Part shown: positions 1-63,681 of the stretch, piece by piece | Layout of the letters: the number at the start of each line of letters is the position of its first letter | Position numbering within the stretch: the first letter of the stretch is position 1 | Assembly: GCA_934130105.1 (NCBI GenBank) | Contig: CAKOXL010000004.1 | Location: 1-63,681 of the forward strand | Source of the DNA: an uncultured Bacilli bacterium | Lineage (GTDB): Bacteria; Bacillota_I; Bacilli_A; RF39; UBA660 | DNA length: 63,681 bases | Direction: 5' to 3' | Notes under the pieces: generated by a model | Databases searched by the model: none | Seen by the model: only the letters and a program-made list of their open reading frames with translations | Told to the model about the DNA's origin: nothing | Position numbers and translations under genes: made by a program

Positions 1-75
1 TCCAACTGTTATCAATATTAAACTTAATACTGCTATTAGTGTCAAAAATATCTGCTTCTTCTTACTATTTTTCAT
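1..75 (-). CDS. 5' end (first 25 codons, truncated by window edge) of a third paralog of the DGR-target-type secreted protein
   Basis: nt 1-75 are identical to 19379-19453 and encode MKNSKKKQIFLTLIAVLSLILITVG. A GGAGG-type RBS lies just upstream on the minus strand. Confidence 0.75.
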   Translation of the reverse strand, partial: MKNSKKKQIFLTLIAVLSLILITVG

Positions 76-195
76 AAGATAACCTCCATACTACTTAGTC
101 TTATCTTTTTATATTTTTTTATAAGTCTACATTTACTATCGTTAATATTTTATACTCTATTAACATTTTAGCATTCAAATGAATGCTAGTCAACT
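76..195. repeat. About 120-bp conserved upstream/leader region, shared with 50590-50710 (paralog 2)
   Basis: Hand alignment shows near-identity with a few substitutions and one 1-nt indel. It contains the perfect palindrome TAGCATTCA-AA-TGAATGCTA at 169-188. Confidence 0.8.
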
Positions 196-301
196 TGACT
201 AAATTATAAATTTTATCAGTTACAATAAAAAATAACTTAAGACACATCAGAAAAATCATGCTTCTTAAGTTATAAGCTATCAATATAAAGTTCATAGTAA
301 A

Positions 302-1573
302 CTAATTTATTAATTTTTCCCAATAAACATTATTACTATTTTGAACACTGCTAAAATTATCTCTTAACTGATTACTAATTAATACAGCCTTATTATAAAT
401 TGGAGTATTTTTGTTTAAATAAGGATATTTTGTGTTATTTGTCATTAAATTTGAAAATAGTACTGCCCTATCTTCTAAATAATTTGTTTTACTGTAATTA
501 GATAAAAAATATGCTGTATTAGCTGTTAGAGAATCATAGTAATTATATACATATGATGAATCAGTGTTACCATAAGTAAAATTATCTGGATTTACATCTT
601 TCATACTGTTTGCAATTACTCCTGAACCTAAATTAAATGAAATATATGAATCAATAAAATGCATTATTTCATGATGTAGTGTTATTTCAAAAGAGGTTAT
701 GCTAATGGTATTAATCATTAAAATTACATTACTACGATTACTACTATCAGTTAAACCAGCTACTCCTATATCTATACTTTCAACCATATATATAGTAAGA
801 TTCATTCTTGTATTTTTTATTTCTTGAAAAAAGTTAGTTGGATATTTCTTTAGTGCTGTTTCTATTTTTTGCAAGTAGCTATAAATGGTATCATCGTTTG
901 TTTGTTTAACAGGATTTTTATAACCATTCATAGAATAATTACCCATTTCATCTTTATATGCTATATTAACTGAATATTTATTCTGTATCTGTTTACGATA
1001 TTCATCATTAATTTCGGCCTTAGTTTTAGTAACAGGTGGTTCTGTTTTTGATGGTTCTTTGGTTGGAGTTGGGGTTGAAACAGGATTTGGAGTTTCAGTT
1101 ACTTTTGGGTTTTCATCACTTGGTTTTGGAGTCGGTGTTAAAGTAGGACTAGGTGTGTTATTTGGTGTTTGGGATGGTGTTGGCACTATATCATTATTAC
1201 TATTAGAATTTTCTTTATCATTATTAGTCTTTTCATTTTTATCTTTAACTTGATTATTAATATTTTCGTTAGTTGGCTTTTTAGTATCAGTCTCACTATT
1301 ATCTTTATCAGTAACATTTTCTTGTTCTTGCTTATTATTTTGTTCCTGATTAATCTGTGATTCGTTATCTTTTATATTAATATTATTATCTTCTATATTA
1401 TCTTCAAAATTATCTTTATTTTCATTTGATACAATCTCTTGTTTATTTTCATTTTTTAAATTTATAACATTAAAATATAGTAAACTTATAAATATTACTG
1501 CTAATAAAACTAGTAAAATTAAAATAAGATATTTACTTTTTAAGTACTTCTTCATAAATAAACTCCACTTCAT
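302..1573 (-). CDS. Membrane-anchored protein with a low-complexity N/E/K/T/P linker and a C-terminal HExxH (zincin-like) putative metallopeptidase domain
   Basis: N-terminal hydrophobic anchor (YLILILLVLLAVIFISLLYF), a TP-rich linker, and the motif LHHEIMHFID in the C-terminal globular part. Confidence 0.5.
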   Translation of the reverse strand: MKWSLFMKKYLKSKYLILILLVLLAVIFISLLYFNVINLKNENKQEIVSNENKDNFEDNIEDNNINIKDNESQINQEQNNKQEQENVTDKDNSETDTKKPTNENINNQVKDKNEKTNNDKENSNSNNDIVPTPSQTPNNTPSPTLTPTPKPSDENPKVTETPNPVSTPTPTKEPSKTEPPVTKTKAEINDEYRKQIQNKYSVNIAYKDEMGNYSMNGYKNPVKQTNDDTIYSYLQKIETALKKYPTNFFQEIKNTRMNLTIYMVESIDIGVAGLTDSSNRSNVILMINTISITSFEITLHHEIMHFIDSYISFNLGSGVIANSMKDVNPDNFTYGNTDSSYVYNYYDSLTANTAYFLSNYSKTNYLEDRAVLFSNLMTNNTKYPYLNKNTPIYNKAVLISNQLRDNFSSVQNSNNVYWEKLIN

Positions 1574-1673
1574 ACATGTTTTACCAATACATCTTTTAAG
1601 TATTAATATTTAAAAAAAGATGTACGGATAACATCAGCATACATCTATAAAATATATGGTATCATAATTTTTA

Positions 1674-1940
1674 TTAAATATTATTAGATTTTCTATCATT
1701 TTCTTTTTCTAATTTTAATTTTTTCTTATCATAGTCAACAACACAAATTCTACCCAATAGTATAATTACTATTCCAAATAATGTTGGCATAATAAGAAAA
1801 GCTGTAATAGCTAGTACTTGCTTTACTCCTGCATAAACTAGGCAAGGAATAAGTACAATCTCAAGTAATAATAAAACTAGTAAAAAGATTAATAAAGTTT
1901 TATTCTTATTTTTATGTGTATTTTTTTTATTTTTCTTCAT
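1674..1940 (-). CDS. Small two-TM membrane protein, unknown function
   Basis: 88-aa ORF with a basic N-terminus and two hydrophobic segments. Confidence 0.4.
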   Translation of the reverse strand: MKKNKKNTHKNKNKTLLIFLLVLLLLEIVLIPCLVYAGVKQVLAITAFLIMPTLFGIVIILLGRICVVDYDKKKLKLEKENDRKSNNI

Positions 1941-1952
1941 AGCAACACCATC

Positions 1953-2528
1953 CTATTTTTTTACTAGCCAATAAATACTTGATATAATTCCACCTAATGT
2001 AGCTATTAGCATATCAGTCATTGTATCATCTACACCGGTTTTTAAAACCCACTGGGCATCTTCGTTGAATAACTTATCACAAAAAAATTCAAAATATTCC
2101 CAACAAGCAGCTATACTAATGGTAAATGCAATGACAAACAAGAAGCCAAACCACTTGTATTTATTAGTAGTAAGATTATTTTTACTAAGTAAGATAAAAG
2201 CAATGACACTTGTCATAATACCTGATAAAAAATGAGTAAATAAATCAAACCACCAAATTTTATAGTAAAGTTTTAATATACATCCCATTACTAATGCTAG
2301 TAGTAAAAATACATAGTAGAAAAATATTAGGTACTCATTCATGTGATAAAGTTTTATCTTATCTAATATGTATGGTACCATAATTAAAGGTAAAATGCAA
2401 AGAAGTATCAATAATTTTGACAATTTAATTGAGGGAAGACTATTTACAAGCATGTATCCCATAAAGCAAACAAAGAAAATAAATAATAGGCTATTTACTA
2501 CTTTAAGTAGCTTATTCAATATTATCAT
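1953..2528 (-). CDS. Polytopic membrane protein, YjdF/DUF2238-like
   Basis: Multiple TM segments. WWFDLFTHFLSG and the C-terminal DDTMTDMLIATLGG resemble the YjdF family as I recall it. Confidence 0.4.
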   Translation of the reverse strand: MIILNKLLKVVNSLLFIFFVCFMGYMLVNSLPSIKLSKLLILLCILPLIMVPYILDKIKLYHMNEYLIFFYYVFLLLALVMGCILKLYYKIWWFDLFTHFLSGIMTSVIAFILLSKNNLTTNKYKWFGFLFVIAFTISIAACWEYFEFFCDKLFNEDAQWVLKTGVDDTMTDMLIATLGGIISSIYWLVKK

Positions 2529-3549
2529 CTCCTAATTTAGCAACCTCTACCTGATTTATCATTTCAAACTTCTTAGATATTTTCTCAGCTGTAATATGAA
2601 CACTTTCTACATCTTTATTGACTGTTTGGATGCTCTTAGCAAGTTTATCCCAACGATCTTTATATCTTGAAAATTCTAGACCTAGCTTATTTAATTCTTC
2701 ATGAATGATGGAAGTATATTTATCACGTTCTATATTTTTTATAATCATTTGAATAACACTTAAAGTGGAAATTAAGGTAGTTGGTGATGAAATCCAAACC
2801 TTTTTACGGTAAGCATACTCAAGTATATCTTGATGATATGCATTAATTTCAGCAAAAATAGCTTCAGCTGGTAAAAACATAATAGCTTGTTCTGATGTTA
2901 CTCCTTGAATAATATACTTGCTACTAATAGCATCAATATGTTTTTTTACATCAATTTTAAATTGTTTTTCATGAACTGCTCTTTCCATTTGAGATAATTT
3001 TTTATCAACCATTAATTGATAATTTTCAAGAGGAAATTTAGAATCGATTACAATCGTTCCTAGTGGTTCTGGTGCATATAAAACACAATCAGCAATAGTA
3101 TTATTTGGCAAGCTACATTGAAGTTTATAAATTTTATCATTAACACCAAAAACATTCTCCATAATATGTTTTAAATTTACTTCCCCGTAAATACCACGTG
3201 TTTTTTTATCAGTTAAAATACTTTGAAGAGATACGATATCACTAGATAATGTCTCAATTTTTTTCTGAGCTTCATCTATTTTACTAAGACGCTCTAATAC
3301 TGAAGTAAATGTTTTATTAGTTTTTTCAAAATTCTGATCAAGTCTTTCATTTACTTTGTCATTAATAGCATTAAGACGCATTTCCATCTTATCGTTTAAT
3401 CCCGTAAAGTCTTGGTTCATTTCTTTCATAATATTTACTTCAAATCTTCCAAGCCTTTCGGTCATATCACTGTTATCATGCTTTTTAAATATTAGCATAA
3501 GTAATAAAACAATTACCACTATCAATAAAACAATAATTAATATTTCCAT
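2512..3549 (-). CDS. rmuC: DNA recombination protein RmuC
   Basis: N-terminal TM, a long coiled coil and a C-terminal nuclease-like core (VIDSKFPLENY, MFLPAEAIFAEI), typical of RmuC. Confidence 0.85.
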   Translation of the reverse strand: MEILIIVLLIVVIVLLLMLIFKKHDNSDMTERLGRFEVNIMKEMNQDFTGLNDKMEMRLNAINDKVNERLDQNFEKTNKTFTSVLERLSKIDEAQKKIETLSSDIVSLQSILTDKKTRGIYGEVNLKHIMENVFGVNDKIYKLQCSLPNNTIADCVLYAPEPLGTIVIDSKFPLENYQLMVDKKLSQMERAVHEKQFKIDVKKHIDAISSKYIIQGVTSEQAIMFLPAEAIFAEINAYHQDILEYAYRKKVWISSPTTLISTLSVIQMIIKNIERDKYTSIIHEELNKLGLEFSRYKDRWDKLAKSIQTVNKDVESVHITAEKISKKFEMINQVEVAKLGDDNIE

Positions 3550-3575
3550 AATACACCTCTACTAATTATATTCAA

Positions 3576-4157
3576 TTACTTTAATTTTAATCTTTTTTCT
3601 ACTATCTTTGATAATAAGAAAGCAATAACTAATAATAATGCTATTTTAAATAGAACAGTTATATCAGTTAAACTTTCTAAAAGGGATGTTCCTATATATC
3701 CCCAAAAATATACCATTATCATTTTTCCTATTAAAATAGCTAAAAAGAACTTTTCTATTTTAATTTTAGATAATCCACCAGCTATATTAATCAAAAAGGC
3801 TGGCGAAAAAGGAATAGCAATTAGAATTACTAAATTACTAAAACTTATATTAGAAATAGCTGACATAATACTAGCAAATTTGACTTGTTCCTTATTTTTG
3901 ATGAACTTATATAATTTATCACTAAAAAAATGCCTAAATAGTGTAAATGATAACATACATCCAGCTGTTGTTGAAAGCCAAGATATTAAAAAGCCAAAGA
4001 AAGAACCAAAACTAACCATATTTAAGGTAATAAATACTGATAATGGTAACATTGGTAGGATTGATTCTGAGATAATTAGTATAACGCCAGCAAAGGGACC
4101 TAAACTAGTTAATATTTCTGTTGAATGTGTTACAAAGGTATCTATAATTTCACGCAT
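3576..4157 (-). CDS. TVP38/TMEM64 (DedA-related, SNARE-associated) membrane protein
   Basis: Polytopic membrane protein with a DedA-like core. The start is moved to MREIID because the upstream NNGDDM codons look like a GGTGA RBS. Confidence 0.6.
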   Translation of the reverse strand: MREIIDTFVTHSTEILTSLGPFAGVILIISESILPMLPLSVFITLNMVSFGSFFGFLISWLSTTAGCMLSFTLFRHFFSDKLYKFIKNKEQVKFASIMSAISNISFSNLVILIAIPFSPAFLINIAGGLSKIKIEKFFLAILIGKMIMVYFWGYIGTSLLESLTDITVLFKIALLLVIAFLLSKIVEKRLKLK

Positions 4158-4237
4158 ATCATCACCATTATTATTATAGTACATAAACAAAGATATTAAA
4201 AGTAAAAGCTAGTTAAATTTAATTAGTGATGATACCA

Positions 4238-4822
4238 TTATTTTTTTATTTTTTGATATAACCATCTTATTATTAATAGGCATAATAATATTAAAATAGG
4301 CACTTTCAATCTAGATGTATAATGGGAAAGAAGTACCCAATTATTGCCAAGCGAATAGCCTACATATACAAAAGCGAAAGTCCATGGGATACTACCAAGG
4401 GTTGTGTATAATAAAAATTTAGTAAAACTTAGTCTAGTCATTCCTATTGGTAATGATATAAAGGTTCTAATAATAGGAAAATTTCTACCAATAAAAGCAG
4501 CAAACATCCCATATTTTGCAAACCATTTATCAGCTTTATCAATATCCTCTTTTTTCATAAAAAAGTATTTTCCAAACTTTTCAACAAATGGTCTGCCGCC
4601 AAAATAACCCATAGCATAGATGATAATTGCACAAAAAACGCTACCAAATAACCCTACTAAAAATGCGTTAAAAAAAGAAAATATCCCCTGACTTGCCAAA
4701 ATGCCACCAGTTGCCAAGATTAGTTCACTTGGTATTATTATAATAATAGCTTCTAGTATCATGGATAAAAACATTCCTAAATAGCCAAAGTTTCCAATCA
4801 TTTCTAACACAAAATTAGTCAT
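4238..4822 (-). CDS. DedA family membrane protein
   Basis: 194 aa with the typical DedA pattern (GYLGMFLSMILE...PSELIL..G, FIGRNFPIIRTFISLPIG). Confidence 0.75.
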   Translation of the reverse strand: MTNFVLEMIGNFGYLGMFLSMILEAIIIIIPSELILATGGILASQGIFSFFNAFLVGLFGSVFCAIIIYAMGYFGGRPFVEKFGKYFFMKKEDIDKADKWFAKYGMFAAFIGRNFPIIRTFISLPIGMTRLSFTKFLLYTTLGSIPWTFAFVYVGYSLGNNWVLLSHYTSRLKVPILILLCLLIIRWLYQKIKK

Positions 4823-4872
4823 ATAATCACCACTAAAGATTATGTCTAAAATATTGATATAATGAATTTATT

Positions 4873-5559
4873 CTACTTTTCATCTAGTTCAAAGGCTTTT
4901 TCTAATAACATCATTTTTTTAACTTGTCTAATTGAAATTATGTATAATAATATAACGAATATTATATATATAATATAAAAGATATAGCTTTTACTCAACA
5001 AACAGAAATCATAAAAGCCATGTAATATAAATGGCATAAAAATACTTAGAAATAGGTATTTATTTTTTTTAGTTTTTTCACGTCTTTCTTTAGCAAATGA
5101 GAAAAAGTAACCACTACTTATACCAAAAAAAGCATGAGCCGGTACAGTCGTTATTGCCCTAATTATACCAGTTAATACGCCTCCTGTAACAGTATATAAT
5201 ATATTCTCAATAGTAGCAAAACCTAATGAGATAAAAGTCGCATATACTATTCCATCAAATAAATAATCAAAGTTTTTATTATTCTTTAAAAATAAATAAG
5301 TACAGATCCACTTTGATAATTCTTCAATTAAACTAATACCAATAAAAGAATAGATAATTGTATTTATAATGGTATCACTATTCATATTATTTACTTTAAA
5401 TAGATGTGATAAGACTAATGTTATAAAAACAGAGATTATTCCCATAAAATAAGCTTTAATAAGTTCTACTTTGGGTTCTTTTTCTTGTTTATAAGAATTA
5501 TATATTATTAAAGATATAACTAAACTAGGTAAAATAGATAACCATACTAAAAATTTCAT
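4873..5559 (-). CDS. prsW: PrsW family intramembrane protease
   Basis: EELSKW, HAFFG and HGFYDF motifs within a multi-TM protein. Confidence 0.7.
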   Translation of the reverse strand: MKFLVWLSILPSLVISLIIYNSYKQEKEPKVELIKAYFMGIISVFITLVLSHLFKVNNMNSDTIINTIIYSFIGISLIEELSKWICTYLFLKNNKNFDYLFDGIVYATFISLGFATIENILYTVTGGVLTGIIRAITTVPAHAFFGISSGYFFSFAKERREKTKKNKYLFLSIFMPFILHGFYDFCLLSKSYIFYIIYIIFVILLYIISIRQVKKMMLLEKAFELDEK

Positions 5560-5648
5560 TATATACCACCTTAGTAATCATATCATATTTTTTTTAATAT
5601 TTAAAAAAAAGAAGAAATTTCAAAATTCATGAAAATTCTTCTTTCTAT

Positions 5649-5987
5649 TTATTCTTCATTTATTTTTTCTATTAGTTTTTCTATTTTATTTCCATATTCA
5701 ATTGATTCGTCATAGATAAATCTAATTTCTGGTGTGTGCCTTATTTCTATTTTTTTAGCTAGTTGGCCTCTAATAAATGATGAGGCTTTTTTTAATGCTT
5801 CTATGGTTTTATCTTTTTTTTCATCATCTAAAACCGTAAAATACACTTTACAAAAGCTTAAATCATTAGTGATTTCACAACCTGTAATTGTAACAAAATT
5901 AATATCACGATCTTTTATTTCAGTTTTTAAAATCATGCTAATTTCTTTTTGAAATTGATCATTTAGTCTTTCTATTTTTACACTCAT
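5649..5987 (-). CDS. rbfA: Ribosome-binding factor A
   Basis: 112 aa, RbfA-like sequence, located immediately downstream of infB. Confidence 0.9.
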   Translation of the reverse strand: MSVKIERLNDQFQKEISMILKTEIKDRDINFVTITGCEITNDLSFCKVYFTVLDDEKKDKTIEALKKASSFIRGQLAKKIEIRHTPEIRFIYDESIEYGNKIEKLIEKINEE

Positions 5988-6032
5988 TTTTTTCTTCCTT
6001 TCTACGATAATTGGAATTTATTTATGTAAATT

Positions 6033-8138
6033 TTATCTTTTTGTCTCAACTAGTTCATATGATTCGATGATATCATTTTCCTTTATATCTTGATAATTTT
6101 CTAAAGTTATACCACAATCATAGCCTTTAGTAACTTCTTTTACTTGGTCTTTTTCTCTTTGAATAGATGCAACTTTACCAGTATAAATTACTACACCATC
6201 ACGGATAAGTCTTGCATTTGAGTTAGCTTTAATTACTCCATCTGTAACATGGCAACCAGCAATATTACCAACTTTAGAAAATTTAAATATTTGTCTAATT
6301 TCAGCTTCACCGTTTACTTTTTCTTCATAAATAGGATCAAGCATACCAGTTATAGCTTTTTCCATATCTTCTACTACTTTATAGATAATATCGTAAAGAC
6401 GGATTTCAACACCGTTTTCTTTAGCAATTTCAGCTGTTTTAGAACTTGGTCTTACATTGAAACCAATTATAACTGCATCACTTGCTTTAGCTAAAGTTAC
6501 ATCGCTTTCAGTAATAGTACCTACACCACTACGAATTACTTTAACTCTAAAATCTTCTACTTCGATTCTCTCAAGTGATTTTTTAACAGCTTCACTACTA
6601 CCATTTACATCTGTTTTTAAAACTACATTTATTTCATGTATACCTTCTTTTATTTTGCCAAATAAATCATCCAAAGTCATTCCTGATTTATTAGAATCTT
6701 TTTCACGGCTTCTTAATTTTCTTTCTTCTGCAACACTTCTAGCTTGTTTTTCAGTTTCAAATGCCATGAATTTATCACCTGCTTGAGGTGGTTCGTTAAG
6801 TCCTGTTATTTCAACTGGAGTAGATGGTAGAGCTTCAACTATATCTTGTCCTTTATCATTTTTTAAAGTACGGATTTTACCAAAGCTTGTTCCTACTACA
6901 ATAGGATCTCCTAAACGTAGTGTACCATTTTGAATTAATAGTGTAGCTACACTTCCAATTTGTTTATCTAACCTAGATTCAATTACGGCACCAGTTGCAT
7001 AACGATGAGGATTAGCCTTTAATTCAGCCATTTCACTAACTAGTAAGATATTTTCTAATAACTCTGGAATGCCTTCATGAGTTTTAGCTGATATTTTAGA
7101 TACAATTACATCTCCACCCCATTCTTCTGGAGTTATTCCGTATTGAGTTAATTCTGTTAAAACTTTTTCAGGATTTGCGTCTGGCTTATCCATTTTGTTA
7201 ATAGCTACAATTATTGGAACTTTAGCTGCTTTAGCATGATCTATTGCTTCCTTAGTTTGAGGCATAACACCATCATCAGCAGCAACTATTATAATAACGA
7301 TATCAGTAACACTTGCTCCTCTTGCTCTCATTTCAGTAAATGCTTCATGACCTGGAGTATCAATAAAGGTAATCTTTTTACCATTAACTTCTACTTGGTA
7401 AGCACCTATTGCTTGAGTGATACCACCTGCTTCACTATTTACTACACTTGAATTACGAATAGCGTCTAATAATGAGGTTTTACCATGATCGACATGACCC
7501 ATAATAGTTACAACTGGTGGTCTTTCTTCTAAGTTTTCAGCATTATCTATTATCTCAAAACTTTCAAAATTAGAAATATCTTGAGTATCTTCATTTTTTA
7601 ATACTTTATCATAATCTGCTACTAGTATTTCACTAACTTCAAATGAAAGTGAATTATTAAGATTAGCCATTATGCCAAGGTTCATTAATTTTTTAATAAG
7701 TTCACTTGGTGTAGTATTTAGGTTATCAGCTAAATCTTTAACTGTCATATTTTCTTTATATATGATGATATTGTCATCTACTTTTTCATTTGTCATTAGT
7801 TTTTCACGATGCTTATAGATTTCTTTTTTATTTTTTAAAAAGTTACCAACATCTTCACTTTGAACATTTTTCTTCTGCTTGATTTTTGTTTTTTGTTTTT
7901 CATTAACCATTTTAGTGTTTGCTGCAAGTGATTCTACTTTTTCAAAAAATTCATCGTCATCATATTCACTTACTTCGTTACTCATTGAATTTTCAATTTC
8001 ACTATCTAATTCAGTAATATCATCTTGACTTAATAAATCTTCACTAGTTGATACCTTTATATTTAATTTTTCGCACAATCTCAAGATTTCTTCTACCTGT
8101 TTATTTACATCTTGTGCATATTCTAAAACACTCATCAT
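6033..8138 (-). CDS. infB: Translation initiation factor IF-2
   Basis: GTPase motifs GHVDHGKTSLLD, DTPGHEAF and NKMD, plus the IF-2 C-terminal domains. Confidence 0.97.
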   Translation of the reverse strand: MMSVLEYAQDVNKQVEEILRLCEKLNIKVSTSEDLLSQDDITELDSEIENSMSNEVSEYDDDEFFEKVESLAANTKMVNEKQKTKIKQKKNVQSEDVGNFLKNKKEIYKHREKLMTNEKVDDNIIIYKENMTVKDLADNLNTTPSELIKKLMNLGIMANLNNSLSFEVSEILVADYDKVLKNEDTQDISNFESFEIIDNAENLEERPPVVTIMGHVDHGKTSLLDAIRNSSVVNSEAGGITQAIGAYQVEVNGKKITFIDTPGHEAFTEMRARGASVTDIVIIIVAADDGVMPQTKEAIDHAKAAKVPIIVAINKMDKPDANPEKVLTELTQYGITPEEWGGDVIVSKISAKTHEGIPELLENILLVSEMAELKANPHRYATGAVIESRLDKQIGSVATLLIQNGTLRLGDPIVVGTSFGKIRTLKNDKGQDIVEALPSTPVEITGLNEPPQAGDKFMAFETEKQARSVAEERKLRSREKDSNKSGMTLDDLFGKIKEGIHEINVVLKTDVNGSSEAVKKSLERIEVEDFRVKVIRSGVGTITESDVTLAKASDAVIIGFNVRPSSKTAEIAKENGVEIRLYDIIYKVVEDMEKAITGMLDPIYEEKVNGEAEIRQIFKFSKVGNIAGCHVTDGVIKANSNARLIRDGVVIYTGKVASIQREKDQVKEVTKGYDCGITLENYQDIKENDIIESYELVETKR

Positions 8139-8152
8139 AAAAAAACCTCCTT

Positions 8153-8803
8153 TTATTTATTATATAGTATTTTTTTAACCGGATTTTTTCCTACTTTTCT
8201 AATAGGAATATCTGATTCTTCTATTAAATCGTGACTAATTTTATCAAAGTAATCACCATCATAAACAATTTCTTTTACTCCTAAATCAATTAACATTCTA
8301 GCACATATTGAGCATGGATAAGTAGTAACATAAAGTGTACTATCACTAATAGAAATTCCTTCTTTAGCGGCTTTAGTGATTGCTCTTTGTTCAGCATGAA
8401 TTGCCTTACAGTGTTCTTGCATAGTACCGGATTTTATATTATCTTTTTCTCTCATGCAACCGTCTAATTCTTGACAAGATTTAACTCCATTAGGTGCACC
8501 ATTATAGCCAGTTACTAATATTTTTTCATCTTTCACAAATACCGCACCAACATGTCTTCTACAAGTAGAAAAATTACTTTCTTCTTGCGCTTTTTTCATA
8601 AAGTACTCATCAATTTCTAAATTAGATACTACCTCAGTTGTTTTAGAATCTGTAAAACGCTTAACAATGTTTTGTATTTGATAAGATGAAGTTTGCACTT
8701 CTTTTTTTATAAAATCACGCTCTACATTATAAGGACGGTAACTAATGCCAGCTGCATCAAACATTTTCTTTGAAATGTTAACTAAATCGCTCTTAGCATA
8801 CAT
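8153..8803 (-). CDS. dCMP/cytidine deaminase-fold protein (ComEB-type zinc deaminase domain), with the C-terminal remnant of an upstream deaminase fused in frame
   Basis: HAEQRAI ... PCSICARMLI zinc-deaminase motifs. The N-terminal 60 aa continue the PCNECAKLIIQAGIKEVVY frame of the disrupted upstream copy. Confidence 0.7.
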   Translation of the reverse strand: MYAKSDLVNISKKMFDAAGISYRPYNVERDFIKKEVQTSSYQIQNIVKRFTDSKTTEVVSNLEIDEYFMKKAQEESNFSTCRRHVGAVFVKDEKILVTGYNGAPNGVKSCQELDGCMREKDNIKSGTMQEHCKAIHAEQRAITKAAKEGISISDSTLYVTTYPCSICARMLIDLGVKEIVYDGDYFDKISHDLIEESDIPIRKVGKNPVKKILYNK

Positions 8804-8858
8804 TGCAAGATAAACTACTTCTTTAATACCTGCTTGAATAATTAACTTTGCACATTCA

Positions 8859-9098
8859 TTACAAGGAAATTAAGATATCTCCTATCTTCTCACCACTACT
8901 ATCCCAACAAAATTCATCATCATTCATTCCAACAGTAAGACCATTATAACCAATCGATAATGGTTTATTATCTTTAGTAATATATGCTCCAACTTGAGTG
9001 GATGGATCTTTACTTCTAAGAGATGCTAATAAAGCTATTCCCATAGAATATTCGTCCCAAGATAGATAACTTTTTCTTTTACCAGGCATCAACTTCAC
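8859..9098 (-). pseudogene. N-terminal fragment of a eukaryote/phage-type dCMP deaminase lacking the HAE catalytic segment
   Basis: SWDEYSMGIALLASLRSKDPSTQVGAYI..GYNG matches a dCMP deaminase N-terminus. The frame stops at 8859. FPCNECAK resumes in another frame at 8869, leaving no room for the HxE motif. Confidence 0.55.
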
Positions 9099-9110
9099 CC
9101 CCTAGTATCA

Positions 9111-9374
9111 TTATTTCTTAATGATACTTTCTATTTCATCATAAATACCATCGGTAATTTCTGTTTCTAAGCATCTTGCTAAAGCTTTAGATTTTCTAGC
9201 TTTTTCTAGTACTTCTAAATCTTTTTTAATATATGCTCCATGACCGTTTAATTTTCCAGTTAAATCCACTTTAACTTCTCCTTCCGGTGTTTTCACAACC
9301 CTAAGTAGTTCTTGCTTTGGAAATCTCTCACGTGTTACAGAACACATTCTCATTGGAATCTTTTTTACTTTCAT
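9111..9374 (-). CDS. ylxR: YlxR family RNA-binding protein (DUF448)
   Basis: PMRMCSVTRERFPKQELLRVV motif. The start is placed at MKVKK, 1 nt after the nusA stop. Confidence 0.85.
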   Translation of the reverse strand: MKVKKIPMRMCSVTRERFPKQELLRVVKTPEGEVKVDLTGKLNGHGAYIKKDLEVLEKARKSKALARCLETEITDGIYDEIESIIKK

Positions 9375-9375
9375 A

Positions 9376-10467
9376 TTATTCATTCCTAAAGTTAATACCA
9401 AGTTCACTAGCTTGAGTACTAGTTTTTACATCTATTTTGTATTTAGTTAAGCGTGATGCAAGACGTGCATTCATTCCTTTTTTACCAATAGCTAGAGAAA
9501 AATCATCACCATCTGCTACTACTAAGGCTTCTTGTTTTTTAGGATCCATAATTAAAACTTTTAGGTTTTTAGCTGGAGCTAAAGCATTTTCAATAAATAT
9601 AGCTGGTTCTTTATCATATTTAACTATATCTATTTTTTCACCATTTAACTCTTTTAAGATATTACCAATTCTACTTCCTTTTTCACCAATGCATGCACCA
9701 ATTGGATCAACATTTGCTTTTTCTGAATATACTGCTACTTTACTACGAGAACCAGCATCACGAGCAACACTATATACTAAAACAGTACCATCATTAATTT
9801 CTGGAATTTCAAGTTCAAATAGTCTTTTAATAAAACCATAGTGTGTTCTAGATAGTAATATTAGTAAGCCTTTACTGTTAGAGTCAACCTTACTTACATA
9901 TACTTTGATTTGACTACCCATTTTTATTTTTTCGCCAGGGATACATTCTTTCTTAGGTAAAATACCATTACTTCTTCCTAAATTGATGTAATAGTTATCA
10001 GTATCTTCAAGTTCAACAGTACCAATTAATAATTCATCTTGTTTATCACCAAAGTCATTTAAAATACTATTTCTTTCAGCTTCTCTAATTTTTTGAATTA
10101 ATACTTGTTTAGCTGTTGATGTTGCTACTCTACCAAAATCTTTTGGTGTAACTAAAGTATCAATTGTATCACCTATATTTAAAGACTTATTAATTTTTCT
10201 TGCATCAGTTAAACTTATTTCAGTATCTAAATCAATATCGTCTCTTTCTAAATCATCTGGATCTTCATCTTCTACTACGGTAATATAAGAATAAACCTTT
10301 ATATCTCCTGTTTTCTTATCAATTACTACTTTAGAATTTTGAATGCCAGTATCTTTTTTATAAGCTGCCATTAAAGCATTTTCCATAGCTTCAAATATAA
10401 TATCACGATCGATACCTTTTTCTTTTTCAACTAAATCAACTGCTTTAATAAACTCTTTACCATTCAT
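9376..10467 (-). CDS. nusA: Transcription termination/antitermination factor NusA
   Basis: NusA N-terminal, S1 and KH domains (GACIGEKGSRI, AIGKKGMNARLA). Confidence 0.95.
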   Translation of the reverse strand: MNGKEFIKAVDLVEKEKGIDRDIIFEAMENALMAAYKKDTGIQNSKVVIDKKTGDIKVYSYITVVEDEDPDDLERDDIDLDTEISLTDARKINKSLNIGDTIDTLVTPKDFGRVATSTAKQVLIQKIREAERNSILNDFGDKQDELLIGTVELEDTDNYYINLGRSNGILPKKECIPGEKIKMGSQIKVYVSKVDSNSKGLLILLSRTHYGFIKRLFELEIPEINDGTVLVYSVARDAGSRSKVAVYSEKANVDPIGACIGEKGSRIGNILKELNGEKIDIVKYDKEPAIFIENALAPAKNLKVLIMDPKKQEALVVADGDDFSLAIGKKGMNARLASRLTKYKIDVKTSTQASELGINFRNE

Positions 10468-10717
10468 TATTTACATCTCCTTTTTCCTTTGCATATACAT
10501 CAAGTGTATAACTTTCATCAATTAAATCAAGTTTGTCCAAAATTGGATTAATAATTCGTGTTGCCATTACTACCTTATTTAAAGGAATAATTTCATTGCT
10601 ATCTAAAATAATTGTTAATGTATTTTCATTATCTACTTTACCGTAAGTAATATCACTAATAAAAACATTTAACTCACTAAGCTTATCTTTAGTAGCTTCC
10701 ATTATTTTTTCTTTCAT
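10457..10717 (-). CDS. rimP: Short RimP-like ribosome maturation factor (N-terminal domain only)
   Basis: Position immediately upstream of and overlapping nusA. The sequence resembles the RimP N-domain but is only 86 aa. Confidence 0.6.
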   Translation of the reverse strand: MKEKIMEATKDKLSELNVFISDITYGKVDNENTLTIILDSNEIIPLNKVVMATRIINPILDKLDLIDESYTLDVYAKEKGDVNNEW

Positions 10718-10743
10718 GATTCCTCCTTTTTACTAAATAAAAT

Positions 10744-10761
10744 CGAGTGGTTTCCCACTCG
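10744..10761 (-). promoter_or_regulatory. Terminator-like hairpin in the rimP-nusA leader (candidate attenuator)
   Basis: On the minus strand, CGAGUGG-GAAA-CCACUCG is followed by AUUUUAUUU. It lies between an extended -10 (TGATATAAT, 10772-10780) and the rimP RBS. Confidence 0.35.
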
Positions 10762-10876
10762 CTGTAACTAAATTATATCATATAAATAGTATTTTACATA
10801 GAAAAATTAATCAATTTATGAAAAAAAAGACAGTTTTTATAAAACTTATGATAATATTATATTAGAAAGAAGGTAG

Positions 10877-11809
10877 ATGATGGATAATTTAAGTATTACG
10901 GTAATGTTAGGTATGTTTGTTACCTTGGTACCTTATATTATGTATAATTTTAATAGTATTAGAGTTGATAAGAATAAAACTATATTATGGGGTATAATCT
11001 CATTTATACTTAGTTTATTAGTATTTAAAATAACTGGTACTATTTTTAATTATATTGGGTTAATTACTACTATAATAGTAGCTACTATGTTTAATCTTTT
11101 TATAGTAAAAAAAGATGTTGATATTAAAAAAATACCTAAATCAATTTTAGTTATTTTACTATTCTTTTTTATTTCATTAGTACAACTTATTCCTATTTAT
11201 TTATTTAATCTAGATATTAATAATCTAACTACTATGCAAACTTTATTATTAACATTATTTTCTAATTCAATTTTATTAGTTATATTAATATCTATGTATC
11301 GTGATACGTTAAAAGATGATTTTAAAAAAACTAAAAATAACTTTAATGAAATGATGGATACTGGAATAAAGTGTTGGTTAGTGGGTTTAATTATTATGAT
11401 AATTTCTAATGTTATTATAGGATTATTTATTCCACTTGCTAATGCTGGCAATGAGCAAGGTGTTCAAGAATATATTTCAACATCTGGTATTGTATCAATG
11501 TTAGCTATTGGTATAATTGCTCCTATAATTGAAGAATTAACTTTTAGAAAAGCATTTAGAGATATTTTTAAAAGTAAATGGCTATTCATTTTATCATCAG
11601 GATTAATTTTTGGTTCTTTACACGTTGTATTAAGCTTAAATAGTTTATGGGATTTATTTTATATTATTCCGTATAGTTCACTAGGAATAGCTTTTGGTTA
11701 TATGTATTATAAAACAGATAATATTTATACATCTATTATTATGCATATGTTTCACAATACAAGTTTAACTCTTTTATCTATTATTGGTGGAGTTATGGTT
11801 ATATTATGA
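10877..11809 (+). CDS. CPBP (CAAX) family intramembrane metalloprotease
   Basis: EELTFR, FGSLH and HMFHN motifs within a polytopic protein. Confidence 0.8.
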   Translation: MMDNLSITVMLGMFVTLVPYIMYNFNSIRVDKNKTILWGIISFILSLLVFKITGTIFNYIGLITTIIVATMFNLFIVKKDVDIKKIPKSILVILLFFFISLVQLIPIYLFNLDINNLTTMQTLLLTLFSNSILLVILISMYRDTLKDDFKKTKNNFNEMMDTGIKCWLVGLIIMIISNVIIGLFIPLANAGNEQGVQEYISTSGIVSMLAIGIIAPIIEELTFRKAFRDIFKSKWLFILSSGLIFGSLHVVLSLNSLWDLFYIIPYSSLGIAFGYMYYKTDNIYTSIIMHMFHNTSLTLLSIIGGVMVIL

Positions 11810-12726
11810 TGAGTCGTAGTGAAAAAAATCAAGTATTAGAAGAAGAAATAAAAAAAGAAGAGAAAAAGAAAAAAAAGGATAGAATTAGAAGAAGGATTCT
11901 TAAAACTATACTTATCTTGATTTTTCTTTTGATAGTTTTACTATTATATATGCATTTTATTGGTACTAAAGGTTTAAGTGCTAGAGAGTATAAAGTTGAA
12001 AGTAATTTAATTCCTGATTCATTTCATGGATTTAAGGTGGTACAATTTTCTGATTTACATTACTTAACTACTATTCACGATAAAGAACTTAAAAATATAG
12101 TAAAAAAGATTAATGAATTAAAACCTGATATAGTTGTATTTACTGGTGATTTAATTGATAGTAAGGAAGAGGTAACTGATAATCAATTAAATAATTTAGT
12201 AAGTAGTTTAAACGAAATTAAGGCAACTACTGGGTTATATGCAATTAAGGGAAATCATGATTATAATAATGATAATTTTGAAAAAGTTTTTAATCAGACA
12301 GCGTTTAAGATACTTGATAATAGTTATGAACTAGTCTATTATAAATCTAGTACTCCTATTATGATAACTGGTGTTGGTAGTATTATTAATAATGACTGTG
12401 ATATTGATAAGGCTTTTAGTTATGATAAAATGGATAATTTATATACAATATCATTAATACATGAACCAGATGTTATTGATAATATTAGGGAAAAATATCA
12501 AGTTAATTTAGCTTTAGCTGGACATTCTCATAACGGTCAAATTAGATTACCGGGAATTGGGGCTATTATGAAAGTTGAAGAAGGAAAAATTTATCCGAAT
12601 GAAGAATATACATTAGGTGATACTAAATTATATGTATCTGGAGGACTTGGTACTAGTATGTATGAATTTAGATTATTTACCCACCCTAGTATTAATTTAT
12701 ACAGACTAACAAAAGAAGCGGAATAA
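11806..12726 (+). CDS. Membrane-anchored calcineurin-like metallophosphoesterase (YkuE-like)
   Basis: SDLH, GDLID, GNHD and GHSHNGQ motifs. Its ATG overlaps the upstream TGA stop. Confidence 0.85.
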   Translation: MMSRSEKNQVLEEEIKKEEKKKKKDRIRRRILKTILILIFLLIVLLLYMHFIGTKGLSAREYKVESNLIPDSFHGFKVVQFSDLHYLTTIHDKELKNIVKKINELKPDIVVFTGDLIDSKEEVTDNQLNNLVSSLNEIKATTGLYAIKGNHDYNNDNFEKVFNQTAFKILDNSYELVYYKSSTPIMITGVGSIINNDCDIDKAFSYDKMDNLYTISLIHEPDVIDNIREKYQVNLALAGHSHNGQIRLPGIGAIMKVEEGKIYPNEEYTLGDTKLYVSGGLGTSMYEFRLFTHPSINLYRLTKEAE

Positions 12727-12735
12727 TTATAGTAA

Positions 12736-13866
12736 TTACTCTGCTTCTTTTCTATTATAATTAAAGTTTAAAGGTTTTAGTTCATCTAATACAAACATAC
12801 CATTTTTTCTTATTAATACATCATCGAAATAGATTTCTCCACCACCATAATCTTCTCTTTGAATTAAAACCATATCCCAATGAATCCCAGAATCGTTTCC
12901 GTTGTAACAATCTTTATAAGCTTGACCTGGTGTGAAATGAATGCTTCCTAGTATTTTCTCATCATATAATATATCTCCCATTGGATATAAGATTTCAGGA
13001 TTAAAGCCAAGTGAAAATTCACCTACATATCTAGCACCTTCATCAGTATCAAATATTTCATTTAGTTTTTCATTATCTTCATCACAAGTAGCATGAATAA
13101 TTTTACCATCTTTAAATTCTAATGATACGTGGTTATATACTCTTCCTTGATATGGACTAGGTGTATTGTAAGTAATAGTACCATTGACTGATGTTTTTAC
13201 TGGAGCACTATAAAGTTCACCATCTGGTATGTTCATTTCTCCTACACAAGGGATACTGCCCATTCCTTTAATACTAAAGGTTAGATCAGTACCAGGAGAT
13301 ACTATTCTTACTTTATCTGTTTTATCCATTAATTTTTTTAATGGTTTTATTAGCTTGCCCATTTCTTCATAATTAACAGTCATAACATTAAGAGCAAATT
13401 CCATAAACTCGCGTGATGTCATTTTGGCTTTATAGCTATCAAGTAATGATGGGTAATTTAATAATACCCATTTTCTTTGGTTTACTCTTACATCACTTGA
13501 TGGAAGTAAGGCTTGACTTAATTTCTTTGACATTTCTCCAGATGCATTTTTGTTTTCATAGTCATTAGTAGCATAACGGATATTAATAAATGAATCAAAT
13601 AACTCTACCTCATTTTCCTGAATTTTTTTAAGTAGTTTAATTCTACCATCATTATTTCCTTCAGTAAGTTTAGCTCCAAGTATAGGATCATTAATTTTTA
13701 AACATGGTACTCCGCCATTTTTATAAATTTCATCAATTAAATAAGAAATAAATTCTCTTGTTTCCATTGATTGTGTTGTGATTAATACTTTCTCATCTTT
13801 TTCTACTCTAATTGAATAATTAACAATTAAACTTGCTAGTTCTTTTAATTTATCACTCATTTTCAC
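12736..13866 (-). CDS. Aminopeptidase, M29 (AmpS/PepS) family
   Basis: Overall M29-like sequence (IPDGELYSAP, GFNP, HWDMV). Confidence 0.8.
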   Translation of the reverse strand: MKMSDKLKELASLIVNYSIRVEKDEKVLITTQSMETREFISYLIDEIYKNGGVPCLKINDPILGAKLTEGNNDGRIKLLKKIQENEVELFDSFINIRYATNDYENKNASGEMSKKLSQALLPSSDVRVNQRKWVLLNYPSLLDSYKAKMTSREFMEFALNVMTVNYEEMGKLIKPLKKLMDKTDKVRIVSPGTDLTFSIKGMGSIPCVGEMNIPDGELYSAPVKTSVNGTITYNTPSPYQGRVYNHVSLEFKDGKIIHATCDEDNEKLNEIFDTDEGARYVGEFSLGFNPEILYPMGDILYDEKILGSIHFTPGQAYKDCYNGNDSGIHWDMVLIQREDYGGGEIYFDDVLIRKNGMFVLDELKPLNFNYNRKEAE

Positions 13867-13907
13867 TCTTTCCTTTCTTAAACATAAAATACTTTAGAGG
13901 TGATTTT

Positions 13908-14159
13908 ATGTATTCATACAATAATAATATGGATAAATATTCTAGAAATATGTATAGTCAAAATATAAATCCAAATAACGAACGTTTTGCTGGTGGATTT
14001 GTTGCACCATTACTACTTGGTGGCGTTGCTGGTTACGCAATAGGAAATACTAATAGACCAAATTACTACTATCCACAACCATATCAACCATACTATTATT
14101 ATCCTTATCCATACCCTACTTATTATAGCAATAATTATTACTATAATCCATATAATTAG
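13908..14159 (+). CDS. Small protein with a Gly-rich TM segment and a Tyr/Pro/Asn-rich tail
   Basis: AGAGGTGA RBS followed by an ATG at 13908. Sequence includes FAGGFVAPLLLGGVAGYAIG, then YYYPQPYQPYYYYPYPYPTYY. Confidence 0.45.
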   Translation: MYSYNNNMDKYSRNMYSQNINPNNERFAGGFVAPLLLGGVAGYAIGNTNRPNYYYPQPYQPYYYYPYPYPTYYSNNYYYNPYN

Positions 14160-14190
14160 TAAGAAGAGCTTAATTATTTTAAGTATAAAA

Positions 14191-14210
14191 AAGGTTGCAT
14201 TAACAACCTT
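14191..14210. terminator. Bidirectional intrinsic terminator
   Basis: AAGGTTG-loop-CAACCTT hairpin flanked by an A-run and a T-run, between convergent genes. Confidence 0.5.
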
Positions 14211-14224
14211 TTTTATTTATAACT

Positions 14225-15055
14225 TTATTTTGATAATTTTTTTATAGTATCGATATCTAATCCTGTTAAATCAGATATAGTAGAAATATCCATATCTTTA
14301 GCAAGCATGTTTTTAGCGATTTCTAATTGCTTCTTACTGGCACCTTCTTCAATACCATCTTCATAAGCTATTGCTTTTTCGGTATTTTTAATTAGTTCTT
14401 GGTCTTCTTCATAACTCATAAAACTTTGAAATGTTTCTTGATTATTTAAATCTGTCAATTTATCTTCATACTCTTTCACAAAATCATCTCCAATCGATAT
14501 TTTGTCAAGGTTATTTTGGTCTAAATCCAACATAATTAAATGTTTATATTCATTAACCTTGTTGTTATCTAAATTGTACCAATAATCAGTAATTTTGTCC
14601 ATATTGAATTCAATAATTTCAAAGTTATCAATATACCTTTTATCATTCTTATTCATAACATAATAATAAGAAACATCATCTACTTTTTTACTTAATCCAT
14701 AACTTAAATCAATATGTATGAATTTAGTTTTATAATCATACCTTTTACCACGGATTACTTTTCTAGAATAAATGTTAGTAAAATAAATAAAATTTCTAGT
14801 ATGCAAATAATCAGAATAGTTACAGTTTAACTCGATATGTAGATATTCATCACCATCTTTAACTAACACATCTACTATTTTAACTTTATCAATAGTACTA
14901 ATTACTGGTAATTCGTTTCTTAAAAATTCTATAATTTCTACATCCTTTTTTAAGATTCTAGATAATAATTTTTTTAATAATATGGGATTATCCTCATCAC
15001 AAAAGATAGTTTTAAATACTCGATCATATTTAGCCGTATAAAACTTAGTTACCAT
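14225..15055 (-). CDS. PD-(D/E)XK nuclease family transposase / Rpn-like recombination-promoting nuclease
   Basis: The N-terminus (YDRVFKTIF...) and the C-terminal helix-turn-helix-like tail (AKNML..ISDLTGLDIDTIKKL) are typical of this family. A paralog lies at 63496-63681. Confidence 0.7.
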   Translation of the reverse strand: MVTKFYTAKYDRVFKTIFCDEDNPILLKKLLSRILKKDVEIIEFLRNELPVISTIDKVKIVDVLVKDGDEYLHIELNCNYSDYLHTRNFIYFTNIYSRKVIRGKRYDYKTKFIHIDLSYGLSKKVDDVSYYYVMNKNDKRYIDNFEIIEFNMDKITDYWYNLDNNKVNEYKHLIMLDLDQNNLDKISIGDDFVKEYEDKLTDLNNQETFQSFMSYEEDQELIKNTEKAIAYEDGIEEGASKKQLEIAKNMLAKDMDISTISDLTGLDIDTIKKLSK

Positions 15056-15139
15056 ATTTTTCCTCCTTTTGTGCCATAATAACAGATAATAATAAGTATG
15101 TAAAATGTTCTATTTTATAAATTCAATGCAAAATAAAAA

Positions 15140-15177
15140 CCAATTTTAAATAATTACTAAAGAAAACTTAAAATTGG
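15140..15177 (-). terminator. Intrinsic terminator downstream of the DGR RT
   Basis: Minus strand: CCAATTTTAA...TTAAAATTGG stem followed by TTTTTATTTT. Confidence 0.55.
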
Positions 15178-15210
15178 CTTCATTATTTACTTTAATTTAC
15201 AAAAACATAT

Positions 15211-16242
15211 CTATTTTAAATAATCTTTGATAATAAACCTATCATGATATTTATTAATTAAATGGTAAGTATTAGCATGTCTTGCATGTGCTCTCCATGA
15301 ATTATAGCACATACGAATATTCGTAAAATCGAGCCTGTTATTTATAAAGTCAGTGTTTGCTTTTTTAACTAAAGCTTTTATTTTTTGCTTACTTCTTTTT
15401 CTGATTAAAAGATGGGTTTCATAAATTCGATATCCGCAAAAATCAACGCCTAAATTGTTAGGATAGTATTTACTTTTCCTATTAAGGTTAAGTTTTAATT
15501 TTTGATTTAAGAAAACTTCAATAAGTAATTTATATTTTCTTGCTTCTTTTTTATCGTTAACAAGTAATATAAAATCATCCATATAGCGGACATAATATTT
15601 AATCTTAAGGACTTCTTTTATATAATGATCAAGCTCATTTAAATATATATTAGCAAAGAATTGGGAGGTATAATTTCCAATAGGAATTCCTTTTCTATTA
15701 TTAGTATCATAAATTAATTTTCTAGTAAAAGTTAATAGTTTTTTATCACTAATATGGTGTTTCATAATTTCAAACAAAATATCTTTATCAATACTATAAA
15801 AATACTTTTGAATATCGCATTTTAAGATATAGTAATTATGTTTATTATGCCACATGATTTGCATATAATGTTGCAGTTGTTTTACCGCTTTATGAGTGCC
15901 TCTATTTTTAATGCAAGCATAAGTATCTTTTATGAACTTAGGTAAAATATATGGTAGTATAAACTCTTCAACATACCACTGATGGATAATTCTATCACGG
16001 TAAGGTAATGATTGAATAACTCTTTCTTTAGGTTCTGAAATTATAAATTCGTGATACTTTCCAACTTGGTAAGTATTATTTTTTACACTGCTATACAAAT
16101 TCATAAGGTTATTTTCTAAATCCATCTCAAATAAAATTACATCACTACGATTTCTTTTATTCTTAGAAGCTCTAATATGAGCATTATAAAATAGTATATA
16201 ATCAAGTTTATTATCAAACTGCTGTTTTATCGTTTTTGGCAT
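15211..16242 (-). CDS. DGR-type reverse transcriptase
   Basis: RT motifs KCDIQKYFYSID, IPIGNYTSQFFANIYL (the DGR-typical IGxxxSQ) and YVRYMDDF, with an adjacent TR/VR pair. Confidence 0.92.
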   Translation of the reverse strand: MPKTIKQQFDNKLDYILFYNAHIRASKNKRNRSDVILFEMDLENNLMNLYSSVKNNTYQVGKYHEFIISEPKERVIQSLPYRDRIIHQWYVEEFILPYILPKFIKDTYACIKNRGTHKAVKQLQHYMQIMWHNKHNYYILKCDIQKYFYSIDKDILFEIMKHHISDKKLLTFTRKLIYDTNNRKGIPIGNYTSQFFANIYLNELDHYIKEVLKIKYYVRYMDDFILLVNDKKEARKYKLLIEVFLNQKLKLNLNRKSKYYPNNLGVDFCGYRIYETHLLIRKRSKQKIKALVKKANTDFINNRLDFTNIRMCYNSWRAHARHANTYHLINKYHDRFIIKDYLK

Positions 16243-16586
16243 GATTTAATCCATCCACCTAATAAATTACATATGTTGGTTATTTTTTTACTCCATGCTT
16301 TATAATTATTGTTGTTAATATATTTTCTTTTATATGAAACTCTAACTAGTACTTTTAAAAATTTTATTTCATTATCTAGTAATGATAGATTATTTAATTT
16401 ATCGACTTTATCATATTGTTTATAAGCATTAATTATATATTTAATACCATTATAAGTAGTATTTTTAATTGTAGATACTAAAGATAATTTTTCACATTTA
16501 GGATATTTTTCAGTAATCATCTCTGTATAATAAATAAGTTCTATATATTGCTTATAAATTATTAGCTCTTCTACTACTTTAATCAT
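16227..16586 (-). CDS. avd: Avd-like accessory variability determinant (four-helix-bundle / 23S rRNA IVS protein family)
   Basis: 119 aa, basic and helical, with a KYPKCEKLSLVSTIKN..Y motif like the FPKxEKxxL family. It overlaps the RT start. Confidence 0.75.
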   Translation of the reverse strand: MIKVVEELIIYKQYIELIYYTEMITEKYPKCEKLSLVSTIKNTTYNGIKYIINAYKQYDKVDKLNNLSLLDNEIKFLKVLVRVSYKRKYINNNNYKAWSKKITNICNLLGGWIKSCQKR

Positions 16587-16974
16587 TTAGTATCACCTTT
16601 AATTCATAAAGAAAGTTGATTGCTTCAAGTGGTGTTAGTGTATTTATATCTATATTTTTTAATTTCTGTTCTAATTTAATATATTTTTGGGGAATTTCAG
16701 TCTTTTTTATTATGTTTTCTATTTCTTTTGTTTCAACTATCTGGATATCTAATTTATGATTATGGAAAACGCGCATATAATCTTCTAGTTTAACGTCTGG
16801 GAAACCACATTTATTTACTTCGTTCGTAAATTTGGTTTGTTTTAATACTACATACTGATTAATAGTATTAGCATCTTCTGATATGAAAATATAAAATTTT
16901 CCATTATGAAAAAGATATAATTTATCAGGATTATCTTGTTTTAATTTTAAATATTCATTATAAATTTTACTCAT
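16579..16974 (-). CDS. MutS domain-I-like small protein (DGR MSL-type accessory)
   Basis: YLKLKQDNPDKLYLFHNGKFYIFISEDANT...CGFP...Y resembles the MutS mismatch-binding N-domain (YxxxKxxxPDxxLLFRxGDFYExFxxDA...AGxP). A GAAGGAG RBS precedes the ATG at 16974. Confidence 0.6.
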   Translation of the reverse strand: MSKIYNEYLKLKQDNPDKLYLFHNGKFYIFISEDANTINQYVVLKQTKFTNEVNKCGFPDVKLEDYMRVFHNHKLDIQIVETKEIENIIKKTEIPQKYIKLEQKLKNIDINTLTPLEAINFLYELKVILND

Positions 16975-17001
16975 ACTACTCCTTCTTTCTAAAAAATATT
17001 T

Positions 17002-17032
17002 AAAAAAAAGCAGCACAAAAAAATTGTACTGC
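17002..17032 (-). terminator. Intrinsic terminator between the TR spacer and the accessory genes
   Basis: Minus strand: GCAGTACA-ATTTTTT-TGTGCTGC (8-bp stem with one G-U pair) followed by T8. Confidence 0.55.
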
Positions 17033-17340
17033 TAATCATGATATCTGATATTCGTATATTACTACTAACCAAATACCACTATTTATGTGTTTCTTTGAAG
17101 TTCAAAGAGGAATTTGATTTCTACGATAAACACTCAAAAATTATCCTTGAATAATTTTAATAGAATGAATTTAATTAAATTTTATATTGTAGTCTAAGAG
17201 CGAGAACGACACGGAACGAAATGTTGGTGTTCGTACCACCTGTGTTGTTGTTGAACGCAAAGGAACCGGCTTCAGTGCCATTGTTCCAATTGCCACCACG
17301 TTCGAACCAAGGGTTAGAAGAATTAACAAAGTTGGCGTTT
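17010..17340 (-). ncRNA. Putative DGR RNA (TR plus about 165-nt spacer ending at a terminator)
   Basis: The TR is noncoding: its frame runs into a stop after VVLALRLQYKI and has no RBS. A noncoding spacer and a terminator hairpin follow it. Confidence 0.45.
17198..17340 (-). repeat. DGR template repeat (TR)
   Basis: 143-bp match to 17554-17696. All differences are at plus-strand T, which is A on the coding strand. The frame is rich in AAC (Asn) codons. Confidence 0.92.
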
Positions 17341-17430
17341 GAAAAATGAGAAAAAAATACTACCTTTACAATCAAATCCCTACATTTGTACTATATATAT
17401 TTCAAAATTACAAATGCCATAATTTAAAGT

Positions 17431-17467
17431 CTCCCGATTTTTTTCAAAAAAGGGAAAAAATCGGGAG
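17431..17467. other. Perfect 13-bp-stem hairpin between VR and TR
   Basis: CTCCCGATTTTTT (17431-17443) pairs with AAAAAATCGGGAG (17455-17467) around an 11-nt loop. No canonical U-tract follows on either strand. Confidence 0.6.
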
Positions 17468-17542
17468 CCATAGAACTTACCGCAGTAAAAAATATGAAGA
17501 TAAAGATTTTATCATACTATCTACTACGGGGTTAATAGCACA

Positions 17543-19453
17543 TTACTGTGCTGGAGCGAGAACGACACGGAACGAAATGCTGGTGTACGTACCACCTGTG
17601 CTGAGGCTGAACGCAAAGGAACCGGCTTCAGTGCCATTGCTCCAATGGCCACCACGTACGAACCAAGGGTAAGAAGAATGAACAAAGTAGGCGTAATCTT
17701 TATACCAACTAGATTTATATCTAGTACTACCATCTGGATCTTTTTCACTACCAAATGGTCCCATCTCTCCTGTTGCATCTCCTAATATTCTGTTATTATA
17801 ATTTGTATTTACAGTTGATGCATATTTATTCCAGTACTTAGTGTAAGTACTATCACTAAAGAAATTAGGATATAAACTAGTTATACCACTTGATCCACCA
17901 ACTGTTGTTGCTTTAGTAGTATATCCCATTACATACTCCCATGCGCCACCTGACATATCATATATTCCACTATAATTACCAGTTGTTGATGAAACAGTAG
18001 AATTATTATTAAAATAATTAACGGTATATGTTCCATCAACACCTAAACTAGTTGACTCTACTCTATTACCTTCTATACTTATTCCGCTATTATATCCTAA
18101 GGTTGGTTCACTTGTTCCAGAATATCCGGTTATATAACTTGAGTTATTATTTATTCTTACACTTGCTTGACTACCATATACTGAATGCTGTAAATAAGCT
18201 ACTGCTCCCCATTCTGTATTTTTCATCATATGACTATCTAAATTACGATTATAATCATAACTATTCTTGAATGCGTTCCCAACAGTTATACTTCGCCAAC
18301 TATATACATTGGGTTTTATGATAATTTTACTTGTATCTACACTATTTACTTGGGCAGACGTCGTTGATGTTGCTCCATCATATCCTGTTTCAAACTTTCC
18401 TACCCATAAACCATTTGTATCAAAAGCTATGAATGCTGGATGAGTTAGATATGTTCCTACCGTACTTCCAGTAGATGGTGTTGTTTCTTTATTTTCAAAT
18501 ATAATATCTATTGTTTGAGTAGAATTTCCAATACTTGTTAGTCCTGTATATGTTCCTTCATTAAATATTTTATATCTATATCTTGGTATCCATACAAAGT
18601 ATGATTCAATATTTGTTTCTGGTATTACTTCTCCATCTTGGTAAGTAATACTTTCATCTTTTAAGATAACGCTATTAGCCCACTTTTTATCAGCATAACT
18701 ATACCAAGCTGTTGTAGTATCCGCTTTAGTTACTACTCCTGTATCTGATATTACTACTGGTATTAGATTATCAGATATAACTGGATATGCTCCATTTAAA
18801 ATGGCTTCTTTATAAGCTATTTTATCTTGCTCTAATACTTTACCTGTTGAATATACATTTACTGTTATCGTAAACGCTTTATTATTTATGCTTCCATCTG
18901 AAAAATCAGTATCATCTGATAACCACATTCTTAATCTAAAATTCTTTTCATAGTTTGATGTATTAGCTGATACTTCTCCTTCATAGATAGTCTTTTCTAT
19001 TACCCCATCCGGTACTTTAGTATTAGTTTGAATTAGATTTGAATATTTATCTAATAGTATTTCCTTTTCAGTTCCATCTACTTCAGTTAAGTATAACTTT
19101 ACGTCATCTTCATCTAAGGTAGAATCACTCTTTTTTCTTGCTGTTACTTCATATGAAATACTAGAGTTCATTTCTATTGTTGAGGTTATCTTAAAATCAA
19201 ATACCTTTCCTTCACCTGTTTGAAGTTTTCCTTCTTCATCACTTATTGGAAATGCATCAGTTAAACTTATACCTTTTCCTATTCCACTTACTTCAGTATA
19301 TAGAAAGTTTATCTTACCTGTTTTTACGATATTATCAGTTACACCTGTTTTAGAATAAGTGAATAGTGAATAACTTACTCCAACTGTTATCAATATTAAA
19401 CTTAATACTGCTATTAGTGTCAAAAATATCTGCTTCTTCTTACTATTTTTCAT
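17543..19453 (-). CDS. DGR target protein: N-terminally anchored or secreted, with a C-terminal FGE-sulfatase/C-type-lectin-like (CLec) domain carrying the VR
   Basis: Signal/TM sequence and a VSYSLFTYSKTG motif that may be a SipW/TasA-like signal. FGE-like GGAWEYVMG. The C-terminus RGGHWSNGTEAGSFAFSLSTGGTYTSISFRVVLA equals the VR. Confidence 0.9.
   Translation of the reverse strand: MKNSKKKQIFLTLIAVLSLILITVGVSYSLFTYSKTGVTDNIVKTGKINFLYTEVSGIGKGISLTDAFPISDEEGKLQTGEGKVFDFKITSTIEMNSSISYEVTARKKSDSTLDEDDVKLYLTEVDGTEKEILLDKYSNLIQTNTKVPDGVIEKTIYEGEVSANTSNYEKNFRLRMWLSDDTDFSDGSINNKAFTITVNVYSTGKVLEQDKIAYKEAILNGAYPVISDNLIPVVISDTGVVTKADTTTAWYSYADKKWANSVILKDESITYQDGEVIPETNIESYFVWIPRYRYKIFNEGTYTGLTSIGNSTQTIDIIFENKETTPSTGSTVGTYLTHPAFIAFDTNGLWVGKFETGYDGATSTTSAQVNSVDTSKIIIKPNVYSWRSITVGNAFKNSYDYNRNLDSHMMKNTEWGAVAYLQHSVYGSQASVRINNNSSYITGYSGTSEPTLGYNSGISIEGNRVESTSLGVDGTYTVNYFNNNSTVSSTTGNYSGIYDMSGGAWEYVMGYTTKATTVGGSSGITSLYPNFFSDSTYTKYWNKYASTVNTNYNNRILGDATGEMGPFGSEKDPDGSTRYKSSWYKDYAYFVHSSYPWFVRGGHWSNGTEAGSFAFSLSTGGTYTSISFRVVLAPAQ
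17554..17696 (-). repeat. DGR variable repeat (VR) with a GC-rich IMH-like 3' end
   Basis: See the TR entry. The 3' end on the coding strand, CCGTGTCGTTCTCGCTC, is identical in TR and VR; the flanks then diverge (VR CAGC, TR TTAG). Confidence 0.92.
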
Positions 19454-19972
19454 AAAACTTCTCCTTCTGGTATCTAAGTTATATACTTAAACACTAGAAG
19501 ATGTCTGAATTAGCCTTAATACATAGGAAAATAGTTAATTATTGTAGTAAATCGTTTGTTGTTTTTTTATGTGTAGCAATTATTAAAAGTCGCAAAATAA
19601 AAGACTATAAGATAAACTTGATAGTCTCTAATTATATAACTTAAGGCCCTATTTTTACGATTTAATTGTATCAAATAGTAATTTTAAAAGCAAGGATAAA
19701 TTAAAAATTTAAAAAACTATCATAACAATTTAGATGTAATTTAATTATAGATAATTAATTCTTTAACAAAGAAACAGAAAAGACCTTTCAAAATTTGAAA
19801 AGTCTTTTTTAGTAGGAGTAATTTTATTTATGAAAACTTTTATACAAAGTTTAATTGATATATTAATATATATCAGGATTTATTATTTATTATCACTTCT
19901 CCTTTCAACACTACCAGTATATAAAATAATTATGATAAAAATATAAAATAATTATGGGAAATTATGGGAATG

Positions 19973-21514
19973 TTATAACTTAATTTTATCAATCATTTTA
20001 GGATAACTATTAATTAGTTCTTTAACAAATATTGACTCATTTTTTGTTGGTACTAATAAATAAGCATAATTTTTGGTTCTAGTTAGGGCAACATAAAATA
20101 ATCTTCTTTCTTCGCTATAAACTTTCTCATTATTATTTGATACAAATCTAAGTACTTTTTCATCTTTTATTTTATTAGGAAAACCAAGTAAATTATTTTC
20201 TAGATTAATAATAATTACATTTTCTTCTTCTAAGCCTTTTGATTTATGGACAGTTAAATAATAGATATTTATATCTGGATTTATTTTGTATATAATCGTT
20301 CCATCTTCTTTTAAAGTGTAATCATCATCTAACAATTTGCAAATATCCTTATTGTTTCTACCAAGAATTAAAATTGGTTTTAATGTATCAGCATATATTT
20401 TTTCTATTAATATTTTGAACTTTTCCTTTATGTTAGTATAATAAATTATCCTAATTGGTTTAGTGAGTGTCTTATTTGAGTGCAAATCTTTATAAATTTG
20501 TCTTTTGTTTTTCATAACAAAATTACCAGCTACTTTTATAAGTTCTTGACTATTCCTGTAAGTATTTTGAATTTTCATTATTTTGGCATCTTTAAAATAA
20601 TTAGAAAAATCTAAAAATAGTGATAAATCACAACCAGTAAAACGATAAATAGATTGAAAATCATCACCAACAACCATTAATTTAGCATCTGTTATAGTAA
20701 GTATATTTTGAATTAAGTTAAATCTAATAAATGATGTATCTTGGTACTCATCAATTATTATATATTTATAATTTTTTTTCATATTATTTCGTTTTACTTT
20801 TTCTGTTGCTTTTATTATCATATCATCAAAATCTATTTCATTATTCTCTTCTAAATATTGGGAGTATATTAGATAAATATTCAATGCTAGTATTAGGAAA
20901 ATTTTTTCATGCTTATACTTTGAATATGAAAATGTTTTTCTAGCTTCTTTTAGAAATTTTGTGAAATCATTTATAGAATAACTGTTACATTTTAATAAAT
21001 GAATAAAAGTTGATAGTAATTTTTCGAGTAATTTAAAACTATTATTATTTTTAATATAAGCTTCTAAGTAGCTATCTTTTATATTCTTTTTAGTTTTTAT
21101 ATCTAAGTAACTTAATACCAATTTCATATAACTATCATAGTTAATAATCGTTTCATAAAAATATTCATGAATTATATCTTCTAAGATATTATCGTCTGCT
21201 ATATTATAAGTATCTTCTGATAATATTTCTAAAGCTAATTTATGGAAGGTATAAACAGATATATCAAGACTAAACTCTTTTTTTATTTTTTCTTTTAAAC
21301 TGGTTGATGCTTTCTTAGTAAATGAAATACATAAAATTTCATTAGGATTTATTTTTTGGTATTTTACTAAATAATTTATCTTACCTAAGATAGTTAATGT
21401 TTTACCACTACCAGCTCCAGCTACTACTAAAAGGTATTTACTATCATCCAATACAATTTTTTGTTGTTCACTATCTAGATAATAACCATTTATTTTTTCA
21501 TTCATTAATATCAC
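19973..21514 (-). CDS. UvrD/Rep-like superfamily 1 helicase (short, 513 aa)
   Basis: Motifs AGAGSGKT, IIIDEYQDTS, VGDDFQSIYRFTG, TYRNSQ, TVHKSKGLEE and FYVALTRTK. Confidence 0.85.
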   Translation of the reverse strand: MILMNEKINGYYLDSEQQKIVLDDSKYLLVVAGAGSGKTLTILGKINYLVKYQKINPNEILCISFTKKASTSLKEKIKKEFSLDISVYTFHKLALEILSEDTYNIADDNILEDIIHEYFYETIINYDSYMKLVLSYLDIKTKKNIKDSYLEAYIKNNNSFKLLEKLLSTFIHLLKCNSYSINDFTKFLKEARKTFSYSKYKHEKIFLILALNIYLIYSQYLEENNEIDFDDMIIKATEKVKRNNMKKNYKYIIIDEYQDTSFIRFNLIQNILTITDAKLMVVGDDFQSIYRFTGCDLSLFLDFSNYFKDAKIMKIQNTYRNSQELIKVAGNFVMKNKRQIYKDLHSNKTLTKPIRIIYYTNIKEKFKILIEKIYADTLKPILILGRNNKDICKLLDDDYTLKEDGTIIYKINPDINIYYLTVHKSKGLEEENVIIINLENNLLGFPNKIKDEKVLRFVSNNNEKVYSEERRLFYVALTRTKNYAYLLVPTKNESIFVKELINSYPKMIDKIKL

Positions 21515-21722
21515 CGTGGTGTATTATATTTAATTTTTTATTTTAAGCAAATTGATTATTTTTAATATTTAATGGCTATTTTTAATTAATTTTTATTTTT
21601 CTTATAGCAAAATTTACTTTTTACTAATGTTTATTTTTTTAAAATTATTTTTTTACTTTAAAATTTATACTGATACCCTATTTATTTTTATAAATATAAT
21701 ATACTAGAAGGGAGTTGATATT

Positions 21723-21830
21723 ATGCCAGGTTATGGTAATAATAGCTATAATCAAGGTTCTTGGTTATGGATAGTATTAATTATCTTTTTAGTACTTATT
21801 ATTTGTCCTAATAGAAAAAAAGAATGCTAA
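21723..21830 (+). CDS. 35-aa hydrophobic peptide (YjcZ-like small membrane peptide?)
   Basis: GGGAG RBS (agaagggagttgatatt), then ATG. Sequence MPGYGNNSYNQGSWLWIVLIIFLVLIICPNRKKEC, followed by a terminator. Confidence 0.3.
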   Translation: MPGYGNNSYNQGSWLWIVLIIFLVLIICPNRKKEC

Positions 21831-21836
21831 ATGACA

Positions 21837-21864
21837 AAACCAGTTATTTAAAAATAACTGGTTT
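21837..21864. terminator. Bidirectional intrinsic terminator (end of essC / small ORF)
   Basis: AAACCAGTTATT-loop-AATAACTGGTTT with T-runs following on both strands. Confidence 0.55.
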
Positions 21865-21868
21865 ATGT

Positions 21869-24800
21869 TTATTTTATATCAAATTCTTCAACATATTTAA
21901 CATAATCAACCCTACCACGCTTTACAACAAAGCAATAATTATTTGGGATTGTTTCTTTCATTTCTGGTATCTTTTGATTTATTTTAATAGAAAACTGATC
22001 GTTAATACCATTTCCTACCCAAATACCATAATTATTGGTAACACATTCTTTATACCAAGATTCAAACTCATTTTTCTTAATTTTATCAATACTATCTATT
22101 ATAATAAATTTAATTATTCCTAATTTATTAGCTTTTAAAAACATATTATTAAATTCATTTTTATTTTCATTATTTAATCCTAGTTTAAATTGATCAATAC
22201 CAATTATTAAGCATATTAATTTATTAATTTCTTTAGAATTATTATATGCTTCTTTACTGATTAAATAATTACTTAATTCTGTAAATATTAAATCAAAGTT
22301 AGAATCGACATATCTATAATCGCTTTTATTTTTTATATCATAATCAAGCGCATTTATAACTAGTAGAGTTTCATTTTTATATAGTATTTGGTTTATAAGA
22401 GGATTTACTAATGGTTCTGTTTGGTTTACATCATTTGCTGTTATAATAGAGACTGTATTTTTATTAAAGTCAAACTCATTTACTAATAAATCTTGCTTGT
22501 TTAAACCTATTATATAATTGTTAGTATTTAAATATTTTTCTATAACATTTCCATTAACAATTGTTGGAAGCATTGGTATCTTTGGTGCTGATGTAGTATT
22601 ATTGCTATACTCTAAACATTTTTCTTTAATAAATCTAGGGATATCATCCTTATCACTAACTAATGCTGTTTGAAATTCATAGACATCATCATCTTTAAAT
22701 ATTCCACGTCCAAATATTTTACTAGGATATGTTTTATGAACATTACCTAAAATAGTAGTAAAATCGTCATTATTATTTTGAGCTAGTGCATAAATTAAAC
22801 TAAAGTTTTGTTTTAGTTTAAATCTAACACCATTAGGTGTATTAGCTAAAACTATGAAATAGATGCCATATTTGTTACAATCTCTAGTAATACTATTTAA
22901 AATATCATCATATTTATTAGAAAGCTCCGTAAATGCCTCAAAATTATTTATAATAATTATCATTGATGGTACTTGGCTACCACTATTTCTACAGTAATTA
23001 TAATAATCACCATTATAATCCTGAAAAAGATTTTTTCTTTTATTAATGTTCGTTTCTATCATTTTAAATAAATTTTCTAGTTTGTCACTATCATCTGATG
23101 TAACAATATCACCAACAATAGTAGAATCTTTAAACATATTAAGTGCACCTGTACCATAGTCAACTATGTAATAATTTACTTCTTTAGCATTATAGTAAAG
23201 CATAGAAGAATATATTAAGGTTGTTATGAAGTTTTCTTTTCCGGAACCACTTGCACCATATATAATAGTATTGCCATTCTTGGATATTGGAAGTGTTAAA
23301 AGTTTTTGCTCTTGTCTTTTAGGTATATCATATTCACCAATTATTGGATTAATAACAAACATTTGCTTTTCATAATTATATTTAAGCGCTAAATCTTCTA
23401 TTTTTATCATATCAGGTATTTTTTCTAACCATAAAGGTGTTGTTATTACATTTAATTGATTTGCTTCATTTTGTAAATACTTGACAATGTTAACTAACTC
23501 CTCACCATTTGATTTAATGTTAGTTTCTTTCTTTTTCGTTTCAACATTTTTATAAATATACCCAATATTATTAATAAAATCGATATTAGTATCAATATTT
23601 TTTTTAGCTTTTTCACGTGGAATATATTTACCACCTGCCCAACTAGCTTGTCCTAAAACAAACACTTCATTGTAACCAACTTGAAAATAAAATCTACCCG
23701 TTTGTTTTAAATAAGCAGCATCAGGGCATTTTATAACTTCATTGGAATCCGATTTTTCTTGTACACGCATGCAAACTCTAAATCTAGTATTACTCCAAAT
23801 TTGAGGATCTACAACGCCACTTGGCTTTTGCGTTGCTAATATTAAATGAACTCCAAGTGATCTACCTATACGAGCTGTTGATATTAGTTGTTGCATAAAT
23901 TCTGGTTGTTGGCTTTTAAGTTCAGCAAACTCATCACTTATTATAAATAAATGGGATATAGGAATATCAACGATTTTATCTCTATACATTTTTTGATATT
24001 TATAAATGTCTATTGTACTTTCACCAGATAACTCCCTTGCTTTATTGAATAGAGTTTGCCTACGTTTAAGCTCTGATTCAATAGATGCTAAACTTCTTTT
24101 TATCTCATTGCTATCTAAGTTAGTAATTGTGCCAACTAAGTGTGGTAATTTTAAACCTGTTGTTTTATTTTCAAAAGCACCAGCTAAGCCACCACCTTTA
24201 TAATCTATTAATATAAATTGAACTTCATATGGATGGTAATTAATAGCCATAGATAGAATATAAGTAATAATAAATTCACTTTTACCACTACCCGTCGAAC
24301 CTGCTATTAAACCATGTGGGCCATGATATTTTTCATGCAAATCAATGCTAATTTTTTCTTGATTTTTTCCTAGACCAACTGGGGCTTGTAAACTTAGTAT
24401 TGGATTATTGTTTTGCCATCTATTAATAGAGTTTAATTGTTCAACTTTACCAACATCAAACATTTCTAAAAAGCCTAACTTATTAGGAAGTTTACCGTCT
24501 TTTGATGATTGAATTTCAATTGGAATATTAGCAAGTTTTTTTACAGTACTGTAGTAATCTAAAACTTGATTTATATCGTATTTAAACTTTAAAGGTTCAA
24601 TATAATATTGCCCAACGTGCATTTCTCCTGTACCATTGTTTAAAGTTATAAAAGCTTTACATTCACTTGGCAAATCCGTAATTTTCTTATCTATTATAAC
24701 CATAGAAAATCCCAAATTAACTTTAGATTTAACTATATTATTTATAAAATCGTAATTTCTGATTGCTTTATAGCTATCGGTTATAATTAAATAAGTTTCA

Positions 24801-26449
24801 GTTAATTCATCTCTTTTAATTTCTCTATTTAATTCTTTTCTTTGATTAAAGATTCTATCTAAATAGTAGCATACTTCTTTATATTCATCATTGTTAGTTG
24901 CATAAAAACGGATTTCTCTATCATTAGTAAATAAATGTGGCAAATCTTTTAAATAAGCGTAATCTTTTTCTTTTTCTGAATCGGTAAATATAACTATTTT
25001 TAAATTATCATAGCTTTGATTGGTGATACATTCTAAAATGATATTTTTTAAATATTTATTTGTTTCACTATAATTACCAATTAATCCAGTAACATAATTA
25101 TCATATAGAGAATAAATAATTGGAACATTTGAAAGTAATTTTGGTTCCGTACCTAGTGAATGTAACATATCTTTTAAATTATCTTGAAATAAAGAAAAAT
25201 GTTCTTCTGGATATTTAATATCTATTTTCATAGGATAGTTACCAATACCAAGTCTAATAACTAAATAATCATCGTCTTCTATTCTTCTTTGCCATAAAGT
25301 AGTATATTTGTTTAAAATAATTTCTTCGCATTCTTTTAATCCTGGGTAATTATTATTTAGTATTTCTGATTGCCTGTTTTTAGCATTTTTTATTTCTTGG
25401 CGTTTATCCTCAATATAAGCGCTGTATTTTTTTTGTCTTTCTTTTTCTTTCTTTTTTCTATTTCTTAATTCAACTTTTTTTGATATAGTCGGCCAAATAA
25501 GTACACTTGCAAACATAGCACCACACATAACAAGTGATGGAATAGCATTTTTGATACTTGAATTACCATTCATTATATTGTTAACAGAAGTATATGCTGA
25601 CACTAAAGATGTCATTGACATTGTTAGCATTGGTCCGATTGTTAAAAGAAGAGATGATTCTTTTTCTTCTGCTTTATTAGGTGGTGCATCAACATTTAAT
25701 GTTAATGTTTGAATTTTAGGAATGAATCTTGGTGTTTTATGGAAGTAATCTGATTCATCGTATAGTTGTATATCTTGTTCTTCTTGTTCCACTAACTCCT
25801 CATTTGATTGATTTTTGATATCAATAAGATTTGTTAATAATAAATTTGCCTGAACTTCTAAATTATTAGAATTATTTAAATATAGATAATATATGTCGCA
25901 TGCTTCATGCTTTTTTATGACATAAAGCATAATACCTTCAATAAAAACAATATCAGCATTTTTTAGTACCATTTTATTTACTAATCTCATATTGCTAACA
26001 TAAATTGGAACCTTACTATTATCATCAATGATAACTAAATCTTCATTTTCTTTTTTGATAGTTATATTAACTTCATTAAGAAGAGGCGAAGTTATTGAAC
26101 CTAATTGTCCTATCTTAAGTCCGGTTAAAATATAATTAGTTATATCATAGCAATTATATTTTTGAAAAACATTAGAGCAATATAAAATGATATTTTCATT
26201 AGTTTCTTTATTTTTTAAAAATATAAATTGGTTATCTATTAACACCTTAAATGGTTCTATAACACCATTATTTATAATATAGACATCATCATTACTAATT
26301 AAGTGCCAAGTATTATCAGTTGCTTCAATATTAATTAAATTTTTTCTATTACCAGCTTTATCCAAATCTGTTATCCAATAACTACCACTAATCTGTTCTG
26401 GTAATATTAAGTCTATTTTTTTATCTTTTTTTATAAGTGATACTCTCAT
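21869..26449 (-). CDS. essC: T7SSb FtsK/SpoIIIE-family ATPase EssC/YukB
   Basis: FHA-like N-terminus and two TM segments. D1 has an intact Walker A/B (GSTGSGKSE, IISDEFAEL, ATQKP). D2 has GASGSGKEN and a NNFE Walker B. D3 has no P-loop. Confidence 0.9.
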   Translation of the reverse strand: MRVSLIKKDKKIDLILPEQISGSYWITDLDKAGNRKNLINIEATDNTWHLISNDDVYIINNGVIEPFKVLIDNQFIFLKNKETNENIILYCSNVFQKYNCYDITNYILTGLKIGQLGSITSPLLNEVNITIKKENEDLVIIDDNSKVPIYVSNMRLVNKMVLKNADIVFIEGIMLYVIKKHEACDIYYLYLNNSNNLEVQANLLLTNLIDIKNQSNEELVEQEEQDIQLYDESDYFHKTPRFIPKIQTLTLNVDAPPNKAEEKESSLLLTIGPMLTMSMTSLVSAYTSVNNIMNGNSSIKNAIPSLVMCGAMFASVLIWPTISKKVELRNRKKKEKERQKKYSAYIEDKRQEIKNAKNRQSEILNNNYPGLKECEEIILNKYTTLWQRRIEDDDYLVIRLGIGNYPMKIDIKYPEEHFSLFQDNLKDMLHSLGTEPKLLSNVPIIYSLYDNYVTGLIGNYSETNKYLKNIILECITNQSYDNLKIVIFTDSEKEKDYAYLKDLPHLFTNDREIRFYATNNDEYKEVCYYLDRIFNQRKELNREIKRDELTETYLIITDSYKAIRNYDFINNIVKSKVNLGFSMVIIDKKITDLPSECKAFITLNNGTGEMHVGQYYIEPLKFKYDINQVLDYYSTVKKLANIPIEIQSSKDGKLPNKLGFLEMFDVGKVEQLNSINRWQNNNPILSLQAPVGLGKNQEKISIDLHEKYHGPHGLIAGSTGSGKSEFIITYILSMAINYHPYEVQFILIDYKGGGLAGAFENKTTGLKLPHLVGTITNLDSNEIKRSLASIESELKRRQTLFNKARELSGESTIDIYKYQKMYRDKIVDIPISHLFIISDEFAELKSQQPEFMQQLISTARIGRSLGVHLILATQKPSGVVDPQIWSNTRFRVCMRVQEKSDSNEVIKCPDAAYLKQTGRFYFQVGYNEVFVLGQASWAGGKYIPREKAKKNIDTNIDFINNIGYIYKNVETKKKETNIKSNGEELVNIVKYLQNEANQLNVITTPLWLEKIPDMIKIEDLALKYNYEKQMFVINPIIGEYDIPKRQEQKLLTLPISKNGNTIIYGASGSGKENFITTLIYSSMLYYNAKEVNYYIVDYGTGALNMFKDSTIVGDIVTSDDSDKLENLFKMIETNINKRKNLFQDYNGDYYNYCRNSGSQVPSMIIIINNFEAFTELSNKYDDILNSITRDCNKYGIYFIVLANTPNGVRFKLKQNFSLIYALAQNNNDDFTTILGNVHKTYPSKIFGRGIFKDDDVYEFQTALVSDKDDIPRFIKEKCLEYSNNTTSAPKIPMLPTIVNGNVIEKYLNTNNYIIGLNKQDLLVNEFDFNKNTVSIITANDVNQTEPLVNPLINQILYKNETLLVINALDYDIKNKSDYRYVDSNFDLIFTELSNYLISKEAYNNSKEINKLICLIIGIDQFKLGLNNENKNEFNNMFLKANKLGIIKFIIIDSIDKIKKNEFESWYKECVTNNYGIWVGNGINDQFSIKINQKIPEMKETIPNNYCFVVKRGRVDYVKYVEEFDIK

Positions 26450-26466
26450 AATATACCTCTTACATA

Positions 26467-26988
26467 TTAAATAAAATGGCTTTTATTATTAATATATATT
26501 CCAAATTTTAAAACAGCTATTTTCATATTTATTTTTTTAGATAGTTCATCTTGAATGTAGTTTAAAATGTCACATATGAAATTTTCTTGTTCTTCGGTAC
26601 AATCAAGACTATTATAGTGAAATGCTATAGCAATTGAATCATTTGGTGCAGCTTGTTCTTCCCTATCACCATATTCTATATATTTACTTTCTGTTTTAGC
26701 AAATAATAATTTAGAGATATTCTTATTTAAAAATGCATATAGTTCGCTAGTATTTCCTTTTTGGTAGTTTTGATAACTTGTTTTTAAGTAATCTAGTTCA
26801 TCTTGACTTAGATTCTCTAAATGAATGCCATTTAACAAGAAAAAATAATTTGATACTAATGAAATGCTAGTTGGATTTTCAATATTTTTTGATTTAATAC
26901 CTGCTTTTATTATTTGACTTTCTAAATTTTCTAGTCCTAAATTATTATATATACTATTAAAAATTATTAATTTTAAATGTTCTATCAT
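26467..26988 (-). CDS. Hypothetical 173-aa cytoplasmic protein (candidate immunity protein or chaperone for the upstream effector)
   Basis: AAGGAG RBS then ATG at 26988, directly after the effector stop at 27003. No TM segment and no recognisable motif. Confidence 0.55.
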   Translation of the reverse strand: MIEHLKLIIFNSIYNNLGLENLESQIIKAGIKSKNIENPTSISLVSNYFFLLNGIHLENLSQDELDYLKTSYQNYQKGNTSELYAFLNKNISKLLFAKTESKYIEYGDREEQAAPNDSIAIAFHYNSLDCTEEQENFICDILNYIQDELSKKINMKIAVLKFGIYINNKSHFI

Positions 26989-27002
26989 AAATAACTCCTT
27001 TT

Positions 27003-30000
27003 TTAATTCCAATGTATAGATGATGTTCCAATTCGAAAACAACCACCGTCAAATAAATCTTCAAATTTAATATAATATTTATTTCCCCATGAACTTATGA
27101 TAAATCCATAATCAGCTATACCTGTTATAGTAACAGAATGTCCTACTATACTTGGAGTTTCATTTCCCCTATCTTCATGCCAATCATTTGTAGAAATAGA
27201 ACGATAACTTTGAGGATCATAGGAATATGCAACTATTTGGTGAGTTGAATCTATTAATTTATAATAACCCATATCAAGTGCAATTTCATCATCATTTAAT
27301 ACCTTAGTCAATAAAGCTATTATTTGTTTTTGCTCTTCAATTGGATATTTAGTTGTATCAAAATTATCAATAAAGAAACTAGATTCATAACTCAACTTTT
27401 GATCTTTACTCTTTAAGAATTTATTTATTGTATCATCATCTCTTCCTTCACTTCCTGACATATATTTTTGTTTTTTTGCTTTCAATGTATCTCTTCCATA
27501 TATATCAATAGTTTCTGGACTAAAATATTCTTTATTTAATTCATACCCTCCATTAATATTTTTCTTTATAAAATGTCCACCATTTTCTTCACTATTTGCA
27601 AACACATATAAGTCTAATAATAATTCAGAAGAATTGAATTGTCCATTTTGTTTATACATATCATAACCAAATATTTTTTTAAAATAACCTTCCCTGTTCC
27701 TAAATAAATAATATATATTATTACATACACTTGCATATGAACAAGCACCAGCTGCATTTACAGTATCCATTATTACAGCAGAATCGTTAGATGTAAATCC
27801 CATGTTTATAAGCTTATTTTTTAAATAAGTATACTCTTGGGTACTTATTCTTTTAAAATGAGGAATAACTTCTCCATTTTGCTTTGCTTCTTTAATCATA
27901 CTTATAGCTGTACTATAATTATATTTTTTACCGTTTAATTCATAAACAGATAATTTTTCAATAGCCGCCTGGTCTACTCCGTAATCACCTTCTATATGAT
28001 CATTAAAGAAATTATATGTTTCAAGCCTTTTATCAGTAAAATCCAAATCTAGTAAATATTCTTGTATATACTCAGTTGGTATATCGGATATTTTTTGTTT
28101 TACATCATCAACTGCTATTTTATTAATATCATCAGTGCTAAAATACTCTTTTAATTGTTTAATTCCAACATTTTTTCCGAGTCTTTGGTCAATAAGATTA
28201 ACCAACGAATCTATGTCGCCATAGTAATTTCTGACATCGTTTGCATCTGAGTTAAATTCATGTTCGAATAATTTTAATTCTCTATGAATTTGTAGCATTT
28301 CTAAATCTTGAATGGTATAGGATGGATTCTGATTATTTTTCATTTTTGTTATAAAATCTTGATATTCTTTTGTTTTTGAAATTTCTAATAAATCATTATA
28401 CCTTTCCATTTTTTCTTGAACTGTATTTATTTTTTCTTTTTTTGCATTTGTAATATTTAATTTAGATCCAATAGCATCAAAAAAGTTATATTTATATCCG
28501 GCAATACCATTTTCACTTTTTGTTTTAAATCCCGATAAAGTTAGTTCATTTAAATCATGCGTACTAACTTCAATAATACCCGTATTCTCATGGTATGCAA
28601 AATATTTATATGTACCATCTTCTTGTTTAATTGAAGTAATATTTATTAATTCTACTTTTCCATTTGATTTTAATCTATATAAATCGGTTCCACTTATAAT
28701 ATCTGATTCTGTTGCAGATAAACTTTTAACAAGAGACAATATATAAGATTTTGCTTCTACATATCCTAATTTTGATAAATCAGCTACTTCATTTAGTTTT
28801 AATAATTTACTCTCAACTAAATTAGATAAATTATCACTGGAAACATCAGTATTTGCTATGTTAGAGCGAACTGTATCTAAAACATTATTATAACTTTTTT
28901 TAATATAGTTTAAACCTTTATCAATTTCTAAAAGTTCATTATAAAACGATTTTTGATCATCAAGATTTGCATTAAAAAATGGATATTTACCTGATTGTGC
29001 ATCTTCCAAAGTGGTAAATTTACTAATAGGATAAAACATATCTGTTTGTTCACCTTGTGATATTTTTGCTAAATCATTTAAATAAGAATTGTTTTTAGTT
29101 GCATCAGCTAGAAAATATTTCCCATCAACTTCAAATTCAACCCACGCATGATTTGCTGATTTTATTTCAGAATTAATTCCAACACTTAAAAGTAATTCAT
29201 TATAAATTTTAGACCAACTTTTGCATATAATCTTACCATTTAAAATAGAATTATCATTAATGTCTTTACTATCAGTTAATATTTTAAATCCAATATTTTC
29301 ATTCGGATTACTATTTAAATTTTCATCAAATCCTACTCTTTTAGATAATTCTAAATATAAAAATCTTGCTTTTTCAAAATCAGTTAAACCACTAGGAATT
29401 GACTCTATTATATTTTGTTTTAAATCTCCGACGGTTGTAATATTATCATTTTCATTTACTTTTTTAATCAAATCTGTATATTTTAAATTACGTAATTTTT
29501 GACTATTAATGTTTACGATATTCTTTATATTATCTTTAATACTAGTTAACTCTGATAAAATAGATGTTTTTATATTTAAGAATTTATTTTTTACATTAAG
29601 TACAAAATTTTTCAATCCAAGGTACTTAGGATTAATGTTTAAGTTTTTTGCTATATTTGATACTTTGCCGTTTATTGAATCATACATTGTCATTATTTCA
29701 TGATCTAGTAATGCCATTTCATTTTTAATTTTTAAAAATTCTGTTTCACTATCATATATTTCTATTGTGTTTTCTGAATTCAATTTTTCAATGAATGCTT
29801 TATATTCTGGGGTATTAGTTTTATCAACTAATTCTTTATATCTATCCATCTTTTCTTGTAATATTTTTTCTAAATCAATATTTGAATTTGATACTTGCTG
29901 TTTACCAGAATCAGTTATACTATTACTATTAAGTTTATCATTTATACTATTTATTTCATCACTAAGCAATGCTCTATATTCTGGTGTATCAAGTTCTTTT

Positions 30001-32753
30001 GGTAAATTGTTAAACAAATCAATTTTTTCTTGTAATATCTTTTCTAAATCGATATCTGAATTAGATATTTTTTGTTTACCAGAATCAGTTATACTATTAC
30101 TATTAAGTTTATCATTTATACTATTTATTTCATCACTAAGCAATCCTATTTCATTTTTAATCTTTAAAAATTCTGTTTCACTATCATATATTTCTATTGT
30201 GTTTTCTGAATTCAATTTTTCAATGAATGCTTTATATTCTGGGGTATTAGTTTTATCAACTAATTCTTTATACCTAGCCATTTTTTCTTGTAATATTTTT
30301 TCTAAATCAATATTTGAATCAACACTGTTAAAATCTTGTTCTTTTATTTTGATACCTGACTCATCCATTTTAGTTACATCAGAAATTAATTCGTCCATCT
30401 TATTTCCTATTACATTGGCCTTTTTATTCATAGCATCAAAATCAGTTAAATTATTATTAGATATAAAATCATTAAATGCATTTTCTAAATTATCATTATA
30501 ATCTTTTAAATTTATAGTATCTTTATTTACTGCACTTGCAAATTCAACTAATGTTCCCAGTTTAATACCTTTTTGTTTAAATTTAACTGCCGTTCCTGCT
30601 AAGGTGGCGGTAAAAGAAGCACCATTCATTAGCCCCGCTGTAACTGAACCTAATACACCACTATATAATGCTTCTTTGCTAGTTTCTGCTAAATCAATTT
30701 CATCACCAAAAAAAACATAATTAGAAAAAGCCTCAACATATGTTTGTGAAAATTCTTCAAGCCCTTCAGATACAATATGTCCAATTGCATTACCAGCACT
30801 TTTAGCAACAAGCTTTCCACACTGACTAATTGCCAATTTTGTTGCAATTGACTCACCTATATTTTCTGTTGCTCTACTTAAAATAGCTGATATACCAGTA
30901 CTTGATGCAATATGTTTAATACCACCCATAAAAACTTCTAAAGCAAAATCTGAAGTAGCTACTACCGTAGCATTGGCAATAGATGCTTTATAATCGTTTC
31001 CTGCAACTAAACTTTGGTTAGCTGTATTTCCAAATGAGCTAATAAGCATAGTTGCTTTTACACCAGCTTGAATTAAACTAGATGATCCGCCTGTCAAACA
31101 GCTAAGTATTACGGTAGGTGCCATATTACCAGTAGCTTGACCTACTTGATAATCGAAAGTTAAACCGCTTTTATTAGCTAAATAACTTCCTATATACATT
31201 TGAGTATATTGATTATCTGTTATTATTGGATTATCTTTATCCATTATAACTCTATAAGTGTTTTCAAATCCTTCTAAAAAGGATTCAACACCATCACCAA
31301 ATCCCTGTTTAAAGGTTGTTGCATATTTTGAAAAACCATCTTTAAAACTTATATCTAATGCATAACTACAACTGTTTAAGCTTCGTTCTATATCCGTTAT
31401 ATAATTGTCTGCTACTTCTTTACCATAAACTTTTTTTAAATTGCTGTAAGTATTGATTATAGAAATAACTGAATTTGATGAATCAGTTACCAAATATTTT
31501 TCATCTATAATATTATAAGCATTATATGCATCAATTAAATATTTATTTATTTCATTTAAAATTTCTAAATCTTCACTAGAAAACTTTTCGGTAATAGATG
31601 CTATTTTATTATTTTCATCTATATTAGATTCACTATATTCTTTAATAAAATCAGAAAAGGCATTTTGATCGGTTATTTTTGCCATATATGCATCTGCTTC
31701 TGCCTTACCTTTATTTTGATTTATCTGATCTTCATATGCCTTTAGCATATCTTTTACAGCTTTTTTACCTTGCGTTTTTGCTAAATACATAGCAAGGTAT
31801 TTCTCTTCATCCGATAAATATTGATAACTAGAAGCAATATCAGCATAACCACTTTTAAAGTATTTATAAAATTCTGTAACATCTGGTATTTTTTCACTTT
31901 CTTGATACTGATTAACAAATTCCAAGAAATCGCTACTTTGCATCATTTCCAAATATGGTTCTTGTTTTATTTCTTGCTTTGCAGCATATATTAATGCTTT
32001 ATTTGTAGCTATTTCTGTTTCATAATAATTCAATTCTATTAAATATTGCTTTAAATCAACATTTGTTTTATTTTTTTCTTTTGTCAATAGTTCACTAAAC
32101 CATTCGGGATTATCTTTTAAATAAGAAAATATCTCATCGTTTCCGAATATCCAATAGCCATCATTTGTATTATTAGGATCATTTTTAAATATTATAGCAG
32201 TAAGTTCATCATAATTATCTTCTATAAATTGATCCATACTGGATTGATATTTTTCTTCTAAAGCTGCTTTTGCTTCTATATATTGACTAATCAACGTTTC
32301 ACTTATATTTTTTTGCTCTTCGCCTGTTTTTTGCTCTTCATCTGTTTTTTGTTCAATATCATCCATTTGGCTGGCATTAAAGTTAGCAAACTGTTCAACA
32401 TTTAAGGTATCACTTTCTATGTTAAATAACTTGCTATCAATATAATTTCTTATATTATCATCATTGATATTACCTAATGATATATTTTTAGCAAGTACAT
32501 TTTCTATATTAATAGCTAATGCATAATAACTATCTAACCAGTCTATTATTTGTTTGTATGAATTATTAACATTTGAATATAGATCAGATAATTGTGATTC
32601 CATATTGCTTAAAAGAGATGAGTATGGATGATTTTTTAAATAACCATTAAGATAAGTTTGATATGTGCTATTAGAAAAGGTGGAATATTCATTTTTTAAC
32701 TGATTTAACTTGTCATTCAAGTTATTAAAGTCAACTTTATATATAACGCTCAA
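27003..32753 (-). CDS. Giant (1916 aa) LXG-like T7SS effector candidate with a Gly-rich hydrophobic region, tandem repeats, a transglutaminase-like Cys-protease core and a C-terminal papain-like domain
   Basis: TTG start with a GGAAAGGG RBS. Helical N-terminus with L35-N-G37. GKIICKSW...NHAWVEFEVDGKYFLADAT (Cys-His-Asp core). GACSYAS ... VGHSVTITG..SSWG (papain-like Cys/His). Confidence 0.65.
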   Translation of the reverse strand: MSVIYKVDFNNLNDKLNQLKNEYSTFSNSTYQTYLNGYLKNHPYSSLLSNMESQLSDLYSNVNNSYKQIIDWLDSYYALAINIENVLAKNISLGNINDDNIRNYIDSKLFNIESDTLNVEQFANFNASQMDDIEQKTDEEQKTGEEQKNISETLISQYIEAKAALEEKYQSSMDQFIEDNYDELTAIIFKNDPNNTNDGYWIFGNDEIFSYLKDNPEWFSELLTKEKNKTNVDLKQYLIELNYYETEIATNKALIYAAKQEIKQEPYLEMMQSSDFLEFVNQYQESEKIPDVTEFYKYFKSGYADIASSYQYLSDEEKYLAMYLAKTQGKKAVKDMLKAYEDQINQNKGKAEADAYMAKITDQNAFSDFIKEYSESNIDENNKIASITEKFSSEDLEILNEINKYLIDAYNAYNIIDEKYLVTDSSNSVISIINTYSNLKKVYGKEVADNYITDIERSLNSCSYALDISFKDGFSKYATTFKQGFGDGVESFLEGFENTYRVIMDKDNPIITDNQYTQMYIGSYLANKSGLTFDYQVGQATGNMAPTVILSCLTGGSSSLIQAGVKATMLISSFGNTANQSLVAGNDYKASIANATVVATSDFALEVFMGGIKHIASSTGISAILSRATENIGESIATKLAISQCGKLVAKSAGNAIGHIVSEGLEEFSQTYVEAFSNYVFFGDEIDLAETSKEALYSGVLGSVTAGLMNGASFTATLAGTAVKFKQKGIKLGTLVEFASAVNKDTINLKDYNDNLENAFNDFISNNNLTDFDAMNKKANVIGNKMDELISDVTKMDESGIKIKEQDFNSVDSNIDLEKILQEKMARYKELVDKTNTPEYKAFIEKLNSENTIEIYDSETEFLKIKNEIGLLSDEINSINDKLNSNSITDSGKQKISNSDIDLEKILQEKIDLFNNLPKELDTPEYRALLSDEINSINDKLNSNSITDSGKQQVSNSNIDLEKILQEKMDRYKELVDKTNTPEYKAFIEKLNSENTIEIYDSETEFLKIKNEMALLDHEIMTMYDSINGKVSNIAKNLNINPKYLGLKNFVLNVKNKFLNIKTSILSELTSIKDNIKNIVNINSQKLRNLKYTDLIKKVNENDNITTVGDLKQNIIESIPSGLTDFEKARFLYLELSKRVGFDENLNSNPNENIGFKILTDSKDINDNSILNGKIICKSWSKIYNELLLSVGINSEIKSANHAWVEFEVDGKYFLADATKNNSYLNDLAKISQGEQTDMFYPISKFTTLEDAQSGKYPFFNANLDDQKSFYNELLEIDKGLNYIKKSYNNVLDTVRSNIANTDVSSDNLSNLVESKLLKLNEVADLSKLGYVEAKSYILSLVKSLSATESDIISGTDLYRLKSNGKVELINITSIKQEDGTYKYFAYHENTGIIEVSTHDLNELTLSGFKTKSENGIAGYKYNFFDAIGSKLNITNAKKEKINTVQEKMERYNDLLEISKTKEYQDFITKMKNNQNPSYTIQDLEMLQIHRELKLFEHEFNSDANDVRNYYGDIDSLVNLIDQRLGKNVGIKQLKEYFSTDDINKIAVDDVKQKISDIPTEYIQEYLLDLDFTDKRLETYNFFNDHIEGDYGVDQAAIEKLSVYELNGKKYNYSTAISMIKEAKQNGEVIPHFKRISTQEYTYLKNKLINMGFTSNDSAVIMDTVNAAGACSYASVCNNIYYLFRNREGYFKKIFGYDMYKQNGQFNSSELLLDLYVFANSEENGGHFIKKNINGGYELNKEYFSPETIDIYGRDTLKAKKQKYMSGSEGRDDDTINKFLKSKDQKLSYESSFFIDNFDTTKYPIEEQKQIIALLTKVLNDDEIALDMGYYKLIDSTHQIVAYSYDPQSYRSISTNDWHEDRGNETPSIVGHSVTITGIADYGFIISSWGNKYYIKFEDLFDGGCFRIGTSSIHWN
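29717..30319. repeat. Intragenic near-identical DNA repeats: two about 172-bp copies (29717-29888 and 30148-30319) bracketing two identical 70-bp copies (29901-29970 and 30075-30144)
   Basis: Read directly from the sequence. They encode the repeated modules DLEKILQEK..TPEYKAFIEKLNSENTIEIYDSETEFLKIKNE and SDEINSINDKLNSNSITDSGKQ. Confidence 0.9.
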
Positions 32754-32775
32754 AACACTTCAACCCTTTCCTACT

Positions 32776-33282
32776 TTAAACAAAATTTATAATATTTCTT
32801 TCAATTTCTTCCATAGCCATTTTATTATTTTGTATTTCATTTTCTTTTGCATTTATTTTATTTTGTACATCATTATTTATTTTGGTTACTGTTCTACTTT
32901 TTTTAACTACTTTATTTATTGGTTCATCAAATGTTCCAACATTTTCCCAATCTTCATATTCTTCGGTAACTTCGTAATACAATTGTTTTTTTAATTCTAT
33001 TATTTCTTTAGTTAAGTTTTCATTATCTATACTATATTGTTGATAAGATTCTATTTTAGGTATTAATGTATATTTATAATCATTTAGTTTTGATTCTAAT
33101 TGTTCATAAATTTTTGTGAATTCTTCTAAACCATTTTTTATATTTTTTTTGCAATCATTTATCCAAAGGGATGAAGCCATAATCGAACTTGCTAGTTCTT
33201 TACTTGAACTTCTATTTATTTTGTTAAGGCAATCATTAATAGCTGTTTTTAAATATTCAACATTTATACTATTTAAATTCAT
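32776..33282 (-). CDS. Helical 168-aa protein, candidate LXG-effector partner or targeting factor
   Basis: All-helical, coiled-coil-like, lacks a WxG motif, and lies immediately upstream of the effector. Confidence 0.45.
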   Translation of the reverse strand: MNLNSINVEYLKTAINDCLNKINRSSSKELASSIMASSLWINDCKKNIKNGLEEFTKIYEQLESKLNDYKYTLIPKIESYQQYSIDNENLTKEIIELKKQLYYEVTEEYEDWENVGTFDEPINKVVKKSRTVTKINNDVQNKINAKENEIQNNKMAMEEIERNIINFV

Positions 33283-33284
33283 AT

Positions 33285-33605
33285 TTAATCAATCCTAGAC
33301 ACTTTGTAAAATATATTTGAAAACTTATCTTTAACTACTTTTTCTGTTTCTTGATAATGATTGTATGCATTTTGCATCTTTGAAGTTATATTTAAAATTT
33401 GATTATTTATTTCATCTATTTGGTTATGCATTTGATTTATATCTTTTGTATAGTTATCAGATACTATTCCACTCCATGCCGAATCTTTTTGTAATGATGT
33501 TCCAAATTGAACATAATTGTTCAAATTTTCATTCATTTCTTTATTTAGACTTTTTAGGTTATCTATACATGAATTGAGTTTTTGATAATCAACATTTAGT
33601 GCCAT
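33285..33605 (-). CDS. WXG100-like small helical protein (W-S-G)
   Basis: 106 aa with a central DSAWSG and a C-terminal YQETE (YxxxE). Confidence 0.55.
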   Translation of the reverse strand: MALNVDYQKLNSCIDNLKSLNKEMNENLNNYVQFGTSLQKDSAWSGIVSDNYTKDINQMHNQIDEINNQILNITSKMQNAYNHYQETEKVVKDKFSNIFYKVSRID

Positions 33606-33613
33606 AAGACCTC

Positions 33614-33907
33614 CTATATATTAATTTTTTTACTAGTATATATTTCATCTAATAAATCATATAAACCTGGAATATTTTTTAAATATATTTGATATTTTAA
33701 CATTTCAGAATATAGTGTATTTATGTTTTCGTTATAAAGTTTTTGCATATCATTTAGGCAATCATTGGCATCACTATTACCATTCCAAGCTTCTGCTATA
33801 TCATTAGCTATATCTAAAAAATGTGATATTTGATTTTTGAATTTTTCTACACACTCTAACATATTATTAGATGTATTTTTTATATCATCTTTATCAACAT
33901 TAACCAT
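33614..33907 (-). CDS. WXG100-like small helical protein (W-N-G)
   Basis: GAAGG RBS then ATG at 33907. Central EAWNG and C-terminal YDLLD (YxxxD). Confidence 0.55.
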   Translation of the reverse strand: MVNVDKDDIKNTSNNMLECVEKFKNQISHFLDIANDIAEAWNGNSDANDCLNDMQKLYNENINTLYSEMLKYQIYLKNIPGLYDLLDEIYTSKKINI

Positions 33908-33977
33908 ACTAAACCTTCTCTCACAAATAGATGGTATAAAACCATCCATTTGTCAAAGACTCTATTTCTAGAGACTT

Positions 33978-34274
33978 TTATTGGTTAAACACTTGATTAA
34001 CTTCTTGATCAACATTTCTATAATTAGAAACTGCTGTATTTATACTTTTTACATCGCCTTCAATTATAGAAACTACATCCAACAATCCTGTATATAATTG
34101 ATTAAGAGATTGTCTAGCTGTCTCTGCAGCATCTCCTCCCCAATCTTCACCATCCATTCCAATTTTTGAAAATAGATTTCTATTCATATCTTCTGTAATA
34201 TCTTTAATTTCTGTATTTAAACCATTCAATTTAGCAGCACATTCTTCTAGTTTAACATAATCTGTATCAATCAT
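33978..34274 (-). CDS. WXG100 family protein (W-G-G)
   Basis: 98 aa with a central GEDWGGDAA and C-terminal YRNVD (YxxxD). Confidence 0.8.
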   Translation of the reverse strand: MIDTDYVKLEECAAKLNGLNTEIKDITEDMNRNLFSKIGMDGEDWGGDAAETARQSLNQLYTGLLDVVSIIEGDVKSINTAVSNYRNVDQEVNQVFNQ

Positions 34275-34288
34275 ATTTTTCTCCTTTC

Positions 34289-34579
34289 TTATGCGACATA
34301 AGTACTATTTGCATTTTGAGCTTCCTCATAATCCTGTACAGCACTTTTCAATACATTACCTATTAATATTGCAGTTTGAAATAGGTTTTCGATTTCGTTG
34401 CATTGTTGTGTTAGTCTTTCAGAATAATTAGTTGCATCTTTTCCTGCCCAAGCTTCTTGGATTTCAGTATTAACATTTTCAACTTTTTTTATTAAGTCAA
34501 CTAAAGATTCTGATTTAGAAATTATTTGTGTCCCGATATTTGTTGCATTGTCTGATACATGTATACTTTTTGAATCCAT
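34289..34579 (-). CDS. WXG100 family protein, EsxA/YukE-like (W-A-G)
   Basis: 96 aa with a central EAWAGKDA and a helix-turn-helix hairpin layout. Confidence 0.8.
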   Translation of the reverse strand: MDSKSIHVSDNATNIGTQIISKSESLVDLIKKVENVNTEIQEAWAGKDATNYSERLTQQCNEIENLFQTAILIGNVLKSAVQDYEEAQNANSTYVA

Positions 34580-34591
34580 TATTCCACCTCC

Positions 34592-34843
34592 TTATATAAT
34601 TACAATTTTAGTTCCGTTTTGAATAGAAGAATCTTTAACCATAATACTATCATCAAAAATAATACCAGTTTCTTTATCAATAAATGTAACTTGTCCTTTT
34701 TGATCATATATACCATTTGATAATTGAACTAGTGATGATAAAACTGTTTTTTTTATCGTACCTATTTGTTTATTGATCGGAATATATGCGTCGAACTCCA
34801 TTTCTATACATGGAACTATAAAAGTAATCAAGTATTTATTCAT
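34592..34843 (-). CDS. esaB: EsaB/YukD ubiquitin-like T7SS protein
   Basis: 83 aa with a beta-grasp-like pattern ending in ...SSIQNGTKIVII. It is the first gene of the T7SS operon. Confidence 0.65.
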   Translation of the reverse strand: MNKYLITFIVPCIEMEFDAYIPINKQIGTIKKTVLSSLVQLSNGIYDQKGQVTFIDKETGIIFDDSIMVKDSSIQNGTKIVII

Positions 34844-34888
34844 TGTCCCCTCCTATTCTTAAAACTATAATAACACATTTTTCGACAA

Positions 34889-34939
34889 AGTTGTACTATT
34901 TTTACAATATTTTTATACTTTTTTCAAAATTGTTGTACT
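34889..34939. promoter_or_regulatory. Candidate operator sites in the divergent T7SS/regulator intergenic region
   Basis: GTTGTACTA occurs at 34889-34897 and 34931-39, 42 bp apart. The first lies within TTGTA-N7-TACAA dyad symmetry. Confidence 0.3.
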
Positions 34940-34994
34940 AATACTAATACATATTTTACTATTTTTTATTAGATAATATTAGTAAGGTGATGTT

Positions 34995-35393
34995 ATGGAC
35001 TTTAAAAAAGAAGACGAAAACTACATTTATGGTGTCATTGGTAAAAATGTTAAGAAATACAGAAAAAAGAAAAATTTAACACAAGAACAATTAGCTAATC
35101 AAATAGATTATTCACTTTCTTTTGTATCTGGCTTAGAAAGTAAAAAGCACCAAACATTTTCACTTGGTGCTTTATGGCGTATATCATTAATATTGGGTAT
35201 TGATATGTACAAATTGTGTATTGATGATAATAATCAACCTCCTAAGTTTGTAACCTATAAATGTGACAGTTGTAATTATACTACTGATATACCATATAGC
35301 TTGCTTAATGATTTAATAAGAGATGATAAATATCCTATTTTTGATTGTTGCAAATGTAATTCTGTAATAAGAAAGTATGATAGTAAAAAATAA
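34995..35393 (+). CDS. XRE-family HTH regulator with a C-terminal Cys4 zinc-ribbon-like tail
   Basis: LTQEQLANQIDYSLSFVSGLE HTH motif, plus CDSC...CCKC. Confidence 0.8.
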   Translation: MDFKKEDENYIYGVIGKNVKKYRKKKNLTQEQLANQIDYSLSFVSGLESKKHQTFSLGALWRISLILGIDMYKLCIDDNNQPPKFVTYKCDSCNYTTDIPYSLLNDLIRDDKYPIFDCCKCNSVIRKYDSKK

Positions 35394-35625
35394 ACAATTG
35401 TAAATTGAAATAAAAAATAAAAATTTTTATAAGTGTTTTTTAGTTAACGGATTATATCTTGTATTTTATAGAATATAATCCTTTTAATTTTGTTTTAATA
35501 ATATTATTAAATCTATCGCTGTATTAATTAGTTTTCTATCATCTTTTAAGTTATTTTTTGATTTAATATTTTTATATAAACAACATAATATCTTTATAAT
35601 TTATAAGTTAATTTTTACATATTAA

Positions 35626-35658
35626 AAATCCCGTTTATATATTTAATAAACGGGATTT
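35626..35658 (-). terminator. Intrinsic terminator downstream of the ThyX-like gene
   Basis: AAATCCCGTTTAT / ATAAACGGGATTT stem followed by TTTTTAAT on the minus strand. Confidence 0.6.
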
Positions 35659-35674
35659 ATATTATATTAATTAT

Positions 35675-36877
35675 TTAGATTTCTCTTATTAATCTCTTGC
35701 CTTCTTTAAATTTGCAATCACGAGGGCAATCAAAATCTTTAAATGTACATCTTGCACCATGTGAATATTGTTCAATATCTTGAGCAAGTACACTGCCTGA
35801 ATCTTCTAAAGCTTTTTTATAATTAGCTAATGTTTCTTTTACTTGATTCATTGTTTCAAGTTGAGCATCAGTACATAATCTTTCTTTGCACTTTAAAATA
35901 AAATTCTTATATTCTCCAGTTTCACAAACATAAACAAGTTCACCTTGAGGATTAACACCCTTTACTTTATCCATATCGTTAAGCCACTCATCAACAAGTG
36001 CATTATCATCAGCAATAATTGGTGGTACAAAATACTCTTTATCATTAAGCATTTGCATTTGATAATTTAATGTTCTATGCCTTTGTTGTTGTGCAAGTTG
36101 GGCAAATGATGCTTTATAAGTAGTTTGATAAACATCTCCAAAATAATCTTTCTTCTCATCTAAATTATTTCCGAATAATGATAAGCTTCTATGCTTTTCA
36201 TTCTTCATTAATCCATCAACAAGCACATTAGCACCATCTAACTGTTCTATAAAAGCTTGCATAGCTAGTGATAATTTTTGTTCAAAAGAATTATCCTTAT
36301 TAGCATCTTCAATATATTTTTGCATATATGAAGCAAGATAATTAATTTGTCTTAATGAAGTTGTATAAATCATTTGAGTTGGAGCGAATGTTGTTACTAA
36401 ATATCTAGCATTCTCTCTAGCTAATTTTAAAATTCTGTTATCATCATGGACAGAGCCATATCTTGATTTAATTTTAATTTGAAAAATGTTAGTCCATTTT
36501 TTATAAAGCTGCTCTTCTTCTGTTGTTATAATTGAATCATCTGTTCTTACAATTGTTGTATATCTTGCTGATTTTTCACTAGTTGTATATTGATGTTCAT
36601 TATTTAATACCATTGCTAGTATTTTAGGTATATTTTGTAGATTAAAACTTATATTGATATGATCATAAACACTATGATGACCATCTCTCAGTGTTTTTTC
36701 AATCCTACCAGTTGTTTGTTTTAAAGGTTCATTTTCAAGATGTTGAAATCCTTCTCTGTCGTAACATACACCTGCAATTTTACCTGATAAAATTAGTGCG
36801 TTATCTTTATCAAAGGTTCCATCACTTTTTAAGAATGTATTTGGTAAAATACCAATTTTAAGATTTTTAAATTCCAT
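35675..36877 (-). CDS. ThyX-fold (FAD-dependent thymidylate synthase family) protein, divergent and extended, with a Cys-rich tail
   Basis: GHHSVYDH...SEKSARY and ARENARYL..SLRQINYL match the ThyX layout, but the RHR of the ThyX motif is replaced. An RHR occurs later (QQQRHRTLNY). The C-terminus has CTFKDFDCPRDC. Confidence 0.45.
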   Translation of the reverse strand: MEFKNLKIGILPNTFLKSDGTFDKDNALILSGKIAGVCYDREGFQHLENEPLKQTTGRIEKTLRDGHHSVYDHINISFNLQNIPKILAMVLNNEHQYTTSEKSARYTTIVRTDDSIITTEEEQLYKKWTNIFQIKIKSRYGSVHDDNRILKLARENARYLVTTFAPTQMIYTTSLRQINYLASYMQKYIEDANKDNSFEQKLSLAMQAFIEQLDGANVLVDGLMKNEKHRSLSLFGNNLDEKKDYFGDVYQTTYKASFAQLAQQQRHRTLNYQMQMLNDKEYFVPPIIADDNALVDEWLNDMDKVKGVNPQGELVYVCETGEYKNFILKCKERLCTDAQLETMNQVKETLANYKKALEDSGSVLAQDIEQYSHGARCTFKDFDCPRDCKFKEGKRLIREI

Positions 36878-36978
36878 GTTTACCTCCTAATGATATTTTC
36901 CTTTTTACCCTTTCATACATATTATTTTGTCATATATTTTATTAAATGTAAATGGAAAATACTATTTTTAATACCAAT

Positions 36979-38484
36979 TTATTGAATTAATGAATCTCCA
37001 TCCATTTCAACTGGGATTGGGATATTTAGTAAATCCAACATAGTTGGCGCAATATCAGCAAGCTTGCCTTCTTCTTTTAATGAGATATTTTCTCTTGTAA
37101 CTATAAATGGAACCTTATTTGTAGTGTGTGTTGTACAAGGTGTACCATCTTCATTAATCATGACATCACAATTTCCATGATCTGCTGTAATAATTAGTGT
37201 ACCATTTTTTTCTTCTACTTTTTGATATAATCTTCCAATACATTTGTCTAAAAATTCAACTGCTTTTACTGCTGCTTCATAATTACCAGTATGTCCAACC
37301 ATATCACCATTGGCATAATTTAAGATAACTAAATCTAGATAATCTTTATCTAATTCATTAAGCAATTTATCTGTTACCTCTTCTGCAGACATTTCAGGTT
37401 TTAAATCATATGTTGCTACTTTTGGTGAATTTACTAATATTCTTTTAGAATTTTTTAAATCAAGTTCTACTCCACCGTCAAAGAAGTATGTAACATGTGC
37501 ATATTTTTCAGTTTCAGCTATACGTAATTGATTAAGTCCTAAGTCATCAACGTATTTACCAAAAGTGTTGTTTAATTTTTGAATATCAAAAGCTGTTATT
37601 CCTCTTACTGAGTCATTAATAGGCATCATTGATACTAGTTTAACATTATTAAGCTTTATAGTATCCATATCAACTGCATCAGGATTAGTAATAGCAGTAA
37701 ACATTTCTCTTAATCTATCAGGTCTATAATTAAATACAATTATTCCATCATTATCAGATAATTTGCCATCTGCTAAGACTGATGGTTTTATAAATTCATC
37801 TGTAATATTTTTGCTATATTGATCATCAAATAGTTCCTCTGGTGTATTATATTTTTCACCAATACCACTAACAATCGCATCGTATGCTAGCTTTAATCTA
37901 TCATAGTTGTTATCTCTATCCATTGCATAGTATCTTCCTGAAATGGTTGTAATTGTCCCTAAATTATTTTCCTTTATCTTATCCTCTAACTGATTAACAA
38001 ATTTTTTACCGCTATGGATATCAGTATCACGACCATCAGTAAATAAATGAAAATATATTTTATCTAGTCCTTCTTTTTTACATGTATCTACTAATGCCAG
38101 TAAATGGTTAATATGTGAATGAATTCCACCATCACTTATTAGTCCCATGATATGAAGTTTTGAATTATTATTTTGCGTATGTTGAATAACTTTTAAAATA
38201 TTATCATTTTTATAGAATTCTTTTGTTTCTATAGCATGATTAATTAATTCTAATGGTTGATATACAATTCTTCCTGCTCCAATATTGATGTGACCTACTT
38301 CTGAATTTCCCATTTGATTTTTTGGAAGTCCAACTAATTGTCCTGATGCTTCTAAAATAGTATGTGGATACTTTTGTAATAACAAATCAAAATTGGGTTT
38401 ATTAGCATTTTTAAAAGCATTGCCTTTTGTCTCTTCTCTTAAACCACACCCATCTAATATACATAAAACAAGTGGTTGTTTCAT
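36979..38484 (-). CDS. gpmI: 2,3-bisphosphoglycerate-independent phosphoglycerate mutase
   Basis: Full-length iPGM-like sequence (ILDGCG, SEVGHINIGAGR, ADHGN). Confidence 0.95.
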   Translation of the reverse strand: MKQPLVLCILDGCGLREETKGNAFKNANKPNFDLLLQKYPHTILEASGQLVGLPKNQMGNSEVGHINIGAGRIVYQPLELINHAIETKEFYKNDNILKVIQHTQNNNSKLHIMGLISDGGIHSHINHLLALVDTCKKEGLDKIYFHLFTDGRDTDIHSGKKFVNQLEDKIKENNLGTITTISGRYYAMDRDNNYDRLKLAYDAIVSGIGEKYNTPEELFDDQYSKNITDEFIKPSVLADGKLSDNDGIIVFNYRPDRLREMFTAITNPDAVDMDTIKLNNVKLVSMMPINDSVRGITAFDIQKLNNTFGKYVDDLGLNQLRIAETEKYAHVTYFFDGGVELDLKNSKRILVNSPKVATYDLKPEMSAEEVTDKLLNELDKDYLDLVILNYANGDMVGHTGNYEAAVKAVEFLDKCIGRLYQKVEEKNGTLIITADHGNCDVMINEDGTPCTTHTTNKVPFIVTRENISLKEEGKLADIAPTMLDLLNIPIPVEMDGDSLIQ

Positions 38485-38741
38485 TTTATCCCTCTTTTCT
38501 AAAAATATTTTACCACATTTTTAACATTATTAGTAAATTATAGAATAAAAATATTTAAATTATTGGTGTAGAATTTAACTATTCAATAGCCACATATAAA
38601 TGCATAATTTATTATCTTCTATTACTTTAAATAGTGATAAAATTTAATACACTAGGATTTAAAAATTGGGTATCAAAGTCATTAATAATTATTAAATTAA
38701 TTATATTTGATATGTTATAATAACTACAACAGGTGATAAAA

Positions 38742-39668
38742 ATGGATTCTATAATAAAGAAGATAGACTTCTTTAGTAATGATGCTATCTTTGAAGCAAT
38801 AAATGACAGTAATTCTGGAGCAATTTTAAAAAAGGTAACAGACAATCAAAAAACATATTTTTTAAAAATTGTTCCAAAAGATAGTATAGATATAGATAAA
38901 ATTTTAAAGACAATAGAAATTTATAAAAATAATAATATTAACACAGTTCAACTATTATCATATGGGACTACCAAAGATAAAGTATATTTAATTTATAATT
39001 TTATTAATGGTAATGCACTTAATACAATTTATGATGAATATGATATGGCTAGTTATTATGATATTGGTCTTCAAATTGGAAATAGTTATAGAATAATAAA
39101 TTTTAACTGTAAACCAGATAACATTTTTAGGCAAGATTATAATATTGATGACTTGATAAATTCAATAACATCTAAATTCATTGATTTATATAATGGAAAA
39201 CTAGCATATTTAAAAGATATTATTGCGGAAGATAAAATAAAACTGTTAACAAATAAAATAAAAGAACTATTACCATGCTTTTATAATGAGGATAAAGTAT
39301 ATATTCATGCTGATATGCATCCTAAAAATATAATGATAGATAAGAATAATCAACTATATATTATTGATATTGAATCTTTTCATACTGATTACTTTGTTAT
39401 GAATTTTAGATGGTCTATTATGGCTTCTTTTAAAAATGATAAAAATAAAGCTTTCTTCAAAGGATTTATAGATGGCTACTATAATCATACAATAAGTGAT
39501 GATTTCGATAAACAATTAGTTATTATTTTAATAATTAATTTTATGGAACATATTATTAACTTTAGTGATGGTAAAAGCTTAGAATATATTAGGAATTATG
39601 CTACTAAAGTAAATGAGATATTTAACACTATTAATATTTATAGCAAAAATAATAAAATTACATTTTGA
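38742..39668 (+). CDS. Aminoglycoside/choline-kinase-like phosphotransferase (APH fold)
   Basis: IHADMHPKNIMID...IIDIE catalytic and Mg-binding motifs. An AGGTGA RBS precedes the ATG at 38742. Confidence 0.7.
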   Translation: MDSIIKKIDFFSNDAIFEAINDSNSGAILKKVTDNQKTYFLKIVPKDSIDIDKILKTIEIYKNNNINTVQLLSYGTTKDKVYLIYNFINGNALNTIYDEYDMASYYDIGLQIGNSYRIINFNCKPDNIFRQDYNIDDLINSITSKFIDLYNGKLAYLKDIIAEDKIKLLTNKIKELLPCFYNEDKVYIHADMHPKNIMIDKNNQLYIIDIESFHTDYFVMNFRWSIMASFKNDKNKAFFKGFIDGYYNHTISDDFDKQLVIILIINFMEHIINFSDGKSLEYIRNYATKVNEIFNTINIYSKNNKITF

Positions 39669-39701
39669 TTTTCTAATATTACTGATATAAATAATAACTT
39701 A

Positions 39702-40289
39702 TTAAGCATTATCTATCTGTTCAATAAGACAATCATAATTAAAATTATCATTTATAAAAACTATTTCCTTGCCGATATTTATTGAAGTATATTTATCTGT
39801 TTCATAATCGTATTTTAGTTCTTCATAATCTAGTTCGTTGGTAGATTTATATTTATCTTTTTCTTTTAAATTGTAACTAGTTAAGGCATGACTTGGGTGC
39901 CTTTTTTTAGTATTATTTCTATTATCTAATCTTTGAAAAATTGTATCATAATCTTTTCCCTTAACTTTAATAGTTATGGCTTTATAATTATACTTACCTA
40001 CTAGTTTTTTTAGTTTATTTTCCCAACTATTATTAAATGGATACTCTATTATAATGTTTTCATCATTTCTTCTCATACACTCATTTAATAATTCTATAAA
40101 GGTATTATATATAATTGGTTTTAAATTTTGCTTTTGTTCAGAATTATTAAAACCTACTAAGTCATAAATATTTTCCTTTAAAACATCCATTGATATAAGC
40201 GTTGAATTTTTATAATGATTGTATATATAATTTGATATTGTGGATTTTCCACTTCCACTTATACCTGTTACAATAATTAATCTGTTCAT
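39702..40289 (-). CDS. P-loop NTPase / small-molecule kinase-like protein
   Basis: Walker A motif GISGSGKST at the N-terminus; 195 aa. Confidence 0.55.
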   Translation of the reverse strand: MNRLIIVTGISGSGKSTISNYIYNHYKNSTLISMDVLKENIYDLVGFNNSEQKQNLKPIIYNTFIELLNECMRRNDENIIIEYPFNNSWENKLKKLVGKYNYKAITIKVKGKDYDTIFQRLDNRNNTKKRHPSHALTSYNLKEKDKYKSTNELDYEELKYDYETDKYTSINIGKEIVFINDNFNYDCLIEQIDNA

Positions 40290-40517
40290 TAAACCACTCC
40301 TACAAGGATTATATCATGAAAATATACATTTTTTCATATATAACGATTAATAGTTACAGCTTATTAAAAATTTAATTAATTGTTTTTATAGTGTTTAATA
40401 AAAATTCGATTATATTTTCTTATCTTTTATGTTTACTAAATTGACAAAATAAAACTACTTTCATAATTAGAAAGTAGTTTATATATTATCTCGAAAAATT
40501 CCGAGTTTAGTAGCAAT

Positions 40518-40603
40518 TGGTGGGCGTGGTGGGACTTGAACCCACACAGTATCGCTACTATTGGTGTTTGAGACCAACGCGTCTACCATTCCGCCACACG
40601 CCC
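40518..40603 (-). tRNA. tRNA-Leu (anticodon CAA), with encoded CCA
   Basis: Minus strand: GGGCGTG acceptor stem, anticodon loop CT-CAA-AC, long variable arm, GGTTCAAGTCC T-loop, and CACGCCC-A-CCA. Confidence 0.9.
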
Positions 40604-40890
40604 AACTTTAGTTATAATAACTAAAACTATATAACTGTTGTTATTATAACATAACTTTTTTAAATTAGTCTATCATTTTATAACAAAATGTAATTTTTAA
40701 CATAATTTTATTAAATATGTTCTATTAAATTACAAAAAACGTAAATTTTTATTTGAATGTCCGTTTTAATAAAAATTTACGTAATAAATATTATTAAAGG
40801 ATTTCGTCACTTTCAACTTTAATTGATACTTCAGACTTTTTAAGTATAAATATTTGATTATTTACTTAATTAAACTGATAAATATGAAAA

Positions 40891-41070
40891 TTAAACTATA
40901 TACTTATTGATTAATAATACTGATGGAAAGTAAAATAATGTAACTCGATAGTAAAAAGGAAAGTACATCAACAAATCAATTATCTTAATATCATTTATTT
41001 TAACTTCAAATGTAGCATTTTTAACTTTATCAACTACATTTCCAATTTTAGATATATATTCATTTGCCAT
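40891..41070 (-). CDS. 59-aa small protein with a hydrophobic aromatic C-terminus
   Basis: AAAGGAA RBS then ATG. Sequence MANEYISKIGNVVDKVKNATFEVKINDIKIIDLLMYFPFYYRVTLFYFPSVLLINKYIV. It falls just below the ORF-track cutoff. Confidence 0.3.
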   Translation of the reverse strand: MANEYISKIGNVVDKVKNATFEVKINDIKIIDLLMYFPFYYRVTLFYFPSVLLINKYIV

Positions 41071-41261
41071 AATTCAATTCCTTTCTACTAAAAACTTGTA
41101 TATATTTTCTTTCAAATAATATTGTACACACTTTCTAGAATTTAAGCAAGAAACTACAAAATAGTGAAATAATTTAAAACATTCCTACAATTTTTCCCAC
41201 ATTTGGGATAGTTCTAACCATAATAAAAGAGTTGCCAACACCTTGACAACTCTTGTAAATA

Positions 41262-42008
41262 TTAACCAAAATAAGACTGCAATATTTTTTTCTCATCAAA
41301 TACATTATTATTACTTATTAAATAATGAGTGTAATTTCTTCTCATATTTTTTACACTATTTATTTCTTTTAGACGTTTGAAATTGTAGTCATTAATGTAT
41401 CGTTCCATTAAAAATTTATGAAAATAATACTTAGCATTTTCTATTTCTTTTAATAATTGAATTCCTAATAATAAAAATATTAATAGCATAACAAGGTTGG
41501 TTTTAAAAAATAGAAAATAGAAAAAAAGAATAATATACGTAATATAACTAAAATAAAGAGCATACTTTAAACTACCATAATATGATAGTAGTAAACATAA
41601 TAAAATATGTAATAACCTACCACCATCTAATGGATATATTGGTAATAAATTAAATGCTAAAATGAAGAAATTATATGTATAAAAATAACTAGGAACATTT
41701 ATGTTAAAATAATAAACCAATAATAGAAATAGTACCTGTACGATTGGTCCTGCTACTGTAACTATTAATTCTTTTACTAAAGAAATATTAATATCATACT
41801 CTAATTTACTGCATCCTCCATAAGGGTATATTTCAATTTCTTTTAAATTAAAATGAAATAATAAGCCGGTTATAGAGTGACCTAGTTCATGAATAATGAT
41901 TATGATAGTAAAATAGAATAAATTACGAAAGTGACCTGTTAATAAACTTATTAAAATAAATATATAAAATAGTGGATGAAAATTAATTTTAAAGATATTC
42001 TTTATAAT
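41262..42008 (-). CDS. M50 site-2 protease (SpoIVFB-like)
   Basis: HELGH (near 41890) and FNLLPIYPLDGGRLL. The frame is open to 42008 with no ATG, GTG or TTG. An ATT at 42008-42006 lies 9 nt after AAGGAG. Confidence 0.75.
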   Translation of the reverse strand: MIKNIFKINFHPLFYIFILISLLTGHFRNLFYFTIIIIIHELGHSITGLLFHFNLKEIEIYPYGGCSKLEYDINISLVKELIVTVAGPIVQVLFLLLVYYFNINVPSYFYTYNFFILAFNLLPIYPLDGGRLLHILLCLLLSYYGSLKYALYFSYITYIILFFYFLFFKTNLVMLLIFLLLGIQLLKEIENAKYYFHKFLMERYINDYNFKRLKEINSVKNMRRNYTHYLISNNNVFDEKKILQSYFG

Positions 42009-42591
42009 CTAAAAATTCTCCTTCTTTTTGATAATATAAATATATCTCATTACTAATAGCTTCACCCAATAGACTACCTTTTTCTACGTAATCATAAATT
42101 TTAATATTACTATTTTCTACTCCAACATACCAAACATCTATTCCATTTACTTGCTGAATAATGATTACATTACCATAATTATCTTTATTTCCAATAAATA
42201 CTACAATCCCACTTTCAATAATAGGTACTAGATAATTACTAGTTACTGTTAATTTTACCCCTTCCTTATAATCTTCTTTTTTAGAATAAGTTAATTGTTC
42301 ATTAAAAACAGTAGCAGTAGTAAAATCTAATTTAGGAAAGATACTACCAAAATACTTTTCATATGTTTTATTGATCTTGGCAAAAGAAATATTGGTTTGA
42401 TAAACATTTTTTTTAATCCAATCTTTAAAAGTAGTATTAGTCTTCATTATACATAAAATGGTTAATAATAAAATTCCAGATAATAAGATATGACTTAAAG
42501 TAGTGTAAATAAAATTACTCTTTGGTTTTATATCTTGCTTATTACGTTTTAGATATTTCTGTACTGATTTATATTCTTCCATATCTTTCAC
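41989..42591 (-). CDS. Membrane-anchored degenerate LytM/M23-like protein (SpoIVFA-like position)
   Basis: N-terminal TM segment and a C-terminal beta-rich GNKDNYGNVIIIQ..VWY..V....I..Y..V..G..LG pattern. It lies upstream of the M50 protease. Confidence 0.4.
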   Translation of the reverse strand: MKDMEEYKSVQKYLKRNKQDIKPKSNFIYTTLSHILLSGILLLTILCIMKTNTTFKDWIKKNVYQTNISFAKINKTYEKYFGSIFPKLDFTTATVFNEQLTYSKKEDYKEGVKLTVTSNYLVPIIESGIVVFIGNKDNYGNVIIIQQVNGIDVWYVGVENSNIKIYDYVEKGSLLGEAISNEIYLYYQKEGEFLDYKEYL

Positions 42592-42604
42592 CTAATAATT
42601 TATA

Positions 42605-43075
42605 TTAACCTTTTTTCTTTTTTATACCTAAAAGTAAGTAAATAATAATTGCATATATCAAATTAATAAGTAATGCTGAAGATATTTGAGTTAATAAAAA
42701 ATGATTAGAATAACTATGCCCCATTAGTAAAGATAAAAGATATTTTAAAAATATAAATAATAATAAGGAAAACATATAAATAATTATATGAGTTAGATGG
42801 CAATTATTAATTGTATGTAATATTAGGGTTATTACATAATATAGAATAATAAATATGAATGTGTATAATAAAAAGATATTTCCAAAAAACAAATCATAAA
42901 TAATGCTGCTTGCTAATAAATAATAGTATGTTTTTTTATCTTTATAATTAATAATCAAATATACAATTAGAAAAGTAACAAAAAACATAGGAGTTATACG
43001 TATATTAATGAATATGGGTAAATAGTAGTTTAATAATAACTCTAATAAGTATGAAAAAATACTAAATATTATCAT
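42605..43075 (-). CDS. mreD: Rod shape-determining protein MreD
   Basis: 156-aa polytopic membrane protein immediately downstream of mreC. Confidence 0.6.
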   Translation of the reverse strand: MIIFSIFSYLLELLLNYYLPIFINIRITPMFFVTFLIVYLIINYKDKKTYYYLLASSIIYDLFFGNIFLLYTFIFIILYYVITLILHTINNCHLTHIIIYMFSLLLFIFLKYLLSLLMGHSYSNHFLLTQISSALLINLIYAIIIYLLLGIKKKKG

Positions 43076-43077
43076 TA

Positions 43078-43812
43078 TTAACTCCTATCTATAACTGAGA
43101 CAAATCTAATGTTATCGTATGATGATGTTTTTACTTTTAGTATTTTGTTAAGACCTAATGAATCTTCTGTTACTTCAACTACTTCTCCTACATATATTCC
43201 AGCTGGATAAATGCCACCTAAGCCATCAGTATAAACAATAGCGCCAATATCTATATCACTTGTTTTTAAAACGTTATTTACTTTAAGTACATTTTCTTTT
43301 TCTAAATAGGCATCAATTATCCCATGTGCTTCAGTATTAGGTGTTTTGATAGTAACTGATACTTTCATATCATTATTATTGGTAGTTAATAATTTAACTG
43401 TACTATTTGAATAAGTGGTTTTAGTTACTCTACCAATTAAACTATCATTGGACACTACGGCCATATCACTTTTTATACCGTCTTTTTCACCTTTATCAAT
43501 AGTTATTTCTTGGTACCAATTTGTATCTCTTTTTATTACACTAGCTTGAATAAATTTATAGCTAGATTCATTAAGATTTAGCATCTGTTTTAATTCGTTT
43601 AATTCTAGCTCTAATTCTTTATTGATACCGTCATTAACATTATCAAGTTCAAAATTAGTTGGTATTAATTTTTTTTCAATATAGCCACCTATTTCATGAG
43701 ATATTTTTTCTATTTTTGAATAATTTTTATTTGAATAAAAAATGCAAATTAAAATAAAAACAAAAGTAACACTAATAAGCAATATATACTTCTTTATTTT
43801 CACTTTATTCAT
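43078..43812 (-). CDS. mreC: Rod shape-determining protein MreC
   Basis: N-terminal TM, a coiled coil, and beta-barrel repeats (GRVT......V.LLT, GIYPAGIYVGEV). Confidence 0.85.
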   Translation of the reverse strand: MNKVKIKKYILLISVTFVFILICIFYSNKNYSKIEKISHEIGGYIEKKLIPTNFELDNVNDGINKELELELNELKQMLNLNESSYKFIQASVIKRDTNWYQEITIDKGEKDGIKSDMAVVSNDSLIGRVTKTTYSNSTVKLLTTNNNDMKVSVTIKTPNTEAHGIIDAYLEKENVLKVNNVLKTSDIDIGAIVYTDGLGGIYPAGIYVGEVVEVTEDSLGLNKILKVKTSSYDNIRFVSVIDRS

Positions 43813-43822
43813 AATAAGCCTC

Positions 43823-44506
43823 TTACATATTTATTATTTTTCCATCCTCATAAAAACTATAATAATTATCCCCACCAATAATAATATGATCGACAATAGG
43901 AATGCCATTAATATTACCTAGTTCAACTAATGAGCGTGTAAGTCTTATATCTTCCTTACTAGGTGTAACATCACCACTTGGATGATTATGAACGCAAATG
44001 ATTCCTGATGCACTATACAAATAAGCATTTTTAAATACTTCCCTAGGATGAACTATACTTTTATTTACTGTTCCCATAAATAATAATTTCCTTTCTATTA
44101 GTTCCTGCTTTGAATTAAGGTATAGACAATAAAAATACTCTTGGTTTTTTCCAAGTAAATCATACTTCATGTAATTACATATCTTATCAGAAGAATTTAG
44201 TACTAAGCGCTTAGAAAAATTATTGTTAATATATATCCTCTTTCCTAGTTCAACTACACTTAATATAGTTATAGCCTGTACTTCACCAATTCCTTTTATC
44301 TTTTTTAATTGTTCTACTGTTACATCTTTTAATTTTTCTATACCAAATTCTTTTATAATATCCTGTGCTATATCTTTTACTGAATTTTTGTAATTACCAC
44401 TTTTTAAAATAATAGCTAATAATTCTTCGTTTGATAAACTCTCTTTACCATAGTTTAATAATCGTTCCCTTGGCCTTTCTAATAATGCTAAATCTTTTAT
44501 TTTCAT
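43823..44506 (-). CDS. radC: RadC-family JAB-domain protein
   Basis: HhH motif (IKGIGEVQA) and the JAMM motif HNHPSGDVTPSKED. Confidence 0.9.
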   Translation of the reverse strand: MKIKDLALLERPRERLLNYGKESLSNEELLAIILKSGNYKNSVKDIAQDIIKEFGIEKLKDVTVEQLKKIKGIGEVQAITILSVVELGKRIYINNNFSKRLVLNSSDKICNYMKYDLLGKNQEYFYCLYLNSKQELIERKLLFMGTVNKSIVHPREVFKNAYLYSASGIICVHNHPSGDVTPSKEDIRLTRSLVELGNINGIPIVDHIIIGGDNYYSFYEDGKIINM

Positions 44507-44548
44507 ACTACCACCTATAAGTATTATTTATAATAATTTATAAATTAC

Positions 44549-45001
44549 TTAAGGATTTAAAATAATTTCATCATATGTAGCTAACACGGTTTTTAAAACA
44601 GAATTAATTTCAGTTAAATTTTTACTTGCTTCTAACAAAATATCGTATTGATTTAATTGACTGATAAAATCATTGTTATCTAAATAGCCTGATTTGATAT
44701 AAATATCTACTCCTTTTTCCTTATACATTGATTGAATATTTTTAGCTACATCACTATTTGCAGTCATTCCAATGTATGAATAGTATTTTTCTCCCTCCTT
44801 AATGGTTATTTTTTCACTTATACCGTTAATTGCTTTTTCACTTGCTTCTTTGTTTGTATAAGCACCACATTGTAAGTAGTAGATATTGGTATCATCGTTA
44901 AATGCGAGATTTAGTGCGCCATACTGATTGAAAATAAAAGATGCACAAAGGTATCCCAGTAATACTGCACAAATAACTGGTATTATAATATTCATTTTCA
45001 T
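44549..45001 (-). CDS. Membrane-anchored SPOR-like domain protein
   Basis: TM anchor then YYLQCGAYTNKEASEKA (SPOR-like). The start is moved to MKMN, after a GGTGA RBS. Confidence 0.4.
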   Translation of the reverse strand: MKMNIIIPVICAVLLGYLCASFIFNQYGALNLAFNDDTNIYYLQCGAYTNKEASEKAINGISEKITIKEGEKYYSYIGMTANSDVAKNIQSMYKEKGVDIYIKSGYLDNNDFISQLNQYDILLEASKNLTEINSVLKTVLATYDEIILNP

Positions 45002-45096
45002 GTCATCACCATTATTAGTATAAATTAACAAATATTAAAAAAATGTCGAAAAAAAGAAAACATTTCTGTTTTCCTTAATCTTTTTATATTATATTT

Positions 45097-46530
45097 TTAG
45101 TACTGTTTACCCCAGTATACTAAGTGTTTAGCATCGTTTCCACAAACCAAACATTTACCATTATTATCATCGCCATCAAATGGAATGCATCTTGAAGTAA
45201 TACCAGTTTCTTCTTTTATTTTATCTTCGCAAGAACGATTTCCACACCAGTAAGCTTTAATAAAGCCATTTTCTTTTTCAGATAATTTTTTCATCTCATC
45301 TAATGTTGATACTGAATGAGTCATAGAGTCACGTCTTATTTTAGCTCTTAAATACATACTATTTTGAATTTCTAATAGTAATTTAATGATTTCTTCTACT
45401 ATATTATCTAAAGATACTTCCATTTTTTCTAAAGTATCACGTCTTACTAAAACACATTTATTTTCAGCTAGATCTCTTGGGCCTATTTCAATACGAACAG
45501 GAACACCTCTCATTTCAGCTTCTGCAAATCTAAAACCAGGAGATTTTTCTGATAAATCAATACTACAAGTAATACCTTCTAATTTTAGTGATTTAGCAAT
45601 ATCATAACTCTTATCAATTACTTCAGTATTATTTTTACCAATTGGAATGATTGTTACTTTAGTAGGTGCGATATTAGGAGGTAATACTAATCCATGATCA
45701 TCACTATGAGTCATAATCATTGCTCCAATAATACGAGTAGTCATTCCCCATGAAGTTTGATACATATATTTTTCTTTATTATCGCGATCCATAAATGTCA
45801 TATTAAAAGCTCGAGCAAAATTATCGCCAAAATAATGACTAGTTCCTGATTGTAAAGCTATACCATTATACATCAAAGCTTCAATTGTATAAGTATTTTC
45901 AGCTCCAGCAAATTTTTCTTTTTCGGTTTTTTCACCTTTTACAACAGGGATTGCTAAAATATCTTCACAAAAATCAGCATAGATATTTAACATTTTTAAA
46001 GTTTCTTCTTTTGCTTCTTCACTAGTAGCATGAACAGTATGACCTTCTTGCCATAAAAATTCACGGCTTCTTAAAAAAGGACGGGTTGTTTTTTCCCAAC
46101 GTACTACACTACACCACTGATTATAAAGTTTTGGTAAATCACGATAGCTTTTTATCGTATTAGCATAATGATCACAGAATAATGTTTCACTAGTAGGTCT
46201 TACACATAATCTTTCAGCTAACTCTTCACTACCACCATGTGTTACCCAAGCAACTTCTGGTGCAAATCCTTCTACATGGTCCTTTTCTTTTTGTAATAGT
46301 GATTCTGGAATAAACATTGGCATATATACATTTTGATGGCCGGTTTCTTTAAATTTTTTATCTAATTCCTTTTGAATATTTTCCCATATAGCATAACCAT
46401 AAGGTCTAATAATCATACATCCTTTTACACTTGAGTAGTCAATTAATTCTGCTTTTTTACAAATGTCAGTATACCATTTAGCAAAATCAACATCACGACT
46501 AGTTATTTCTTTTAACTCTTTTTCTTCCAT
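45097..46530 (-). CDS. proS: Prolyl-tRNA synthetase (archaeal/eukaryote-like type with a C-terminal Zn-binding domain)
   Basis: 477 aa with class II motifs. No INS editing domain. C-terminal C..C...C..C. Confidence 0.93.
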
Positions 46531-46726
46531 AATTTCACTTCCTAGTAAGATTATACAGTAATTTCTTAAAAATTAAAACAAAAATAGGAAATTAAATTGG
46601 TATTTTATAGTAGTTTTTAAAAATAGTAAACTACCTCTAATATTATTACTGTTTTTACTTATATCTGTATTAAGATAATGACTCGCTAAGTTATAACTAC
46701 ATATATTATGGTGGAGAAGTGATTAT

Positions 46727-48595
46727 ATGGAAATAATAGATAGTCAAAGTGTAAAGGTATTTACTAGCCAAGATTTAAAGGAAGCATTAGAAAATGATAA
46801 TGGTTATTTAAATATATATTTAGCTAATGATATTACTTTAGAAAGTGGAATTACATTAAATTCAAATAAGGAAAAAATTATAATTGATGGTACTAAAGAT
46901 AATAAGTATACTTTAACTGGTATGAATAGTGTAGAGGTGGCTGATACTATCGTAGCAACTTCATCCAATAAAGAAATTGTAGTAAGAAATATGAATATTA
47001 GTTATACAAATACTTATGGTGTAGTTTATGTACCATTAGATACTAATTATGCTGGTATTTTAACTACTTATGATAGTACTAATTTTAAAGGTACACGACT
47101 AGCTTATAATCCTTATGGAAAAGTTAAAATAGTAGATAGTTATATCGTAATTGAAGAAACCAATGGCGTAGCATCTCTTGAAGTATGTATGGGTAATTAC
47201 GTAATTATTGGTGGTAAGACTACGGTAACTAGTAGTAGCACTAATGGTTCATTATTCTATTTTAGAAATAATTTAAGTCCTTCTATTGTTTTCTTGTGTC
47301 AAAGTGATGTTAGTCTTTCAACAGATACCAAAGAGTTTATGACTGGTACTAATAGATTAAATTTTACTATTTTACATGATACAAAAGTAAATATTGTAAC
47401 GGCAAATGGTTTTATTTCTAATCCCGTATATGGTACTAATAATGTTTTAATAGATGAAAGGGCTACTCTTGTTTTAATTCAAAAATCTCATCAAAGAGTT
47501 CCTATGTGGTCAGTTTTTGGTAACTTTGTGATGAAAAAGGGTTCTAATTTAGAAATTATTAATTCTTATGAAAATACACCAGCTGATAATTATAATCTCC
47601 ACTTTAAAGGTAGTAGTTGCAAACTTATTTTAGATAATCCTAATTCCGTAATTTTGTATAGTAAAAATGCCAATATTTTTTATGCAAATAATCAAGTAGA
47701 ATATCAAATTAAATGTAAGAAAATTAACTTATGGAGTAGTTCAAAAACTTTAACTAGCGCAGGTGATATTAATGATTTACCTCTATATTCTTGGTACAAA
47801 GATGATGATCTAATTGAAATTAATGGTACATTTGATTCTACTACTACATCAATTACTAGTCATAATTTAACAGAAGAAGAACTAACAAACTTACCAGAAT
47901 TAAGTAATTTTCTTTTCCAATCTAAGAAGCAATTATCAATTGGTGATGCAGTAATAAATGTTCATCCTATTAATGCTAGTAAAAATAAGATAAGTGGTCA
48001 TACGACAAGCATGGCTGATGTTTTAATAAAATATAATGATGTTTTTCAAATTGTTGCAGCTGATAGTGATGGACTTTTTGAATATAGTATTACTGATATA
48101 ATAACAGATGGTACTGAAATTGAAATTATTTCTAATGTTTCTAGTAGTTTTATTTATGGTACTCGTAAAATAACTTCACCGTTTGAGGGTGAGTTATCAA
48201 TAATTAATGCTACCAAAGTGTTTACATTTTCTTTAGTTCCTCTAGCTACTAGTCCTACTATTTTTCCAAAAACTAATGATTTAACTATTAATGTTGTTGA
48301 TAGTAGAACAACTAGTTCTAATTGGAAAATCTATGCTTATATTAAGACGCCACCAACTAGTCAGGCTGGTTATGTTTTAAACGATGCACTGATATTTAAG
48401 AATTTTGAAGATGAAAATATTGTTTTAGATGAAAATCCAAAAGTAGTATTTAATGGTGTTGATAGTGGTGGAGTTGTTGAAAATAATATTATCAATTGGT
48501 CTAAAGAAAAAGGGCCTCTTTTAGATTTAACCAATGAATTTTTAGAAGCCAATGAAGAATATTTTGTTGAAATTTATTTTATACTTGAAGAATAA
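46727..48595 (+). CDS. Large beta-rich protein (possible beta-helix adhesin-like N-terminal part and WxL-like C-terminal domain), with no signal peptide
   Basis: The N-terminus DLKEAL.N....I.L..DITL...I.L resembles pectate-lyase-like adhesive domains. The C-terminus has VVDSRTTSSNWKIYA...INWSKEKGPLL. Confidence 0.35.
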   Translation: MEIIDSQSVKVFTSQDLKEALENDNGYLNIYLANDITLESGITLNSNKEKIIIDGTKDNKYTLTGMNSVEVADTIVATSSNKEIVVRNMNISYTNTYGVVYVPLDTNYAGILTTYDSTNFKGTRLAYNPYGKVKIVDSYIVIEETNGVASLEVCMGNYVIIGGKTTVTSSSTNGSLFYFRNNLSPSIVFLCQSDVSLSTDTKEFMTGTNRLNFTILHDTKVNIVTANGFISNPVYGTNNVLIDERATLVLIQKSHQRVPMWSVFGNFVMKKGSNLEIINSYENTPADNYNLHFKGSSCKLILDNPNSVILYSKNANIFYANNQVEYQIKCKKINLWSSSKTLTSAGDINDLPLYSWYKDDDLIEINGTFDSTTTSITSHNLTEEELTNLPELSNFLFQSKKQLSIGDAVINVHPINASKNKISGHTTSMADVLIKYNDVFQIVAADSDGLFEYSITDIITDGTEIEIISNVSSSFIYGTRKITSPFEGELSIINATKVFTFSLVPLATSPTIFPKTNDLTINVVDSRTTSSNWKIYAYIKTPPTSQAGYVLNDALIFKNFEDENIVLDENPKVVFNGVDSGGVVENNIINWSKEKGPLLDLTNEFLEANEEYFVEIYFILEE

Positions 48596-48619
48596 GTATA
48601 TGTTTAAAAAATTAAAAAA

Positions 48620-48649
48620 CCAATTTTAAGGAACAAAACTTAAGATTGG
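48620..48649. terminator. Bidirectional intrinsic terminator
   Basis: CCAATTTTAAG / CTTAAGATTGG stem flanked by A6 and T7. It is related in sequence to the terminator at 15140-15177. Confidence 0.55.
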
Positions 48650-48687
48650 TTTTTTTATATATTTTTAATTTATCAGAGTATATAAAA

Positions 48688-50589
48688 TTATGGTGCTAAG
48701 ACAATACGGAATGAAAATGAGGCATGCATGCCACCTGTATGGTGGACGAATGCAAAAGAACCAGCTTCAGTGCCATGGTTCCAATCGCAACCACGTGCGA
48801 ACCAAGAGTTAGAAGAAAAAGCAAAGTAAGCATAATTTTTGTACCAACTAGATTTATATTTAGGACCACCATCTGGATCTAATTCACTACCAAATGGTCC
48901 CATCTCTCCTGTTGCATCTCCTAATATTTTATTATTATAATTTGTATTTACAGTTGATGTATATTTGTCCCAGTATTTTGAATAAGTGCTATCGCTAAAG
49001 AAATTAGGATATAAACTGGTTATACCACTTGCTCATCCTACTGTTTGATCTCCAGTAGCGTAACCCATTACATACTCCCATGCGCCACCACTCATATCAT
49101 ATATTCCACTATAATTACCAGTTGTTGATGAAACATTAGAATTATTATTAAAATAATTAACGGTATATGTTCCATCAACACCTAAACTAGTTGACTCTAC
49201 TCTATTACCTTCTATACTTATTCCGCTATTATATCCTAAGGTTGGTTCTATAGTGGCGGAATATCCAGTTATATAACTTGAGTTATTATTTATTCTTACA
49301 CTTGATTGGCTACCATAAGCTGAATGCTGTAAATAAGCTACTGCTCCCCATTCGGTATTTTTCATCATATGACTATCTAAATTTCTTTTGTAATCATAAC
49401 TATTTTTAAATGCGTTTCCAGCAGTTATATTTCGCCAACTATATACATTGGGTTTTATTATAATTTTACTTGTATCTACACTATTTACTTGTGAAGCTTC
49501 AGTTGTAGTCGCACCATCATATCCTGTTTCAAACTTTCCTACCCATAAACCATTCGTATCAAAAGCTAAGAATGCTGGATGAGTTAGATATGTTCCTACT
49601 TTAGTTCCAGTAGATGGTGTTGTTTCTTTATTTTCAAATATAATATCTATTGTTTGAGTAGAATCTTCAATACCTGTTAATCCTGTATAAGTTCCTTCAT
49701 TAAATATTTTATATCTATATCTTGGTATCCATACAAAGTATGATTCAATATTATCTTCTGGTATTATTTCACCATCTTGATAAGTAATACTTTCATCTTT
49801 TAAGATAACACTATTAGCCCACTTTTTATCTGAATAACTATACCAAGCTGTTGTAGTATCTGCTTTAGTTACTACTCCTGTATCTGATATTACTACTGGT
49901 ACTAGATTATCAGATATAACTGGATCTGCTCCATTTAAAATAGCTTCTTTATAAGTTTTATCTTGCTCTACTACTTTTCCATTTGCATATACATTTACGG
50001 TTATTATAAATGTCTTATTATTCATATCCCCTTGGGAAAAGTCTGTATCATTATCTATCCACATTCTTAATCTAAAGTTCTTTTCATAATTTGTTGTATT
50101 AGCTGATACTTCTCCTTCATAAATGGTCTTTTCTACTACGCCATCTGGTACTTTAGTATTAGTTTGTGTTAGATTTGAATATTTATCTAGTAGAATCTCT
50201 TCTTCTGTTCCATCTATTTCGGTTAAATATAATTTTACCTTATCTTCATCTAAGGTAGAATCACTCTTTTTTCTTGCTGTTACTTCATATGAAATACTAG
50301 AGTTCATTTCTATTGTTGAAGTTATTTTAAAATCAAATACCTTTCCCTCGCCTGTTTGAAGTTTTCCTTCTTCATCACTTATTGGAAATGCATCAGTTAA
50401 ACTTATACCTTTTCCTATGCCACTTACTTCAGTATACAAGAAGTTTATCTTACCTGTTTTTACGATATTATCAGTTACACCTGTTTTAGAATAAGTAAAT
50501 AGTGAATAGCTTACTCCTACTGTAATTAGTATTAAGCTTAATACTGCTACTAGTGTTAAAAATATTTGTTTCTTTTTATTACTTTTCAT
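48688..50589 (-). pseudogene. Paralog 2 of the DGR target gene, interrupted by a single in-frame TGA (49033-49035)
   Basis: ORFs 49033-50589 and 48688-48903 are in the same frame. The protein is collinear with the 636-aa target (..GAWEYVMGYATGDQTVG*ASGITSLYPNFF..). Confidence 0.75.
48693..48835 (-). repeat. Degenerate VR-like segment (VR2)
   Basis: Aligns without gaps to the TR, with about 37 mismatches. About 20 of these are at non-adenine positions, and the GC-rich IMH-like end is replaced by AT-richer synonymous codons. Confidence 0.75.
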
Positions 50590-50710
50590 AAGATAACCTC
50601 CATACTACTTAGTCTTATCTTTTTATATTTTTTTATAAGCCTACATTTACTGTCGTTGATATTATATTATTCTATTAGCATTTTAGCATTCAAATAAATG
50701 CCAGTCAATA
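50590..50710. repeat. Conserved upstream region (copy of 76-195)
   Basis: See 76-195. The palindrome is degenerate here (TAGCATTCA-AA-TAAATGCCA). Confidence 0.8.
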
Positions 50711-50778
50711 AAATAACATTATACCGGTTAACTATTACACTCTTAAATATTAAAACACTATTTTTTTAAATATAATTA

Positions 50779-51414
50779 TTACTTTAATCTTAAATTGTTT
50801 ATGTTTTCTTGAAAGTCATTACTATTCGTTATATAAGATCCTGATACAACCATATCAACATATTTATTTACTTTATTAATTGTAGTGTTGTTAATTCCTC
50901 CATCAACATTTACTATTACCTTTAATTTATTATCTGTAATATACTTTCTAATTTTTTTAAGTTTATCTTCCGTAGTTGGAATAAATTGTTGACCACCATA
51001 TCCAGGAGTAACACTCATAACTAATATTAAGTCAATCATTTCTATATATGGCTTTATTTTATCAAAGTCTGTATCAGGATTAATAGCTAGCCCACATTTT
51101 ATACCATAACTATGAATCATATTTATGTACTTCTCAATATTTTCTAATACTTCTATATGAAATGTAATATACTCACAATTAAGCATTGAAAATTTCTTTA
51201 TATACTTTTCTAATTTATCGGTCATCAAATGAATATCTAACCTTTTTGATGATATCTTACTTATCTTTTTCAATTTGTGAAAAGGTATTTTTTTTCCTTT
51301 TACGAAATTATTATCAATAAAATCAACATGTATATAATCAACATCAGTCATGTTTAATTTTTTTATTGCTGGGATTATTTTTTCACATGATAAGAAAGAC
51401 GCTGATACTTTCAT
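50779..51414 (-). CDS. rpe: Ribulose-phosphate 3-epimerase
   Basis: HVDFID, HLM, MSVTPGYGGQ and VDGGIN motifs. Confidence 0.85.
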   Translation of the reverse strand: MKVSASFLSCEKIIPAIKKLNMTDVDYIHVDFIDNNFVKGKKIPFHKLKKISKISSKRLDIHLMTDKLEKYIKKFSMLNCEYITFHIEVLENIEKYINMIHSYGIKCGLAINPDTDFDKIKPYIEMIDLILVMSVTPGYGGQQFIPTTEDKLKKIRKYITDNKLKVIVNVDGGINNTTINKVNKYVDMVVSGSYITNSNDFQENINNLRLK

Positions 51415-51419
51415 TTTTA

Positions 51420-52253
51420 CTACCCCCTATTATCTGATATTATTTTTTTATAGTTTTCGTATCTAGTTGGCAATATAGAGCCATTATTTACTGCTTCTAT
51501 AACTTTACATTCTTTTTCTTTTAAGTGCATGCAATCATGATAAGGACAATGATAATTAGAAAATTCTATAAATCCATCTTTTATATCTGATTTAGTTAAG
51601 TCTTCAAAACTAATAGAAGAAAAACCTGGTGTATCTAGTACTTTACCTTTAAATAATTCTATTAATTCTACATGTCTTGTGGTATGTTTTCCTCTACCTA
51701 GTGCTTTAGATATTTCTCCTGTTTCAAGATTTAACTTTTTATCTAATTTATTTATAAGTGAACTTTTTCCAGCACCTGTTTGTCCTGTAAACACTGTTGT
51801 CTTATTTTTAAATAGTCTTTTTATTCTAAATAAATTATTATTGTATAAAACAGTATAACCTATTTTTTGATAATACTTTTTTATTTTTTTAATACTTTTT
51901 AATTCTTCTTTAGTTAATAAATCTTTTTTTGACAAGCAAATTATTGGCTTTATGTGATTAAACTCTAAAATTACTAATAATTTATCCAATAAATTAGAGG
52001 AAAAATCAGGACTTTTGCAACTCGTTACAATTAGAGCTTGATCGATATTACTAACTAGCGGTCTAATTAAAAAGTTTTTTCTAGGTAATATTTCTAAAAT
52101 ATAATTATTTTTATCATCAAATACAACATAATCTCCAACTACTGGCGTAATATTATCATTTCTAAATTTTCCTCTAGAGTGACATTCATAAATATTACCA
52201 TTACAGTTTACAGAATATAAGTTACTAATTATTTTAACGATTTGTCCTTTCAT
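51420..52253 (-). CDS. rsgA: Ribosome small subunit-dependent GTPase A
   Basis: Circularly permuted GTPase (SKKDL, GQTGAGKSSLIN) with a Zn knuckle (CPYHDCMHLKEKEC). Confidence 0.9.
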   Translation of the reverse strand: MKGQIVKIISNLYSVNCNGNIYECHSRGKFRNDNITPVVGDYVVFDDKNNYILEILPRKNFLIRPLVSNIDQALIVTSCKSPDFSSNLLDKLLVILEFNHIKPIICLSKKDLLTKEELKSIKKIKKYYQKIGYTVLYNNNLFRIKRLFKNKTTVFTGQTGAGKSSLINKLDKKLNLETGEISKALGRGKHTTRHVELIELFKGKVLDTPGFSSISFEDLTKSDIKDGFIEFSNYHCPYHDCMHLKEKECKVIEAVNNGSILPTRYENYKKIISDNRG

Positions 52254-52267
52254 ATTTCCTCCAAGAA

Positions 52268-54058
52268 TTATTGATCTTGATTATTATTTTCATCATTATC
52301 TGTAGTACTATCAGATGGTTCAACTGGCTTTATGTCGTTATTTACTTCTGGAACTTTTGCTACAACAATTTTTAAAGTAGAGCCACTAATAATTGGTGTC
52401 TTAGGTGAACGTGATTGACTAATTAATGTTCCTTCTTTATACTGTAATGTCTCTTCATAATCAATTTTTAAAGTTATATTGTATTTAGTACAAAATGCTT
52501 CTACATCCTCTATTGTCCATTCTTCTTCTACCATATTAGGATATCCATCCATTATATTAGGTATATATAGTGTTATTTCATCGCCTTTTCCAAGCTGGGT
52601 ACCAGCTGGAACACTTTGACCTATTATCTCTTGTTCACTATAATCTTTAGTACTATCAACATCTTTTTTCTCAACTGTTACTTCCAAGCCATGAACTTCT
52701 TTTAAAAGTGTTCTAATTTCAATATAATTATCACCGGTATAATCTTCAACTGTATATGTTTCAGCGCCAAGAGATTCATATAATGTTATAGTACTACCTT
52801 TTTTAATAGTTCTTCCAGCTTGAGGATCGGTTTTAATTACTTTTCCTTTTTCAATTTCATTATTTTCTTCTTTTTTAGTTTCTAGTGCTACTTCAAAGCC
52901 ACTATTTTTTAATTCTAATTCAGCATCAATTACACTCATATTTGTAACATTAGGTATTTTTATATCCGGTATCCTAGTAAAGTATGGAACAATAAAAAAT
53001 ACTGAAACTAATGCAATTACGATAATGGTAAAAATTGATGCTAAAACCCAGATTACAACATTAGTTTTTTTAACTATTTTATCTTCTTGTTCATTATTTT
53101 CATTAGCTTCTGTTGATGTTACATTATTATTTAATTTTTCATCCGTTTTTTGTTTAACTACTGAAATTGTTTTAGTATTTTCATCAACTTCATGCTCTGG
53201 ATATTTAAAAACTAATTTTGGTTCATTCATTCTATCGTCATTTAATACTGTTAGTAAATCAGCATGCATTTCTTTACTATCGCTATAACGATTTTTAGGA
53301 TTTTTAGCTGTTGCCTTTAATATTACATTTTCAACACTTTGAGGAATAGCTGGATTCTTTTTACGAACACTAGGAATCTCATCTCTCATTTGCTTAAGAG
53401 CAATTTCAACAGCATTATCACCCTTAAATGGTAATGTCCCTGTTAATATTTCGTAGAATAAAATACCCATAGAATAAATATCACTACGAATAGTAGAGCC
53501 TTTACCACTAGCCTGTTCTGGTGGAAGATAGTGAACACTACCCATTACAGAGTTTGTTTGTGTAAGTTGAGTAGAATTAAGTGCCATCGCAATACCAAAA
53601 TCAGTAATTTTAATGGTTCCATCTTCTTTAATCATGATATTTTGAGGCTTTAAATCTCTATGAATAATATAACTATCATGAGCTTGACTAATACCATCCG
53701 TAATTTGAAGCATAATATCAATTGCTTCACTTAAAGTTAGGGCACCACGTTTTTTTATTAATTGCTTTAGTGTTTTACCTTCAATATACTCCATAACAAT
53801 ATAATAAATTCCGTTATCTTCTCCTACATCATACATCTCAACGATATTAGGATGTGACAAACTTGATGCTGATAATGCTTCTCTTTGAAAACGTCTTACA
53901 AACTTTTCATCGTTTGATAAATCTCCTCTTAGTACCTTTACAGCTACTCTTCTATCTAATATAGTATCATAGGCTAAATAAACATTAGCCATACCACCTT
54001 CACCAATACTTTTAATGACTTCATATCTGTCATTAATTTTTTGCCCCTTTTCTATCAT
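52268..54058 (-). CDS. prkC: Ser/Thr protein kinase with PASTA repeats
   Basis: Hanks kinase motifs (GEGGMANVY, HRDLKPQN, DFG), a TM segment, and three PASTA-like repeats. Confidence 0.93.
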   Translation of the reverse strand: MIEKGQKINDRYEVIKSIGEGGMANVYLAYDTILDRRVAVKVLRGDLSNDEKFVRRFQREALSASSLSHPNIVEMYDVGEDNGIYYIVMEYIEGKTLKQLIKKRGALTLSEAIDIMLQITDGISQAHDSYIIHRDLKPQNIMIKEDGTIKITDFGIAMALNSTQLTQTNSVMGSVHYLPPEQASGKGSTIRSDIYSMGILFYEILTGTLPFKGDNAVEIALKQMRDEIPSVRKKNPAIPQSVENVILKATAKNPKNRYSDSKEMHADLLTVLNDDRMNEPKLVFKYPEHEVDENTKTISVVKQKTDEKLNNNVTSTEANENNEQEDKIVKKTNVVIWVLASIFTIIVIALVSVFFIVPYFTRIPDIKIPNVTNMSVIDAELELKNSGFEVALETKKEENNEIEKGKVIKTDPQAGRTIKKGSTITLYESLGAETYTVEDYTGDNYIEIRTLLKEVHGLEVTVEKKDVDSTKDYSEQEIIGQSVPAGTQLGKGDEITLYIPNIMDGYPNMVEEEWTIEDVEAFCTKYNITLKIDYEETLQYKEGTLISQSRSPKTPIISGSTLKIVVAKVPEVNNDIKPVEPSDSTTDNDENNNQDQ

Positions 54059-54816
54059 TATTCTTCACCCTTTTCTTCTACTTCTTTTTTATATCTTTCT
54101 AAATATGCAATACTAATATTATCTGTTCCACCACGATTAATAGCTTTTTTCATTAATCTGATTACTTTATCTTCTATTTCATAATCACTAAGCATTACTT
54201 TTTCAATAGTATCAACATCTAACATATTAGTAAGTCCATCACTACATAAAAATATATCTGTTACTTCTGTATCACAATCAAAAATATCTACTTCTATTGG
54301 ATCATTTGCTCCTAATGCTTTCATTAAAACATTTCTTTTAGGATGATCTTTTGCTTCTTCTTCGGTTAATTCACCAGCTGTAACTAATAAATTAACTAGT
54401 GTATGATCATATGTTATTTTATGCAGATGGTTATTTTTCATAGCAAAACCACTAGAATCGCCAATATTTCCAAATAAAACATAGTCTTTAGTACTAATAG
54501 CAAGAACTAAAGTAGTACCCATGCCTTTACTTTCAGTATGCTCTTTGGCATGGCTAAATATTAAAGAATTTATTTCTTTTACAGCATCACGTATCCATTC
54601 AACTGCTTCATCTTTACTTAACTTTAGAAAGGTATCTTGAAAGTGCTTTCCTAAATAACTAATAGCAATACTACTAGCTACTTCACCACAACGGTGTCCA
54701 CCCATTCCATCAGCTACTGCAAGTAAATATTCATCATCTATATTTCTAACGATTATAACACTATCTTCATTGTGACTTCTAACTTTCCCAGCATCTGTTA
54801 AATAAAATGACTTCAT
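54058..54816 (-). CDS. prpC: PP2C-family Ser/Thr phosphatase
   Basis: RSHNEDS, ADGMGGH and CSDGL motifs. Its stop overlaps the prkC start. Confidence 0.9.
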   Translation of the reverse strand: MKSFYLTDAGKVRSHNEDSVIIVRNIDDEYLLAVADGMGGHRCGEVASSIAISYLGKHFQDTFLKLSKDEAVEWIRDAVKEINSLIFSHAKEHTESKGMGTTLVLAISTKDYVLFGNIGDSSGFAMKNNHLHKITYDHTLVNLLVTAGELTEEEAKDHPKRNVLMKALGANDPIEVDIFDCDTEVTDIFLCSDGLTNMLDVDTIEKVMLSDYEIEDKVIRLMKKAINRGGTDNISIAYLERYKKEVEEKGEE

Positions 54817-54818
54817 TA

Positions 54819-55838
54819 TTAGTCCTCCTTTTTGCTCCTAAGTTGTCCACAGGCAGCACTAATTTTACTTCCATATTCTCTTCTTATAGTTACATTTATC
54901 TTATTCTTTTTAAGTATATCATAAAAATTAGAAATATTTTCACTTTTTGTACGTTTATAAGAAATATTATTGGTCTCATTATATGGTATTAGATTTATAT
55001 AACAATTCATGCCTTTTACTAAATTAGCTAATTCTACTGCACACTTACTGGTATCATTTACTTGGTCTAATAATATATATTCAAATGTAACTCTACGATT
55101 AGTTTTTTTAATGTACTCTTTTAAAGTATCCATTAAGACAGAAATGGGGTAAGCTTTATTAATAGGCATAATGGTATTTCTAATTTCATCATTAGGAGCA
55201 TGTAAACTAATAGCTAAATTTACTTGATATGGTAAATTCATAAATTCTTTTATTTTAGGGACAACACCACATGTAGAAACTGTAATATGACGGCTTCCAA
55301 GCTCTATTCCTTTAGGATTATTAATAATTTCAATAAATTTTACTAAGTTATCATAATTATCAAATGGTTCACCAATACCCATTACTACAACATGACTAAT
55401 TCTTGTTTTGCATTCTTCTTCAACCAATAAAATTTGTTCTATCATTTCATGTGTTTCTAGATTACGAACTTTTTTAAGTCTACCACTTTCACAAAATTTG
55501 CATCCCATATTGCATCCTACCTGGGTTGAAATACATAAACTATTACCATACAAATGGTTCATAAGTACTGCTTCTACTTTTTCATTATCTTTTAAAGAAA
55601 ATAAATATTTATTAACATCTGTATCTCTTTCTACTTTGGAAATAGAAATTGTTTTAAGCTCAAAATCTTTTTTTAACATTTCAATAATTTCTTTTTTTAT
55701 ATTAGTCATCTCGTCAAAAGATGTTATTCTTTTACGGTATAGCCAATCAAACACTTGACTTCCTTTGAATTTTTTTAAATTTTTGCTTACAAAATATTCT
55801 TCTAAATCTTCTAAACTGAGATTATATATGTTATTCAT
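54819..55838 (-). CDS. rlmN: 23S rRNA/tRNA (adenine-C2)-methyltransferase RlmN (radical SAM)
   Basis: CNMGCKFCESG radical-SAM motif and a C-terminal ACGQL. Confidence 0.9.
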   Translation of the reverse strand: MNNIYNLSLEDLEEYFVSKNLKKFKGSQVFDWLYRKRITSFDEMTNIKKEIIEMLKKDFELKTISISKVERDTDVNKYLFSLKDNEKVEAVLMNHLYGNSLCISTQVGCNMGCKFCESGRLKKVRNLETHEMIEQILLVEEECKTRISHVVVMGIGEPFDNYDNLVKFIEIINNPKGIELGSRHITVSTCGVVPKIKEFMNLPYQVNLAISLHAPNDEIRNTIMPINKAYPISVLMDTLKEYIKKTNRRVTFEYILLDQVNDTSKCAVELANLVKGMNCYINLIPYNETNNISYKRTKSENISNFYDILKKNKINVTIRREYGSKISAACGQLRSKKED

Positions 55839-56121
55839 AATTTCACCTACTTACTAATAGAACAAAAATATAATATAAAATAAAATTAATTTAATTTATT
55901 TTAATAGTAGTTAAATATAATACTTTTATTATTTACCTAGATAAACTTTAAAACGTTTATTTATTACTTAGATTTGTTCCTTTCATTATAATTTATATTA
56001 TAACTTATTTTTCTTGTTTCTGATAGTACTTTTCTTTTTTAGTTTAACAATTAATTGTATTTAAATTAAAATTAAAGAAACTTAAAAAATTCTAAGTTTC
56101 TTTTTGATATTAATGTTTATT

Positions 56122-56877
56122 TTAAGATATTTTTATTTCAAAGTCTTCAGTAGTACCAACATCTACATATTCCATATGAATATTTAGGGATGTCTCTTCA
56201 TTTTTTACTGATGTTAAATAATTACTTAAGTCTAAATCTATACTTTTTAAATCGTCATTTTCAAATGTTAATGTTATTAAGTTAGTACTGTTATTGTCAT
56301 TAGTGATACTATCTTTAAAATGTCTTGATAAGTCTGAATTAGATATATTATATTTTATGGTATTTGCATTAGTAGTAGATATTTCATTTTCTATTACTAA
56401 AAGAATTGTATCTATACTACAATATTTTAAAAAGTTACTAGGTCTTTTAGTTATGTGATAAGTACCATTATCAAGAATTAAGTAATTATCACCAATAATA
56501 GCATATTCAGTTATAGTATTATCACGCATTAGTGTAAATCTTTCTTTATTACCGTTTTTATTACCTAAATATATTTCTTTTTCGTCATTATAGTATATTG
56601 TATATGAATAACTATAATTAGTATTATCATCTTTATCACTAGCACTATCGTTATTAGTATTATAATCACTATTAGTATTTGATGGCGTAGTTATATTTTC
56701 CTTATCAGAATAGGAAGTATTGGTTTCATTTTTGTTAACGCCACTTATACGTATCATTACTATTACGATAGTAAAAATAATTCCGTAAATTGCTAGCATA
56801 GCAATGGCATGTGTTCTATTATCTTTTTCTTTACCAAAACTTTTTTTTAATATTTCTTTTAGATTTTCAAAATTCAT
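56122..56877 (-). CDS. Membrane-anchored protein of unknown function
   Basis: 251 aa with an N-terminal TM segment, an N/S/T/D-rich linker and a beta-rich C-terminal domain. Confidence 0.5.
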   Translation of the reverse strand: MNFENLKEILKKSFGKEKDNRTHAIAMLAIYGIIFTIVIVMIRISGVNKNETNTSYSDKENITTPSNTNSDYNTNNDSASDKDDNTNYSYSYTIYYNDEKEIYLGNKNGNKERFTLMRDNTITEYAIIGDNYLILDNGTYHITKRPSNFLKYCSIDTILLVIENEISTTNANTIKYNISNSDLSRHFKDSITNDNNSTNLITLTFENDDLKSIDLDLSNYLTSVKNEETSLNIHMEYVDVGTTEDFEIKIS

Positions 56878-56879
56878 AA

Positions 56880-57818
56880 TTACTTAAATACCTTACCAAT
56901 TAAAGTCTCTTTCTTTATGCCATTAAAATATTCTTTTACGCTCATTCTTTTTTTACCAGCTAATTGAATTTCAGTTATTACTAATTCATTATCACCTGTT
57001 GAAACACCAATTCCATCTTTATATACATTAATAATTTTTCCGCATTCAAGAGTATTAGTTTTATTATTTGTAAGATAAGAATTATAAATTTTTATATTGT
57101 TTTGATCTAGTATTGCGTAACTACCTGGCCATGGATTAAGAGCTCTTATTTGATTATGTATTTGAGTACTAGTTTTGCTAAAGTCAATTTTTTCTTCTTC
57201 TCTAGTAATGTTAAAGGCATAAGTTACATCTTCTTCATTTTGCTTTGTTAAAGTTATATCTTTAGATATAATTTTAGGAATAGTCTCTAGTAATAGTTTA
57301 GTTCCCATTAGACTAAGACGATCATGCAAGGTACCAACGTTATCATCTTCAGTGATAGTTGTCTCAACTTGAGAGATGATATCACCGGCATCCATTTTTT
57401 CTACCATGTACATGATGGTAACACCTGTTTTAGTGTAGCCATTCATAATAGCCTTGTGTATTGGAGCTCCTCCTCTTAATTTAGGTAATAATGATGCATG
57501 CACATTAATACATCCATATTTAGGAAAATCTAGTAATGCCTTGGGAATAATTTGACCATATGCACATGTTACGATCATATCAACATCTAATTTAAGTAAG
57601 TCTTCATATTCTTTTTTTATGTTAATAGGTTGATAAACAGGAATATTTTTTTCCTTTGCTAATATTTTTACTAGCGAAGGCTTTATTTCATGTTTTCTTC
57701 CTACTTCTTTATCTGGTTGGGTAACTACTGCTACAACATCATAGTTATTAATAAGGCCATTTAGGATATTTATGCTAAATTCTGGTGTTCCCATAAATAA
57801 TATTTTTAATTTATTCAT
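56880..57818 (-). CDS. fmt: Methionyl-tRNA formyltransferase
   Basis: FMGTPEF, NVHASLLPKLRGGAPI. Confidence 0.95.
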   Translation of the reverse strand: MNKLKILFMGTPEFSINILNGLINNYDVVAVVTQPDKEVGRKHEIKPSLVKILAKEKNIPVYQPINIKKEYEDLLKLDVDMIVTCAYGQIIPKALLDFPKYGCINVHASLLPKLRGGAPIHKAIMNGYTKTGVTIMYMVEKMDAGDIISQVETTITEDDNVGTLHDRLSLMGTKLLLETIPKIISKDITLTKQNEEDVTYAFNITREEEKIDFSKTSTQIHNQIRALNPWPGSYAILDQNNIKIYNSYLTNNKTNTLECGKIINVYKDGIGVSTGDNELVITEIQLAGKKRMSVKEYFNGIKKETLIGKVFK

Positions 57819-58408
57819 TTTTCCATCTCCTCTATAAAATTTTCATAGATTGTTCTTAACTCTTCTTTTTGACTATTATTCATACCATTGTATGGATTAT
57901 TATAGCCTTCTACTGTTCCTCTATGTTCACCAATAATTTTACCATTTTTTAAAAAATAAACATCAGGAACAGCTAATACTTTTTTGTCATCATTATCTAC
58001 TTCTAAATAATCATCTATTAAGCTATATAATTCAGTTCTTATCTTAGAAATATTTAGTTTATGAATATCAGCATAATATATTGTATCAATATTATGATTA
58101 TTAACAGCTTCAATTAAAATTGGTATAGCATTTCGGCACCATGGGCAACTATTATAACCAAAGTAAACAATTCCTGTACCACTTTTTAAAATATTAATGA
58201 GCTCTTCTTCATTTAAATATTTAATGTTATTATTTAGAGGAATATTAACTTTTATCTTTTTACCGTTACTATATTCTATATAATTAATATATTCGTATGA
58301 TAATTTAAACTTTAGATTATCAAATTTTAGTACTAACAAAAATAGAGTCATTACAGTTAATAAAATAACTGCTATAATAATTAAAATTTTCTTCTTCATA
58401 TCTATCAC
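57815..58408 (-). CDS. Membrane-anchored thioredoxin-fold protein (CPWC)
   Basis: TM anchor then YFGYNSCPWCRNAIP. Confidence 0.6.
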   Translation of the reverse strand: MIDMKKKILIIIAVILLTVMTLFLLVLKFDNLKFKLSYEYINYIEYSNGKKIKVNIPLNNNIKYLNEEELINILKSGTGIVYFGYNSCPWCRNAIPILIEAVNNHNIDTIYYADIHKLNISKIRTELYSLIDDYLEVDNDDKKVLAVPDVYFLKNGKIIGEHRGTVEGYNNPYNGMNNSQKEELRTIYENFIEEMEK

Positions 58409-58428
58409 GTCTAATATTATATTAAATT

Positions 58429-59766
58429 TTATGAAAAAATGAAATACATACCTAAAAAAACTAGTAATATATCTGCTATTAGGATAGTTATTAGAAAGGT
58501 CTGACTAACATTTGCTGCATTATTATTTATATTTGATTGATAGGTTTTTACTTTTTGATAATTTGCTTCTTGCATTTTTACTACTTGATTATCTTCTTCT
58601 TTTACTTGCAACCTTTCAGATACTTGTTCTAATTCGAATAATTGATTTTTATCACCACTGTTAATTATTAATATACTGTTATTTTTATCATCAGTTGTTA
58701 AATAAATATGGTTTTCAATAAAAGCAGCAACAATATTCTGGTAATTATCGTCAAACCCAAATTTCATAATATGGCTACCATTATTATTTTTAACTGCAAA
58801 TTTAAAAGAACCATTTTTATTTAAAACATGATCTTGTATTATTTGGAAAGAAAGGGAAATACCTTCTGCTTTTGTTGATAAGGTATCTAAATATGATTGG
58901 TTGGAATCGTAATTATTAATAGTAGTGCTAACTTTTTGATACATTATAGAATCATCACTACTTTTATTTTGACGATTAACAAATGATACTTTGTACATAT
59001 TTTGATCTTTATCTTTAACAAGCTTCATGTTATATTCATCTAAACTATTAACATCTGTCATCAAGACTAGTACCATCATAGCGGTGAAATTAATAGCGTT
59101 AGGATCATTTATATCATTTAGTAGTTCAATGCTATTATCATGTACTGTCACATTTGGATTATAAGATTTATTCTTTTTTGTTTCTTGACTTACTACTTCA
59201 TTAAGAAGTGTATCATCTTTAGTATTATCAAAAGTTTTAGTTATATCTTTAGAAGATAATATTACAGTATCATCTACATCTCTTGATTTATAGTAATCTA
59301 CTACATTATCGGTATTTTCTTTTAATTTATAAATATCTCTTTCTTCATTTATACTTTCAACAGAAGCACTTAGATTTTCTGTTTTAATACCAACATCATT
59401 TAAGCTAGTTTTAACATGATTTAGTGCATCCATTTTTATATCGTTAACTTCTTCTTCTTTTTCATGATATGATTTTTCTTTTTCTTCCTGATATTTTCTC
59501 ATTATATTTTCCAAATCCATTAATTTGCGATATAAAACAGTATTTTCATTAATACTAGCAATTACTTCCATAAGACTATCTTTTACTTCTGTTGGTAAAT
59601 CATTATTATCAATAAAAGTATTTACTTCTTTTATCAATTCTTCTTGTGTCTTTACACCGGTTGTTCGTAGATAAAATTGTTCTAAATTTTTATTTGCTTC
59701 TTCTAATTCTTTTTTGCTATCATCTACATCTTTTATGTAATCATTTAGCATATAAGCTTTATCCAC
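58429..59766 (-). CDS. Tail-anchored coiled-coil protein of unknown function
   Basis: 445 aa with an acidic, coiled-coil N-terminal half and a single C-terminal TM segment (FLITILIADILLVFLGMYFIF). Confidence 0.5.
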   Translation of the reverse strand: MDKAYMLNDYIKDVDDSKKELEEANKNLEQFYLRTTGVKTQEELIKEVNTFIDNNDLPTEVKDSLMEVIASINENTVLYRKLMDLENIMRKYQEEKEKSYHEKEEEVNDIKMDALNHVKTSLNDVGIKTENLSASVESINEERDIYKLKENTDNVVDYYKSRDVDDTVILSSKDITKTFDNTKDDTLLNEVVSQETKKNKSYNPNVTVHDNSIELLNDINDPNAINFTAMMVLVLMTDVNSLDEYNMKLVKDKDQNMYKVSFVNRQNKSSDDSIMYQKVSTTINNYDSNQSYLDTLSTKAEGISLSFQIIQDHVLNKNGSFKFAVKNNNGSHIMKFGFDDNYQNIVAAFIENHIYLTTDDKNNSILIINSGDKNQLFELEQVSERLQVKEEDNQVVKMQEANYQKVKTYQSNINNNAANVSQTFLITILIADILLVFLGMYFIFS

Positions 59767-59824
59767 TATACCACTTCCTATTATGGAAATGGTATCATAT
59801 TTTTTTATAAAAATAAAGTAATAA

Positions 59825-61150
59825 CTATCTTATATCTACATTTGTATAGTAATGATTTATAATTTGCTTGTAGTTATAACCTTCCTTAGCCATACCACTA
59901 GCTCCATACTGACTAAGGCCAACGCCATGTCCATAACCACGTGTCGTTATTTTGACATTATCACCAACTATTTCTAAATCAAAATCAGTTGAACGTAATC
60001 CTAGCAAATTACGTATTTCAACGCCACTATAAATTTTAGATCCTACTTTTATTTTTTCTACTCTGCCACTATTAGTAAGTGATAATATTTCTAATTTTAA
60101 ATCATCATTTTCAGAAATACCTAATGTATTTAGTAAACTCTTTAAATCTTTTTCAATTTCCTTTGAGTAAGATGGTGATGATTTATCCCAGCTACTTTCA
60201 ACACTTTTTAAATATGGAATATCAATTTTCCAAACAACACTGGCATCCTCTGTTTTACCATTGCTAGTAGAATGATATACTGCATCAATATGTTTATTAT
60301 TATAATAGATACTAATACCTTTTGTTGAGTCTACTGCTTGTTTTATTTTTTTATAGTAAGTTTGGTAATTTTCTTTCCACATAGTTTTTAATTCTTGATT
60401 ATCTTTATAGCTTTGAGTGGAAGTTGAATCAGTTAACTTAGTATTTTCCTCTATTTTTTTCAAAGTATAGGTTCTAGCTACTACTGCTTGAGCTTTTAAT
60501 GCTTCTAACGGAAATGATGCTGGCATTTCGGCTGCTACTACACCTACTAAATATTCTTCTAAGTTAAGATTAATAACATTTCCATTACTTCTATAAATAG
60601 TTACTGTAATATCATCTTTTTTATCTTCATTAGTAGTATCACTTGTTTTTTTAGTTTCTTCATCGTTTTTTTCAATAGTTTCTTCTTTAGTTACTTTATC
60701 ATTTACAGTATCATTAGTGTTTTTTACTTGATCTGTTTTTGTTAGGTCAGTATTTTCATTATTAGTGGAATTATTGATGTTAGTATTAGTATTATTATTA
60801 ATACCAGTATCAGTACTTATTGTCTCAGTTTCCTTATTTATAGTATTTTCATTTTCTACTAATACAATTTGATTAGGCATTTCATTTAGTGTTACATAAG
60901 ACTTGCTTAAATCATTATGTGGTGTCTCTGTTAGTAATATAGTAGCTAACGTTACTCCGCCTAAAACAATAGCAATTTTTTCACCATTAAATTTTATTTT
61001 CTTAGTTTTAATATACTTTATAATTTGTTGTTTCATATTATTAATATTATGATGTGATTTAAAATCAAGACTAAATTCACTATCATAATCAAAATACAAA
61101 AATAGAACTTTTTCGCCACCAACTTGTTTGATCTTATAATTTGATATCAT
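59825..61150 (-). CDS. spoIID: SpoIID/LytB-domain protein
   Basis: ALKAQAVVARTY and GHGVGLSQYGA motifs. Confidence 0.8.
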   Translation of the reverse strand: MISNYKIKQVGGEKVLFLYFDYDSEFSLDFKSHHNINNMKQQIIKYIKTKKIKFNGEKIAIVLGGVTLATILLTETPHNDLSKSYVTLNEMPNQIVLVENENTINKETETISTDTGINNNTNTNINNSTNNENTDLTKTDQVKNTNDTVNDKVTKEETIEKNDEETKKTSDTTNEDKKDDITVTIYRSNGNVINLNLEEYLVGVVAAEMPASFPLEALKAQAVVARTYTLKKIEENTKLTDSTSTQSYKDNQELKTMWKENYQTYYKKIKQAVDSTKGISIYYNNKHIDAVYHSTSNGKTEDASVVWKIDIPYLKSVESSWDKSSPSYSKEIEKDLKSLLNTLGISENDDLKLEILSLTNSGRVEKIKVGSKIYSGVEIRNLLGLRSTDFDLEIVGDNVKITTRGYGHGVGLSQYGASGMAKEGYNYKQIINHYYTNVDIR

Positions 61151-61195
61151 TTAAATTTCACCATTTATATGTTGGCTATTTTTATAGTTTTTAAA

Positions 61196-63364
61196 CTAAA
61201 TATGTATAGGATTAAAATCAATATCTATTTTTACCTTATTATTAGATTTATAATGTTCAATTAAATCATTTAATGTTGAATATAATTTATCTTCTTTTTT
61301 ATATTTTAGAATAATTTGAAAGCGATAAATATTATTTATTTTAAATATATTAGCTATACTTGGTCCTAGTATAATTGTATTTTTTAAATTTTTGTTTAAA
61401 TATTCTGCTACTTTATTGCTTGCTGTTTTAGCTTCATCGTAAGATTTACTTAGTATTTTTATGGAAGTTAAGTAGTAATATGGCGGATAACCTAATTTAT
61501 GCCTTATTAACATTTCTTGATTATAAAAGCCTAAATAGTCATGGCTTTTAGCATATCTAATAGCATAATGATCTGGGTTAAATGTTTGAATAATAACTTT
61601 ACCTGGTTTTTCCCCTCTTCCACTTCTACCGGCTACTTGACATAATAATTGAAATGTTGTTTCACTGCTTCTAAAATCTGGAATATTTAAACTTGTATCA
61701 GCATTTATTACACCAACTAGAGTAACATTAGGAAAATCAAGCCCTTTAGCAATCATTTGGGTTCCAAGTAAAATATCATACTCCCCATTTTGGAAGCTAT
61801 TTACAATTTTTTCATGACTTCCTTTTCTACTTGTTGTATCCATGTCCATACGAATTACTTTTTTGTTAGGAAACATTTTAATTAATTGTTCTTCCACTTT
61901 TTCTGTACCTGTGCCTAGTGTTGTCATAGCTTCTTCATTACATTCGGGGCATTTTGTTTCTAAGTTGGTACCATAGCCACAATAATGACATCTTAAGGTA
62001 TTGCTACTTTTATGATAAGTTAATGTTATATCACAGTTAGGACATTTTTTTGTAAAACCACAATTTTTACATGACACAAATGATGAATACCCTCTTCTAT
62101 TTAATAGTAATATTACTTGTTCGTTTTTGTTAAGTGTATCAGTAATTGAATTTATTAAAGTAGTTGAAAAACTACCATACTTTTTTTCTTGATGCATATC
62201 AACTATTTCTATACTTGGCATTTTTTGGTGATTAACACGTTCTTTTAGTTCAATTAATTCATAAACTTTTTTCTTGCTTCTAGCATATGTTTCTAACGTT
62301 GGTGTTGCACTTCCAAGTAGTAATGGACAACTATGGTAATTACTACGCCACTTAGCTATATCAATAGCATGATATTTAGGATTAGAACTATCTTGTTTAT
62401 AACTATCTGTATGTTCTTCATCAATTATAATAATGCCAATGTTTTTAAGCGGAGCAAAGATTGCGCTTCTTGCACCTATTACTATTTTTACTTCGCCTCT
62501 AGTAATTTTACGCCATTCATCATATTTTTCACCAGCACTTAAACGGCTATGTAAAATAGCTATACTATCATTAAAACGACTTTTAAAACGTGAAACAATT
62601 TGTTCGGTTAGAGAAATTTCTGGCACTAAAACAATACTTTCTTTTCCTTCTTTTAGAAATGTTTCTATTATTTCCATATAAACTTCTGTCTTACCGCTGC
62701 CAGTAACACCATGCAATAAGAATGTTGTATTAGTATTTTTCTTTGAAATTACTTTATCAACCGCCTCTTGCTGAAGATTAGTAAGTTGATGTTTTTCTTT
62801 TAAATTAGATTTATAGTCAAGACGATATACTTCTTTTTTTTCTTCTAATATTATCTGTTTTTTTAATAGTGTTTTTACACTACTAGTAGAGATAATATTA
62901 GCATCTTTTTTTAAAATTTTTCCTTGCTCTTTTATCATATTAATGATAACTTTTTGTTTTTCGTTAAGGTCAGTGTTAATATTATCACTATTTAGTACTA
63001 AATAAGTTTCTATTTTTTTAGGAACTACAACGCCATTTCTAGCTTTTAGTGCTTTTGGTAACATAACTTGATATGATGAAATTAGGGTTGATAGGGTTGT
63101 TTCTTGAATATATTTTCCAAGTGATAAAAGTTCTTCATTTAGGATAACCTCTTCATCAACAACACCAATTATTTCTTTTAATTCATAATTGCTAGTTGAT
63201 GCTTTTTCTATTCCTAAAACAAATCCTTCTAATATTTGACTAGCAAATGGTACAGTCACACGAAGACCAACTTTTACTTTAGAAACTAATGATGATGGAA
63301 TAATATAATCAAAATTTTTGTCTATATTTTTATTTGATAATTCAACTAATACTTTTGCTATCAT
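61196..63364 (-). CDS. priA: Primosomal protein N' (replication restart helicase PriA)
   Basis: GVTGSGKTEVY, DEEH, the Cys-rich zinc region (CKNCG..CPNCD..CHYCG..CPEC), and QVAGRSGR. Confidence 0.95.
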   Translation of the reverse strand: MIAKVLVELSNKNIDKNFDYIIPSSLVSKVKVGLRVTVPFASQILEGFVLGIEKASTSNYELKEIIGVVDEEVILNEELLSLGKYIQETTLSTLISSYQVMLPKALKARNGVVVPKKIETYLVLNSDNINTDLNEKQKVIINMIKEQGKILKKDANIISTSSVKTLLKKQIILEEKKEVYRLDYKSNLKEKHQLTNLQQEAVDKVISKKNTNTTFLLHGVTGSGKTEVYMEIIETFLKEGKESIVLVPEISLTEQIVSRFKSRFNDSIAILHSRLSAGEKYDEWRKITRGEVKIVIGARSAIFAPLKNIGIIIIDEEHTDSYKQDSSNPKYHAIDIAKWRSNYHSCPLLLGSATPTLETYARSKKKVYELIELKERVNHQKMPSIEIVDMHQEKKYGSFSTTLINSITDTLNKNEQVILLLNRRGYSSFVSCKNCGFTKKCPNCDITLTYHKSSNTLRCHYCGYGTNLETKCPECNEEAMTTLGTGTEKVEEQLIKMFPNKKVIRMDMDTTSRKGSHEKIVNSFQNGEYDILLGTQMIAKGLDFPNVTLVGVINADTSLNIPDFRSSETTFQLLCQVAGRSGRGEKPGKVIIQTFNPDHYAIRYAKSHDYLGFYNQEMLIRHKLGYPPYYYLTSIKILSKSYDEAKTASNKVAEYLNKNLKNTIILGPSIANIFKINNIYRFQIILKYKKEDKLYSTLNDLIEHYKSNNKVKIDIDFNPIHI

Positions 63365-63495
63365 AATATCACCTTCAACATAAAATTATTTATCACACGT
63401 CTATTTAGCTTTAAGTATTATGATAGGCTTTTTTGAAACCTTTAGTAATACAACTTTATTAAAGCATCATATAAAAAGTAGAAATTATTCTTAGT

Positions 63496-63681
63496 TTATT
63501 TTTTTGATAATTCTTTTATAGTATCTATATCTAAACCCGTTATTTTGCTGATAGATTCAATTGGTAGATTCAAATTAAGCATATTTTTAGCTATTTCTAT
63601 ATTTCTTTGTTCCATTCCTTCTTCGTAGGCTATCCTTTTTTCAGTATTTTGAATTAATTTTTGATCCTCTTCATATGTCAT
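63496..63681 (-). CDS. C-terminal part (truncated by window edge) of a second PD-(D/E)XK / Rpn-like nuclease paralog
   Basis: The C-terminal 61 aa align to the tail of the 14225-15055 product (YEEDQ.LI.NTEK.IAYE.G...IAKNML....I..I..GLDIDTIK.LSK). Confidence 0.6.
   Translation of the reverse strand: MTYEEDQKLIQNTEKRIAYEEGMEQRNIEIAKNMLNLNLPIESISKITGLDIDTIKELSKK

Follow-up and report, generated by a model that had tools for sequence, protein, structure and literature searches.

An uncultured gut Bacilli bacterium carries a genuine and complete diversity-generating retroelement (DGR) on its chromosome, within the 63,681-nucleotide stretch of DNA here analysed (hereafter, the window). The element belongs to a known type, the already described class of MSL-containing DGRs named "architecture D". 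On the minus strand, the target gene with its variable region (VR) is followed by the template repeat (TR), a MutS-like (MSL) gene, an Avd accessory gene and the reverse transcriptase (RT) gene, an order proposed by an earlier sequence-only reading and confirmed from the open reading frames. The complete cassette with adenine-only TR/VR pattern announced by that reading is supported by the RT, Avd and MSL genes, the 3'-terminal position of the VR in the target ORF, the mismatches themselves, and the DGR-type RNA and DNA elements that flank TR and VR. A chromosomal DGR of the MSL+Avd type, operating through the mechanism proposed below, is very probably the best explanation for the locus.

Repeat pair and protein genes of the cassette

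The TR (17198..17340, minus strand; 143 nt, with 35 adenines and 12 AAY codons) matches without gaps the VR (17554..17696, minus strand), which covers codons 586-633 of the 636-aa target gene (17543..19453, minus strand). Ungapped comparison of both segments yields 14 mismatches, 14/14 at a coding-strand adenine of the TR (7 A>T, 4 A>G and 3 A>C), and 0 differences at the 108 non-adenine positions, computationally corroborating the gapless alignment and the adenine restriction previously read by hand. The hypergeometric probability of this pattern is 2.6e-10 (14 mismatches, 35 A in 143 nt), or 4.5e-9 for a conservative 141-nt core (12 mismatches, 33 A), and its chance origin is excluded. A repeat search delimited a 141-nt direct repeat (17198-17338 / 17554-17694, 91% identity, offset 356); mismatches 17339 and 17340 fall on the 5' border of the homology and make the exact TR start ambiguous, which accounts for the earlier count of 12-14 mismatches.

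At their 3' ends, TR and VR share an adenine-free identical stretch of 24 nt (TTTCGTTCCGTGTCGTTCTCGCTC) and then diverge completely. The IMH/IMH* pair suggested by the sequence-only reading is thus correct as sequence, while its function as such is presumed. The translations quoted for TR and VR were also right, but the VR is not the last 143 bp of the coding sequence, since 8 nt separate its end from the stop codon. Regarding composition, the TR shows 47.6% G+C versus 26% for the genome, 31/35 of its adenines fall on the first or second base of a codon, and substituting a TR adenine can never generate a stop. Hypervariability at the templated codons extends to the whole family: among 78 homologues, codon entropy is 2.85 bits where the first or second base of the TR codon is A, versus 0.83 bits for other VR codons and 0.84 for the rest of the protein.

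The RT gene (15211..16242, minus strand; 343 aa; RVT_1 7.6e-17) contains the IGNYTSQ and YMDD motifs reported before. Its best PDB match is a 328-aa reverse transcriptase (8ub7-8ube, E = 4.4e-44, residues 19-335), which we take to be the bRT of the Bordetella phage DGR, and the alignment to 8ub7 spans the whole protein and takes in the DGR-typical I/LGxxxSQ motif. A group II intron RT comes next (6.7e-15) and a retron-type RT is found at 4.7e-13, so the Bordetella phage enzyme leads group II intron, retron and Drt RTs by ~30 orders of magnitude. These values uphold the assignment of the RT to the DGR type, rather than to retrons or group II introns. Related RTs are present in >555 species representatives, mostly gut Bacilli MAGs. 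Among the best 80 of these loci, Avd is found in 80/80, MSL in 59/80, and own adenine-biased TR/VR pairs in 37/80, and the order target-MSL-Avd-RT recurs.

Both accessory genes read earlier are present, as their Pfam matches show, and they are intact. Avd (16227..16586, minus strand; 119 aa, pI 9.6) matches Pfam bAvd (6.8e-20; 72 bits, cut-off 40), scores just below the cut-off of NCBIfam DivGenRetAVD (73.6 bits, cut-off 80), and shows no sequence match in the PDB. MSL (16579..16974, minus strand; 131 aa, pI 6.8; Pfam MutS_I 1.6e-12) is composed of MutS domain I and a segment resembling the extreme MutS C-terminus (PDB MutS residues 14-94 and 817-852). Its most likely start is ATG 16974, which has the ribosome-binding site GAAGGAG upstream and gives the 131 aa also called in two related loci, L084 and L085; it is favoured over the start previously chosen, GTG 17016 (145 aa), located inside a terminator hairpin. 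The avd gene shares 8 nt with MSL and 16 nt with the RT gene, and these overlapping, intact genes are as expected for one operon.

RNA and DNA elements around TR and VR, and proposed mechanism

Four elements absent from the sequence-only reading were found: a VR hairpin, a TR-bracketing duplex, a structured RNA 3' of the TR and an intrinsic terminator. The hairpin (17537..17552, minus strand; AGCACA-GTAA-TGTGCT) directly follows the VR, starting 2 nt past the end of the homology, with a stem of 6 bp including 3 G-C pairs and the stop codon in its GTAA loop. As DNA, it folds with -5.9 kcal/mol versus -2.9 for shuffles, a modest z-score of -1.9, and the same fold comparison revealed no equivalent after the TR. 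Hairpins with other stems occupy the same position in 13/25 related loci. In phage DGRs, VR hairpins with GC-rich stems of 7-10 bp and a GRNA loop consensus provide a functional precedent (Guo et al. 2011), relative to which the stem in the window is shorter and its loop falls outside the consensus. The hairpin in the window is considered a candidate target-recognition element of the hairpin/cruciform type. Between VR and TR, a 13-bp inverted repeat (CTCCCGATTTTTT ... AAAAAATCGGGAG; 17431..17467, minus strand), recognised on reading the sequence, is a possible target-gene terminator that would separate the target from the TR transcription unit.

The TR is bracketed by an 11-bp long-range RNA duplex, detected by complementarity, with its 5' strand (GGGATTTGATT) at 17370..17380 and its 3' strand (AATCAAATTCC) at 17119-17109 (both minus strand), the latter being part of the downstream RNA. 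A perfect complement (G-U allowed) appears upstream of the TR in 67/83 units, compared with 1/83 for a shuffled strand, and many compensatory variants occur among units. The RNA 3' of the TR (17035..17197, minus strand; 161 nt), identified through covariation and Rfam as structured, non-coding, "Sp-like" and RT-14-related, is conserved in related loci. On the minus strand it comprises helix A, in which 17192-17185 pairs with 17128-17121; H1 (17167-17131), whose loop TCAAGG is conserved; H2 (17108-17092); a stretch rich in A (17091-17080); and H3 (17079-17038). In a first covariation test, 79% of cells were paired versus 65% when shuffled, and in a 116-unit alignment these values were 88.5% and 63.4%, with scores of 0.539 and 0.173. 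Covariance model R1 gives 144 bits at the window locus, the highest among all loci. Rfam RT-14 scores 40 bits at the window copy, below its gathering score of 48.1, while it passes this threshold at the equivalent place of three related loci (L066, L054 and L030; 51-54 bits). The other Rfam match in the cassette, a weak snoRNA on the opposite strand, is presumably due to chance. Helix A, situated 5 nt past the TR/VR homology, is a candidate template:primer duplex. The TR RNA ends in an intrinsic-terminator-like hairpin with a T-run (17001..17033, minus strand), placed directly before the MSL ribosome-binding site and with visible equivalents in most related loci.

Considering these elements together with the Bordetella and Bacteroides systems, from which priming, homing, the MSL role and present-day activity are inferred, the following mechanism is proposed. 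An RNA of about 375 nt carrying the TR would be transcribed from the minus strand, from ~17380 to ~17001. Pairing of the segment located 29 nt upstream of the TR with the downstream RNA segment would close off the TR through the 11-bp duplex, and the downstream RNA would fold into its conserved helices, followed by the intrinsic terminator. RT and Avd would associate with this RNA and initiate the cDNA by cis-priming close to the TR 3' end; the copy would be faithful at all TR positions other than adenines, at which any base may enter. The cDNA would then take the place of the VR in the 3'-terminal part of the target gene, with the adenine-free 24-nt identity directing the exchange and the post-VR hairpin promoting it. 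The substrate of MSL is probably the cDNA:VR heteroduplex with its many mismatches, which MSL might, for instance, protect from the mismatch repair of the host, a role motivated by the 5- to 10-fold reduction of retrohoming by host MutS in Bacteroides (Macadangdang et al., bioRxiv 2024.11.15.621889). From 19 codons, as many as about 10^18.5 protein variants could arise.

Target protein, activity and alternative explanations

The target protein begins with a hydrophobic signal or anchor, continues with beta-rich domains in its middle part and ends in the C-terminal variable domain. It is predicted to be a secreted or surface-anchored protein whose variable domain probably binds ligands. It shows no match to Pfam, NCBIfam or PDB sequences, and none of its >7500 homologues is named. 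A CLec/FGE-like scaffold had been suggested for the variable domain. Weak matches to Pfam FGE-sulfatase, just below cut-off, in 24/73 target relatives lend indirect support to a C-type lectin fold, which is kept as a candidate; on the contrary, the window protein itself does not match FGE-sulfatase even at E = 10, and the two structure models are of low confidence, that of the C-terminal domain being without a fold match. Several target paralogues occur within the same genome, and a second one in the window is a pseudogene, whose VR-like end (48693-48835) has drifted from the TR.

Taken with the intact genes, the clean restriction of mismatches to adenines suggests that the element may still be active. 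An alternative is that it was recently silenced, its parts being still readable but retrohoming being over and the VR a fixed allele. VR, TR and RT are indeed identical in L084, the sole other assembly covering this VR, the target protein cluster has a single member in the protein collection, without VR variants, the hairpin flanking the VR is short and AT-rich in comparison with experimentally optimal ones, and the second paralogue in the window has already decayed. Nonetheless, both assemblies show no differences from ~14000 to 18000 and are nearly the same strain, so their identical VRs say little about activity, and consensus assemblies hide minor VR alleles. The lack of any difference at the 108 non-adenine positions, the three intact protein genes overlapping as in one operon, and the TR-flanking RNA, which retains all conserved helices and the top covariance score of all loci, also argue against silencing, which is considered unlikely.

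Two further readings have hardly any probability left. One regards the TR as a duplicated 3' fragment of the target gene, a pseudogene remnant with a coincidental adenine bias, as might be thought from the 66-aa short ORF (17175-17375) readable through it and from the several target paralogues in the genome. The adenine statistics and the RNA context refute it in practice: the copy lies directly upstream of MSL-Avd-RT, the covarying RNA elements that bracket it recur in the corresponding position of dozens of related DGR loci, and real drift, as seen in the decayed paralogue end, results in 37 mismatches to the TR, 20 of them at non-A positions. The other, equally improbable, ascribes the RT to another class (retron, group II intron or Drt/Abi defence RT) with an unrelated repeat. 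Its best NCBIfam models are indeed group II intron RT, Drt3a and retron St85, but all are far below their cut-offs, and this ranking may simply reflect a missing model, as there is no DGR RT model among the NCBIfam matches. The PDB comparison refutes this reading; moreover, Avd adjoins the RT, the cassette showed neither intron RNA domains nor a retron msr/msd or defence partners, and its Rfam matches are limited to the two described above.

Comparison with known systems

The DGR of Bordetella phage BPP-1 (mtd-avd-TR-brt) is the experimental prototype. The window element shares with it a homologous RT, Avd, adenine-specific mutagenesis, and a VR at the target 3' end followed by a hairpin. Likeness extends to the RNA, described by cryo-EM for Bordetella, where one strand of the "cPRT Stop" duplex lies within avd: in both cases a duplex between segments up- and downstream of the TR is followed by a stem-loop, an A-rich stretch and further stem-loops, the 17370..17380 strand being the analogue of the avd strand. 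On the contrary, the TR in the window comes before MSL-avd-RT, which puts the upstream duplex strand between genes instead of inside avd, and the TR RNA apparently has its own terminator. Helix A is 5 nt outside the TR/VR homology, while its Bordetella equivalent is inside the TR. Compared with the prototype, the VR hairpin has a shorter stem of lower G+C content, and its loop is GTAA. The window also has an extra MSL gene, and its element is chromosomal instead of phage-borne, viral relatives of its RT being <=43% identical.

RT-14 (Rfam RF02921) was defined by proximity to RT genes, its function being left open between retron and DGR and only RT-10 being tied to DGRs (Weinberg et al. 2017, NAR 45:10811). 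The window RNA matches the full RT-14 model, albeit under its gathering score. Regarding the target, its C-terminal VR, the weak FGE-sulfatase matches within its family and the several paralogues in the same genome resemble Treponema denticola TvpA-type targets (FGE-sulfatase / C-type lectin fold), from which the window protein differs in showing no such match itself. Its variable-region framework ends RGG...W...SFRVVL. The Treponema element carries HRDC instead of MSL (Wu et al. 2018, NAR 46:11).

Architecture D includes the Legionella DGR, and its MSLs range from 112 to 283 aa with pI 7.2 +/- 1.7 (Wu et al. 2018); Msl-encoding DGRs are also known in Bacteroides (Macadangdang et al., bioRxiv 2024.11.15.621889). 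Like them, the window cassette encodes a small near-neutral MSL with Avd and RT, has no HRDC gene, carries its TR upstream of the accessory genes, and has a predicted surface protein as its variable protein. It differs in its host, an uncultured low-G+C gut Bacilli bacterium, in a target family named by no source, and possibly in the MSL segment that resembles the oligomerisation region of the MutS C-terminus. Being of an already described type, the cassette is a good example of it rather than a new kind of system.

Organization of the cassette and its proteins

The cassette at 15211-19453 on the minus strand, with a length of ~4.3 kb, is a genuine and complete diversity-generating retroelement (DGR) of the MSL+Avd type, carrying a small MutS-like gene (MSL) and the accessory gene avd together with its reverse transcriptase (RT) gene. 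In the ORF list the target gene of 636 aa (19453-17543 (-)) is followed by MSL (17016-16579 (-), 145 aa from a GTG start), Avd (16586-16227 (-), 119 aa) and the RT (16242-15211 (-), 343 aa), the overlaps being 8 nt for MSL/Avd and 16 nt for Avd/RT. The sequence-only reading of this region is right in substance, its terms "active" and "CLec" being inferences.

In this region a repeat search detected just one long direct repeat (17198-17338 and 17554-17694, 91% identity, offset 356), corresponding to the template repeat (TR) and to the variable region (VR) at the end of the target gene. When 17198-17340 and 17554-17696 were compared base by base, all 14 mismatches fell on coding-strand adenines of the TR (7 A>T, 4 A>G, and 3 A>C) and none on the 108 non-adenine positions, confirming the adenine-only pattern previously proposed from a hand alignment (hypergeometric p = 2.6e-10 for 35 adenines in 143 nt and 14 mismatches). 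That alignment had left the count at 12-14, since the outermost mismatches, 17339 and 17340, sit at the edge of the homology; there are 12 in the conservative 141-nt core, for which p is 4.5e-9. The VR comprises codons 586-633 of the 636-codon target, and 31 of the 35 TR adenines occupy codon positions 1-2, with 12 AAY codons; no stop codon can be reached by substituting TR adenines, and ~10^18.5 protein variants were computed to be allowed. The final 24 nt of the repeat are adenine-free and identical in both copies, which share nothing beyond that point; they form a putative IMH/IMH* pair (the paired 3' ends of VR and TR), which would set the direction of transfer, and internal differences of the Bordetella kind were not found at these ends. 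The G+C content is 48-52% in TR and VR and 26% in the window.

The RT matches RVT_1 in Pfam, and its best match among PDB sequences is a 328-aa reverse transcriptase (8ub7-8ube, E = 4.4e-44, residues 19-335), taken as the Bordetella phage DGR enzyme on the basis of the cryo-EM paper, the length of the protein, and the motifs typical of DGRs that it shows when aligned. Other RT classes scored worse in the same comparison, namely those of group II introns (6.7e-15), retron-type enzymes (4.7e-13), and Drt3a (3.8e-7). The stretch IGNYTSQFFANIY of the window RT aligns over IGSLTSQLFANVY of the 8ub7-type RT, and YMDD over YMDD. Both motifs highlighted by the sequence-only reading are present, the fingers motif IGNYTSQ pairing with IGSLTSQ of 8ub7 (I/LGxxxSQ type) and YMDD being located at the active site (YxDD type). 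By sequence comparison, the nearest solved relative of the RT is the Bordetella phage DGR enzyme, which would place it within the DGR clade.

Avd reaches 72 bits with Pfam bAvd (cut-off 40) and 73.6 bits with NCBIfam DivGenRetAVD, just under the cut-off of 80. It is a basic protein (pI 9.6), as is typical of Avd, a four-helix-bundle accessory protein of DGRs, and its gene overlaps that of the RT. Its earlier designation as Avd-like holds.

MSL, also correctly recognized as MutS-like, matches MutS domain I (Pfam MutS_I, 1.6e-12). Its start is likely the ATG at 16974, behind a GAAGGAG ribosome-binding site, yielding a 131-aa protein of pI 6.8 (16579-16974 (-)), and the alternative GTG start at 17016 falls within a terminator hairpin. 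Against PDB sequences it aligns to MutS residues 14-94 and, separately, its last ~36 residues align to residues 817-852, the extreme C-terminus in E. coli numbering; precomputed annotations of the identical MSL gene on other contigs also list MutS_C weakly. MSL looks like a "mini-MutS" without ATPase. The MutS stretch 817-852 onto which its tail aligns is the oligomerisation region. The F-x-E motif of MutS is its mismatch-binding motif, the Phe and Glu of which contact the mismatch; FYE in MutS is replaced by FYI in MSL, the Phe being kept and the Glu lost. No match to HRDC was found anywhere in the cassette.

Directly downstream of the RT gene lies a PD-(D/E)XK "transposase_31"/Rpn-like gene (14225-15055 (-)), also present in L084 and L085, two related contigs; it may be linked to the DGR or be a mere neighbour. 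A 108-aa ORF at 13833-14159 (+), without Pfam match, has an extremely Tyr/Pro/Asn-rich C-terminus (...YYYPQPYQPYYYYPYPYPTYYSNNYYYNPYN), and may be either real or a low-complexity artefact.

The target protein and its variable domain

The 636-aa target, with a hydrophobic N-terminus, returned no sequence match in Pfam, NCBIfam or PDB, and searching PDB sequences with a profile yielded nothing above noise. Its homologues number more than 7500, nearly all from metagenome assemblies and none of them named, and such a large family therefore probably marks an important, uncharacterised surface-recognition function in these bacteria. In an alignment of 78 homologues, the mean entropy of the 19 VR codons with a TR adenine at position 1 or 2 is 2.85 bits, versus 0.83 bits for the other 29 VR codons and 0.84 bits for the remaining protein. 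Thus, the target family is diversified at exactly the templated sites.

For the variable domain, the sequence-only reading had proposed a CLec/FGE-like scaffold. Supporting it, 24 of 73 family members match FGE-sulfatase PF03781 at profile positions ~49-210, all below the threshold (best 22.6 bits, cut-off 23.3). On the contrary, the target itself showed no sequence match, and a Foldseek search of PDB with the AlphaFold model of the C-terminal domain (143 sequences, mean pLDDT 57.1, pTM 0.53, VR below 50) retrieved no match. The evidence for a CLec/FGE fold is at most suggestive. The full-length AlphaFold model, built on the 78-sequence alignment, has a mean pLDDT of 44.9, again with the VR below 50; its Foldseek search produced weak N-terminal beta-sandwich matches to an archaeal bundling pilin and CBM3 (E ~1e-4 to 1e-3, TM ~0.3). 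This likeness of the N-terminal part is not trusted.

A SipW/TasA-type or prepilin-type signal was suspected in the N-terminus, and nothing of the kind appeared in NCBIfam or Pfam for the window protein. In relatives (P0163, P0185, P0188, and P0173, among other proteins) the variable C-terminal domain is fused to other N-terminal modules; these include, among the 73 relatives, the prepilin-type N-methylation motif (N_methyl) in 13 and Laminin_G_3 in 2. Such fusions suggest that the domain is displayed on surface structures, whether pilus-like or of another kind.

A second target paralogue occurs at 48688-50589 (-), its reading frame interrupted at ~49033-49035 by an in-frame TGA in place of a Gly codon of the intact paralogue. 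Between its VR-like end (48693-48835) and the TR there are 37 mismatches, of which 20 fall on non-adenine positions, and this end is therefore not a current target of this TR. Further VRs in the window were discarded after sliding the TR over both strands ignoring adenines, which recovered only the known VR and this decayed copy. An ortholog of the broken paralogue is intact in the related locus L083 (634 aa, P0005), in the same ProRS-RadC-MreC context.

RNA and DNA elements around the TR and the VR

The ~160 nt located 3' of the TR are conserved in related loci and fold into covarying helices. Aligned with MAFFT, 16 loci have 79% of cells paired versus 65% in shuffled alignments, and covariation is 0.443 versus 0.203, with slid controls at 0.10-0.15. 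A model-fitted alignment of 116 units, which leans towards the model, gave 88.5% versus 63.4% paired and covariation of 0.539 versus 0.173; the covariance model of this downstream RNA was built without the terminator. The TR is additionally bracketed by an 11-bp duplex, in which GGGATTTGATT (17380-17370), starting from 29 nt upstream of the TR, has its complement in AATCAAATTCC (17119-17109). In 67 of 83 units an unbiased search found a perfect complement, G-U allowed, on the upstream side of the TR, and in 1 of 83 when the strand was shuffled; compensatory pairs are many, for example GGTCATAGGTT with AATTTATGACC. At its end the element has a hairpin and T-run resembling a terminator (17033-17001 (-)). 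A promoter scan for the TR RNA gave sites no more numerous than in shuffled sequence, and hence no promoter is named.

The order of the element is upstream strand, TR, helix A, H1, return strand of helix A, duplex strand, H2, an A-rich stretch, and H3, H1 to H3 being stem-loops of the downstream RNA. This order parallels that of the Bordetella DGR RNA as visualized by cryo-EM, in which the template:primer duplex adjoins the avd:Sp "cPRT Stop" duplex, followed by a short stem-loop and adenosines, with Avd-binding and bRT-binding stem-loops also present. A structured RNA with a bracketing duplex and downstream stem-loops is thus supported around the window TR; its binding by RT-Avd is predicted, and any role assigned to an individual helix would be inferred.

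The downstream RNA matches the Rfam motif RT-14 (RF02921) at 17037-17163 (-) under a relaxed threshold (40 bits, E = 5.8e-4; gathering score 48.1), and homologous elements in three related loci exceed the gathering score with 51-54 bits (L066:4939-5069, L054:7122-7271, and L030:1009-1144), so that the window copy is considered a divergent relative. When published, RT-14 was a motif known from its proximity to RT genes and had no role assigned, RT-10 alone being linked to a DGR (Weinberg et al. 2017, NAR 45:10811). Since, in this DGR clade, the motif falls on the RNA that immediately follows the TR on its 3' side, the function of RT-14 would be that of a DGR RNA downstream of the TR, and an orphan Rfam motif could in this way gain a function.

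In related loci, TR plus downstream-RNA units also occur in tandem arrays beside the accessory and RT genes, with a period of ~300-390 nt. Across 80 loci, at least 2 units are found in 16 and at least 4 in 9, the maximum being 11 in L030 (450-4540); further arrays lie in L017, L064, L008, L044, L057, L068, L011, and L043. All 11 units of L030 carry a TR-like segment, and they differ from each other mainly at variable codons. The adjacent VR in L030 appears mosaic-like, with differences confined to adenines when its 5' part is compared with unit 2475 and when its 3' part is compared with unit 614. A literature search found no description of such TR arrays. It is conceivable, as a tentative proposal, that in this lineage the TR forms an RNA gene of its own and is not a segment of an operon, the same unit having been amplified in sister genomes into tandem arrays of up to 11 TRs that differ at the variable codons. 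Such a unit, of which the window has one, may run from the upstream duplex strand through the TR and the RT-14-like RNA to a terminator of its own. Were this tentative proposal true, these DGRs would diversify their targets combinatorially from template libraries, beyond adenine mutagenesis alone, and the mini-MutS, consisting of domain I and an oligomerisation tail, would manage the resulting heteroduplexes.

On the DNA side, a hairpin AGCACA-GTAA-TGTGCT begins 2 nt after the VR, with the target stop codon in its loop, and has no counterpart in the TR flank. At the same post-VR position, 13 of 25 related loci show a hairpin whose stem differs and whose loop has 3-4 nt. In Bordetella, a hairpin/cruciform after the VR is needed for efficient homing, structure outweighing sequence, and phage DGR hairpins have a GC-rich stem of 7-10 bp and a 4-nt GRNA loop (Guo et al. 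2011). In comparison, the window stem is shorter and less GC-rich (6 bp, with 3 G-C pairs), and its GTAA loop falls outside GRNA. Between VR and TR there is also a 13-bp perfect inverted repeat (17431-17467 (-), CTCCCGATTTTTT / AAAAAATCGGGAG), which may act as a terminator splitting target-gene transcription from the TR RNA.

Origin, possible recent activity, and relation to known DGRs

The neighbours of the cassette are aminopeptidase, NusA, ProRS, and other housekeeping genes, together with genes for a UvrD-like helicase, the PD-(D/E)XK protein, and an FtsK/SpoIIIE-family ATPase, with no phage genes among them. More than 555 species-representative genomes, for the most part MAGs of gut Bacilli, carry relatives of the RT, of which the best has 69% identity, and those in viral contigs do not exceed 43%. 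A phage origin is therefore ruled out by the housekeeping flanks and by viral RT relatives that are far more distant than the cellular ones. The closest ProRS sequences belong to "uncultured Bacilli" gut MAGs (87% identity for a MAG from a Hadza sample, 79% for UBA7057). Among the best 80 loci, Avd is present in all 80, MSL in 59, and the order target-MSL-Avd-RT in 33; their own adenine-biased TR/VR pairs were detected in 37. Upstream of the UvrD-like helicase, 21869-32753 (-) encodes an FtsK/SpoIIIE-family ATPase of 1526 aa, whose size and domain content resemble those of EssC, and a 1916-aa ORF without Pfam match, which together may constitute a type VII-like secretion locus.

Exact-protein look-ups with RT, Avd, and MSL retrieved only three other contigs, of which L084, from another sample, covers the VR. 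Scanning genome and metagenome collections for exact matches to the adenine-masked TR core TGGCNCTGNNGCCGGTTCCTTTGCGTTC brought up nothing else. RT, Avd, MSL, TR, VR, and the downstream flank are identical in L084 and the window, all differences being confined to the 5' three quarters of the target gene: L084:1-1800 aligns to window 18000-19453 with the 5' 1400 nt of the target at 82-95% identity plus an indel block, and this divergent part matches neither window paralogue. Such a pattern suggests that the non-variable part of the target has undergone exchange between alleles or paralogues. VR diversity is seen only as family-level hypervariability in the 78 homologues, the two assemblies that cover the VR being identical. 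A TR/VR pattern that is cleanly adenine-only, genes that are intact and overlap, and an RNA that is fully conserved argue that the last homing event was probably recent and that the machinery is probably intact.

To our knowledge, no natural system other than DGRs carries out targeted hypermutation of proteins in prokaryotes, and their highest known density is in the human gut. All the cis elements of the window DGR, namely the TR-bracketing duplex, the RT-14-like RNA, the terminator, and the VR hairpin, are legible from sequence, which makes it a practical candidate for reconstitution and for addressing the role of the MutS-like protein and the function of RT-14.

Regarding known systems, the window element shares with architecture D, the MSL-containing DGR class, the small MutS-like gene and avd, without HRDC; MSL-containing elements account for 16 of 372 DGRs, in which avd is always present (Wu et al. 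2018, NAR 46:11). Bacteroides DGRs also encode Msl, and there host MutS cuts retrohoming 5- to 10-fold (Macadangdang et al., bioRxiv 2024.11.15.621889). MSL-containing DGRs are thus an already published class. The window DGR adds no new principle, and stands as a clean and compact example of the class from an uncultured gut Bacilli lineage with a reduced genome.

Follow-up and report, generated by a model that had tools for sequence, protein, structure and literature searches.

Domain composition, genomic linkage and candidate roles of a MutS-like accessory protein in a diversity-generating retroelement of an uncultured gut bacterium

MSL-type retroelements and the layout of the locus

According to the survey by Wu et al. 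(2018; NAR 46:11, PMC5758913), MutS-like (MSL) accessory genes are found in 16 of 372 diversity-generating retroelements (DGRs), always together with avd, and the elements containing them are defined as 'Architecture D'. The proteins of this class are described there as small (112-283 aa), near-neutral (pI 7.2 ± 1.7) MutS homologues encoded inside DGR cassettes with avd and without HRDC. In the accessible text of that survey and of a study of the Bfr, Bth and Bun Msl proteins of Bacteroides (10.1101/2024.11.15.621889), published descriptions extend to MutS homology or a mismatch-recognition domain only. An earlier note on the DNA analysed here had stated that surveys record such genes and had held their role not to be established, which is still so in the literature searchable here.

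The window (the whole stretch of DNA analysed, 63,681 nt) comes from an uncultured gut Bacilli/Tenericutes-like bacterium and carries a genuine DGR of the MSL class. Its elements follow one another on the minus strand in the order target gene (with VR at its 3' end), TR, msl, avd and reverse transcriptase (RT), coordinates that confirm the earlier reading of a layout other than that of BPP-1. A layout other than that of BPP-1 is not new for DGRs with MSL genes, for which Architecture D has been defined since 2018 (PMC5758913), and the window DGR thus adds to a class already described. Compared by description, the protein encoded here shares with that class its small size (131 aa), near-neutral pI (6.84; 7.0 ± 1.5 across its own family), MutS homology and position inside a DGR cassette with avd; no HRDC gene is present among the cassette ORFs, all of which have an assignment.

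The RT gene (15211-16242, minus strand; 343 aa) is recognized by Pfam RVT_1 (E = 7.6e-17) and phrog_1423 (E = 7.2e-110), and its translation carries IGNYTSQ, a DGR-type motif ([I/L]GxxxSQ). The avd gene (16227-16586, minus strand; 119 aa, pI 9.6) encodes a protein matched by Pfam bAvd (E = 6.8e-20), NCBIfam DivGenRetAVD (E = 1.3e-20) and phrog_3206, 'Avd protein of DGR' (E = 4.1e-24). The msl gene (16579-16974, minus strand) encodes 131 aa from an ATG preceded by AAGGAG. Starting instead at a GTG would give a longer ORF (145 aa, to 17016); this reading was discarded because it would cross the terminator hairpin described below and because all homologues begin MSKIY. The msl stop and avd start overlap by 8 nt and the avd stop and RT start by 16 nt, as expected from the earlier observation of two overlapping accessory ORFs between TR and RT, and msl, avd and RT form one tightly overlapping operon.

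The target gene (17543-19453, minus strand) is an ORF of 636 aa whose product has a hydrophobic anchor at the N-terminus and a variable domain at the C-terminus, the latter with weak FGE-sulfatase/C-type-lectin-like similarity (FGE-sulfatase E = 0.011, which fails the cut-off); the gene bearing VR is a surface-protein gene, and most related loci have a homologue of it upstream of msl. VR (17554-17694, minus strand), which lies at the 3' end of this gene and stops 11 nt short of its stop codon, is a direct repeat of the TR (17198-17338, minus strand), which is rich in AAC/AAT codons and contains 33 adenines. The two 141-nt copies are 91% identical, and every one of their 12 mismatches falls on an adenine of TR (5 A->T, 4 A->G and 3 A->C), an adenine-only pattern that is not due to chance. 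The distance from the target stop codon to the TR start is 205 nt, and that from the TR end to the msl start is 223 nt.

The element resembles that of Bordetella phage BPP-1 (mtd-avd-TR-brt) in its adenine-specific flow from TR to VR, in the position of VR at the target 3' end, in the possession of Avd and RT, and in having a hairpin just 3' of VR and a structured RNA 3' of TR. It differs in its order (target, TR, structured RNA, terminator, msl, avd, RT), which places avd downstream of TR, in its extra accessory gene, and in being chromosomal where BPP-1 is phage-borne. A prophage origin was rejected because INPHARED gave no match and IMG/VR only one distant match, and because the window contains nusA, infB, ftsK-like and uvrD-like genes. 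The hairpin (AGCACA-GUAA-UGUGCU; 17537-17552, minus strand) lies directly 3' of VR, across the target stop codon, is seen both in the sequence and in the MFE fold, and occupies the place of the BPP-1 target-recognition hairpin. Between the target gene and TR there is also a long inverted repeat, CUCCCGAUUUUUU / AAAAAAUCGGGAG (17431-17467, minus strand), a possible terminator or insulator of the target transcript; the fold of the region that includes it (17339-17560) has z = -5.1 and is more stable than that of any of 200 shuffles.

The structured RNA 3' of TR (17037-17163, minus strand) is similar to the RT-associated motif RT-14 of Rfam (RF02921). It matches the full model (positions 1-144), has the conserved UUAGUAG...CGAAUA internal loop, and sits between TR and the accessory and RT genes; its score (40 bits, E = 4.4e-4) does not reach the gathering score (48.1), and it differs from RT-14 in lacking the outer first helix. 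In E-value mode, RT-14 was found at the syntenic position in four related loci, L035 (48.5 bits), L001 and L037 (44-45 bits) and L004. An Rfam search of 16 loci gave no RT-14 hit at the gathering threshold, which L035 alone among the related loci reaches. An alignment of 19 loci shows compensatory changes in 22 of 28 predicted pairs, and the RNA is probably the 3' 'spacer' domain of the DGR RNA. It is followed, ahead of msl, by an intrinsic-terminator-like hairpin, AGCAGUACA...UGUGCUGCU, with a U-run (17009-17033, minus strand), the only terminator-like site within 14900-19700, and this hairpin with its T-run is kept, with covariation, in most related loci. TR, the RT-14-like domain and the intrinsic terminator form a separate DGR RNA unit downstream of the target. 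This conserved unit marks where the DGR RNA of this clade is likely to end on its 3' side, in the window the predicted site being the terminator at 17009-17033.

Domain composition and conservation of Msl

The 131-aa protein had been read in the earlier note as an isolated MutS domain I without ATPase or clamp domains, and the profile search and structure comparison proposed there both identify domain I. Msl matches Pfam MutS_I over positions 5-92 of the 113 in the profile and scores 48.4 bits, well above the cut-off (20.6 bits; E = 1.3e-12). Its AlphaFold2 model has a pLDDT of 90.3, and the best 50 Foldseek matches in the PDB are all domain I of MutS or MSH proteins; 49 of these 50 align over 69-84 columns at an rmsd of about 1.5-2.6 Å. 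Compared with bacterial MutS1 (E. coli; PDB 1e3m, 7ai6), the domain I fold superposes with an rmsd of ~1.9 Å at 24% identity; the intercalating Phe, as in E. coli MutS, begins the second β-hairpin strand, and the GxP loop is conserved.

The word 'isolated' did not hold, the last ~35 residues of Msl being assigned to the MutS C-terminal domain. Residues 3-88 correspond to MutS domain I and residues ~96-130 to the C-terminal helix-loop-helix (helices at 96-107 and 115-130 in the AlphaFold2 model), the two being joined by a low-confidence linker. In phmmer, residues 93-128 align to E. coli MutS 817-852, so that the two-domain match is collinear. In hmmsearch, a profile made from the C-terminal segment alone matches residues 828-853, at the very end of E. 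coli MutS, with E = 8.7e-6, a value for a one-sequence target, and hhalign aligns residues 96-130 to the MutS C-terminal domain with 92.3% probability (E = 5.5e-7, again a one-target test). In the precomputed Pfam annotation, this same protein has a match to PF27441 MutS_C that carries a weak flag. Against all PDB sequences the C-terminal profile gave no significant match, with 2ok2, a fusion bearing the MutS C-terminal domain, at E = 0.57 behind spurious leucine-rich-repeat matches, and the MutS_C assignment is therefore based on the one-target tests, the collinear phmmer match and the precomputed Pfam match. The segment also resembles the E. coli domain (2ok2; 3zlj chain C) in its helix-loop-helix with a Thr-Pro cap, a Thr-Pro that is conserved in the Msl family and aligns with MutS T838-P839.

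By these sequence comparisons Msl is best described as a 'mini-MutS', in which a predicted C-terminal oligomerisation domain is joined directly to domain I. Only MutS_I and MutS_C were found in the protein, which upholds the earlier statement that ATPase and clamp domains are missing; at 131 aa it is too short to hold the connector, core/lever, clamp or ABC ATPase (domain V), and the NCBIfam MutS equivalogs score it at 32-37 bits against cut-offs of 480-642. Relative to E. coli MutS it lacks ~720 residues comprising these domains, and so has no means of forming a sliding clamp, hydrolysing ATP or recruiting MutL. It also differs from E. coli MutS in having no conserved β-clamp-binding motif in its linker, which is variable and gapped across the family.

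The fate of the Phe-x-Glu motif, whose retention the earlier note had proposed to check, is divided. The Phe (Phe27) is kept in the window protein and in 264 of 265 aligned relatives; the position equivalent to E. coli Glu38 is Ile in the window protein and Ile, Leu or Val in 258 relatives, and Glu was never found there among 268 relatives. This family-wide absence of Glu, together with the assignment of the C-terminal third to the MutS oligomerisation domain, is what is new here relative to the MSL descriptions cited above. The residue pair forming the tetramer salt bridge in E. coli MutS, D835/R840, is not conserved at both positions in the Msl family (N/D and L/I/K). The family is large, compact and well conserved, with 25 invariant columns in 39 sequences at 46-65% identity and at least 244 clusters at 50% identity (E <= 1e-10).

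Linkage of msl to DGR reverse transcriptases

The association of msl with DGR RTs, which the earlier note had put forward for checking, is conserved: a DGR RT lies beside msl in 70 of 77 informative genomes (91%). The linked loci comprise 64 with the order msl-avd-RT, five with avd-TR-RT-msl and an RT of only 23-26% identity, and one other. Start/stop overlaps are also conserved, that between avd and RT being -16 nt in 54 of the 64 loci. Self-comparison of the 3.5 kb upstream of msl revealed adenine-biased VR/TR pairs in 42 loci. In seven genomes (L032, L042, L051, L054, L067, L076, L080) msl, partial or intact-looking, is found with no RT within 4-6 kb; several of these loci share a chromosomal site (upstream of rpsB-tsf or rnc-smc) with RT-containing relatives and resemble decayed cassettes.

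Candidate roles of Msl

The earlier note had suggested that a mismatch-binding module beside a DGR might protect heteroduplexes from repair or help recruit them, and both remain plausible candidate roles. We tentatively favour, at slightly less than an even chance, the reading in which Msl mimics MutS without signalling and so shields the heteroduplexes of cDNA and VR from the mismatch repair (MMR) of the host. RT and Avd would produce an adenine-mutagenised cDNA, whose pairing with VR would create a heteroduplex in which mismatches are densely clustered; left unhindered, host MutS would recognise them, and the event would be reverted or aborted. Msl, which its domain content suggests probably dimerises through the C-terminal domain, might either occupy the mismatches with its Phe wedge or cap the C-terminal domain of host MutS, such that no repair-competent or anti-recombination-competent MutS tetramers would form. 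By either route the mutagenised VR would survive, and translation of Msl together with Avd and RT would keep its activity low and local, such that the cell would not become a general mutator.

Several published observations bear on this shielding role. Deletion of host mutS raised retrohoming 5-10-fold in a Bacteroides DGR that lacks Msl (10.1101/2024.11.15.621889), and in an engineered E. coli DGR system MMR was suppressed with MutS-like homologues in natural DGRs as the rationale (10.64898/2026.07.21.739853). Separated from the rest of MutS, the C-terminal domain still folds and forms oligomers, and it is required for full MMR and anti-recombination (PMC1636413); changes of Glu38 abolish both discrimination of mismatch from homoduplex and signalling to the ATPase in MutS (PMC3848065). 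A weak MutS_I-like extension at the C-terminus of three DGR RTs (PMC5758913) also counts in favour of this role. A narrower version, which we regard as doubtful, makes Msl a dominant-negative MutS decoy, its Glu-less mismatch wedge and oligomerisation domain locally blocking MMR and anti-recombination on the heteroduplex of cDNA and VR; part of this effect would come from mixed oligomers with host MutS, formed via the shared C-terminal domain.

Other observations speak against shielding. Within full-length MutS, domain I alone adds little DNA affinity, and the clamp domains hold the DNA. The near-neutral pI of Msl is unlike that expected of a strong DNA binder, most DGRs function without Msl, and the literature searchable here holds no experiments on any Msl. 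To these may be added the D835/R840 positions that are not both conserved, the seven genomes with msl and no nearby RT, and a VR sequence identical between the window and an independent assembly, L082 (two assemblies compared), which gives no sign of current diversification. BPP-1 retrohoming did not require MutS, as cited by Wu et al. (PMC5758913). As to the host, no full-length mutS and no mutL was found in the window or in 80 related loci, too little sequence (~12 kb per genome) to be informative, and related gut lineages differ, RF39 keeping mutSL and only 33% of RFN20 having mutS (10.1101/2020.01.21.914887).

A rather unlikely alternative is that Msl is a repair-independent targeting or annealing factor, its Phe wedge recognising the joint of cDNA and VR where this is distorted or mismatched (alternatively a D-loop or flap) and its oligomer tethering the RT-Avd-cDNA complex to the target or stabilising the annealing of highly diverged cDNA. 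This would hold even for a host without MutS, and is consistent with the translational coupling of Msl to avd and RT and with its linkage to at least two RT lineages in differing gene orders; a weak MutS_I-like C-terminal extension on three DGR RTs, reported by Wu et al. (PMC5758913), likewise suggests physical proximity to RT, and without Glu38 discrimination should become less strict, so that more DNA shapes would be bound (PMC3848065). However, retrohoming proceeds without Msl in most DGRs, among them BPP-1 and the constitutively active Bov element of Bacteroides, retention of the MutS C-terminal domain is left unexplained, and the near-neutral pI speaks against a general nucleic-acid annealing protein.

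It is improbable that Msl acts on the RNA side, binding the TR RNA/cDNA hybrid or the RT-14-like domain and affecting priming, template choice or adenine misincorporation. While msl directly follows the conserved structured RNA and its terminator, and A-mispairs arise first in the RNA:cDNA hybrid, this position is not conserved, since the class-2 loci place msl after RT and far from the TR RNA; moreover, MutS domain I is a minor-groove binder of duplex DNA, and in BPP-1 RT-Avd itself brings about the mutagenesis of adenines. That Msl is a hitch-hiking MutS fragment, or a host factor nearby by chance, without a DGR-specific function is very improbable: the seven genomes without RT in the msl flanks would agree with it, but several of these look like decayed cassettes, and it is opposed by the strong purifying conservation (invariant columns), the confident fold and the 91% adjacency to DGR RTs over two gene orders.

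Were the shielding role to fail, the repair-independent targeting role would lead; were it true, Msl would be a useful add-on for DGR-based or retron-based targeted mutagenesis. If its narrower form, the dominant-negative decoy, is true, no retroelement factor dedicated to countering mismatch repair would precede Msl, which could also be built as it stands into DGR-based or retron-based genome-editing tools. The mini-MutS composition of the family makes the role of the MSL genes easier to test: a protein composed of MutS_I and MutS_C that retains the Phe but not the Glu is predicted to dimerise through its C-terminus, to bind mismatched or distorted DNA without signalling, and to show epistasis with mutS.

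Cassette layout and the RNA unit downstream of the template repeat

All components of the diversity-generating retroelement (DGR) in the window, including the RNA features below, lie on the minus strand. The order described in the earlier note (target gene, template repeat, two overlapping accessory ORFs, reverse transcriptase) proved correct in every particular on inspection of coordinates, repeats, and Pfam, NCBIfam and PHROG profiles. The 636-aa target ORF (17543-19453) carries at its end the 141-nt variable repeat (VR; 17554-17694), identified by repeat comparison with the template repeat (TR; 17198-17338), which lies 356 nt downstream and is 91% identical. All 12 TR/VR differences fall at TR adenines (A->T 5, A->G 4, A->C 3; the TR has 33 adenines), an adenine-only pattern that is far from chance and is the DGR signature. 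Directly after the VR, a 6-bp hairpin (AGCACA-GUAA-UGUGCU; 17537-17552) covers the target stop codon, and a long inverted repeat (17431-17467) lies between target gene and TR.

Downstream of the TR are three closely packed ORFs: msl, encoding the 131-aa MutS-like protein Msl (16579-16974; ribosome-binding site AAGGAG ahead of the ATG), avd (16227-16586; start overlapping the msl stop by 8 nt), and the reverse transcriptase gene (RT; 15211-16242; start overlapping the avd stop by 16 nt). Avd matched bAvd (Pfam, E = 6.8e-20), the NCBIfam DGR Avd family (E = 1.3e-20), and PHROG "Avd protein of DGR" (E = 4.1e-24), while the RT matched RVT_1 (Pfam, E = 7.6e-17) and a PHROG RT family (E = 7.2e-110) and contains the DGR-type motif IGNYTSQ. 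The window is chromosomal, given the nearby nusA, infB, ftsK/spoIIIE-family and uvrD-like helicase genes.

An independent assembly of the region (L082) agrees with the window throughout the VR, TR, msl, avd, and RT. The central part of the target gene (18000-18600) has 61 mismatches between the two, clustered within ~600 nt; further upstream, identity was only 91%. The target gene outside the VR thus displays strain-level mosaicism. Several neighbouring genes were also recorded. A PD-(D/E)XK_2 (Rpn/transposase-like) nuclease gene (14225-15055, minus strand) lies directly downstream of the RT in the window and also adjoins it in L082, there with a weak HTH_Rpn_C match. A putative 108-aa ORF (13833-14159, plus strand) has a tail extremely rich in Tyr, Pro, and Asn (…YYYPQPYQPYYYYPYPYPTYYSNNYYYNPYN). 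About 2.4 kb from the target gene, a 1526-aa FtsK/SpoIIIE-family ATPase of EssC-like size (21869-26449, minus strand) adjoins a 1916-aa ORF without a Pfam match (27003-32753, minus strand); together these may form a secretion or surface-protein locus.

The TR does more than precede msl: it forms the 5' portion of a separate RNA unit that also comprises an RT-14-like domain and a terminator. The 223-nt spacer between TR and msl folds far better than shuffled sequences (z = -5.1). Across 17037-17163 it matches the whole Rfam RT-14 model (E = 4.4e-4; 40 bits, with the gathering threshold at 48.1), and it is closed by a terminator-like hairpin followed by a U-run (17009-17033), the sole such site found in 14900-19700. 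RT-14 matches lie at the same position in four related loci (L035, above threshold at 48.5 bits, L001, L037, and L004), and a 19-locus alignment of the spacer element supports three helices, terminator included, with compensatory changes in 22 of 28 predicted pairs. On our reading, RNA consisting of TR and structured domain would be produced in excess, with low, stoichiometric amounts of Msl, Avd, and RT arising from terminator read-through. T-box leaders a few kb downstream of the cassettes in L031 (8005-8188) and L016 (3762-3917) are unrelated to the DGR.

Domain composition of Msl

The MutS domain I likeness of Msl was borne out by profile and structure. Residues 6-89 match Pfam MutS_I (E = 1.3e-12; 48.4 bits, cut-off 20.6), and an AlphaFold2 model built with 39 homologues (mean pLDDT 90.3) retrieved only MutS or MSH domain I among its top 50 Foldseek matches in the PDB (E <= 0.001), 49 of which superpose at rmsd ~1.5-2.6 Å over 69-84 aligned columns. 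Among viral structures, too, the matches were small gut-phage proteins labelled "MutS domain I" and the MutS7 of giant viruses. The mismatch-contacting Phe-x-Glu motif is retained in its Phe only: Phe27 (E. coli Phe36) is kept in 264 of 265 aligned relatives, whereas the position of Glu38, Ile in the window protein, is occupied in relatives by Ile (225), Leu (23), or Val (10), and never by Glu. In MutS, Glu38 forms a hydrogen bond to the mismatched base and is required for discrimination of mismatch from homoduplex and for signalling to the ATPase (PMC3848065).

The view that Msl is an isolated domain I did not hold, as it also has a MutS C-terminal domain. By phmmer against PDB sequences, residues 93-128 align with E. 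coli MutS 817-852, and scores are ~9 bits higher for full-length MutS chains than for 800-residue truncations. A profile of the C-terminal segment matches only the extreme C-terminus of E. coli MutS (828-853; E = 8.7e-6, for a single-sequence target), hhalign gave 92.3% probability (E = 5.5e-7), and this segment was the top match of E. coli MutS in a tblastn search of the whole 63.7-kb window. The precomputed Pfam entry for an identical protein lists PF27441 MutS_C, flagged weak. Beyond a low-confidence linker, the model has helices at 96-107 and 115-130, resembling the helix-loop-helix of the MutS domain, and Thr114-Pro115, conserved in the family, aligns to MutS T838-P839. The MutS C-terminal domain folds and oligomerises by itself and is required for tetramers, full repair, and anti-recombination (PMC1636413). 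By alignments and model, Msl is therefore a "mini-MutS", a wedge domain plus an oligomerisation domain with nothing between; lacking Glu38, clamp, and ATPase, Msl falls outside MutS proper.

The Msl family and its linkage to reverse transcriptases

A word-indexed search returned 181 Msl clusters at 90% identity, nearly all of 115-140 aa, and a profile search covering all 1.84 billion representatives gave 1045 matches at E <= 1e-3, of which 244 reached E <= 1e-10. The 150 strongest matches of the profile search are all 71-205 aa, and most untruncated ones cover both domains. No source names these relatives, save three JGI entries labelled MutS ATPase.

Among species-representative genomes, 98 loci with an Msl relative were found and the best 80 analysed, their hosts being nearly all uncultured gut Bacilli, "Tenericutes" or Erysipelotrichaceae MAGs. 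The window order msl-avd-RT occurred at 64 loci, avd-TR-RT-msl at five, and msl...avd...RT, with an RT 36% identical to that of the window, at one; the contig ended just past msl at three, and seven had no RT within 4-6 kb. Linkage of msl homologs to DGR RTs, which the earlier note had made a test of its reading, is thus conserved at 70 of 77 informative loci (91%), in two gene orders. The five avd-TR-RT-msl loci (L007, L057, L059, L063, and L074) are a second DGR lineage, with the target first, an Avd of 186 aa (PHROG E = 1.9e-7), an RT of 385-395 aa only 23-26% identical to the window RT, and msl overlapping the RT stop.

A VR/TR pair with adenine-biased differences was detected upstream of msl at 42 loci; at most others a contig break at the repeat leaves too little upstream sequence. 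Contigs very often stop within several hundred bases of msl on its upstream side (e.g. L003-L005, L014, L016-L018, L035, L046, L053, L065, and L075). This fits assembly breaks at the TR/VR repeat and leads to an under-count of complete cassettes. The loci lacking an RT (L032, L042, L051, L054, and L080, with L067 partial and L076 a fused 217-aa ORF) look like decayed cassettes that retained msl: L051 lies ahead of rpsB-tsf, the exact site of avd-TR-RT-msl cassettes, and L032 ahead of rnc-smc, like the complete cassette of L066. One 215-kb contig (JAQVKM010000001.1) carries two whole target-TR-msl-avd-RT cassettes ~130 kb apart (L030 and L034; 13416-25766 and 143129-155479). The two agree in match coordinates and in identities, so they represent a duplication of the DGR or an artefact of assembly.

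Sequenced phages essentially lack this family. INPHARED yielded no Msl homologue, and the sole viral-contig homologue in IMG/VR (L084, IMGVR_UViG_3300045988_146392, 5001-5384; 35% identity, also Phe-Tyr-Ile) lies beside lysis genes, at 2.3 kb from an Avd-like ORF and an RT of opposite orientation.

Possible role of Msl and relation to the MSL class

Domain composition, motif state, linkage, and translational coupling of Msl were determined directly; its role is approached here through published work on repair. Retrohoming is expected from the literature to yield a densely mismatched cDNA/VR heteroduplex. When mutS was deleted, VR mutagenesis by the Bacteroides Bov DGR increased 5-10-fold, the effect being all-or-nothing; the same paper lists Msl for Bfr, Bth, and Bun and for no other element (10.1101/2024.11.15.621889). 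Repair was suppressed by dominant-negative MutL in an engineered E. coli DGR system (10.64898/2026.07.21.739853), and a second group deleted mutS so that DGR-introduced substitutions would be preserved.

We tentatively favour, at somewhat less than even confidence, Msl as a non-signalling MutS mimic: it would sit on mismatches of the cDNA/VR heteroduplex or, alternatively, cap host MutS via the shared C-terminal domain, and by either action the mutagenised VR would survive. This model has weak points. MutS domain I alone binds DNA poorly, and Msl is near-neutral (pI 6.84; family 7.0 ± 1.5; Avd 9.58). The VR is identical in the window and L082, so that present-day activity is not evident from the comparison. 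MutS was dispensable for BPP-1 (cited in PMC5758913). The model also requires a host MutS, and lineages differ in this: the mutSL genes are kept in RF39 genomes, and mutS in only a third of RFN20 genomes (10.1101/2020.01.21.914887). The main rival, which we consider less likely, holds that Msl acts independently of repair by tethering or annealing cDNA at the target; in its favour, it needs no host MutS, and some RTs are reported to have a C-terminal extension weakly similar to MutS_I (PMC5758913).

Wu et al. (2018; PMC5758913) described MSL accessory genes in 16 of 372 DGRs, for which they introduced "Architecture D"; the genes encode proteins of 112-283 aa with pI 7.2 ± 1.7 and occur always with avd and never with HRDC. 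The window locus has every feature of this class, and its DGR belongs to it. Later reviews and the Bacteroides study (10.1101/2024.11.15.621889) repeat the label only and give no function. New here are the assignment of a MutS_C domain to Msl, the absence of the Glu throughout the family, the quantification of msl-RT linkage over two gene orders, and the delineation of an RNA unit that runs from the TR through the RT-14-like domain to the terminator, and the question of what MSL proteins do is sharpened to a directly testable form.

Follow-up and report, generated by a model that had tools for sequence, protein, structure and literature searches.

[quoted passage not shown] The window, meaning the whole stretch of 63,681 nucleotides that was analysed, is essentially the entire 63.7-kb contig. 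Read 5′ to 3′ on its strand, the operon encodes an EsaB/YukD/TsxB-like ubiquitin-fold protein of 83 aa (34592–34843), four WXG or WXG-like proteins of 96 aa (34289–34579), 98 aa (33978–34274), 97 aa (33614–33907) and 106 aa (33285–33605), a 168-aa protein termed h168 (32776–33282), a modular polymorphic effector of 1916 aa (27003–32753), a cytoplasmic 173-aa protein (26467–26988) and the 1526-aa ATPase EssC/TsxC (21869–26449). All nine open reading frames are intact, the 1526- and 1916-aa ones included.

Gene order and sizes are those of the original prediction, and the calls of an independent assembly, ERZ27286920, give the same series (83, 96, 98, 97, 106, 168, 1916, 173 and 1526 aa). A shorter contig, from ERR7746365, holds the distal part of the operon, with the same calls for the 173-aa gene and for the 1526-aa EssC. 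Two mechanically derived reading frames are longer than the genes they contain. The frame first listed as 111 aa, which extends to 33949, is really the 97-aa gene, a length also found in ERZ27286920 and in the orthologous locus L001, and a 191-aa frame corresponds to the 173-aa gene. Gaps between operon genes measure 2–28 nt and therefore leave no space for an additional gene such as EssA/YueC. The operon had been expected to end at a terminator. A terminator-like 12-bp inverted repeat does lie directly 3′ of the essC stop codon (21837–21864), and seven terminator-like sites occur in the region against 2.5 expected; the T-tract of the hairpin is weak on the minus strand.

The EssC ATPase and its small partners

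EssC is the hallmark ATPase of T7SSs, a membrane-bound, multi-domain FtsK/SpoIIIE protein of the EssC/EccC type. It scores 962.7 bits against the NCBIfam model TIGR03928 (T7_EssCb_Firm, cutoff 778.4), a match at equivalog level, and 3e-43 against Pfam FtsK_SpoIIIE, and its best solved-structure match is B. subtilis YukB (1e-116); the EccCa and EccCb models also match, below their cutoffs. The protein is built from two degenerate FHA domains, two transmembrane (TM) helices, a D0 domain, an active-type D1 and degenerate D2 and D3 domains, and is the sole operon protein with TM helices. Motif alignment agrees in full with the earlier reading of its active sites. Only D1 has intact Walker motifs (Walker A GSTGSGKS, Walker B DEF), while D2 carries GSGKEN and NNFE and D3 is devoid of a P-loop. 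Across 74 aligned EssCs, Walker A of D1 does not vary, every sequence keeps the acidic pair (DE) of Walker B, and most have an NN[FY]E-like sequence in D2. A D3 P-loop is missing from all 20 representative EssCs displayed, which come from both of the clades described below. The D2 and D3 features are therefore traits of the lineage and are not specific to this locus.

The second FHA domain of the window EssC reads GQ...N..N...SKVP, where T7SSe-like EssCs of the accessory-gene clade have the intact motifs GR...S..H...SNGT. The phosphothreonine pocket of FHA2 in the window's clade has decayed, in step with the absence of the accessory genes. Both FHA domains are nevertheless kept across the clade. 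[quoted passage not shown]

The first gene had been described as esaB/yukD-like, and this identity is upheld by fold only. The 83-aa protein has no sequence match in Pfam or NCBIfam, and a profile of 25 EsaB sequences found nothing among PDB sequences, the best being a ubiquilin ubiquitin-like domain at E 0.69. Its AlphaFold2 model (pLDDT 91.7) has ubiquitin-like domains as top Foldseek matches, including that of ESX-5 EccD5 (7npt_D8, 7np7_D2) at TM 0.72–0.74. A C-terminal Gly-Gly is absent. Its homologues adjoin EssC in 68 of 81 loci, and a homologous-protein search returned seven EsaB relatives, along with three for the effector half.

The four genes that follow were likewise correctly taken as WXG or WXG-like. 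Direct reading finds the W-x-G motif in all four proteins (AWAG, DWGG, AWNG and AWSG, in gene order), and three match WXG100. Proteins 2 and 4 score above the gathering threshold (Pfam 5.8e-7 and 1e-6; TIGR03930 2.9e-7 and 8.9e-7) and protein 1 more weakly (7e-4; TIGR03930 2e-5). Protein 3 gives no Pfam match and belongs to a WXG cluster by BLAST. Comparison with the A1/A2 pair of T7SSe by BLAST yields at most 22 bits, at which orthology is not assignable. The sixth protein, h168, has no predicted TM segment and no family match in Pfam or NCBIfam. It is conserved in 22 loci, always after the WXG genes, and is probably helical, acting as an adaptor or targeting partner of the effector's N-terminal domain. 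The order B-w1-w2-w3-w4-h168, with WXG protein 1 in the first WXG position, is kept in 15 loci from species-level genomes whose effectors differ.

The losses in this locus could be read as decay, with the operon a non-functional relic of a fuller T7SS that has shed its accessory genes and let D2, D3 and the FHA pockets degenerate. Such a reading is the least probable of those considered. The nine uninterrupted frames speak against it, as do the uniform D1 motifs, the preserved module order and a diversification of effectors that resembles active toxin systems; functional-looking T7SSe-like EssCs, moreover, are likewise without a D3 P-loop. Taken together, the D1 motifs kept in 74 of 74 sequences, the module order and the recurrence of the operon with an identical EssC in independent assemblies are sequence-level evidence that the system is functional.

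A modular effector and its candidate immunity protein

The 1916-aa protein is encoded by one uninterrupted frame, and its different segments match different effectors of neighbouring loci. It contains no Pfam or NCBIfam domain, and the same scans of seven related giant effectors gave nothing meaningful. Its N-terminal domain of about 110–135 aa (32349–32753) recurs at 27–34% identity at the start of 10 proteins of neighbouring loci that otherwise differ and range from 136 to 1724 aa, and a further match covers aa 28–109 of L008_14. Pfam LXG (PF04740) has no match in the effector at E<0.1. By its position, the domain may play a targeting role analogous to that of LXG or WXG-like domains. The arrangement resembles the LXG toxins of T7SSb with their Lap/WXG-like partners, in which a large toxin likewise bears a conserved N-terminal helical domain, small helical proteins precede it, an immunity gene follows and C-terminal toxin modules are swapped between loci. 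It departs from them in the undetected LXG domain, in its unusual size and in an internal hydrophobic module and two putative Cys-hydrolase modules that lie outside all Pfam models.

The hydrophobic module, famX (aa 531–721; 30591–31163), is rich in Gly, Ala and Ser. An iterated HMM found it in six effectors only, and the P0009 family carries it too. In many effectors of the clade, the targeting domain is closely followed by a hydrophobic module rich in Gly and Ala; in 11 effectors other than those with famX, this module is famY, which is not homologous to famX (hhalign probability 0.4%). The original prediction had raised the possibility that the giant protein's Gly-rich segment substitutes for missing membrane components, which would place it in the producer's membrane in lieu of EssB or EsaA. 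The number of clade effectors with such modules fits this proposal, and so does the fact that none was seen in T7SSe-like loci, but it is very improbable. The two modules are unrelated, their position varies between effectors, and loci with ~400-aa lysozyme-type effectors, and others such as L007 and the 442-aa genes of L008, show no hydrophobic segment. The window segment itself is moderately hydrophobic (mean Kyte-Doolittle hydropathy 0.4–0.55, no 19-aa window reaching the TM threshold of 1.6) and belongs to a mosaic toxin that has an immunity gene as its partner. Given its restriction to six effectors and the unrelated famY in 11, the module is therefore part of the cargo and not of the machine.

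Further downstream, motif reading points to a candidate transglutaminase-like Cys-His-Asp core (28986–29480), with C1177, H1202 and D1217 as the putative triad (GKIICKSW...NHAWVEF...LADAT). This segment is common to the effectors of L022 and L073 and has neither a Pfam match nor a phmmer match in the PDB. The C-terminal toxin domain (aa 1549–1916; 27006–28109) is 37–40% identical to the C-terminus of the P0009 family (1233–1236 aa), and C1671 and H1872 are invariant in four homologues. It too is without a match in Pfam or, by phmmer, in the PDB. The AlphaFold2 model of this domain, made from four sequences, is poor (pLDDT 58), and at that level its topology fits a papain-like fold, in which the Cys stands at the N-terminus of a helix and the His on a beta-strand. 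Foldseek matches are weak (TM ~0.2, E 4e-3 to 5e-2), and nearly all of the top 18 are of Cys-His(-Asp) hydrolase or papain-like type, among them CtaG, PcJOS DUB, PeiR, Lpg2622 and C39-like proteins. Because of the small alignment and the poor model, these matches are only suggestive, and the domain is a candidate papain-like cysteine hydrolase.

For the 173-aa protein encoded after the effector, no TM segment is predicted. It shares 28% identity (E 4e-16) with the product of a 186-aa gene located after the P0009 effector, which bears the same C-terminal domain, and the gene is paired with the effector in L001 too. The immunity-like gene thus tracks the C-terminal domain of the effector, making the 173-aa protein a candidate cognate immunity protein. 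From its modular build and this pairing, the giant protein is best understood as cargo.

Accessory genes and placement among T7SSs

A Pfam scan of 50 window ORFs and an NCBIfam scan of the operon gave no match to YukC/EssB, EsaA or EssA, and EsaB and EssC are the only recognisable machinery in the locus, as had been claimed. EssB/YukC, a pseudokinase with a central TM helix, is absent also from the conserved neighbours of EssC in 80 related loci. The window encodes no polytopic protein of the size of EsaA/YueB (~1000 aa), and the family of the small, single-TM EssA/YueC has no match there. Components typical of T7SSe are missing as well. The TseD kinase, the TseF PPM phosphatase and TseJ (DUF6382-FHA) are absent from the operon and from ~50 related loci, and the operon holds neither a signal-peptide Ig-like protein (TseI) nor single-TM proteins (TseH/TseK). 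A soluble APH/kinase-like gene at 38733–39668 was considered as an EssB-like pseudokinase and rejected; it has no TM helix, is conserved in no related locus and bears no relation to the stand-alone L083 and L020 kinases. Absence of a cell wall was rejected as a reason for EsaA loss because genes for MreC, MreD, SpoIID, an M23 peptidase and a PASTA kinase lie in the window.

When 10 kb on either side of EssC were compared across the 80 loci, the only widely conserved neighbours were EsaB (68 loci), WXG genes (48), h168 (22) and DUF4176 (17). A neighbour-joining tree without bootstrap separates an accessory-gene clade (23 loci) from a clade without accessories (50 loci and the window), the latter being sister to, and not inside, the former, which is classed as T7SSe-like by its gene content rather than by reference TseC sequences. 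The T7SSe gene set of these loci comprises a DUF6382-FHA protein, a PPM-cluster protein, a kinase, a single-TM protein and a 1740-aa Ig-like protein, the Ig-like and single-TM proteins being present in sister loci L051, L061 and L077. In the "type B" sister loci, EssC is followed by a conserved 347-aa gene that has no Pfam or PDB sequence match. Within the ~50-genome clade, the T7 gene sets contain no conserved kinase, phosphatase, FHA partner, Ig-like protein or extra membrane protein, and no TM protein recurs inside them. All of these species-level genomes are labelled MAG or uncultured, and they derive from uncultured gut Bacilli/Mycoplasmatota-like bacteria of human, rabbit, mouse, goat and chicken guts. 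The window EssC shares 43–47% identity, across TM-D0-D1, with EssCs encoded alongside the T7SSe gene set; its identity to YukB is 31%. It groups with a sister clade of T7SSe-like systems and not with YukB.

Measuring the locus against canonical T7SSb, as though it were a defective version of it, was too narrow and outdated a benchmark, as EssA, EssB and EsaA are missing from all of the subtypes T7SSc-j, most of which retain A, B and C (Garrett, Higginson & Palmer, 2024; PMC11217815). With T7SSe the locus shares N-terminal FHA domains in EssC, a ubiquitin-like TsxB, more than one WXG100 gene, toxin substrates accompanied by small helical partner proteins, and an EssC in which D2 is without a catalytic Walker B and D3 without a P-loop. 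It differs in having none of TseD, TseF, TseH, TseI, TseJ and TseK, in the lost FHA2 phosphothreonine pocket, in a D2 P-loop reading GSGKE in place of GSGKT, and in placing essC last after four WXG genes and the conserved 168-aa protein. Its likeness to T7SSb (S. aureus Ess, B. subtilis Yuk) lies in an EssC above the TIGR03928 cutoff, FHA domains without phosphothreonine-binding residues, a separate EsaB/YukD-like protein and a toxin-immunity logic of WXG100 and LXG style, with DUF4176 used in sister loci; the missing EssA, EssB/YukC and EsaA/YueB and the branching of EssC set it apart. T7SSg (Acetivibrio, Paenibacillus) has a similarly short parts list of two WXG proteins, TsgB and TsgC, but its TsgC is devoid of FHA domains, and it includes a DUF5050 beta-propeller (TsgL) and adjacent Tad pilus genes, neither of which occurs in the locus. 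One point against a system limited to A, B and C is that every described subtype, from T7SSa to T7SSj, possesses some further component. Literature on RF39 and MAG-based T7SS surveys yielded no description of the present arrangement.

The locus may look minimal only because it is split, with EssA, EssB and EsaA of T7SSb type, or the kinase, single-TM and Ig-like genes of T7SSe type, encoded at a distant site. This possibility is unlikely, if by some way the most serious alternative. The two retained FHA domains would fit it, as would the stand-alone kinase-domain genes near T7 genes in two relatives (254 aa in L083, 236 aa in L020) and a PASTA kinase and PP2C phosphatase at a distance of ~18 kb from the operon's esaB end and 26–33 kb from essC. 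The last pair, however, sits in an RlmN-PP2C-PrkC-RsgA arrangement, which we take to be a housekeeping operon of Firmicutes, and the phosphothreonine-binding residues of FHA2 are lost. Furthermore, no such gene occurs in the 10 kb to either side of EssC in ~50 genomes, among them contigs as long as 0.3–1.5 Mb, and core genes are clustered in every T7SS subtype described (PMC11217815).

Of the three explanations first offered, a reduced apparatus run by this lineage is the best supported. The locus is a member of a widespread, previously undescribed reduced branch of the known variant-T7SS family. Its lineage conserves EssC/TsxC and the ubiquitin-fold EsaB/TsxB, together with four WXG proteins that form a fixed set and the 168-aa protein. 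By gene content and tree position, the variant appears to be sister to T7SSe-like systems and to have lost, or never had, the kinase, the PPM phosphatase, the DUF6382-FHA protein and the single-TM and Ig-like proteins. Probably, the operon is a complete toxin-export unit of a reduced T7SS limited to A, B and C, with polymorphic toxins as its cargo.

Proposed mechanism and implications

In the proposed mechanism, the helical N-terminal domain of the effector would bind some of the WXG-like proteins and h168, creating a composite export signal. An EssC hexamer with bound EsaB would then recognise this complex, and export would be driven by ATP hydrolysis at D1, the sole catalytically intact site, through a channel formed by EssC's own TM helices. 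The cargo would be a mosaic toxin composed of the hydrophobic module, a repeat region, the transglutaminase-like module and the C-terminal papain-like Cys/His domain, from which the cytoplasmic 173-aa protein would protect the producer. A more tentative extension, plausible yet short of an even chance, is that the entire clade of ~50 species operates such a minimal A/B/C-only T7SS with EssC as the sole membrane protein, and that the effectors' own hydrophobic modules, those of the famY class being chaperoned by DUF4176, enter target membranes.

There is as yet no settled division of Gram-positive T7SS components into those that make up the channel and accessories that regulate the system or span the envelope. 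A system reduced by nature to a single membrane ATPase whose D1 site is intact, a ubiquitin-like protein and WXG proteins, and serving an ordinary toxin-immunity cargo, would offer the simplest starting point for reconstitution and for structural studies. The T7SSc-j catalogue was compiled solely from RefSeq isolates, and the locus extends it to uncultured lineages that are abundant in the gut; it also draws attention to large effector modules that lack annotation and lie outside all Pfam models. Should partner genes be found elsewhere, this would be an ordinary split system, and the new effector families would be its remaining interest. If the minimal reading is true, an EssC hexamer alone can serve as both motor and channel.

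Operon organization and core components

The T7 operon comprises nine ORFs on the minus strand, running from 34843 to 21869 in tight packing (gaps of 2-28 nt), within a window of ~26% G+C. ORF calling gives, in order, an EsaB-like protein of 83 aa (34592-34843), four WXG proteins of 96 aa (34289-34579), 98 aa (33978-34274), 97 aa (33614-33907) and 106 aa (33285-33605), a 168-aa protein termed h168 (32776-33282), a giant effector of 1916 aa (27003-32753), an immunity-like protein of 173 aa (26467-26988) and the 1526-aa EssC (21869-26449). Since the whole operon is found with exactly the same gene calls in the independent assembly ENA ERZ27286920, and its distal part, including an identical EssC, in the shorter Logan contig ERR7746365, the locus is not an assembly artefact.

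Directly 3′ of essC, the last gene, lies a 12-bp hairpin (21837-21864). Convergent to essC is a plus-strand 35-aa ORF with one hydrophobic helix (21723-21830; MPGYGNNSYNQGSWLWIVLIIFLVLIICPNRKKEC), which two independent assemblies annotate as a gene. Upstream, a divergent plus-strand gene of the XRE HTH family (34995-35393; HTH_3, 2.9e-9) may be a local regulator. Its product has a Cys-rich, zinc-ribbon-like C-terminus (CDSC...CCKC), and a related 80-aa gene is found in the flank of L001, a related EssC locus from another genome.

EssC is identified through its sequence matches. Residues 233-1518 score 962.7 bits against NCBIfam TIGR03928, exceeding the cutoff of 778.4; FtsK_SpoIIIE is matched at 3e-43 (Pfam), and among solved structures the best relative is B. 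subtilis YukB (1e-116). The Walker motifs are as originally described: D1 is intact (GSTGSGKS and DEF), D2 carries GSGKEN and NNFE, and D3 has no P-loop. The degenerate D2 and D3 motifs are clade traits. The D3 P-loop is missing from all 20 displayed representative EssCs, drawn from both clades discussed below, and most of 74 aligned EssCs have NN[FY]E or a similar sequence as D2 Walker B. The K-E of the D2 P-loop is shared by the window lineage and a Lachnospiraceae group and is the only Walker-motif feature separating them from a T7SSe-like group, which has GSGKTT instead. The two TM helices of EssC are the only ones in the operon.

The 83-aa protein was matched by none of the sequence models tried. 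Its AlphaFold2 model (pLDDT 91.7) adopts a beta-grasp fold whose Foldseek neighbours are ubiquitin-like domains, including that of EccD5 from ESX-5 (TM 0.72-0.74). Together with the presence of a homolog beside EssC in 68 of 81 loci, this fold upholds the assignment of the first gene as esaB/yukD-like. The C-terminus is -KIVII, without Gly-Gly. Pfam recognizes WXG100 in three of the small operon proteins, and the W-x-G motif is found in all four by direct reading.

Just beyond the operon lies a diversity-generating retroelement (14225-19453). It includes a reverse transcriptase (15211-16242; RVT_1, 7.6e-17), a bAvd-like protein (16227-16586; 6.8e-20), a MutS-domain-I protein (16579-17016) and template and variable repeats of 141 nt each (TR 17198-17338, VR 17554-17694). 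The repeats differ at 12 positions, and at all 12 the TR base is A on the coding strand. VR forms the 3′ end of a gene for a 636-aa target (17543-19453) with no Pfam match. Elsewhere, at 48688-50589, a 518-aa paralog of this target (49033-50589) is followed by a 71-aa ORF, which contains a diverged VR-like copy (48731-48827) that is 83.5% identical to TR, with 16 mismatches. This site may be a second target or a decayed one.

Related loci and subtype placement

Scanning species-representative genomes with EssC yielded 80 loci, whose ORFs were called and clustered by BLASTP. Nearly every one of the closest (50-77% EssC identity) is marked as MAG or uncultured; the record titles read 'uncultured Bacilli', 'Tenericutes' or 'Mycoplasma sp.', and some bear other names that probably reflect mis-binning. 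They include Candidatus Faecisoma merdavium, placed by NCBI in Mycoplasmatota incertae sedis, and a complete 1.49-Mb chromosome (OW818670.1). Judging by record titles and the names of isolates, the sources are the guts of humans, rabbits, mice, goats and chickens.

In the BLASTP clusters, wide conservation next to EssC is limited to EsaB-like (68 loci), WXG-like (140 genes in 48 loci), 168-aa (22 loci) and DUF4176 genes (17 loci; Pfam 5e-29). Within its T7 gene set, the close lineage has no recurring TM protein. The order EsaB, four WXG genes, h168 is constant in 15 loci and is followed by a variable effector. A second layout in the close lineage (L009, L014, L019, L021, L024, L029, L031, L038, L052 and others) consists of a 203-aa WXG-like protein, EsaB, a ~130-aa helical protein, a 340-473-aa effector, EssC and a conserved 347-aa protein. 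The effector contains Phage_lysozyme2 in four scanned representatives (3e-26 to 6e-19); for the 347-aa protein, neither Pfam nor the PDB sequences gave a match.

Comparison of 50 window ORFs with Pfam, and of the operon also with NCBIfam, gave no match to YukC/EssB, EsaA or EssA, as originally noted for operon and window alike; nor does the window encode a polytopic protein of ~1000 aa. The source organism has a cell wall: genes for MreC, MreD, SpoIID, an M23 peptidase and a PASTA kinase lie in the window. Loss of the envelope-spanning EsaA therefore cannot be attributed to an absent wall. It is rather unlikely that the missing components are encoded elsewhere in the genome, beyond the 63.7-kb contig that the window essentially spans, and the retention of both FHA domains in EssC hints at some partner. 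EssA, EssB and EsaA are absent from all of T7SSc-j, subtypes defined by Garrett, Higginson and Palmer in 2024 from RefSeq genomes, MAGs being left out; most keep the generic TsxA (WXG100), TsxB (EsaB-like) and TsxC (EssC-like), and each has further components (PMC11217815). The original observation is real, but its T7SSb-like framing made the absences seem unusual when they are expected in non-b subtypes.

A T7SSe layout is seen in the more distant L051, L061 and L077. It comprises a DUF6382-FHA protein, a PPM-cluster protein (grouped by BLAST with the PP2C phosphatase of the window), a kinase, a single-TM protein of ~170 aa and an Ig-like protein of 1740-2083 aa, then EssC, EsaB and two WXG genes. 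Lachnospiraceae loci (L049, L055, L058, L060, L063-L065, L067, L069, L072, L078) show another recurring set: a LytTR regulator, EssC, EsaB, WXG genes, a ~685-aa lipoprotein, a VWA-TM-FHA protein, PPM-cluster genes, a zinc-ribbon-like protein and two Ser/Thr kinases. No counterpart of this arrangement was found in those published descriptions of T7SSc-j with which it was compared (PMC11217815).

Over TM-D0-D1, the window EssC shares 31% identity with YukB (375 bits) and 43-47% (620-700 bits) with the EssCs of the three T7SSe-layout loci and the Lachnospiraceae group. A YukB-rooted NJ tree, built without bootstrap or reference TsxC sequences, resolves two clades. In the first (23 loci), kinases, PPM-cluster phosphatase or FHA partners occur in most loci, and at least one accessory-type or lipase-effector gene in all 23. 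The second (50 loci plus the window) lacks them all, bar short stand-alone kinase-domain genes near T7 genes in L020 and in the separately fetched L083, in or near the clade. These genes (L083 18999-19763; L020, 236 aa) lie a few genes from T7 effectors, lack a TM segment and show no conservation across the clade; HCDLK...N and DFG motifs are present in the one from L083. FHA2 of EssC reads GR...S..H...SNGT in the first clade versus GQ...N..N...SKVP in the window. Loss of phospho-regulatory genes is accompanied by loss of the predicted pThr pocket. In the window itself, a PASTA kinase and PP2C are found ~18 kb away from the T7 operon, measured from its esaB end; RlmN and RsgA flank them, an arrangement we take to be a Firmicutes housekeeping operon.

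The giant effector and its hydrophobic module

Judged by its sequence, the giant protein is a mosaic. Residues 1 to ~135 match the N-termini of 10 otherwise unlike neighbouring-locus proteins (136-1724 aa), and this region also matches L008_14 at aa 28-109. For residues 433-750 the matches are limited to five other large effectors, and for 1092-1256 to two. Toward the C-terminus, residues 1500-1915 match L001, 1668-1900 match L041 and 1549-1914 match the P0009 family (1233-1236 aa) from a separate protein search. A ~73-aa internal repeat (aa 812-884 versus 956-1028) is 84% identical. In one public source the gene call (P0008) is restricted to the C-terminal 988 aa; the 1916-aa ORF has no interruption, and L001 conserves its N-terminus.

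Cys1671 and His1872 are invariant in the C-terminal domain, whose motifs AGACSYA and GHSVTITG...SSWG recall, in our own reading, papain-family enzymes. The structural model is poor (pLDDT 58), and nearly all of its weak Foldseek matches are Cys-His(-Asp) hydrolase-type or papain-like enzymes. The domain is tentatively a papain-like Cys-His enzyme. Motif reading also yields a candidate transglutaminase-like signature (C1177, H1202, D1217). The 173-aa protein has no TM segment. Its homolog (28% identity, E 4e-16) is encoded just after the P0009 effector, which shares the C-terminal domain of the giant protein; an immunity gene behaves in this way.

Residues 531-721 form a Gly/Ala/Ser-rich module, famX, detected in six effectors by iterated HMM. 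A second hydrophobic module, the Gly/Ala-rich famY, carries a [KR]GTE.AW motif, occurs in 11 effectors and is unrelated to famX (hhalign probability 0.4%). The famY effectors (L002, L003, L004, L006, L016, L020, L022, L025, L034, L037, L041) are large, and Pfam gave no match over the module in the three scanned (L003, L022, L041). A DUF4176 gene lies just upstream of all 11, with one intervening gene in L034, versus nearby in one of six famX effectors; it may represent a chaperone paired with the hydrophobic segment. The proposal that the giant's hydrophobic segment replaces machinery finds no support: famX occurs in few effectors and is only moderately hydrophobic in the window protein, famY is unrelated, and the lysozyme-type effectors of the second layout have no TM-like segment. 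The module is therefore a cargo feature, perhaps serving membrane entry.

A proposed export mechanism

From these conserved parts we infer the steps of export. The N-terminal helical domain of the giant would pair with h168 and some WXG-like proteins to form the export signal, by analogy with LXG-Lap complexes of T7SSb. EssC with bound ubiquitin-like protein, resembling the ubiquitin-like domain of EccD on EccC in ESX-5, would recognize this complex. D1 of EssC would hydrolyse ATP, the TM helices of EssC itself would provide the channel, and the 173-aa protein would neutralize the toxin in the producer cytoplasm. What is new is a large clade of uncultured lineages whose T7 loci have no accessory component beyond TsxA, TsxB, TsxC and small helical proteins. 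Its significance would be much greater only if EssC were the sole membrane component.

Follow-up and report, generated by a model that had tools for sequence, protein, structure and literature searches.

A giant multidomain protein encoded beside EssC in an uncultured Bacilli bacterium: most likely a polymorphic toxin outside the LXG family

What kind of protein is encoded by a gene of more than 5 kb that lies within a type VII secretion locus of an uncultured Bacilli bacterium from the gut? The window, by which we mean the whole stretch of 63,681 nucleotides that was analysed, carries an open reading frame at 27003..32753, stop codon included, which encodes 1916 amino acids from a TTG start; this gene and the other genes and protein segments of the module given below with coordinates lie on the minus strand. 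A ribosome-binding site, GGAAAGGG, is found approximately 12 nt upstream of the start, and the start residue is that of the homologs (MSVIYKVDF). The reading frame is not a product of chance, since 5.7 kb remain open in DNA of about 25% G+C and homologs exist. An earlier note on this DNA had described the product as an LXG-like protein with two cysteine-protease-type domains and a Gly-zipper hydrophobic core, and nearly all of the sequence features that it listed were found again. The whole protein gave no usable match in Pfam, NCBIfam, PHROGs or the PDB sequences, and none of the library or literature searches made returned a description of its family. Judged from sequence comparison, the gene probably encodes a giant polymorphic antibacterial toxin, the predicted substrate of the adjacent type VIIb system and a member of an undescribed effector family distinct from LXG, a reading to which we assign a probability of roughly 0.7.

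The genetic context is that of type VII secretion, as had been claimed. EssC, the FtsK/SpoIIIE-type ATPase of T7SSb systems (1526 aa, 21869..26449), lies immediately downstream of the toxin gene and its small companion; it matches TIGR03928 with an E-value of 3e-289 (962.7 bits vs. a cut-off of 778.4) as well as PF01580, and is 77% identical to the EssC of locus L001. Upstream are small helical genes of WXG100 type, four of which encode paralogs: a WXG100-like protein of 96 aa with W-A-G (34289..34579; PF06013 E 7e-4, under the cut-off, and TIGR03930 E 2e-5), a WXG100 protein of 98 aa with W-G-G and YxxxD near its C-terminus (33978..34274; PF06013 30.1 bits vs. 27.3), a WXG100-like protein of 97 aa with W-N-G and YxxxD (33614..33907; 66% identical over 33617-33907 to the 97-aa protein of L001 by tblastn) and a WXG100 protein of 106 aa with W-S-G and YxxxE (33285..33605; PF06013 29.3 bits vs. 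27.3). The open reading frame of the 97-aa protein reaches 33949, and its homologs begin at Met15. In the paralog alignment WxG is invariant across all four and YxxxD/E is present in three, so that at least three of the toxin's co-encoded small partner proteins carry the latter motif. The first gene of the conserved module encodes a protein of 83 aa (34592..34843), 79% identical to its L001 counterpart and without a Pfam match, which we call EsaB-like, or EsaB/YukD-like, on the grounds of its size, position and sequence character; homologs with 28–37% identity directly adjoin EssC-like genes in L004, L008, L012, L024 and L031–L033. Directly upstream of the toxin gene is a helical protein of 168 aa (32776..33282), 65% identical to the protein at the same position in L001 and without a family match in Pfam, PHROGs or NCBIfam, which is a candidate chaperone or targeting partner of the toxin.

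The module of nine genes is kept in L001 and L003, where the chromosomal neighbourhood is unlike that of the window: here iPGM and thyX border it at one end and a gene for a UvrD-type helicase at the other; in L001 it lies between genes for peptidase M16 and MurL. Located 5–12 kb away in the window are a gene with a MutS-I domain, a DGR and a PD-(D/E)XK transposase-like gene. No family match to EssA, EssB/YukC or EsaA was obtained among the 30 window reading frames scanned, and these membrane core components of the T7SSb may be divergent or encoded elsewhere; the locus seems to be a minimal T7SS module, with EssC, the EsaB-like protein and the WXG100 proteins as its only recognisable parts. 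Relatives of the toxin are repeatedly EssC-linked rather than belonging to the conjugative cell-wall hydrolase contexts that the note had allowed for. EssC lies within the flanks of family members in the window and in L001, L003, L004, L008, L012, L024, L031, L032 and L033, and is missing from those of three loci (L013, L020 and L023). The arrangement of small genes, giant gene and large gene also called to mind a phage tape-measure locus, an identity that we rejected in view of EssC as the large gene, small genes of WXG100 type and an empty PHROGs search.

A word-indexed search with the full protein recovered three relatives. Relatives share the N-terminal ~815 aa and differ in their C-terminal cassettes, which are ART-like, HD, transglutaminase-like or papain-like, and this combination of a common N-terminus with variable C-termini among close relatives is a polymorphic-toxin architecture. 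The closest C-terminal relative, P0021, is near-identical in its C-terminal half and 45% identical in its N-terminus.

The last cassette of the protein is a predicted papain-like toxin domain at aa 1591–1916 (27006..27983), defined by conservation, an AF2 model and Foldseek. Cys1671 of GACSYAS (codon 27741-27743) and His1872 of VGHSV (codon 27138-27140), or C191 and H392 when numbered within the domain, do not vary among 18 sequences, nor does a YGVDQ motif (aa 1591–1595) 76 residues before the cysteine; an SSWG turn follows at aa 1887–1890. The AF2 model of this segment has a pLDDT of 81.5, rising above 85 over aa 1591–1916, and places the cysteine at the N-terminus of helix 190–203 and the histidine in strand 389–400 (domain numbering). 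Among the best Foldseek matches in the PDB are the phytochelatin-synthase-like Alr0975, CtaG, PeiR and a Josephin-type DUB, while calpains and a C39 peptidase rank lower; these matches are weak in E-value (≥ 2e-3) and TM-score (≤ 0.43), though their probabilities reach 1.0. At the sequence level the domain matched nothing in Pfam, NCBIfam or, by domain profile, the PDB. The papain-like domain proposed from the letters of the DNA is supported by the conservation of both residues, by a model of high confidence and by best fold matches that are papain-like.

Between this domain and EssC lies the candidate immunity gene, whose product is 173 aa long when counted from Met19 of a 191-aa reading frame (26467..26988) and, as read from the sequence, has no signal peptide or hydrophobic segment. 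A homolog follows the papain-like gene in nine of ten distinct loci, the window included, a count that takes in loci left out of profile building; papain-like toxin genes have a family member behind them in L003, L004 (twice), L006, L008, L009, L013/L014 and L024, and none was found after the HD-terminal P0001. L003 resembles the window in both parts, with 51% identity in the papain-like domain and 62% in the downstream gene, and P0001 has neither part. The small gene therefore co-varies with the papain-like domain as would be expected of a toxin and immunity pair, a relationship for which the earlier note had suggested a test.

Ahead of the papain-like domain is a transglutaminase-like cysteine-protease cassette with a C-terminal extension of ~180 aa (aa 1100–1437, 28443..29456). 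Its predicted Cys-His-Asp core comprises Cys1177 of GKIICKSW (codon 29223-29225), His1202 of NHAWVEF (29148-29150) and Asp1217 of LADAT (29103-29105), or C92, H117 and D132 in segment numbering, within the pattern C..W...Y..LL...G ... H.WVE ... AD.T. The core had been noticed before and is supported: the three residues show no variation across 9 aligned sequences or, by local alignment, across 10 diverse homologs, which were recovered by local phmmer among the proteins of relatives. Transglut_core (PF01841) scores 12.3–14.9 bits against a cut-off of 23, over profile positions 12–107 of 108; it is found under threshold in five of nine members of the cassette family, one member matches DUF553 (E 3.7e-4), and a profile built from the cassette itself had no match among the PDB sequences. 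P0001 is about 90% identical to the window protein over this segment, and in P0026, P0027, P0063, P0072, P0094 and P0123 the cassette stands last. A family of small genes follows such transglutaminase-terminal toxins elsewhere and is a putative immunity family, yet an HMM search for it in the window and L001 returned nothing at E ≤ 10, an absence not predicted by a simple model that treats every cassette as a toxin paired with an immunity gene next to it.

Each cassette is preceded by linker modules (DLEKILQEK...TPEYKAF...). The repeats that had been reported are present in both protein and DNA, as three tandem copies at aa 816–901, 902–959 (shortened) and 960–1045 (together 29619..30308) and a fourth, diverged copy ahead of the last cassette (aa 1438–1500, 28254..28442); at the DNA level they appear as repeats of 174 nt with 84% identity and 209 nt with 92% identity. 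One copy stands ahead of cassettes in P0001, P0002 and P0021.

Between the N-terminus and the linkers lies a conserved, all-helical central domain of ~270 aa, rich in Gly, Ala, Ser and Thr (aa 470–745, 30519..31346), delimited by profile, AF2 and BFVD, with AF2 helices spanning aa 474–721 and the motifs G.G.G..F..G, Y..GNM.P, S..GN....L..G, EG.EE..Q.Y and EA.YS..G..T.G. Residues from about 500 to 730 are 30–35% Gly, Ala or Ser and form the least polar part of the 1916-aa protein. An integral membrane segment was considered here and rejected: the Kyte-Doolittle maximum over 19 residues is 1.25 and the family median 1.47, where the usual transmembrane threshold is a mean of 1.6. In family members the domain exceeds all other parts in hydrophobicity but stays near, and mostly under, transmembrane level. 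The Gly/Ala/Ser-rich stretch described earlier is therefore real, but "hydrophobic core" overstates it, given a maximum below the threshold; it is a conserved helical domain and not a transmembrane one. An aside in the same description, that the stretch was tape-measure-like, came nearer the mark, as the domain also occurs in phage virion proteins.

The central domain has no match in the libraries Pfam, NCBIfam and PHROGs. A profile search found it in 458 representative proteins, each standing for a cluster at 50% identity and many coming from gut metagenomes. They include some other EssC-linked toxins and some phage polyvalent proteins, the latter having genes for terminase, portal, head and tail fibre around them. 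It is homologous to regions of MuF_C, LPD38 or PBECR5 proteins (HMMER, whole library, E about 1e-13), an alignment shows its motifs to be common to phage polyvalent proteins, and its best BFVD fold matches are polyvalent proteins with probabilities up to 1.0. Searching plasmid and phage GenBank records with the domain by tblastn gave no match, and the phage link derives entirely from profile searches and IMG/VR contigs. Iyer et al. (2017, PMC5512222) attribute to phage virion polyvalent proteins a role in which they are ejected into the host cell. From homology, composition and analogy we infer that the central domain may be a delivery module; the wider idea, that it is a portable membrane-translocation module of unsettled evolutionary origin, with which both ejected phage proteins and a large family of non-LXG type VII toxins bring enzymatic cargo through the cytoplasmic membrane of a target bacterium, is a tentative one that we consider doubtful.

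The N-terminal region is where our reading departs from the earlier one. An AF2 model of the 815 N-terminal residues is all-helical, with a hairpin at aa 10–90; the first 110 residues (32424..32753) consist of this hairpin (helices 10–39 and 46–90) and a G94-x-I...I-R-x-Y motif that is kept in alignment with P0001, P0002, P0059 and P0123. Identity to P0002 is 92% over aa 1–110 against about 49% over all 815, and aa 1–110 are presumed to be the T7SS-targeting end of the toxin. The L35-N36-G37 tripeptide on which the LXG comparison was built is present, but it is not kept in homologs: among those aligned it occurs only in the window protein, P0002 and P0003, its place being taken by L-D-S in P0001, P0021 and L003, by S-S-S in P0059 and by N-S-S in P0123. 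The LXG model PF04740 did not match the full protein at E ≤ 0.01 or any of 40 wider-family members, and on the N-terminal 815 aa neither it nor any NCBIfam model matched even at E ≤ 1. Foldseek with the whole 815-aa model matched no solved structure in the PDB (best E 0.66). Profile–profile comparison of the toxin N-terminus with the WXG100 paralogs of its own locus gave a probability of 2%, which is no detectable relationship.

Membership of the LXG family is thus not supported, and it is unlikely that the protein is a divergent LXG effector whose LXG domain has drifted past profile detection, with the small upstream genes as equivalents of Lap1 and Lap2. The helical N-terminus with its hairpin of ~90 aa would suit such an effector, as would the several small helical partner genes, and the genomic logic resembles that of LXG clusters, of which upstream Lap1 (DUF3130/TIGR04197) and Lap2 (DUF3958) genes are features (PMC9600955). 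The 98-aa WXG100 protein does match TIGR04197 weakly (17.4 bits vs. a cut-off of 26), and DUF3958 matched none of the five small helical genes upstream of the toxin. Set against this are the empty PF04740 searches, the unconserved tripeptide, the absence of LXG complexes from the PDB fold matches of the model and a conserved N-terminal region of about 815 aa instead of about 200.

The two cysteine-peptidase-like domains might not be toxins at all, but peptidoglycan stem-peptide hydrolases, comparable to EssH, a dedicated hydrolase that aids the passage of T7SSb substrates through the wall, or autoprocessing proteases in the service of secretion, such as those of polyvalent proteins and MARTX. 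Many peptidoglycan amidases have papain-like, NlpC/P60 or transglutaminase folds, and the papain-like domain counts PeiR, a pseudomurein endoisopeptidase, among its fold matches. A dedicated T7SSb cell-wall hydrolase is reported (PMC13059805), processing peptidases in polyvalent proteins have been proposed by Iyer et al. (PMC5512222), the transglutaminase-like cassette stands in the window without a cognate immunity gene, and the linker modules ahead of each cassette are possible cleavage sites. We nevertheless regard this alternative as improbable, because nine of ten distinct loci closely couple the papain-like domain with a dedicated gene downstream, the product of that gene has no export signal, which speaks for a cytoplasmic toxin more than for a hydrolase of the wall, and elsewhere the transglutaminase-like cassette is terminal and followed by its own conserved small gene, as a toxin would be. 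Very unlikely, in our estimate, is a polyvalent protein of a mobile element, prophage or conjugative, lying beside EssC by chance or exported by EssC during transfer of the element, with the task of protecting incoming DNA and not of killing competitors. The multi-enzyme architecture, the central domain common to phage polyvalent proteins and the MutS-I, DGR and transposase-like genes 5–12 kb away are what such a protein would lead one to expect; yet the module contains no phage or conjugation genes, PHROGs is empty for the toxin and its small neighbours, the surroundings are housekeeping genes in the window and peptidase M16 and MurL genes in L001, and the plasmid and phage records gave no tblastn match. 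EssC and WXG100 proteins are moreover hallmark parts of a T7SS, and a cognate immunity gene argues for a toxin harmful to its own producer.

As a giant polymorphic toxin of the type VIIb system, the protein could act as follows. The hairpin of aa 1–110 would pair with the WXG100-like proteins and the 168-aa helical protein, and the resulting pre-secretion bundle would be recognised and exported by EssC. The central domain at aa ~470–745, homologous to phage virion polyvalent proteins, might then serve as the delivery module, inserting into or crossing the membrane of the target cell and carrying the C-terminal cassettes in. The C-terminal half has the architecture of a string of exchangeable, putatively enzymatic cassettes, each with the repeated linker module ahead of it, here a transglutaminase-like Cys-His-Asp enzyme and then a terminal papain-like Cys-His enzyme. 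The genetic linkage suggests that the papain-like domain is a toxin that demands self-protection and would be neutralised by the cytoplasmic 173-aa protein, which would imply a cytoplasmic target.

Type VIIb effectors have mostly been found by searching for the LXG domain, and the family of the window protein escapes such searches. According to PMC9600955, it is not known by what route T7SS toxins with cytoplasmic targets get into recipient cells. The central domain, situated between the targeting end and the cassettes, would be a specific candidate for this step, and its sharing with giant phage virion proteins hints at how the toxin may enter target cells; if this is true, one entry device would serve both a lineage of T7SS toxins and the ejection proteins of phages. 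The locus further provides two uncharacterised families of putative cysteine-enzyme toxins, each with a cognate putative immunity family.

The protein shares features with several known systems. The papain-like domain resembles the clan CA enzymes (Alr0975, PeiR, calpain, C39) in having Cys before His, the former at the start of a helix and the latter in a beta-strand, and its S-W-G turn is similar to the N-S-W-G turn of papain; unlike them, it has no sequence match, a TM-score of at most 0.43 and the additional invariant YGVDQ. The transglutaminase-like cassette shares the order and spacing of Cys, His and Asp with the PF01841 superfamily, but scores under its gathering threshold. Polyvalent proteins, including MuF-type toxins (PMC5512222), are likewise giant chains of enzymatic domains (ARTs, peptidases, nucleases and HD) and have the homologous ~270-aa central domain; several conflict-type domains per polypeptide are also seen here, as transglutaminase-like and papain-like domains in the window protein and ART-like and HD domains in relatives. 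The window protein differs from them in belonging to a chromosomal T7SS module rather than a virion or conjugation module, in lacking MuF, ArdC-N and LPD Pfam domains and in having a cognate putative immunity gene. Its genetic setting resembles that of the LXG toxins (TelA–E, EsaD, YxiD and EsxX), which are also encoded beside EssC and WXG100-type genes with small helical partners upstream, and which also combine a helical N-terminus with a variable C-terminal toxin, an immunity gene directly downstream and recombinational mosaicism. However, the window protein has neither PF04740 nor a conserved LxG, its conserved N-terminal part extends over about 815 aa instead of about 200 and includes the extra central domain, and it carries at least two enzymatic cassettes in series with repeated linker modules between them, reaching 1916 aa where LXG toxins typically have 400–800. 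In the glycine-zipper LXG toxins TelE and EsxX the Gly-rich element is the C-terminal toxin, whereas here it is a conserved internal domain. The window protein is most likely a further variety of polymorphic toxin, outside the LXG family.

The toxin is encoded at 27003..32753 (-) by an open reading frame of 1916 codons with a TTG start. A ribosome-binding site, GGAAAGGG, lies ~12 nt upstream of this codon, and in toxin homologs from other samples the first residue is the same, the opening sequence being MSVIYKVDF or MNTIYKVDF. All the motifs that the earlier note had read in this protein were recovered where it placed them or within 1-2 bases: the L35-N-G37 tripeptide, a Gly/Ala/Ser-rich region at aa 500-730, the transglutaminase-like GKIICKSW, NHAWVEF and LADAT, and the papain-like GACSYAS, VGHSV and SSWG. 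The repeated linker module DLEKILQEK...TPEYKAF is present as three tandem copies and one diverged copy, with matching DNA repeats of 84-92% identity.

[quoted passage not shown] Directly downstream of the toxin gene and the small gene that follows it is EssC (21869..26449, 1526 aa), which scores 962.7 bits against TIGR03928 for a cut-off of 778. The gene-size pattern had suggested a phage tape-measure gene, a reading that is wrong given EssC downstream and, upstream of the toxin, two small genes that exceed the WXG100 gathering score. These two belong to a set of four ~100-aa paralogs in which WxG is invariant and YxxxD/E occurs near the C-terminus of three. The first gene of the module encodes an 83-aa protein whose homologs adjoin EssC-like genes in seven other loci. 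This protein resembles the ubiquitin-like EsaB/YukD, which is no more than a resemblance since no Pfam hit backs it.

The module order is EsaB-like gene, four WXG100-like genes, 168-aa gene, toxin, small gene and EssC. All nine genes are kept in two related contigs, L001 (EssC 77% identical) and L003, where the neighbourhood is the same chromosomal site, different from that in the window. EssA, EssB and EsaA families were not recognised among the 30 window ORFs scanned. EssC, EsaB-like and WXG100-like genes are the only recognisable parts of the module at 21869-34843 and of those in L001 and L003, and the system seems to be minimal. L001 and L003 carry a 317-320-aa gene without family after EssC, and L001 a 216-aa gene with an HEMRH (HExxH-type) motif upstream of the module (L001:6734-7384); neither has a window counterpart. 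Because EssB is a pseudokinase, two kinase-like genes could be divergent EssB analogues: a 311-aa ORF at 38733-39668 (+), ~4 kb upstream of the module on the opposite strand, with weak APH, Pkinase, RIO1 and ABC1 matches, and a 233-aa gene two genes after the toxin of another locus (L032:9182-9883). Against this, the 233-aa protein is closer to the PASTA kinase of the window than to the 311-aa ORF.

The window is chromosomal and encodes IF-2, NusA, ProS, PriA and a PASTA kinase; the nearest genome is a MAG recovered from Hadza gut samples and labelled 'uncultured Bacilli bacterium'. Between the T7SS module and the housekeeping genes is a diversity-generating retroelement (15211-19453 (-)) with recognisable core parts, namely the reverse transcriptase (15211-16242 (-)), bAvd (16227-16586 (-)), a small MutS-I-domain gene (16579-17016 (-)), the template repeat (17198-17338 (-)) and the variable repeat (17554-17694 (-)). 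The latter lies at the 3' end of a gene (17543-19453 (-)) that encodes 636 aa without family match, and every mismatch between the two repeats falls on an adenine of the template copy. A PD-(D/E)XK family transposase-like gene (14225-15055) and a 513-aa UvrD-type helicase (19973-21514) flank the region.

To place the toxin among its relatives we drew on a word-indexed search, which gave three proteins, an exhaustive profile search, which added the protein P0021, and a genome scan, which added L003. The N-terminal ~815 aa are common to all of these at 42-49% identity, and beyond this point divergence is complete. The relatives differ in what they carry: an ART-like R-S-E domain at the end of P0002, ART-like and HD domains in P0003, and in P0001 an extra domain, the window's transglutaminase-like cassette, an ART-like domain and an HD domain. 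Such assignments are motifs read in the sequence, with sub-threshold Pfam matches only. The papain-like end of the window toxin recurs in L003 and P0021. One copy of the linker module precedes the cassettes in P0001, P0002 and P0021, and the window has the extra tandem copies. The window toxin is itself a mosaic, with a breakpoint near aa 115: its first 112 aa (32418-32753) are 92% identical to P0002 and near-identical to P0003, while identity to each across the whole 815 aa is ~49%. Its C-terminal half is nearly identical to that of P0021 (last 417 aa, E 1e-208), whose N-terminus is only 45% identical.

A search with aa 1481-1916 returned 17 homologs, all of them without Pfam domains. Their alignment leaves invariant G112, Q115 (YGVDQ), C191 (GACSYAS), H392 and S408-W409-G410, C191 and H392 being Cys1671 and His1872 of the toxin. 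An AlphaFold model from the 17 sequences has a mean pLDDT of 81.5, and >85 for most of residues 110-436; in it the Cys sits at the N-terminal end of helix 190-203 and the His lies within strand 389-400, a predicted papain-like arrangement. The best PDB Foldseek matches include phytochelatin-synthase-like Alr0975, CtaG, the pseudomurein endoisopeptidase PeiR and a Josephin-type deubiquitinase, with calpains and a C39 peptidase lower in the list. All are papain- or transglutaminase-like and all are weak (E >= 2e-3, TM <= 0.43). The modelled arrangement and these matches support the papain-like fold class first proposed from motifs, while family assignment is impossible.

The genetic evidence on the papain-like end is stronger than the fold evidence. 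The gene directly downstream (26467..26988 (-)), which the earlier note proposed to test for neutralisation of this domain, encodes a 173-aa protein that is 62% identical to the product of the gene after the L003 toxin, and 31% and 22% identical to genes after two distant stand-alone papain-like homologs. A profile of this family finds a member after the papain-like toxins of L008, L009, L013/L014, L024 and the second pair in L004, all of which were left out of its building. Members follow the papain-like domain in 9/10 distinct loci, window included, the exception being L023; after P0001, with its HD end, the next gene encodes 98 aa unrelated to the family. This covariation marks the two as a putative toxin/immunity pair. 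Since the aligned family members have no signal peptide or hydrophobic segment, the papain-like domain, paired genetically with a dedicated small protein predicted to be cytoplasmic, probably acts in the cytoplasm. Papain-like toxins also occur as stand-alone proteins of ~400 aa without the 815-aa N-terminus (P0010 at L004:8001-9209, P0004, P0007, P0011 and P0013). P0010 comes directly after EssC and an EsaB-like gene and is paired with an immunity gene of its own; behind this pair lies a full-length family member of 1100 aa, with a second toxin/immunity pair. Among the EssC-linked examples seen, the largest is a 3253-aa member on a 152-kb contig (L024:7454-17212), which joins the central domain to a papain-like end beside EsaB-like and EssC genes, with an immunity-family gene next.

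The transglutaminase-like domain was found in eight more members in a local search of retrieved family proteins. Ten such sequences, at 22-28% identity, share an invariant Cys, His and Asp, as well as an upstream Arg and a downstream D-L...G..T.GF motif, which bears out the catalytic core noticed earlier. The alignment to Pfam Transglut_core spans positions 12-107 of 108, at 14.9 bits against a threshold of 23; sub-threshold matches occur in 5/9 cassette members, and one matches the related DUF553 at 3.7e-4. The cassette and a ~180-aa extension form the C-terminal end in six of the eight members. A family of 81-97-aa proteins with the motif FF.LD....IL..LG follows the terminal cassette in all four loci retrieved (L011:4252-4521, L031:6234-6479, L032:8892-9182 and L033:9898-10191). 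From its terminal position and this shared neighbour, the cassette behaves elsewhere as a putative toxin with its own immunity family.

A search with the 815-aa profile matched 458 representative proteins (E <= 1e-3) among 1.84 billion, and the core common to them is the Gly-rich central domain at profile positions ~455-735. Distant members (E ~1e-13, 2000-3100 aa) carry MuF_C, LPD38 or PBECR5, of which LPD38 has been assigned to phage-type polyvalent proteins (Iyer et al., PMC5512222). Six IMG/VR viral contigs encode the domain in 1500-2500-aa proteins; in L029 its gene stands between terminase, portal, major head and virion structural genes and a tail fibre gene, and in L027 a portal gene lies upstream. 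The toxin and the phage members align through common motifs (G.G.G..F..G, Y..GNM.P, S..GN....L..G, G.SE...LG.I, EG.EE..Q.Y and EA.YS..G..T.G), so that more than composition is shared. Independently, polyvalent proteins head the BFVD fold matches of the model ('Phage MuF C-terminal domain-containing protein', E 6.4e-5, probability 1.0), followed by PolyVal ART and LPD proteins and, with lower probability, by tape-measure and minor tail proteins. Phage virion proteins have a domain homologous to the central domain, for which Pfam, NCBIfam and PHROGs hold no model. The region described earlier as a hydrophobic core is real, but its hydrophobicity is weak, the 19-residue Kyte-Doolittle mean peaking at 1.25. 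In 150 members hydrophobicity is highest in this domain (median top mean 1.47 inside, 0.97 outside), and 22% reach 1.6. Such a profile fits a soluble helical bundle able to insert into membranes, not a resident membrane protein.

Three main rival explanations bear on this protein. It could be a diverged LXG toxin, as the L-x-G tripeptide and the small genes upstream had suggested. PF04740 has no match in the toxin, in its N-terminal 815 aa (E <= 1) or in 40 wider-family members, and homologs have L-D-S, S-S-S or N-S-S at the tripeptide. What is conserved is a hairpin (modelled helices 10-39 and 46-90) and a G94-x-I...I-R-x-Y motif. The N-terminal 815-aa model (61 sequences, pLDDT 72.9) is all helical, with no PDB fold match (best E 0.66), and profile-profile comparison of the N-terminus with the WXG100 paralogs of the locus was negative. 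The LXG-like reading of the N-terminus is not upheld.

The protein could also be a mobile-element polyvalent protein, a reading that the phage homologs of the central domain would favour. The nearer members of this family are proteins of 600-1800 aa with EssC-like and EsaB-like genes within a few genes in L004, L008, L012, L024, L031, L032 and L033; where enough flank is visible, the only exceptions are L013, L020 and L023, and the T7SS context anticipated for the homologs therefore holds. The peptidase domains, in turn, could have wall-hydrolase or processing roles. The 81-97-aa family is absent (HMM search, E <= 10) from the window and L001, though both carry the transglutaminase-like cassette internally. 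This cassette is possibly a processing protease, or it may be inactive until processed, or its immunity gene may lie elsewhere in the genome.

The toxin is polymorphic and carries cassettes, and the large family to which it belongs is, in its nearer members, largely linked to EssC. For such a toxin we envisage that the N-terminal hairpin would bundle with the co-encoded WXG100-like proteins for EssC recognition, by analogy with LXG-Lap complexes (PMC9600955), that the central domain would carry the cassettes across the target membrane, and that the papain-like enzyme would act on a substrate in the cytoplasm. The linker modules may be recombination or processing junctions.

The general kind, a T7SS polymorphic toxin with its immunity gene, is already well known. 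The likeness to LXG effectors is in the genomic logic of the locus, and by every feature testable here the toxin falls outside that family. As far as our library and literature searches show, its undescribed parts are the non-LXG N-terminus, the conserved putative delivery region of 815 aa, the cassettes in series, two cysteine-enzyme toxin families that no library models, with their putative immunity families, and the link from a T7SS toxin to phage polyvalent virion proteins.
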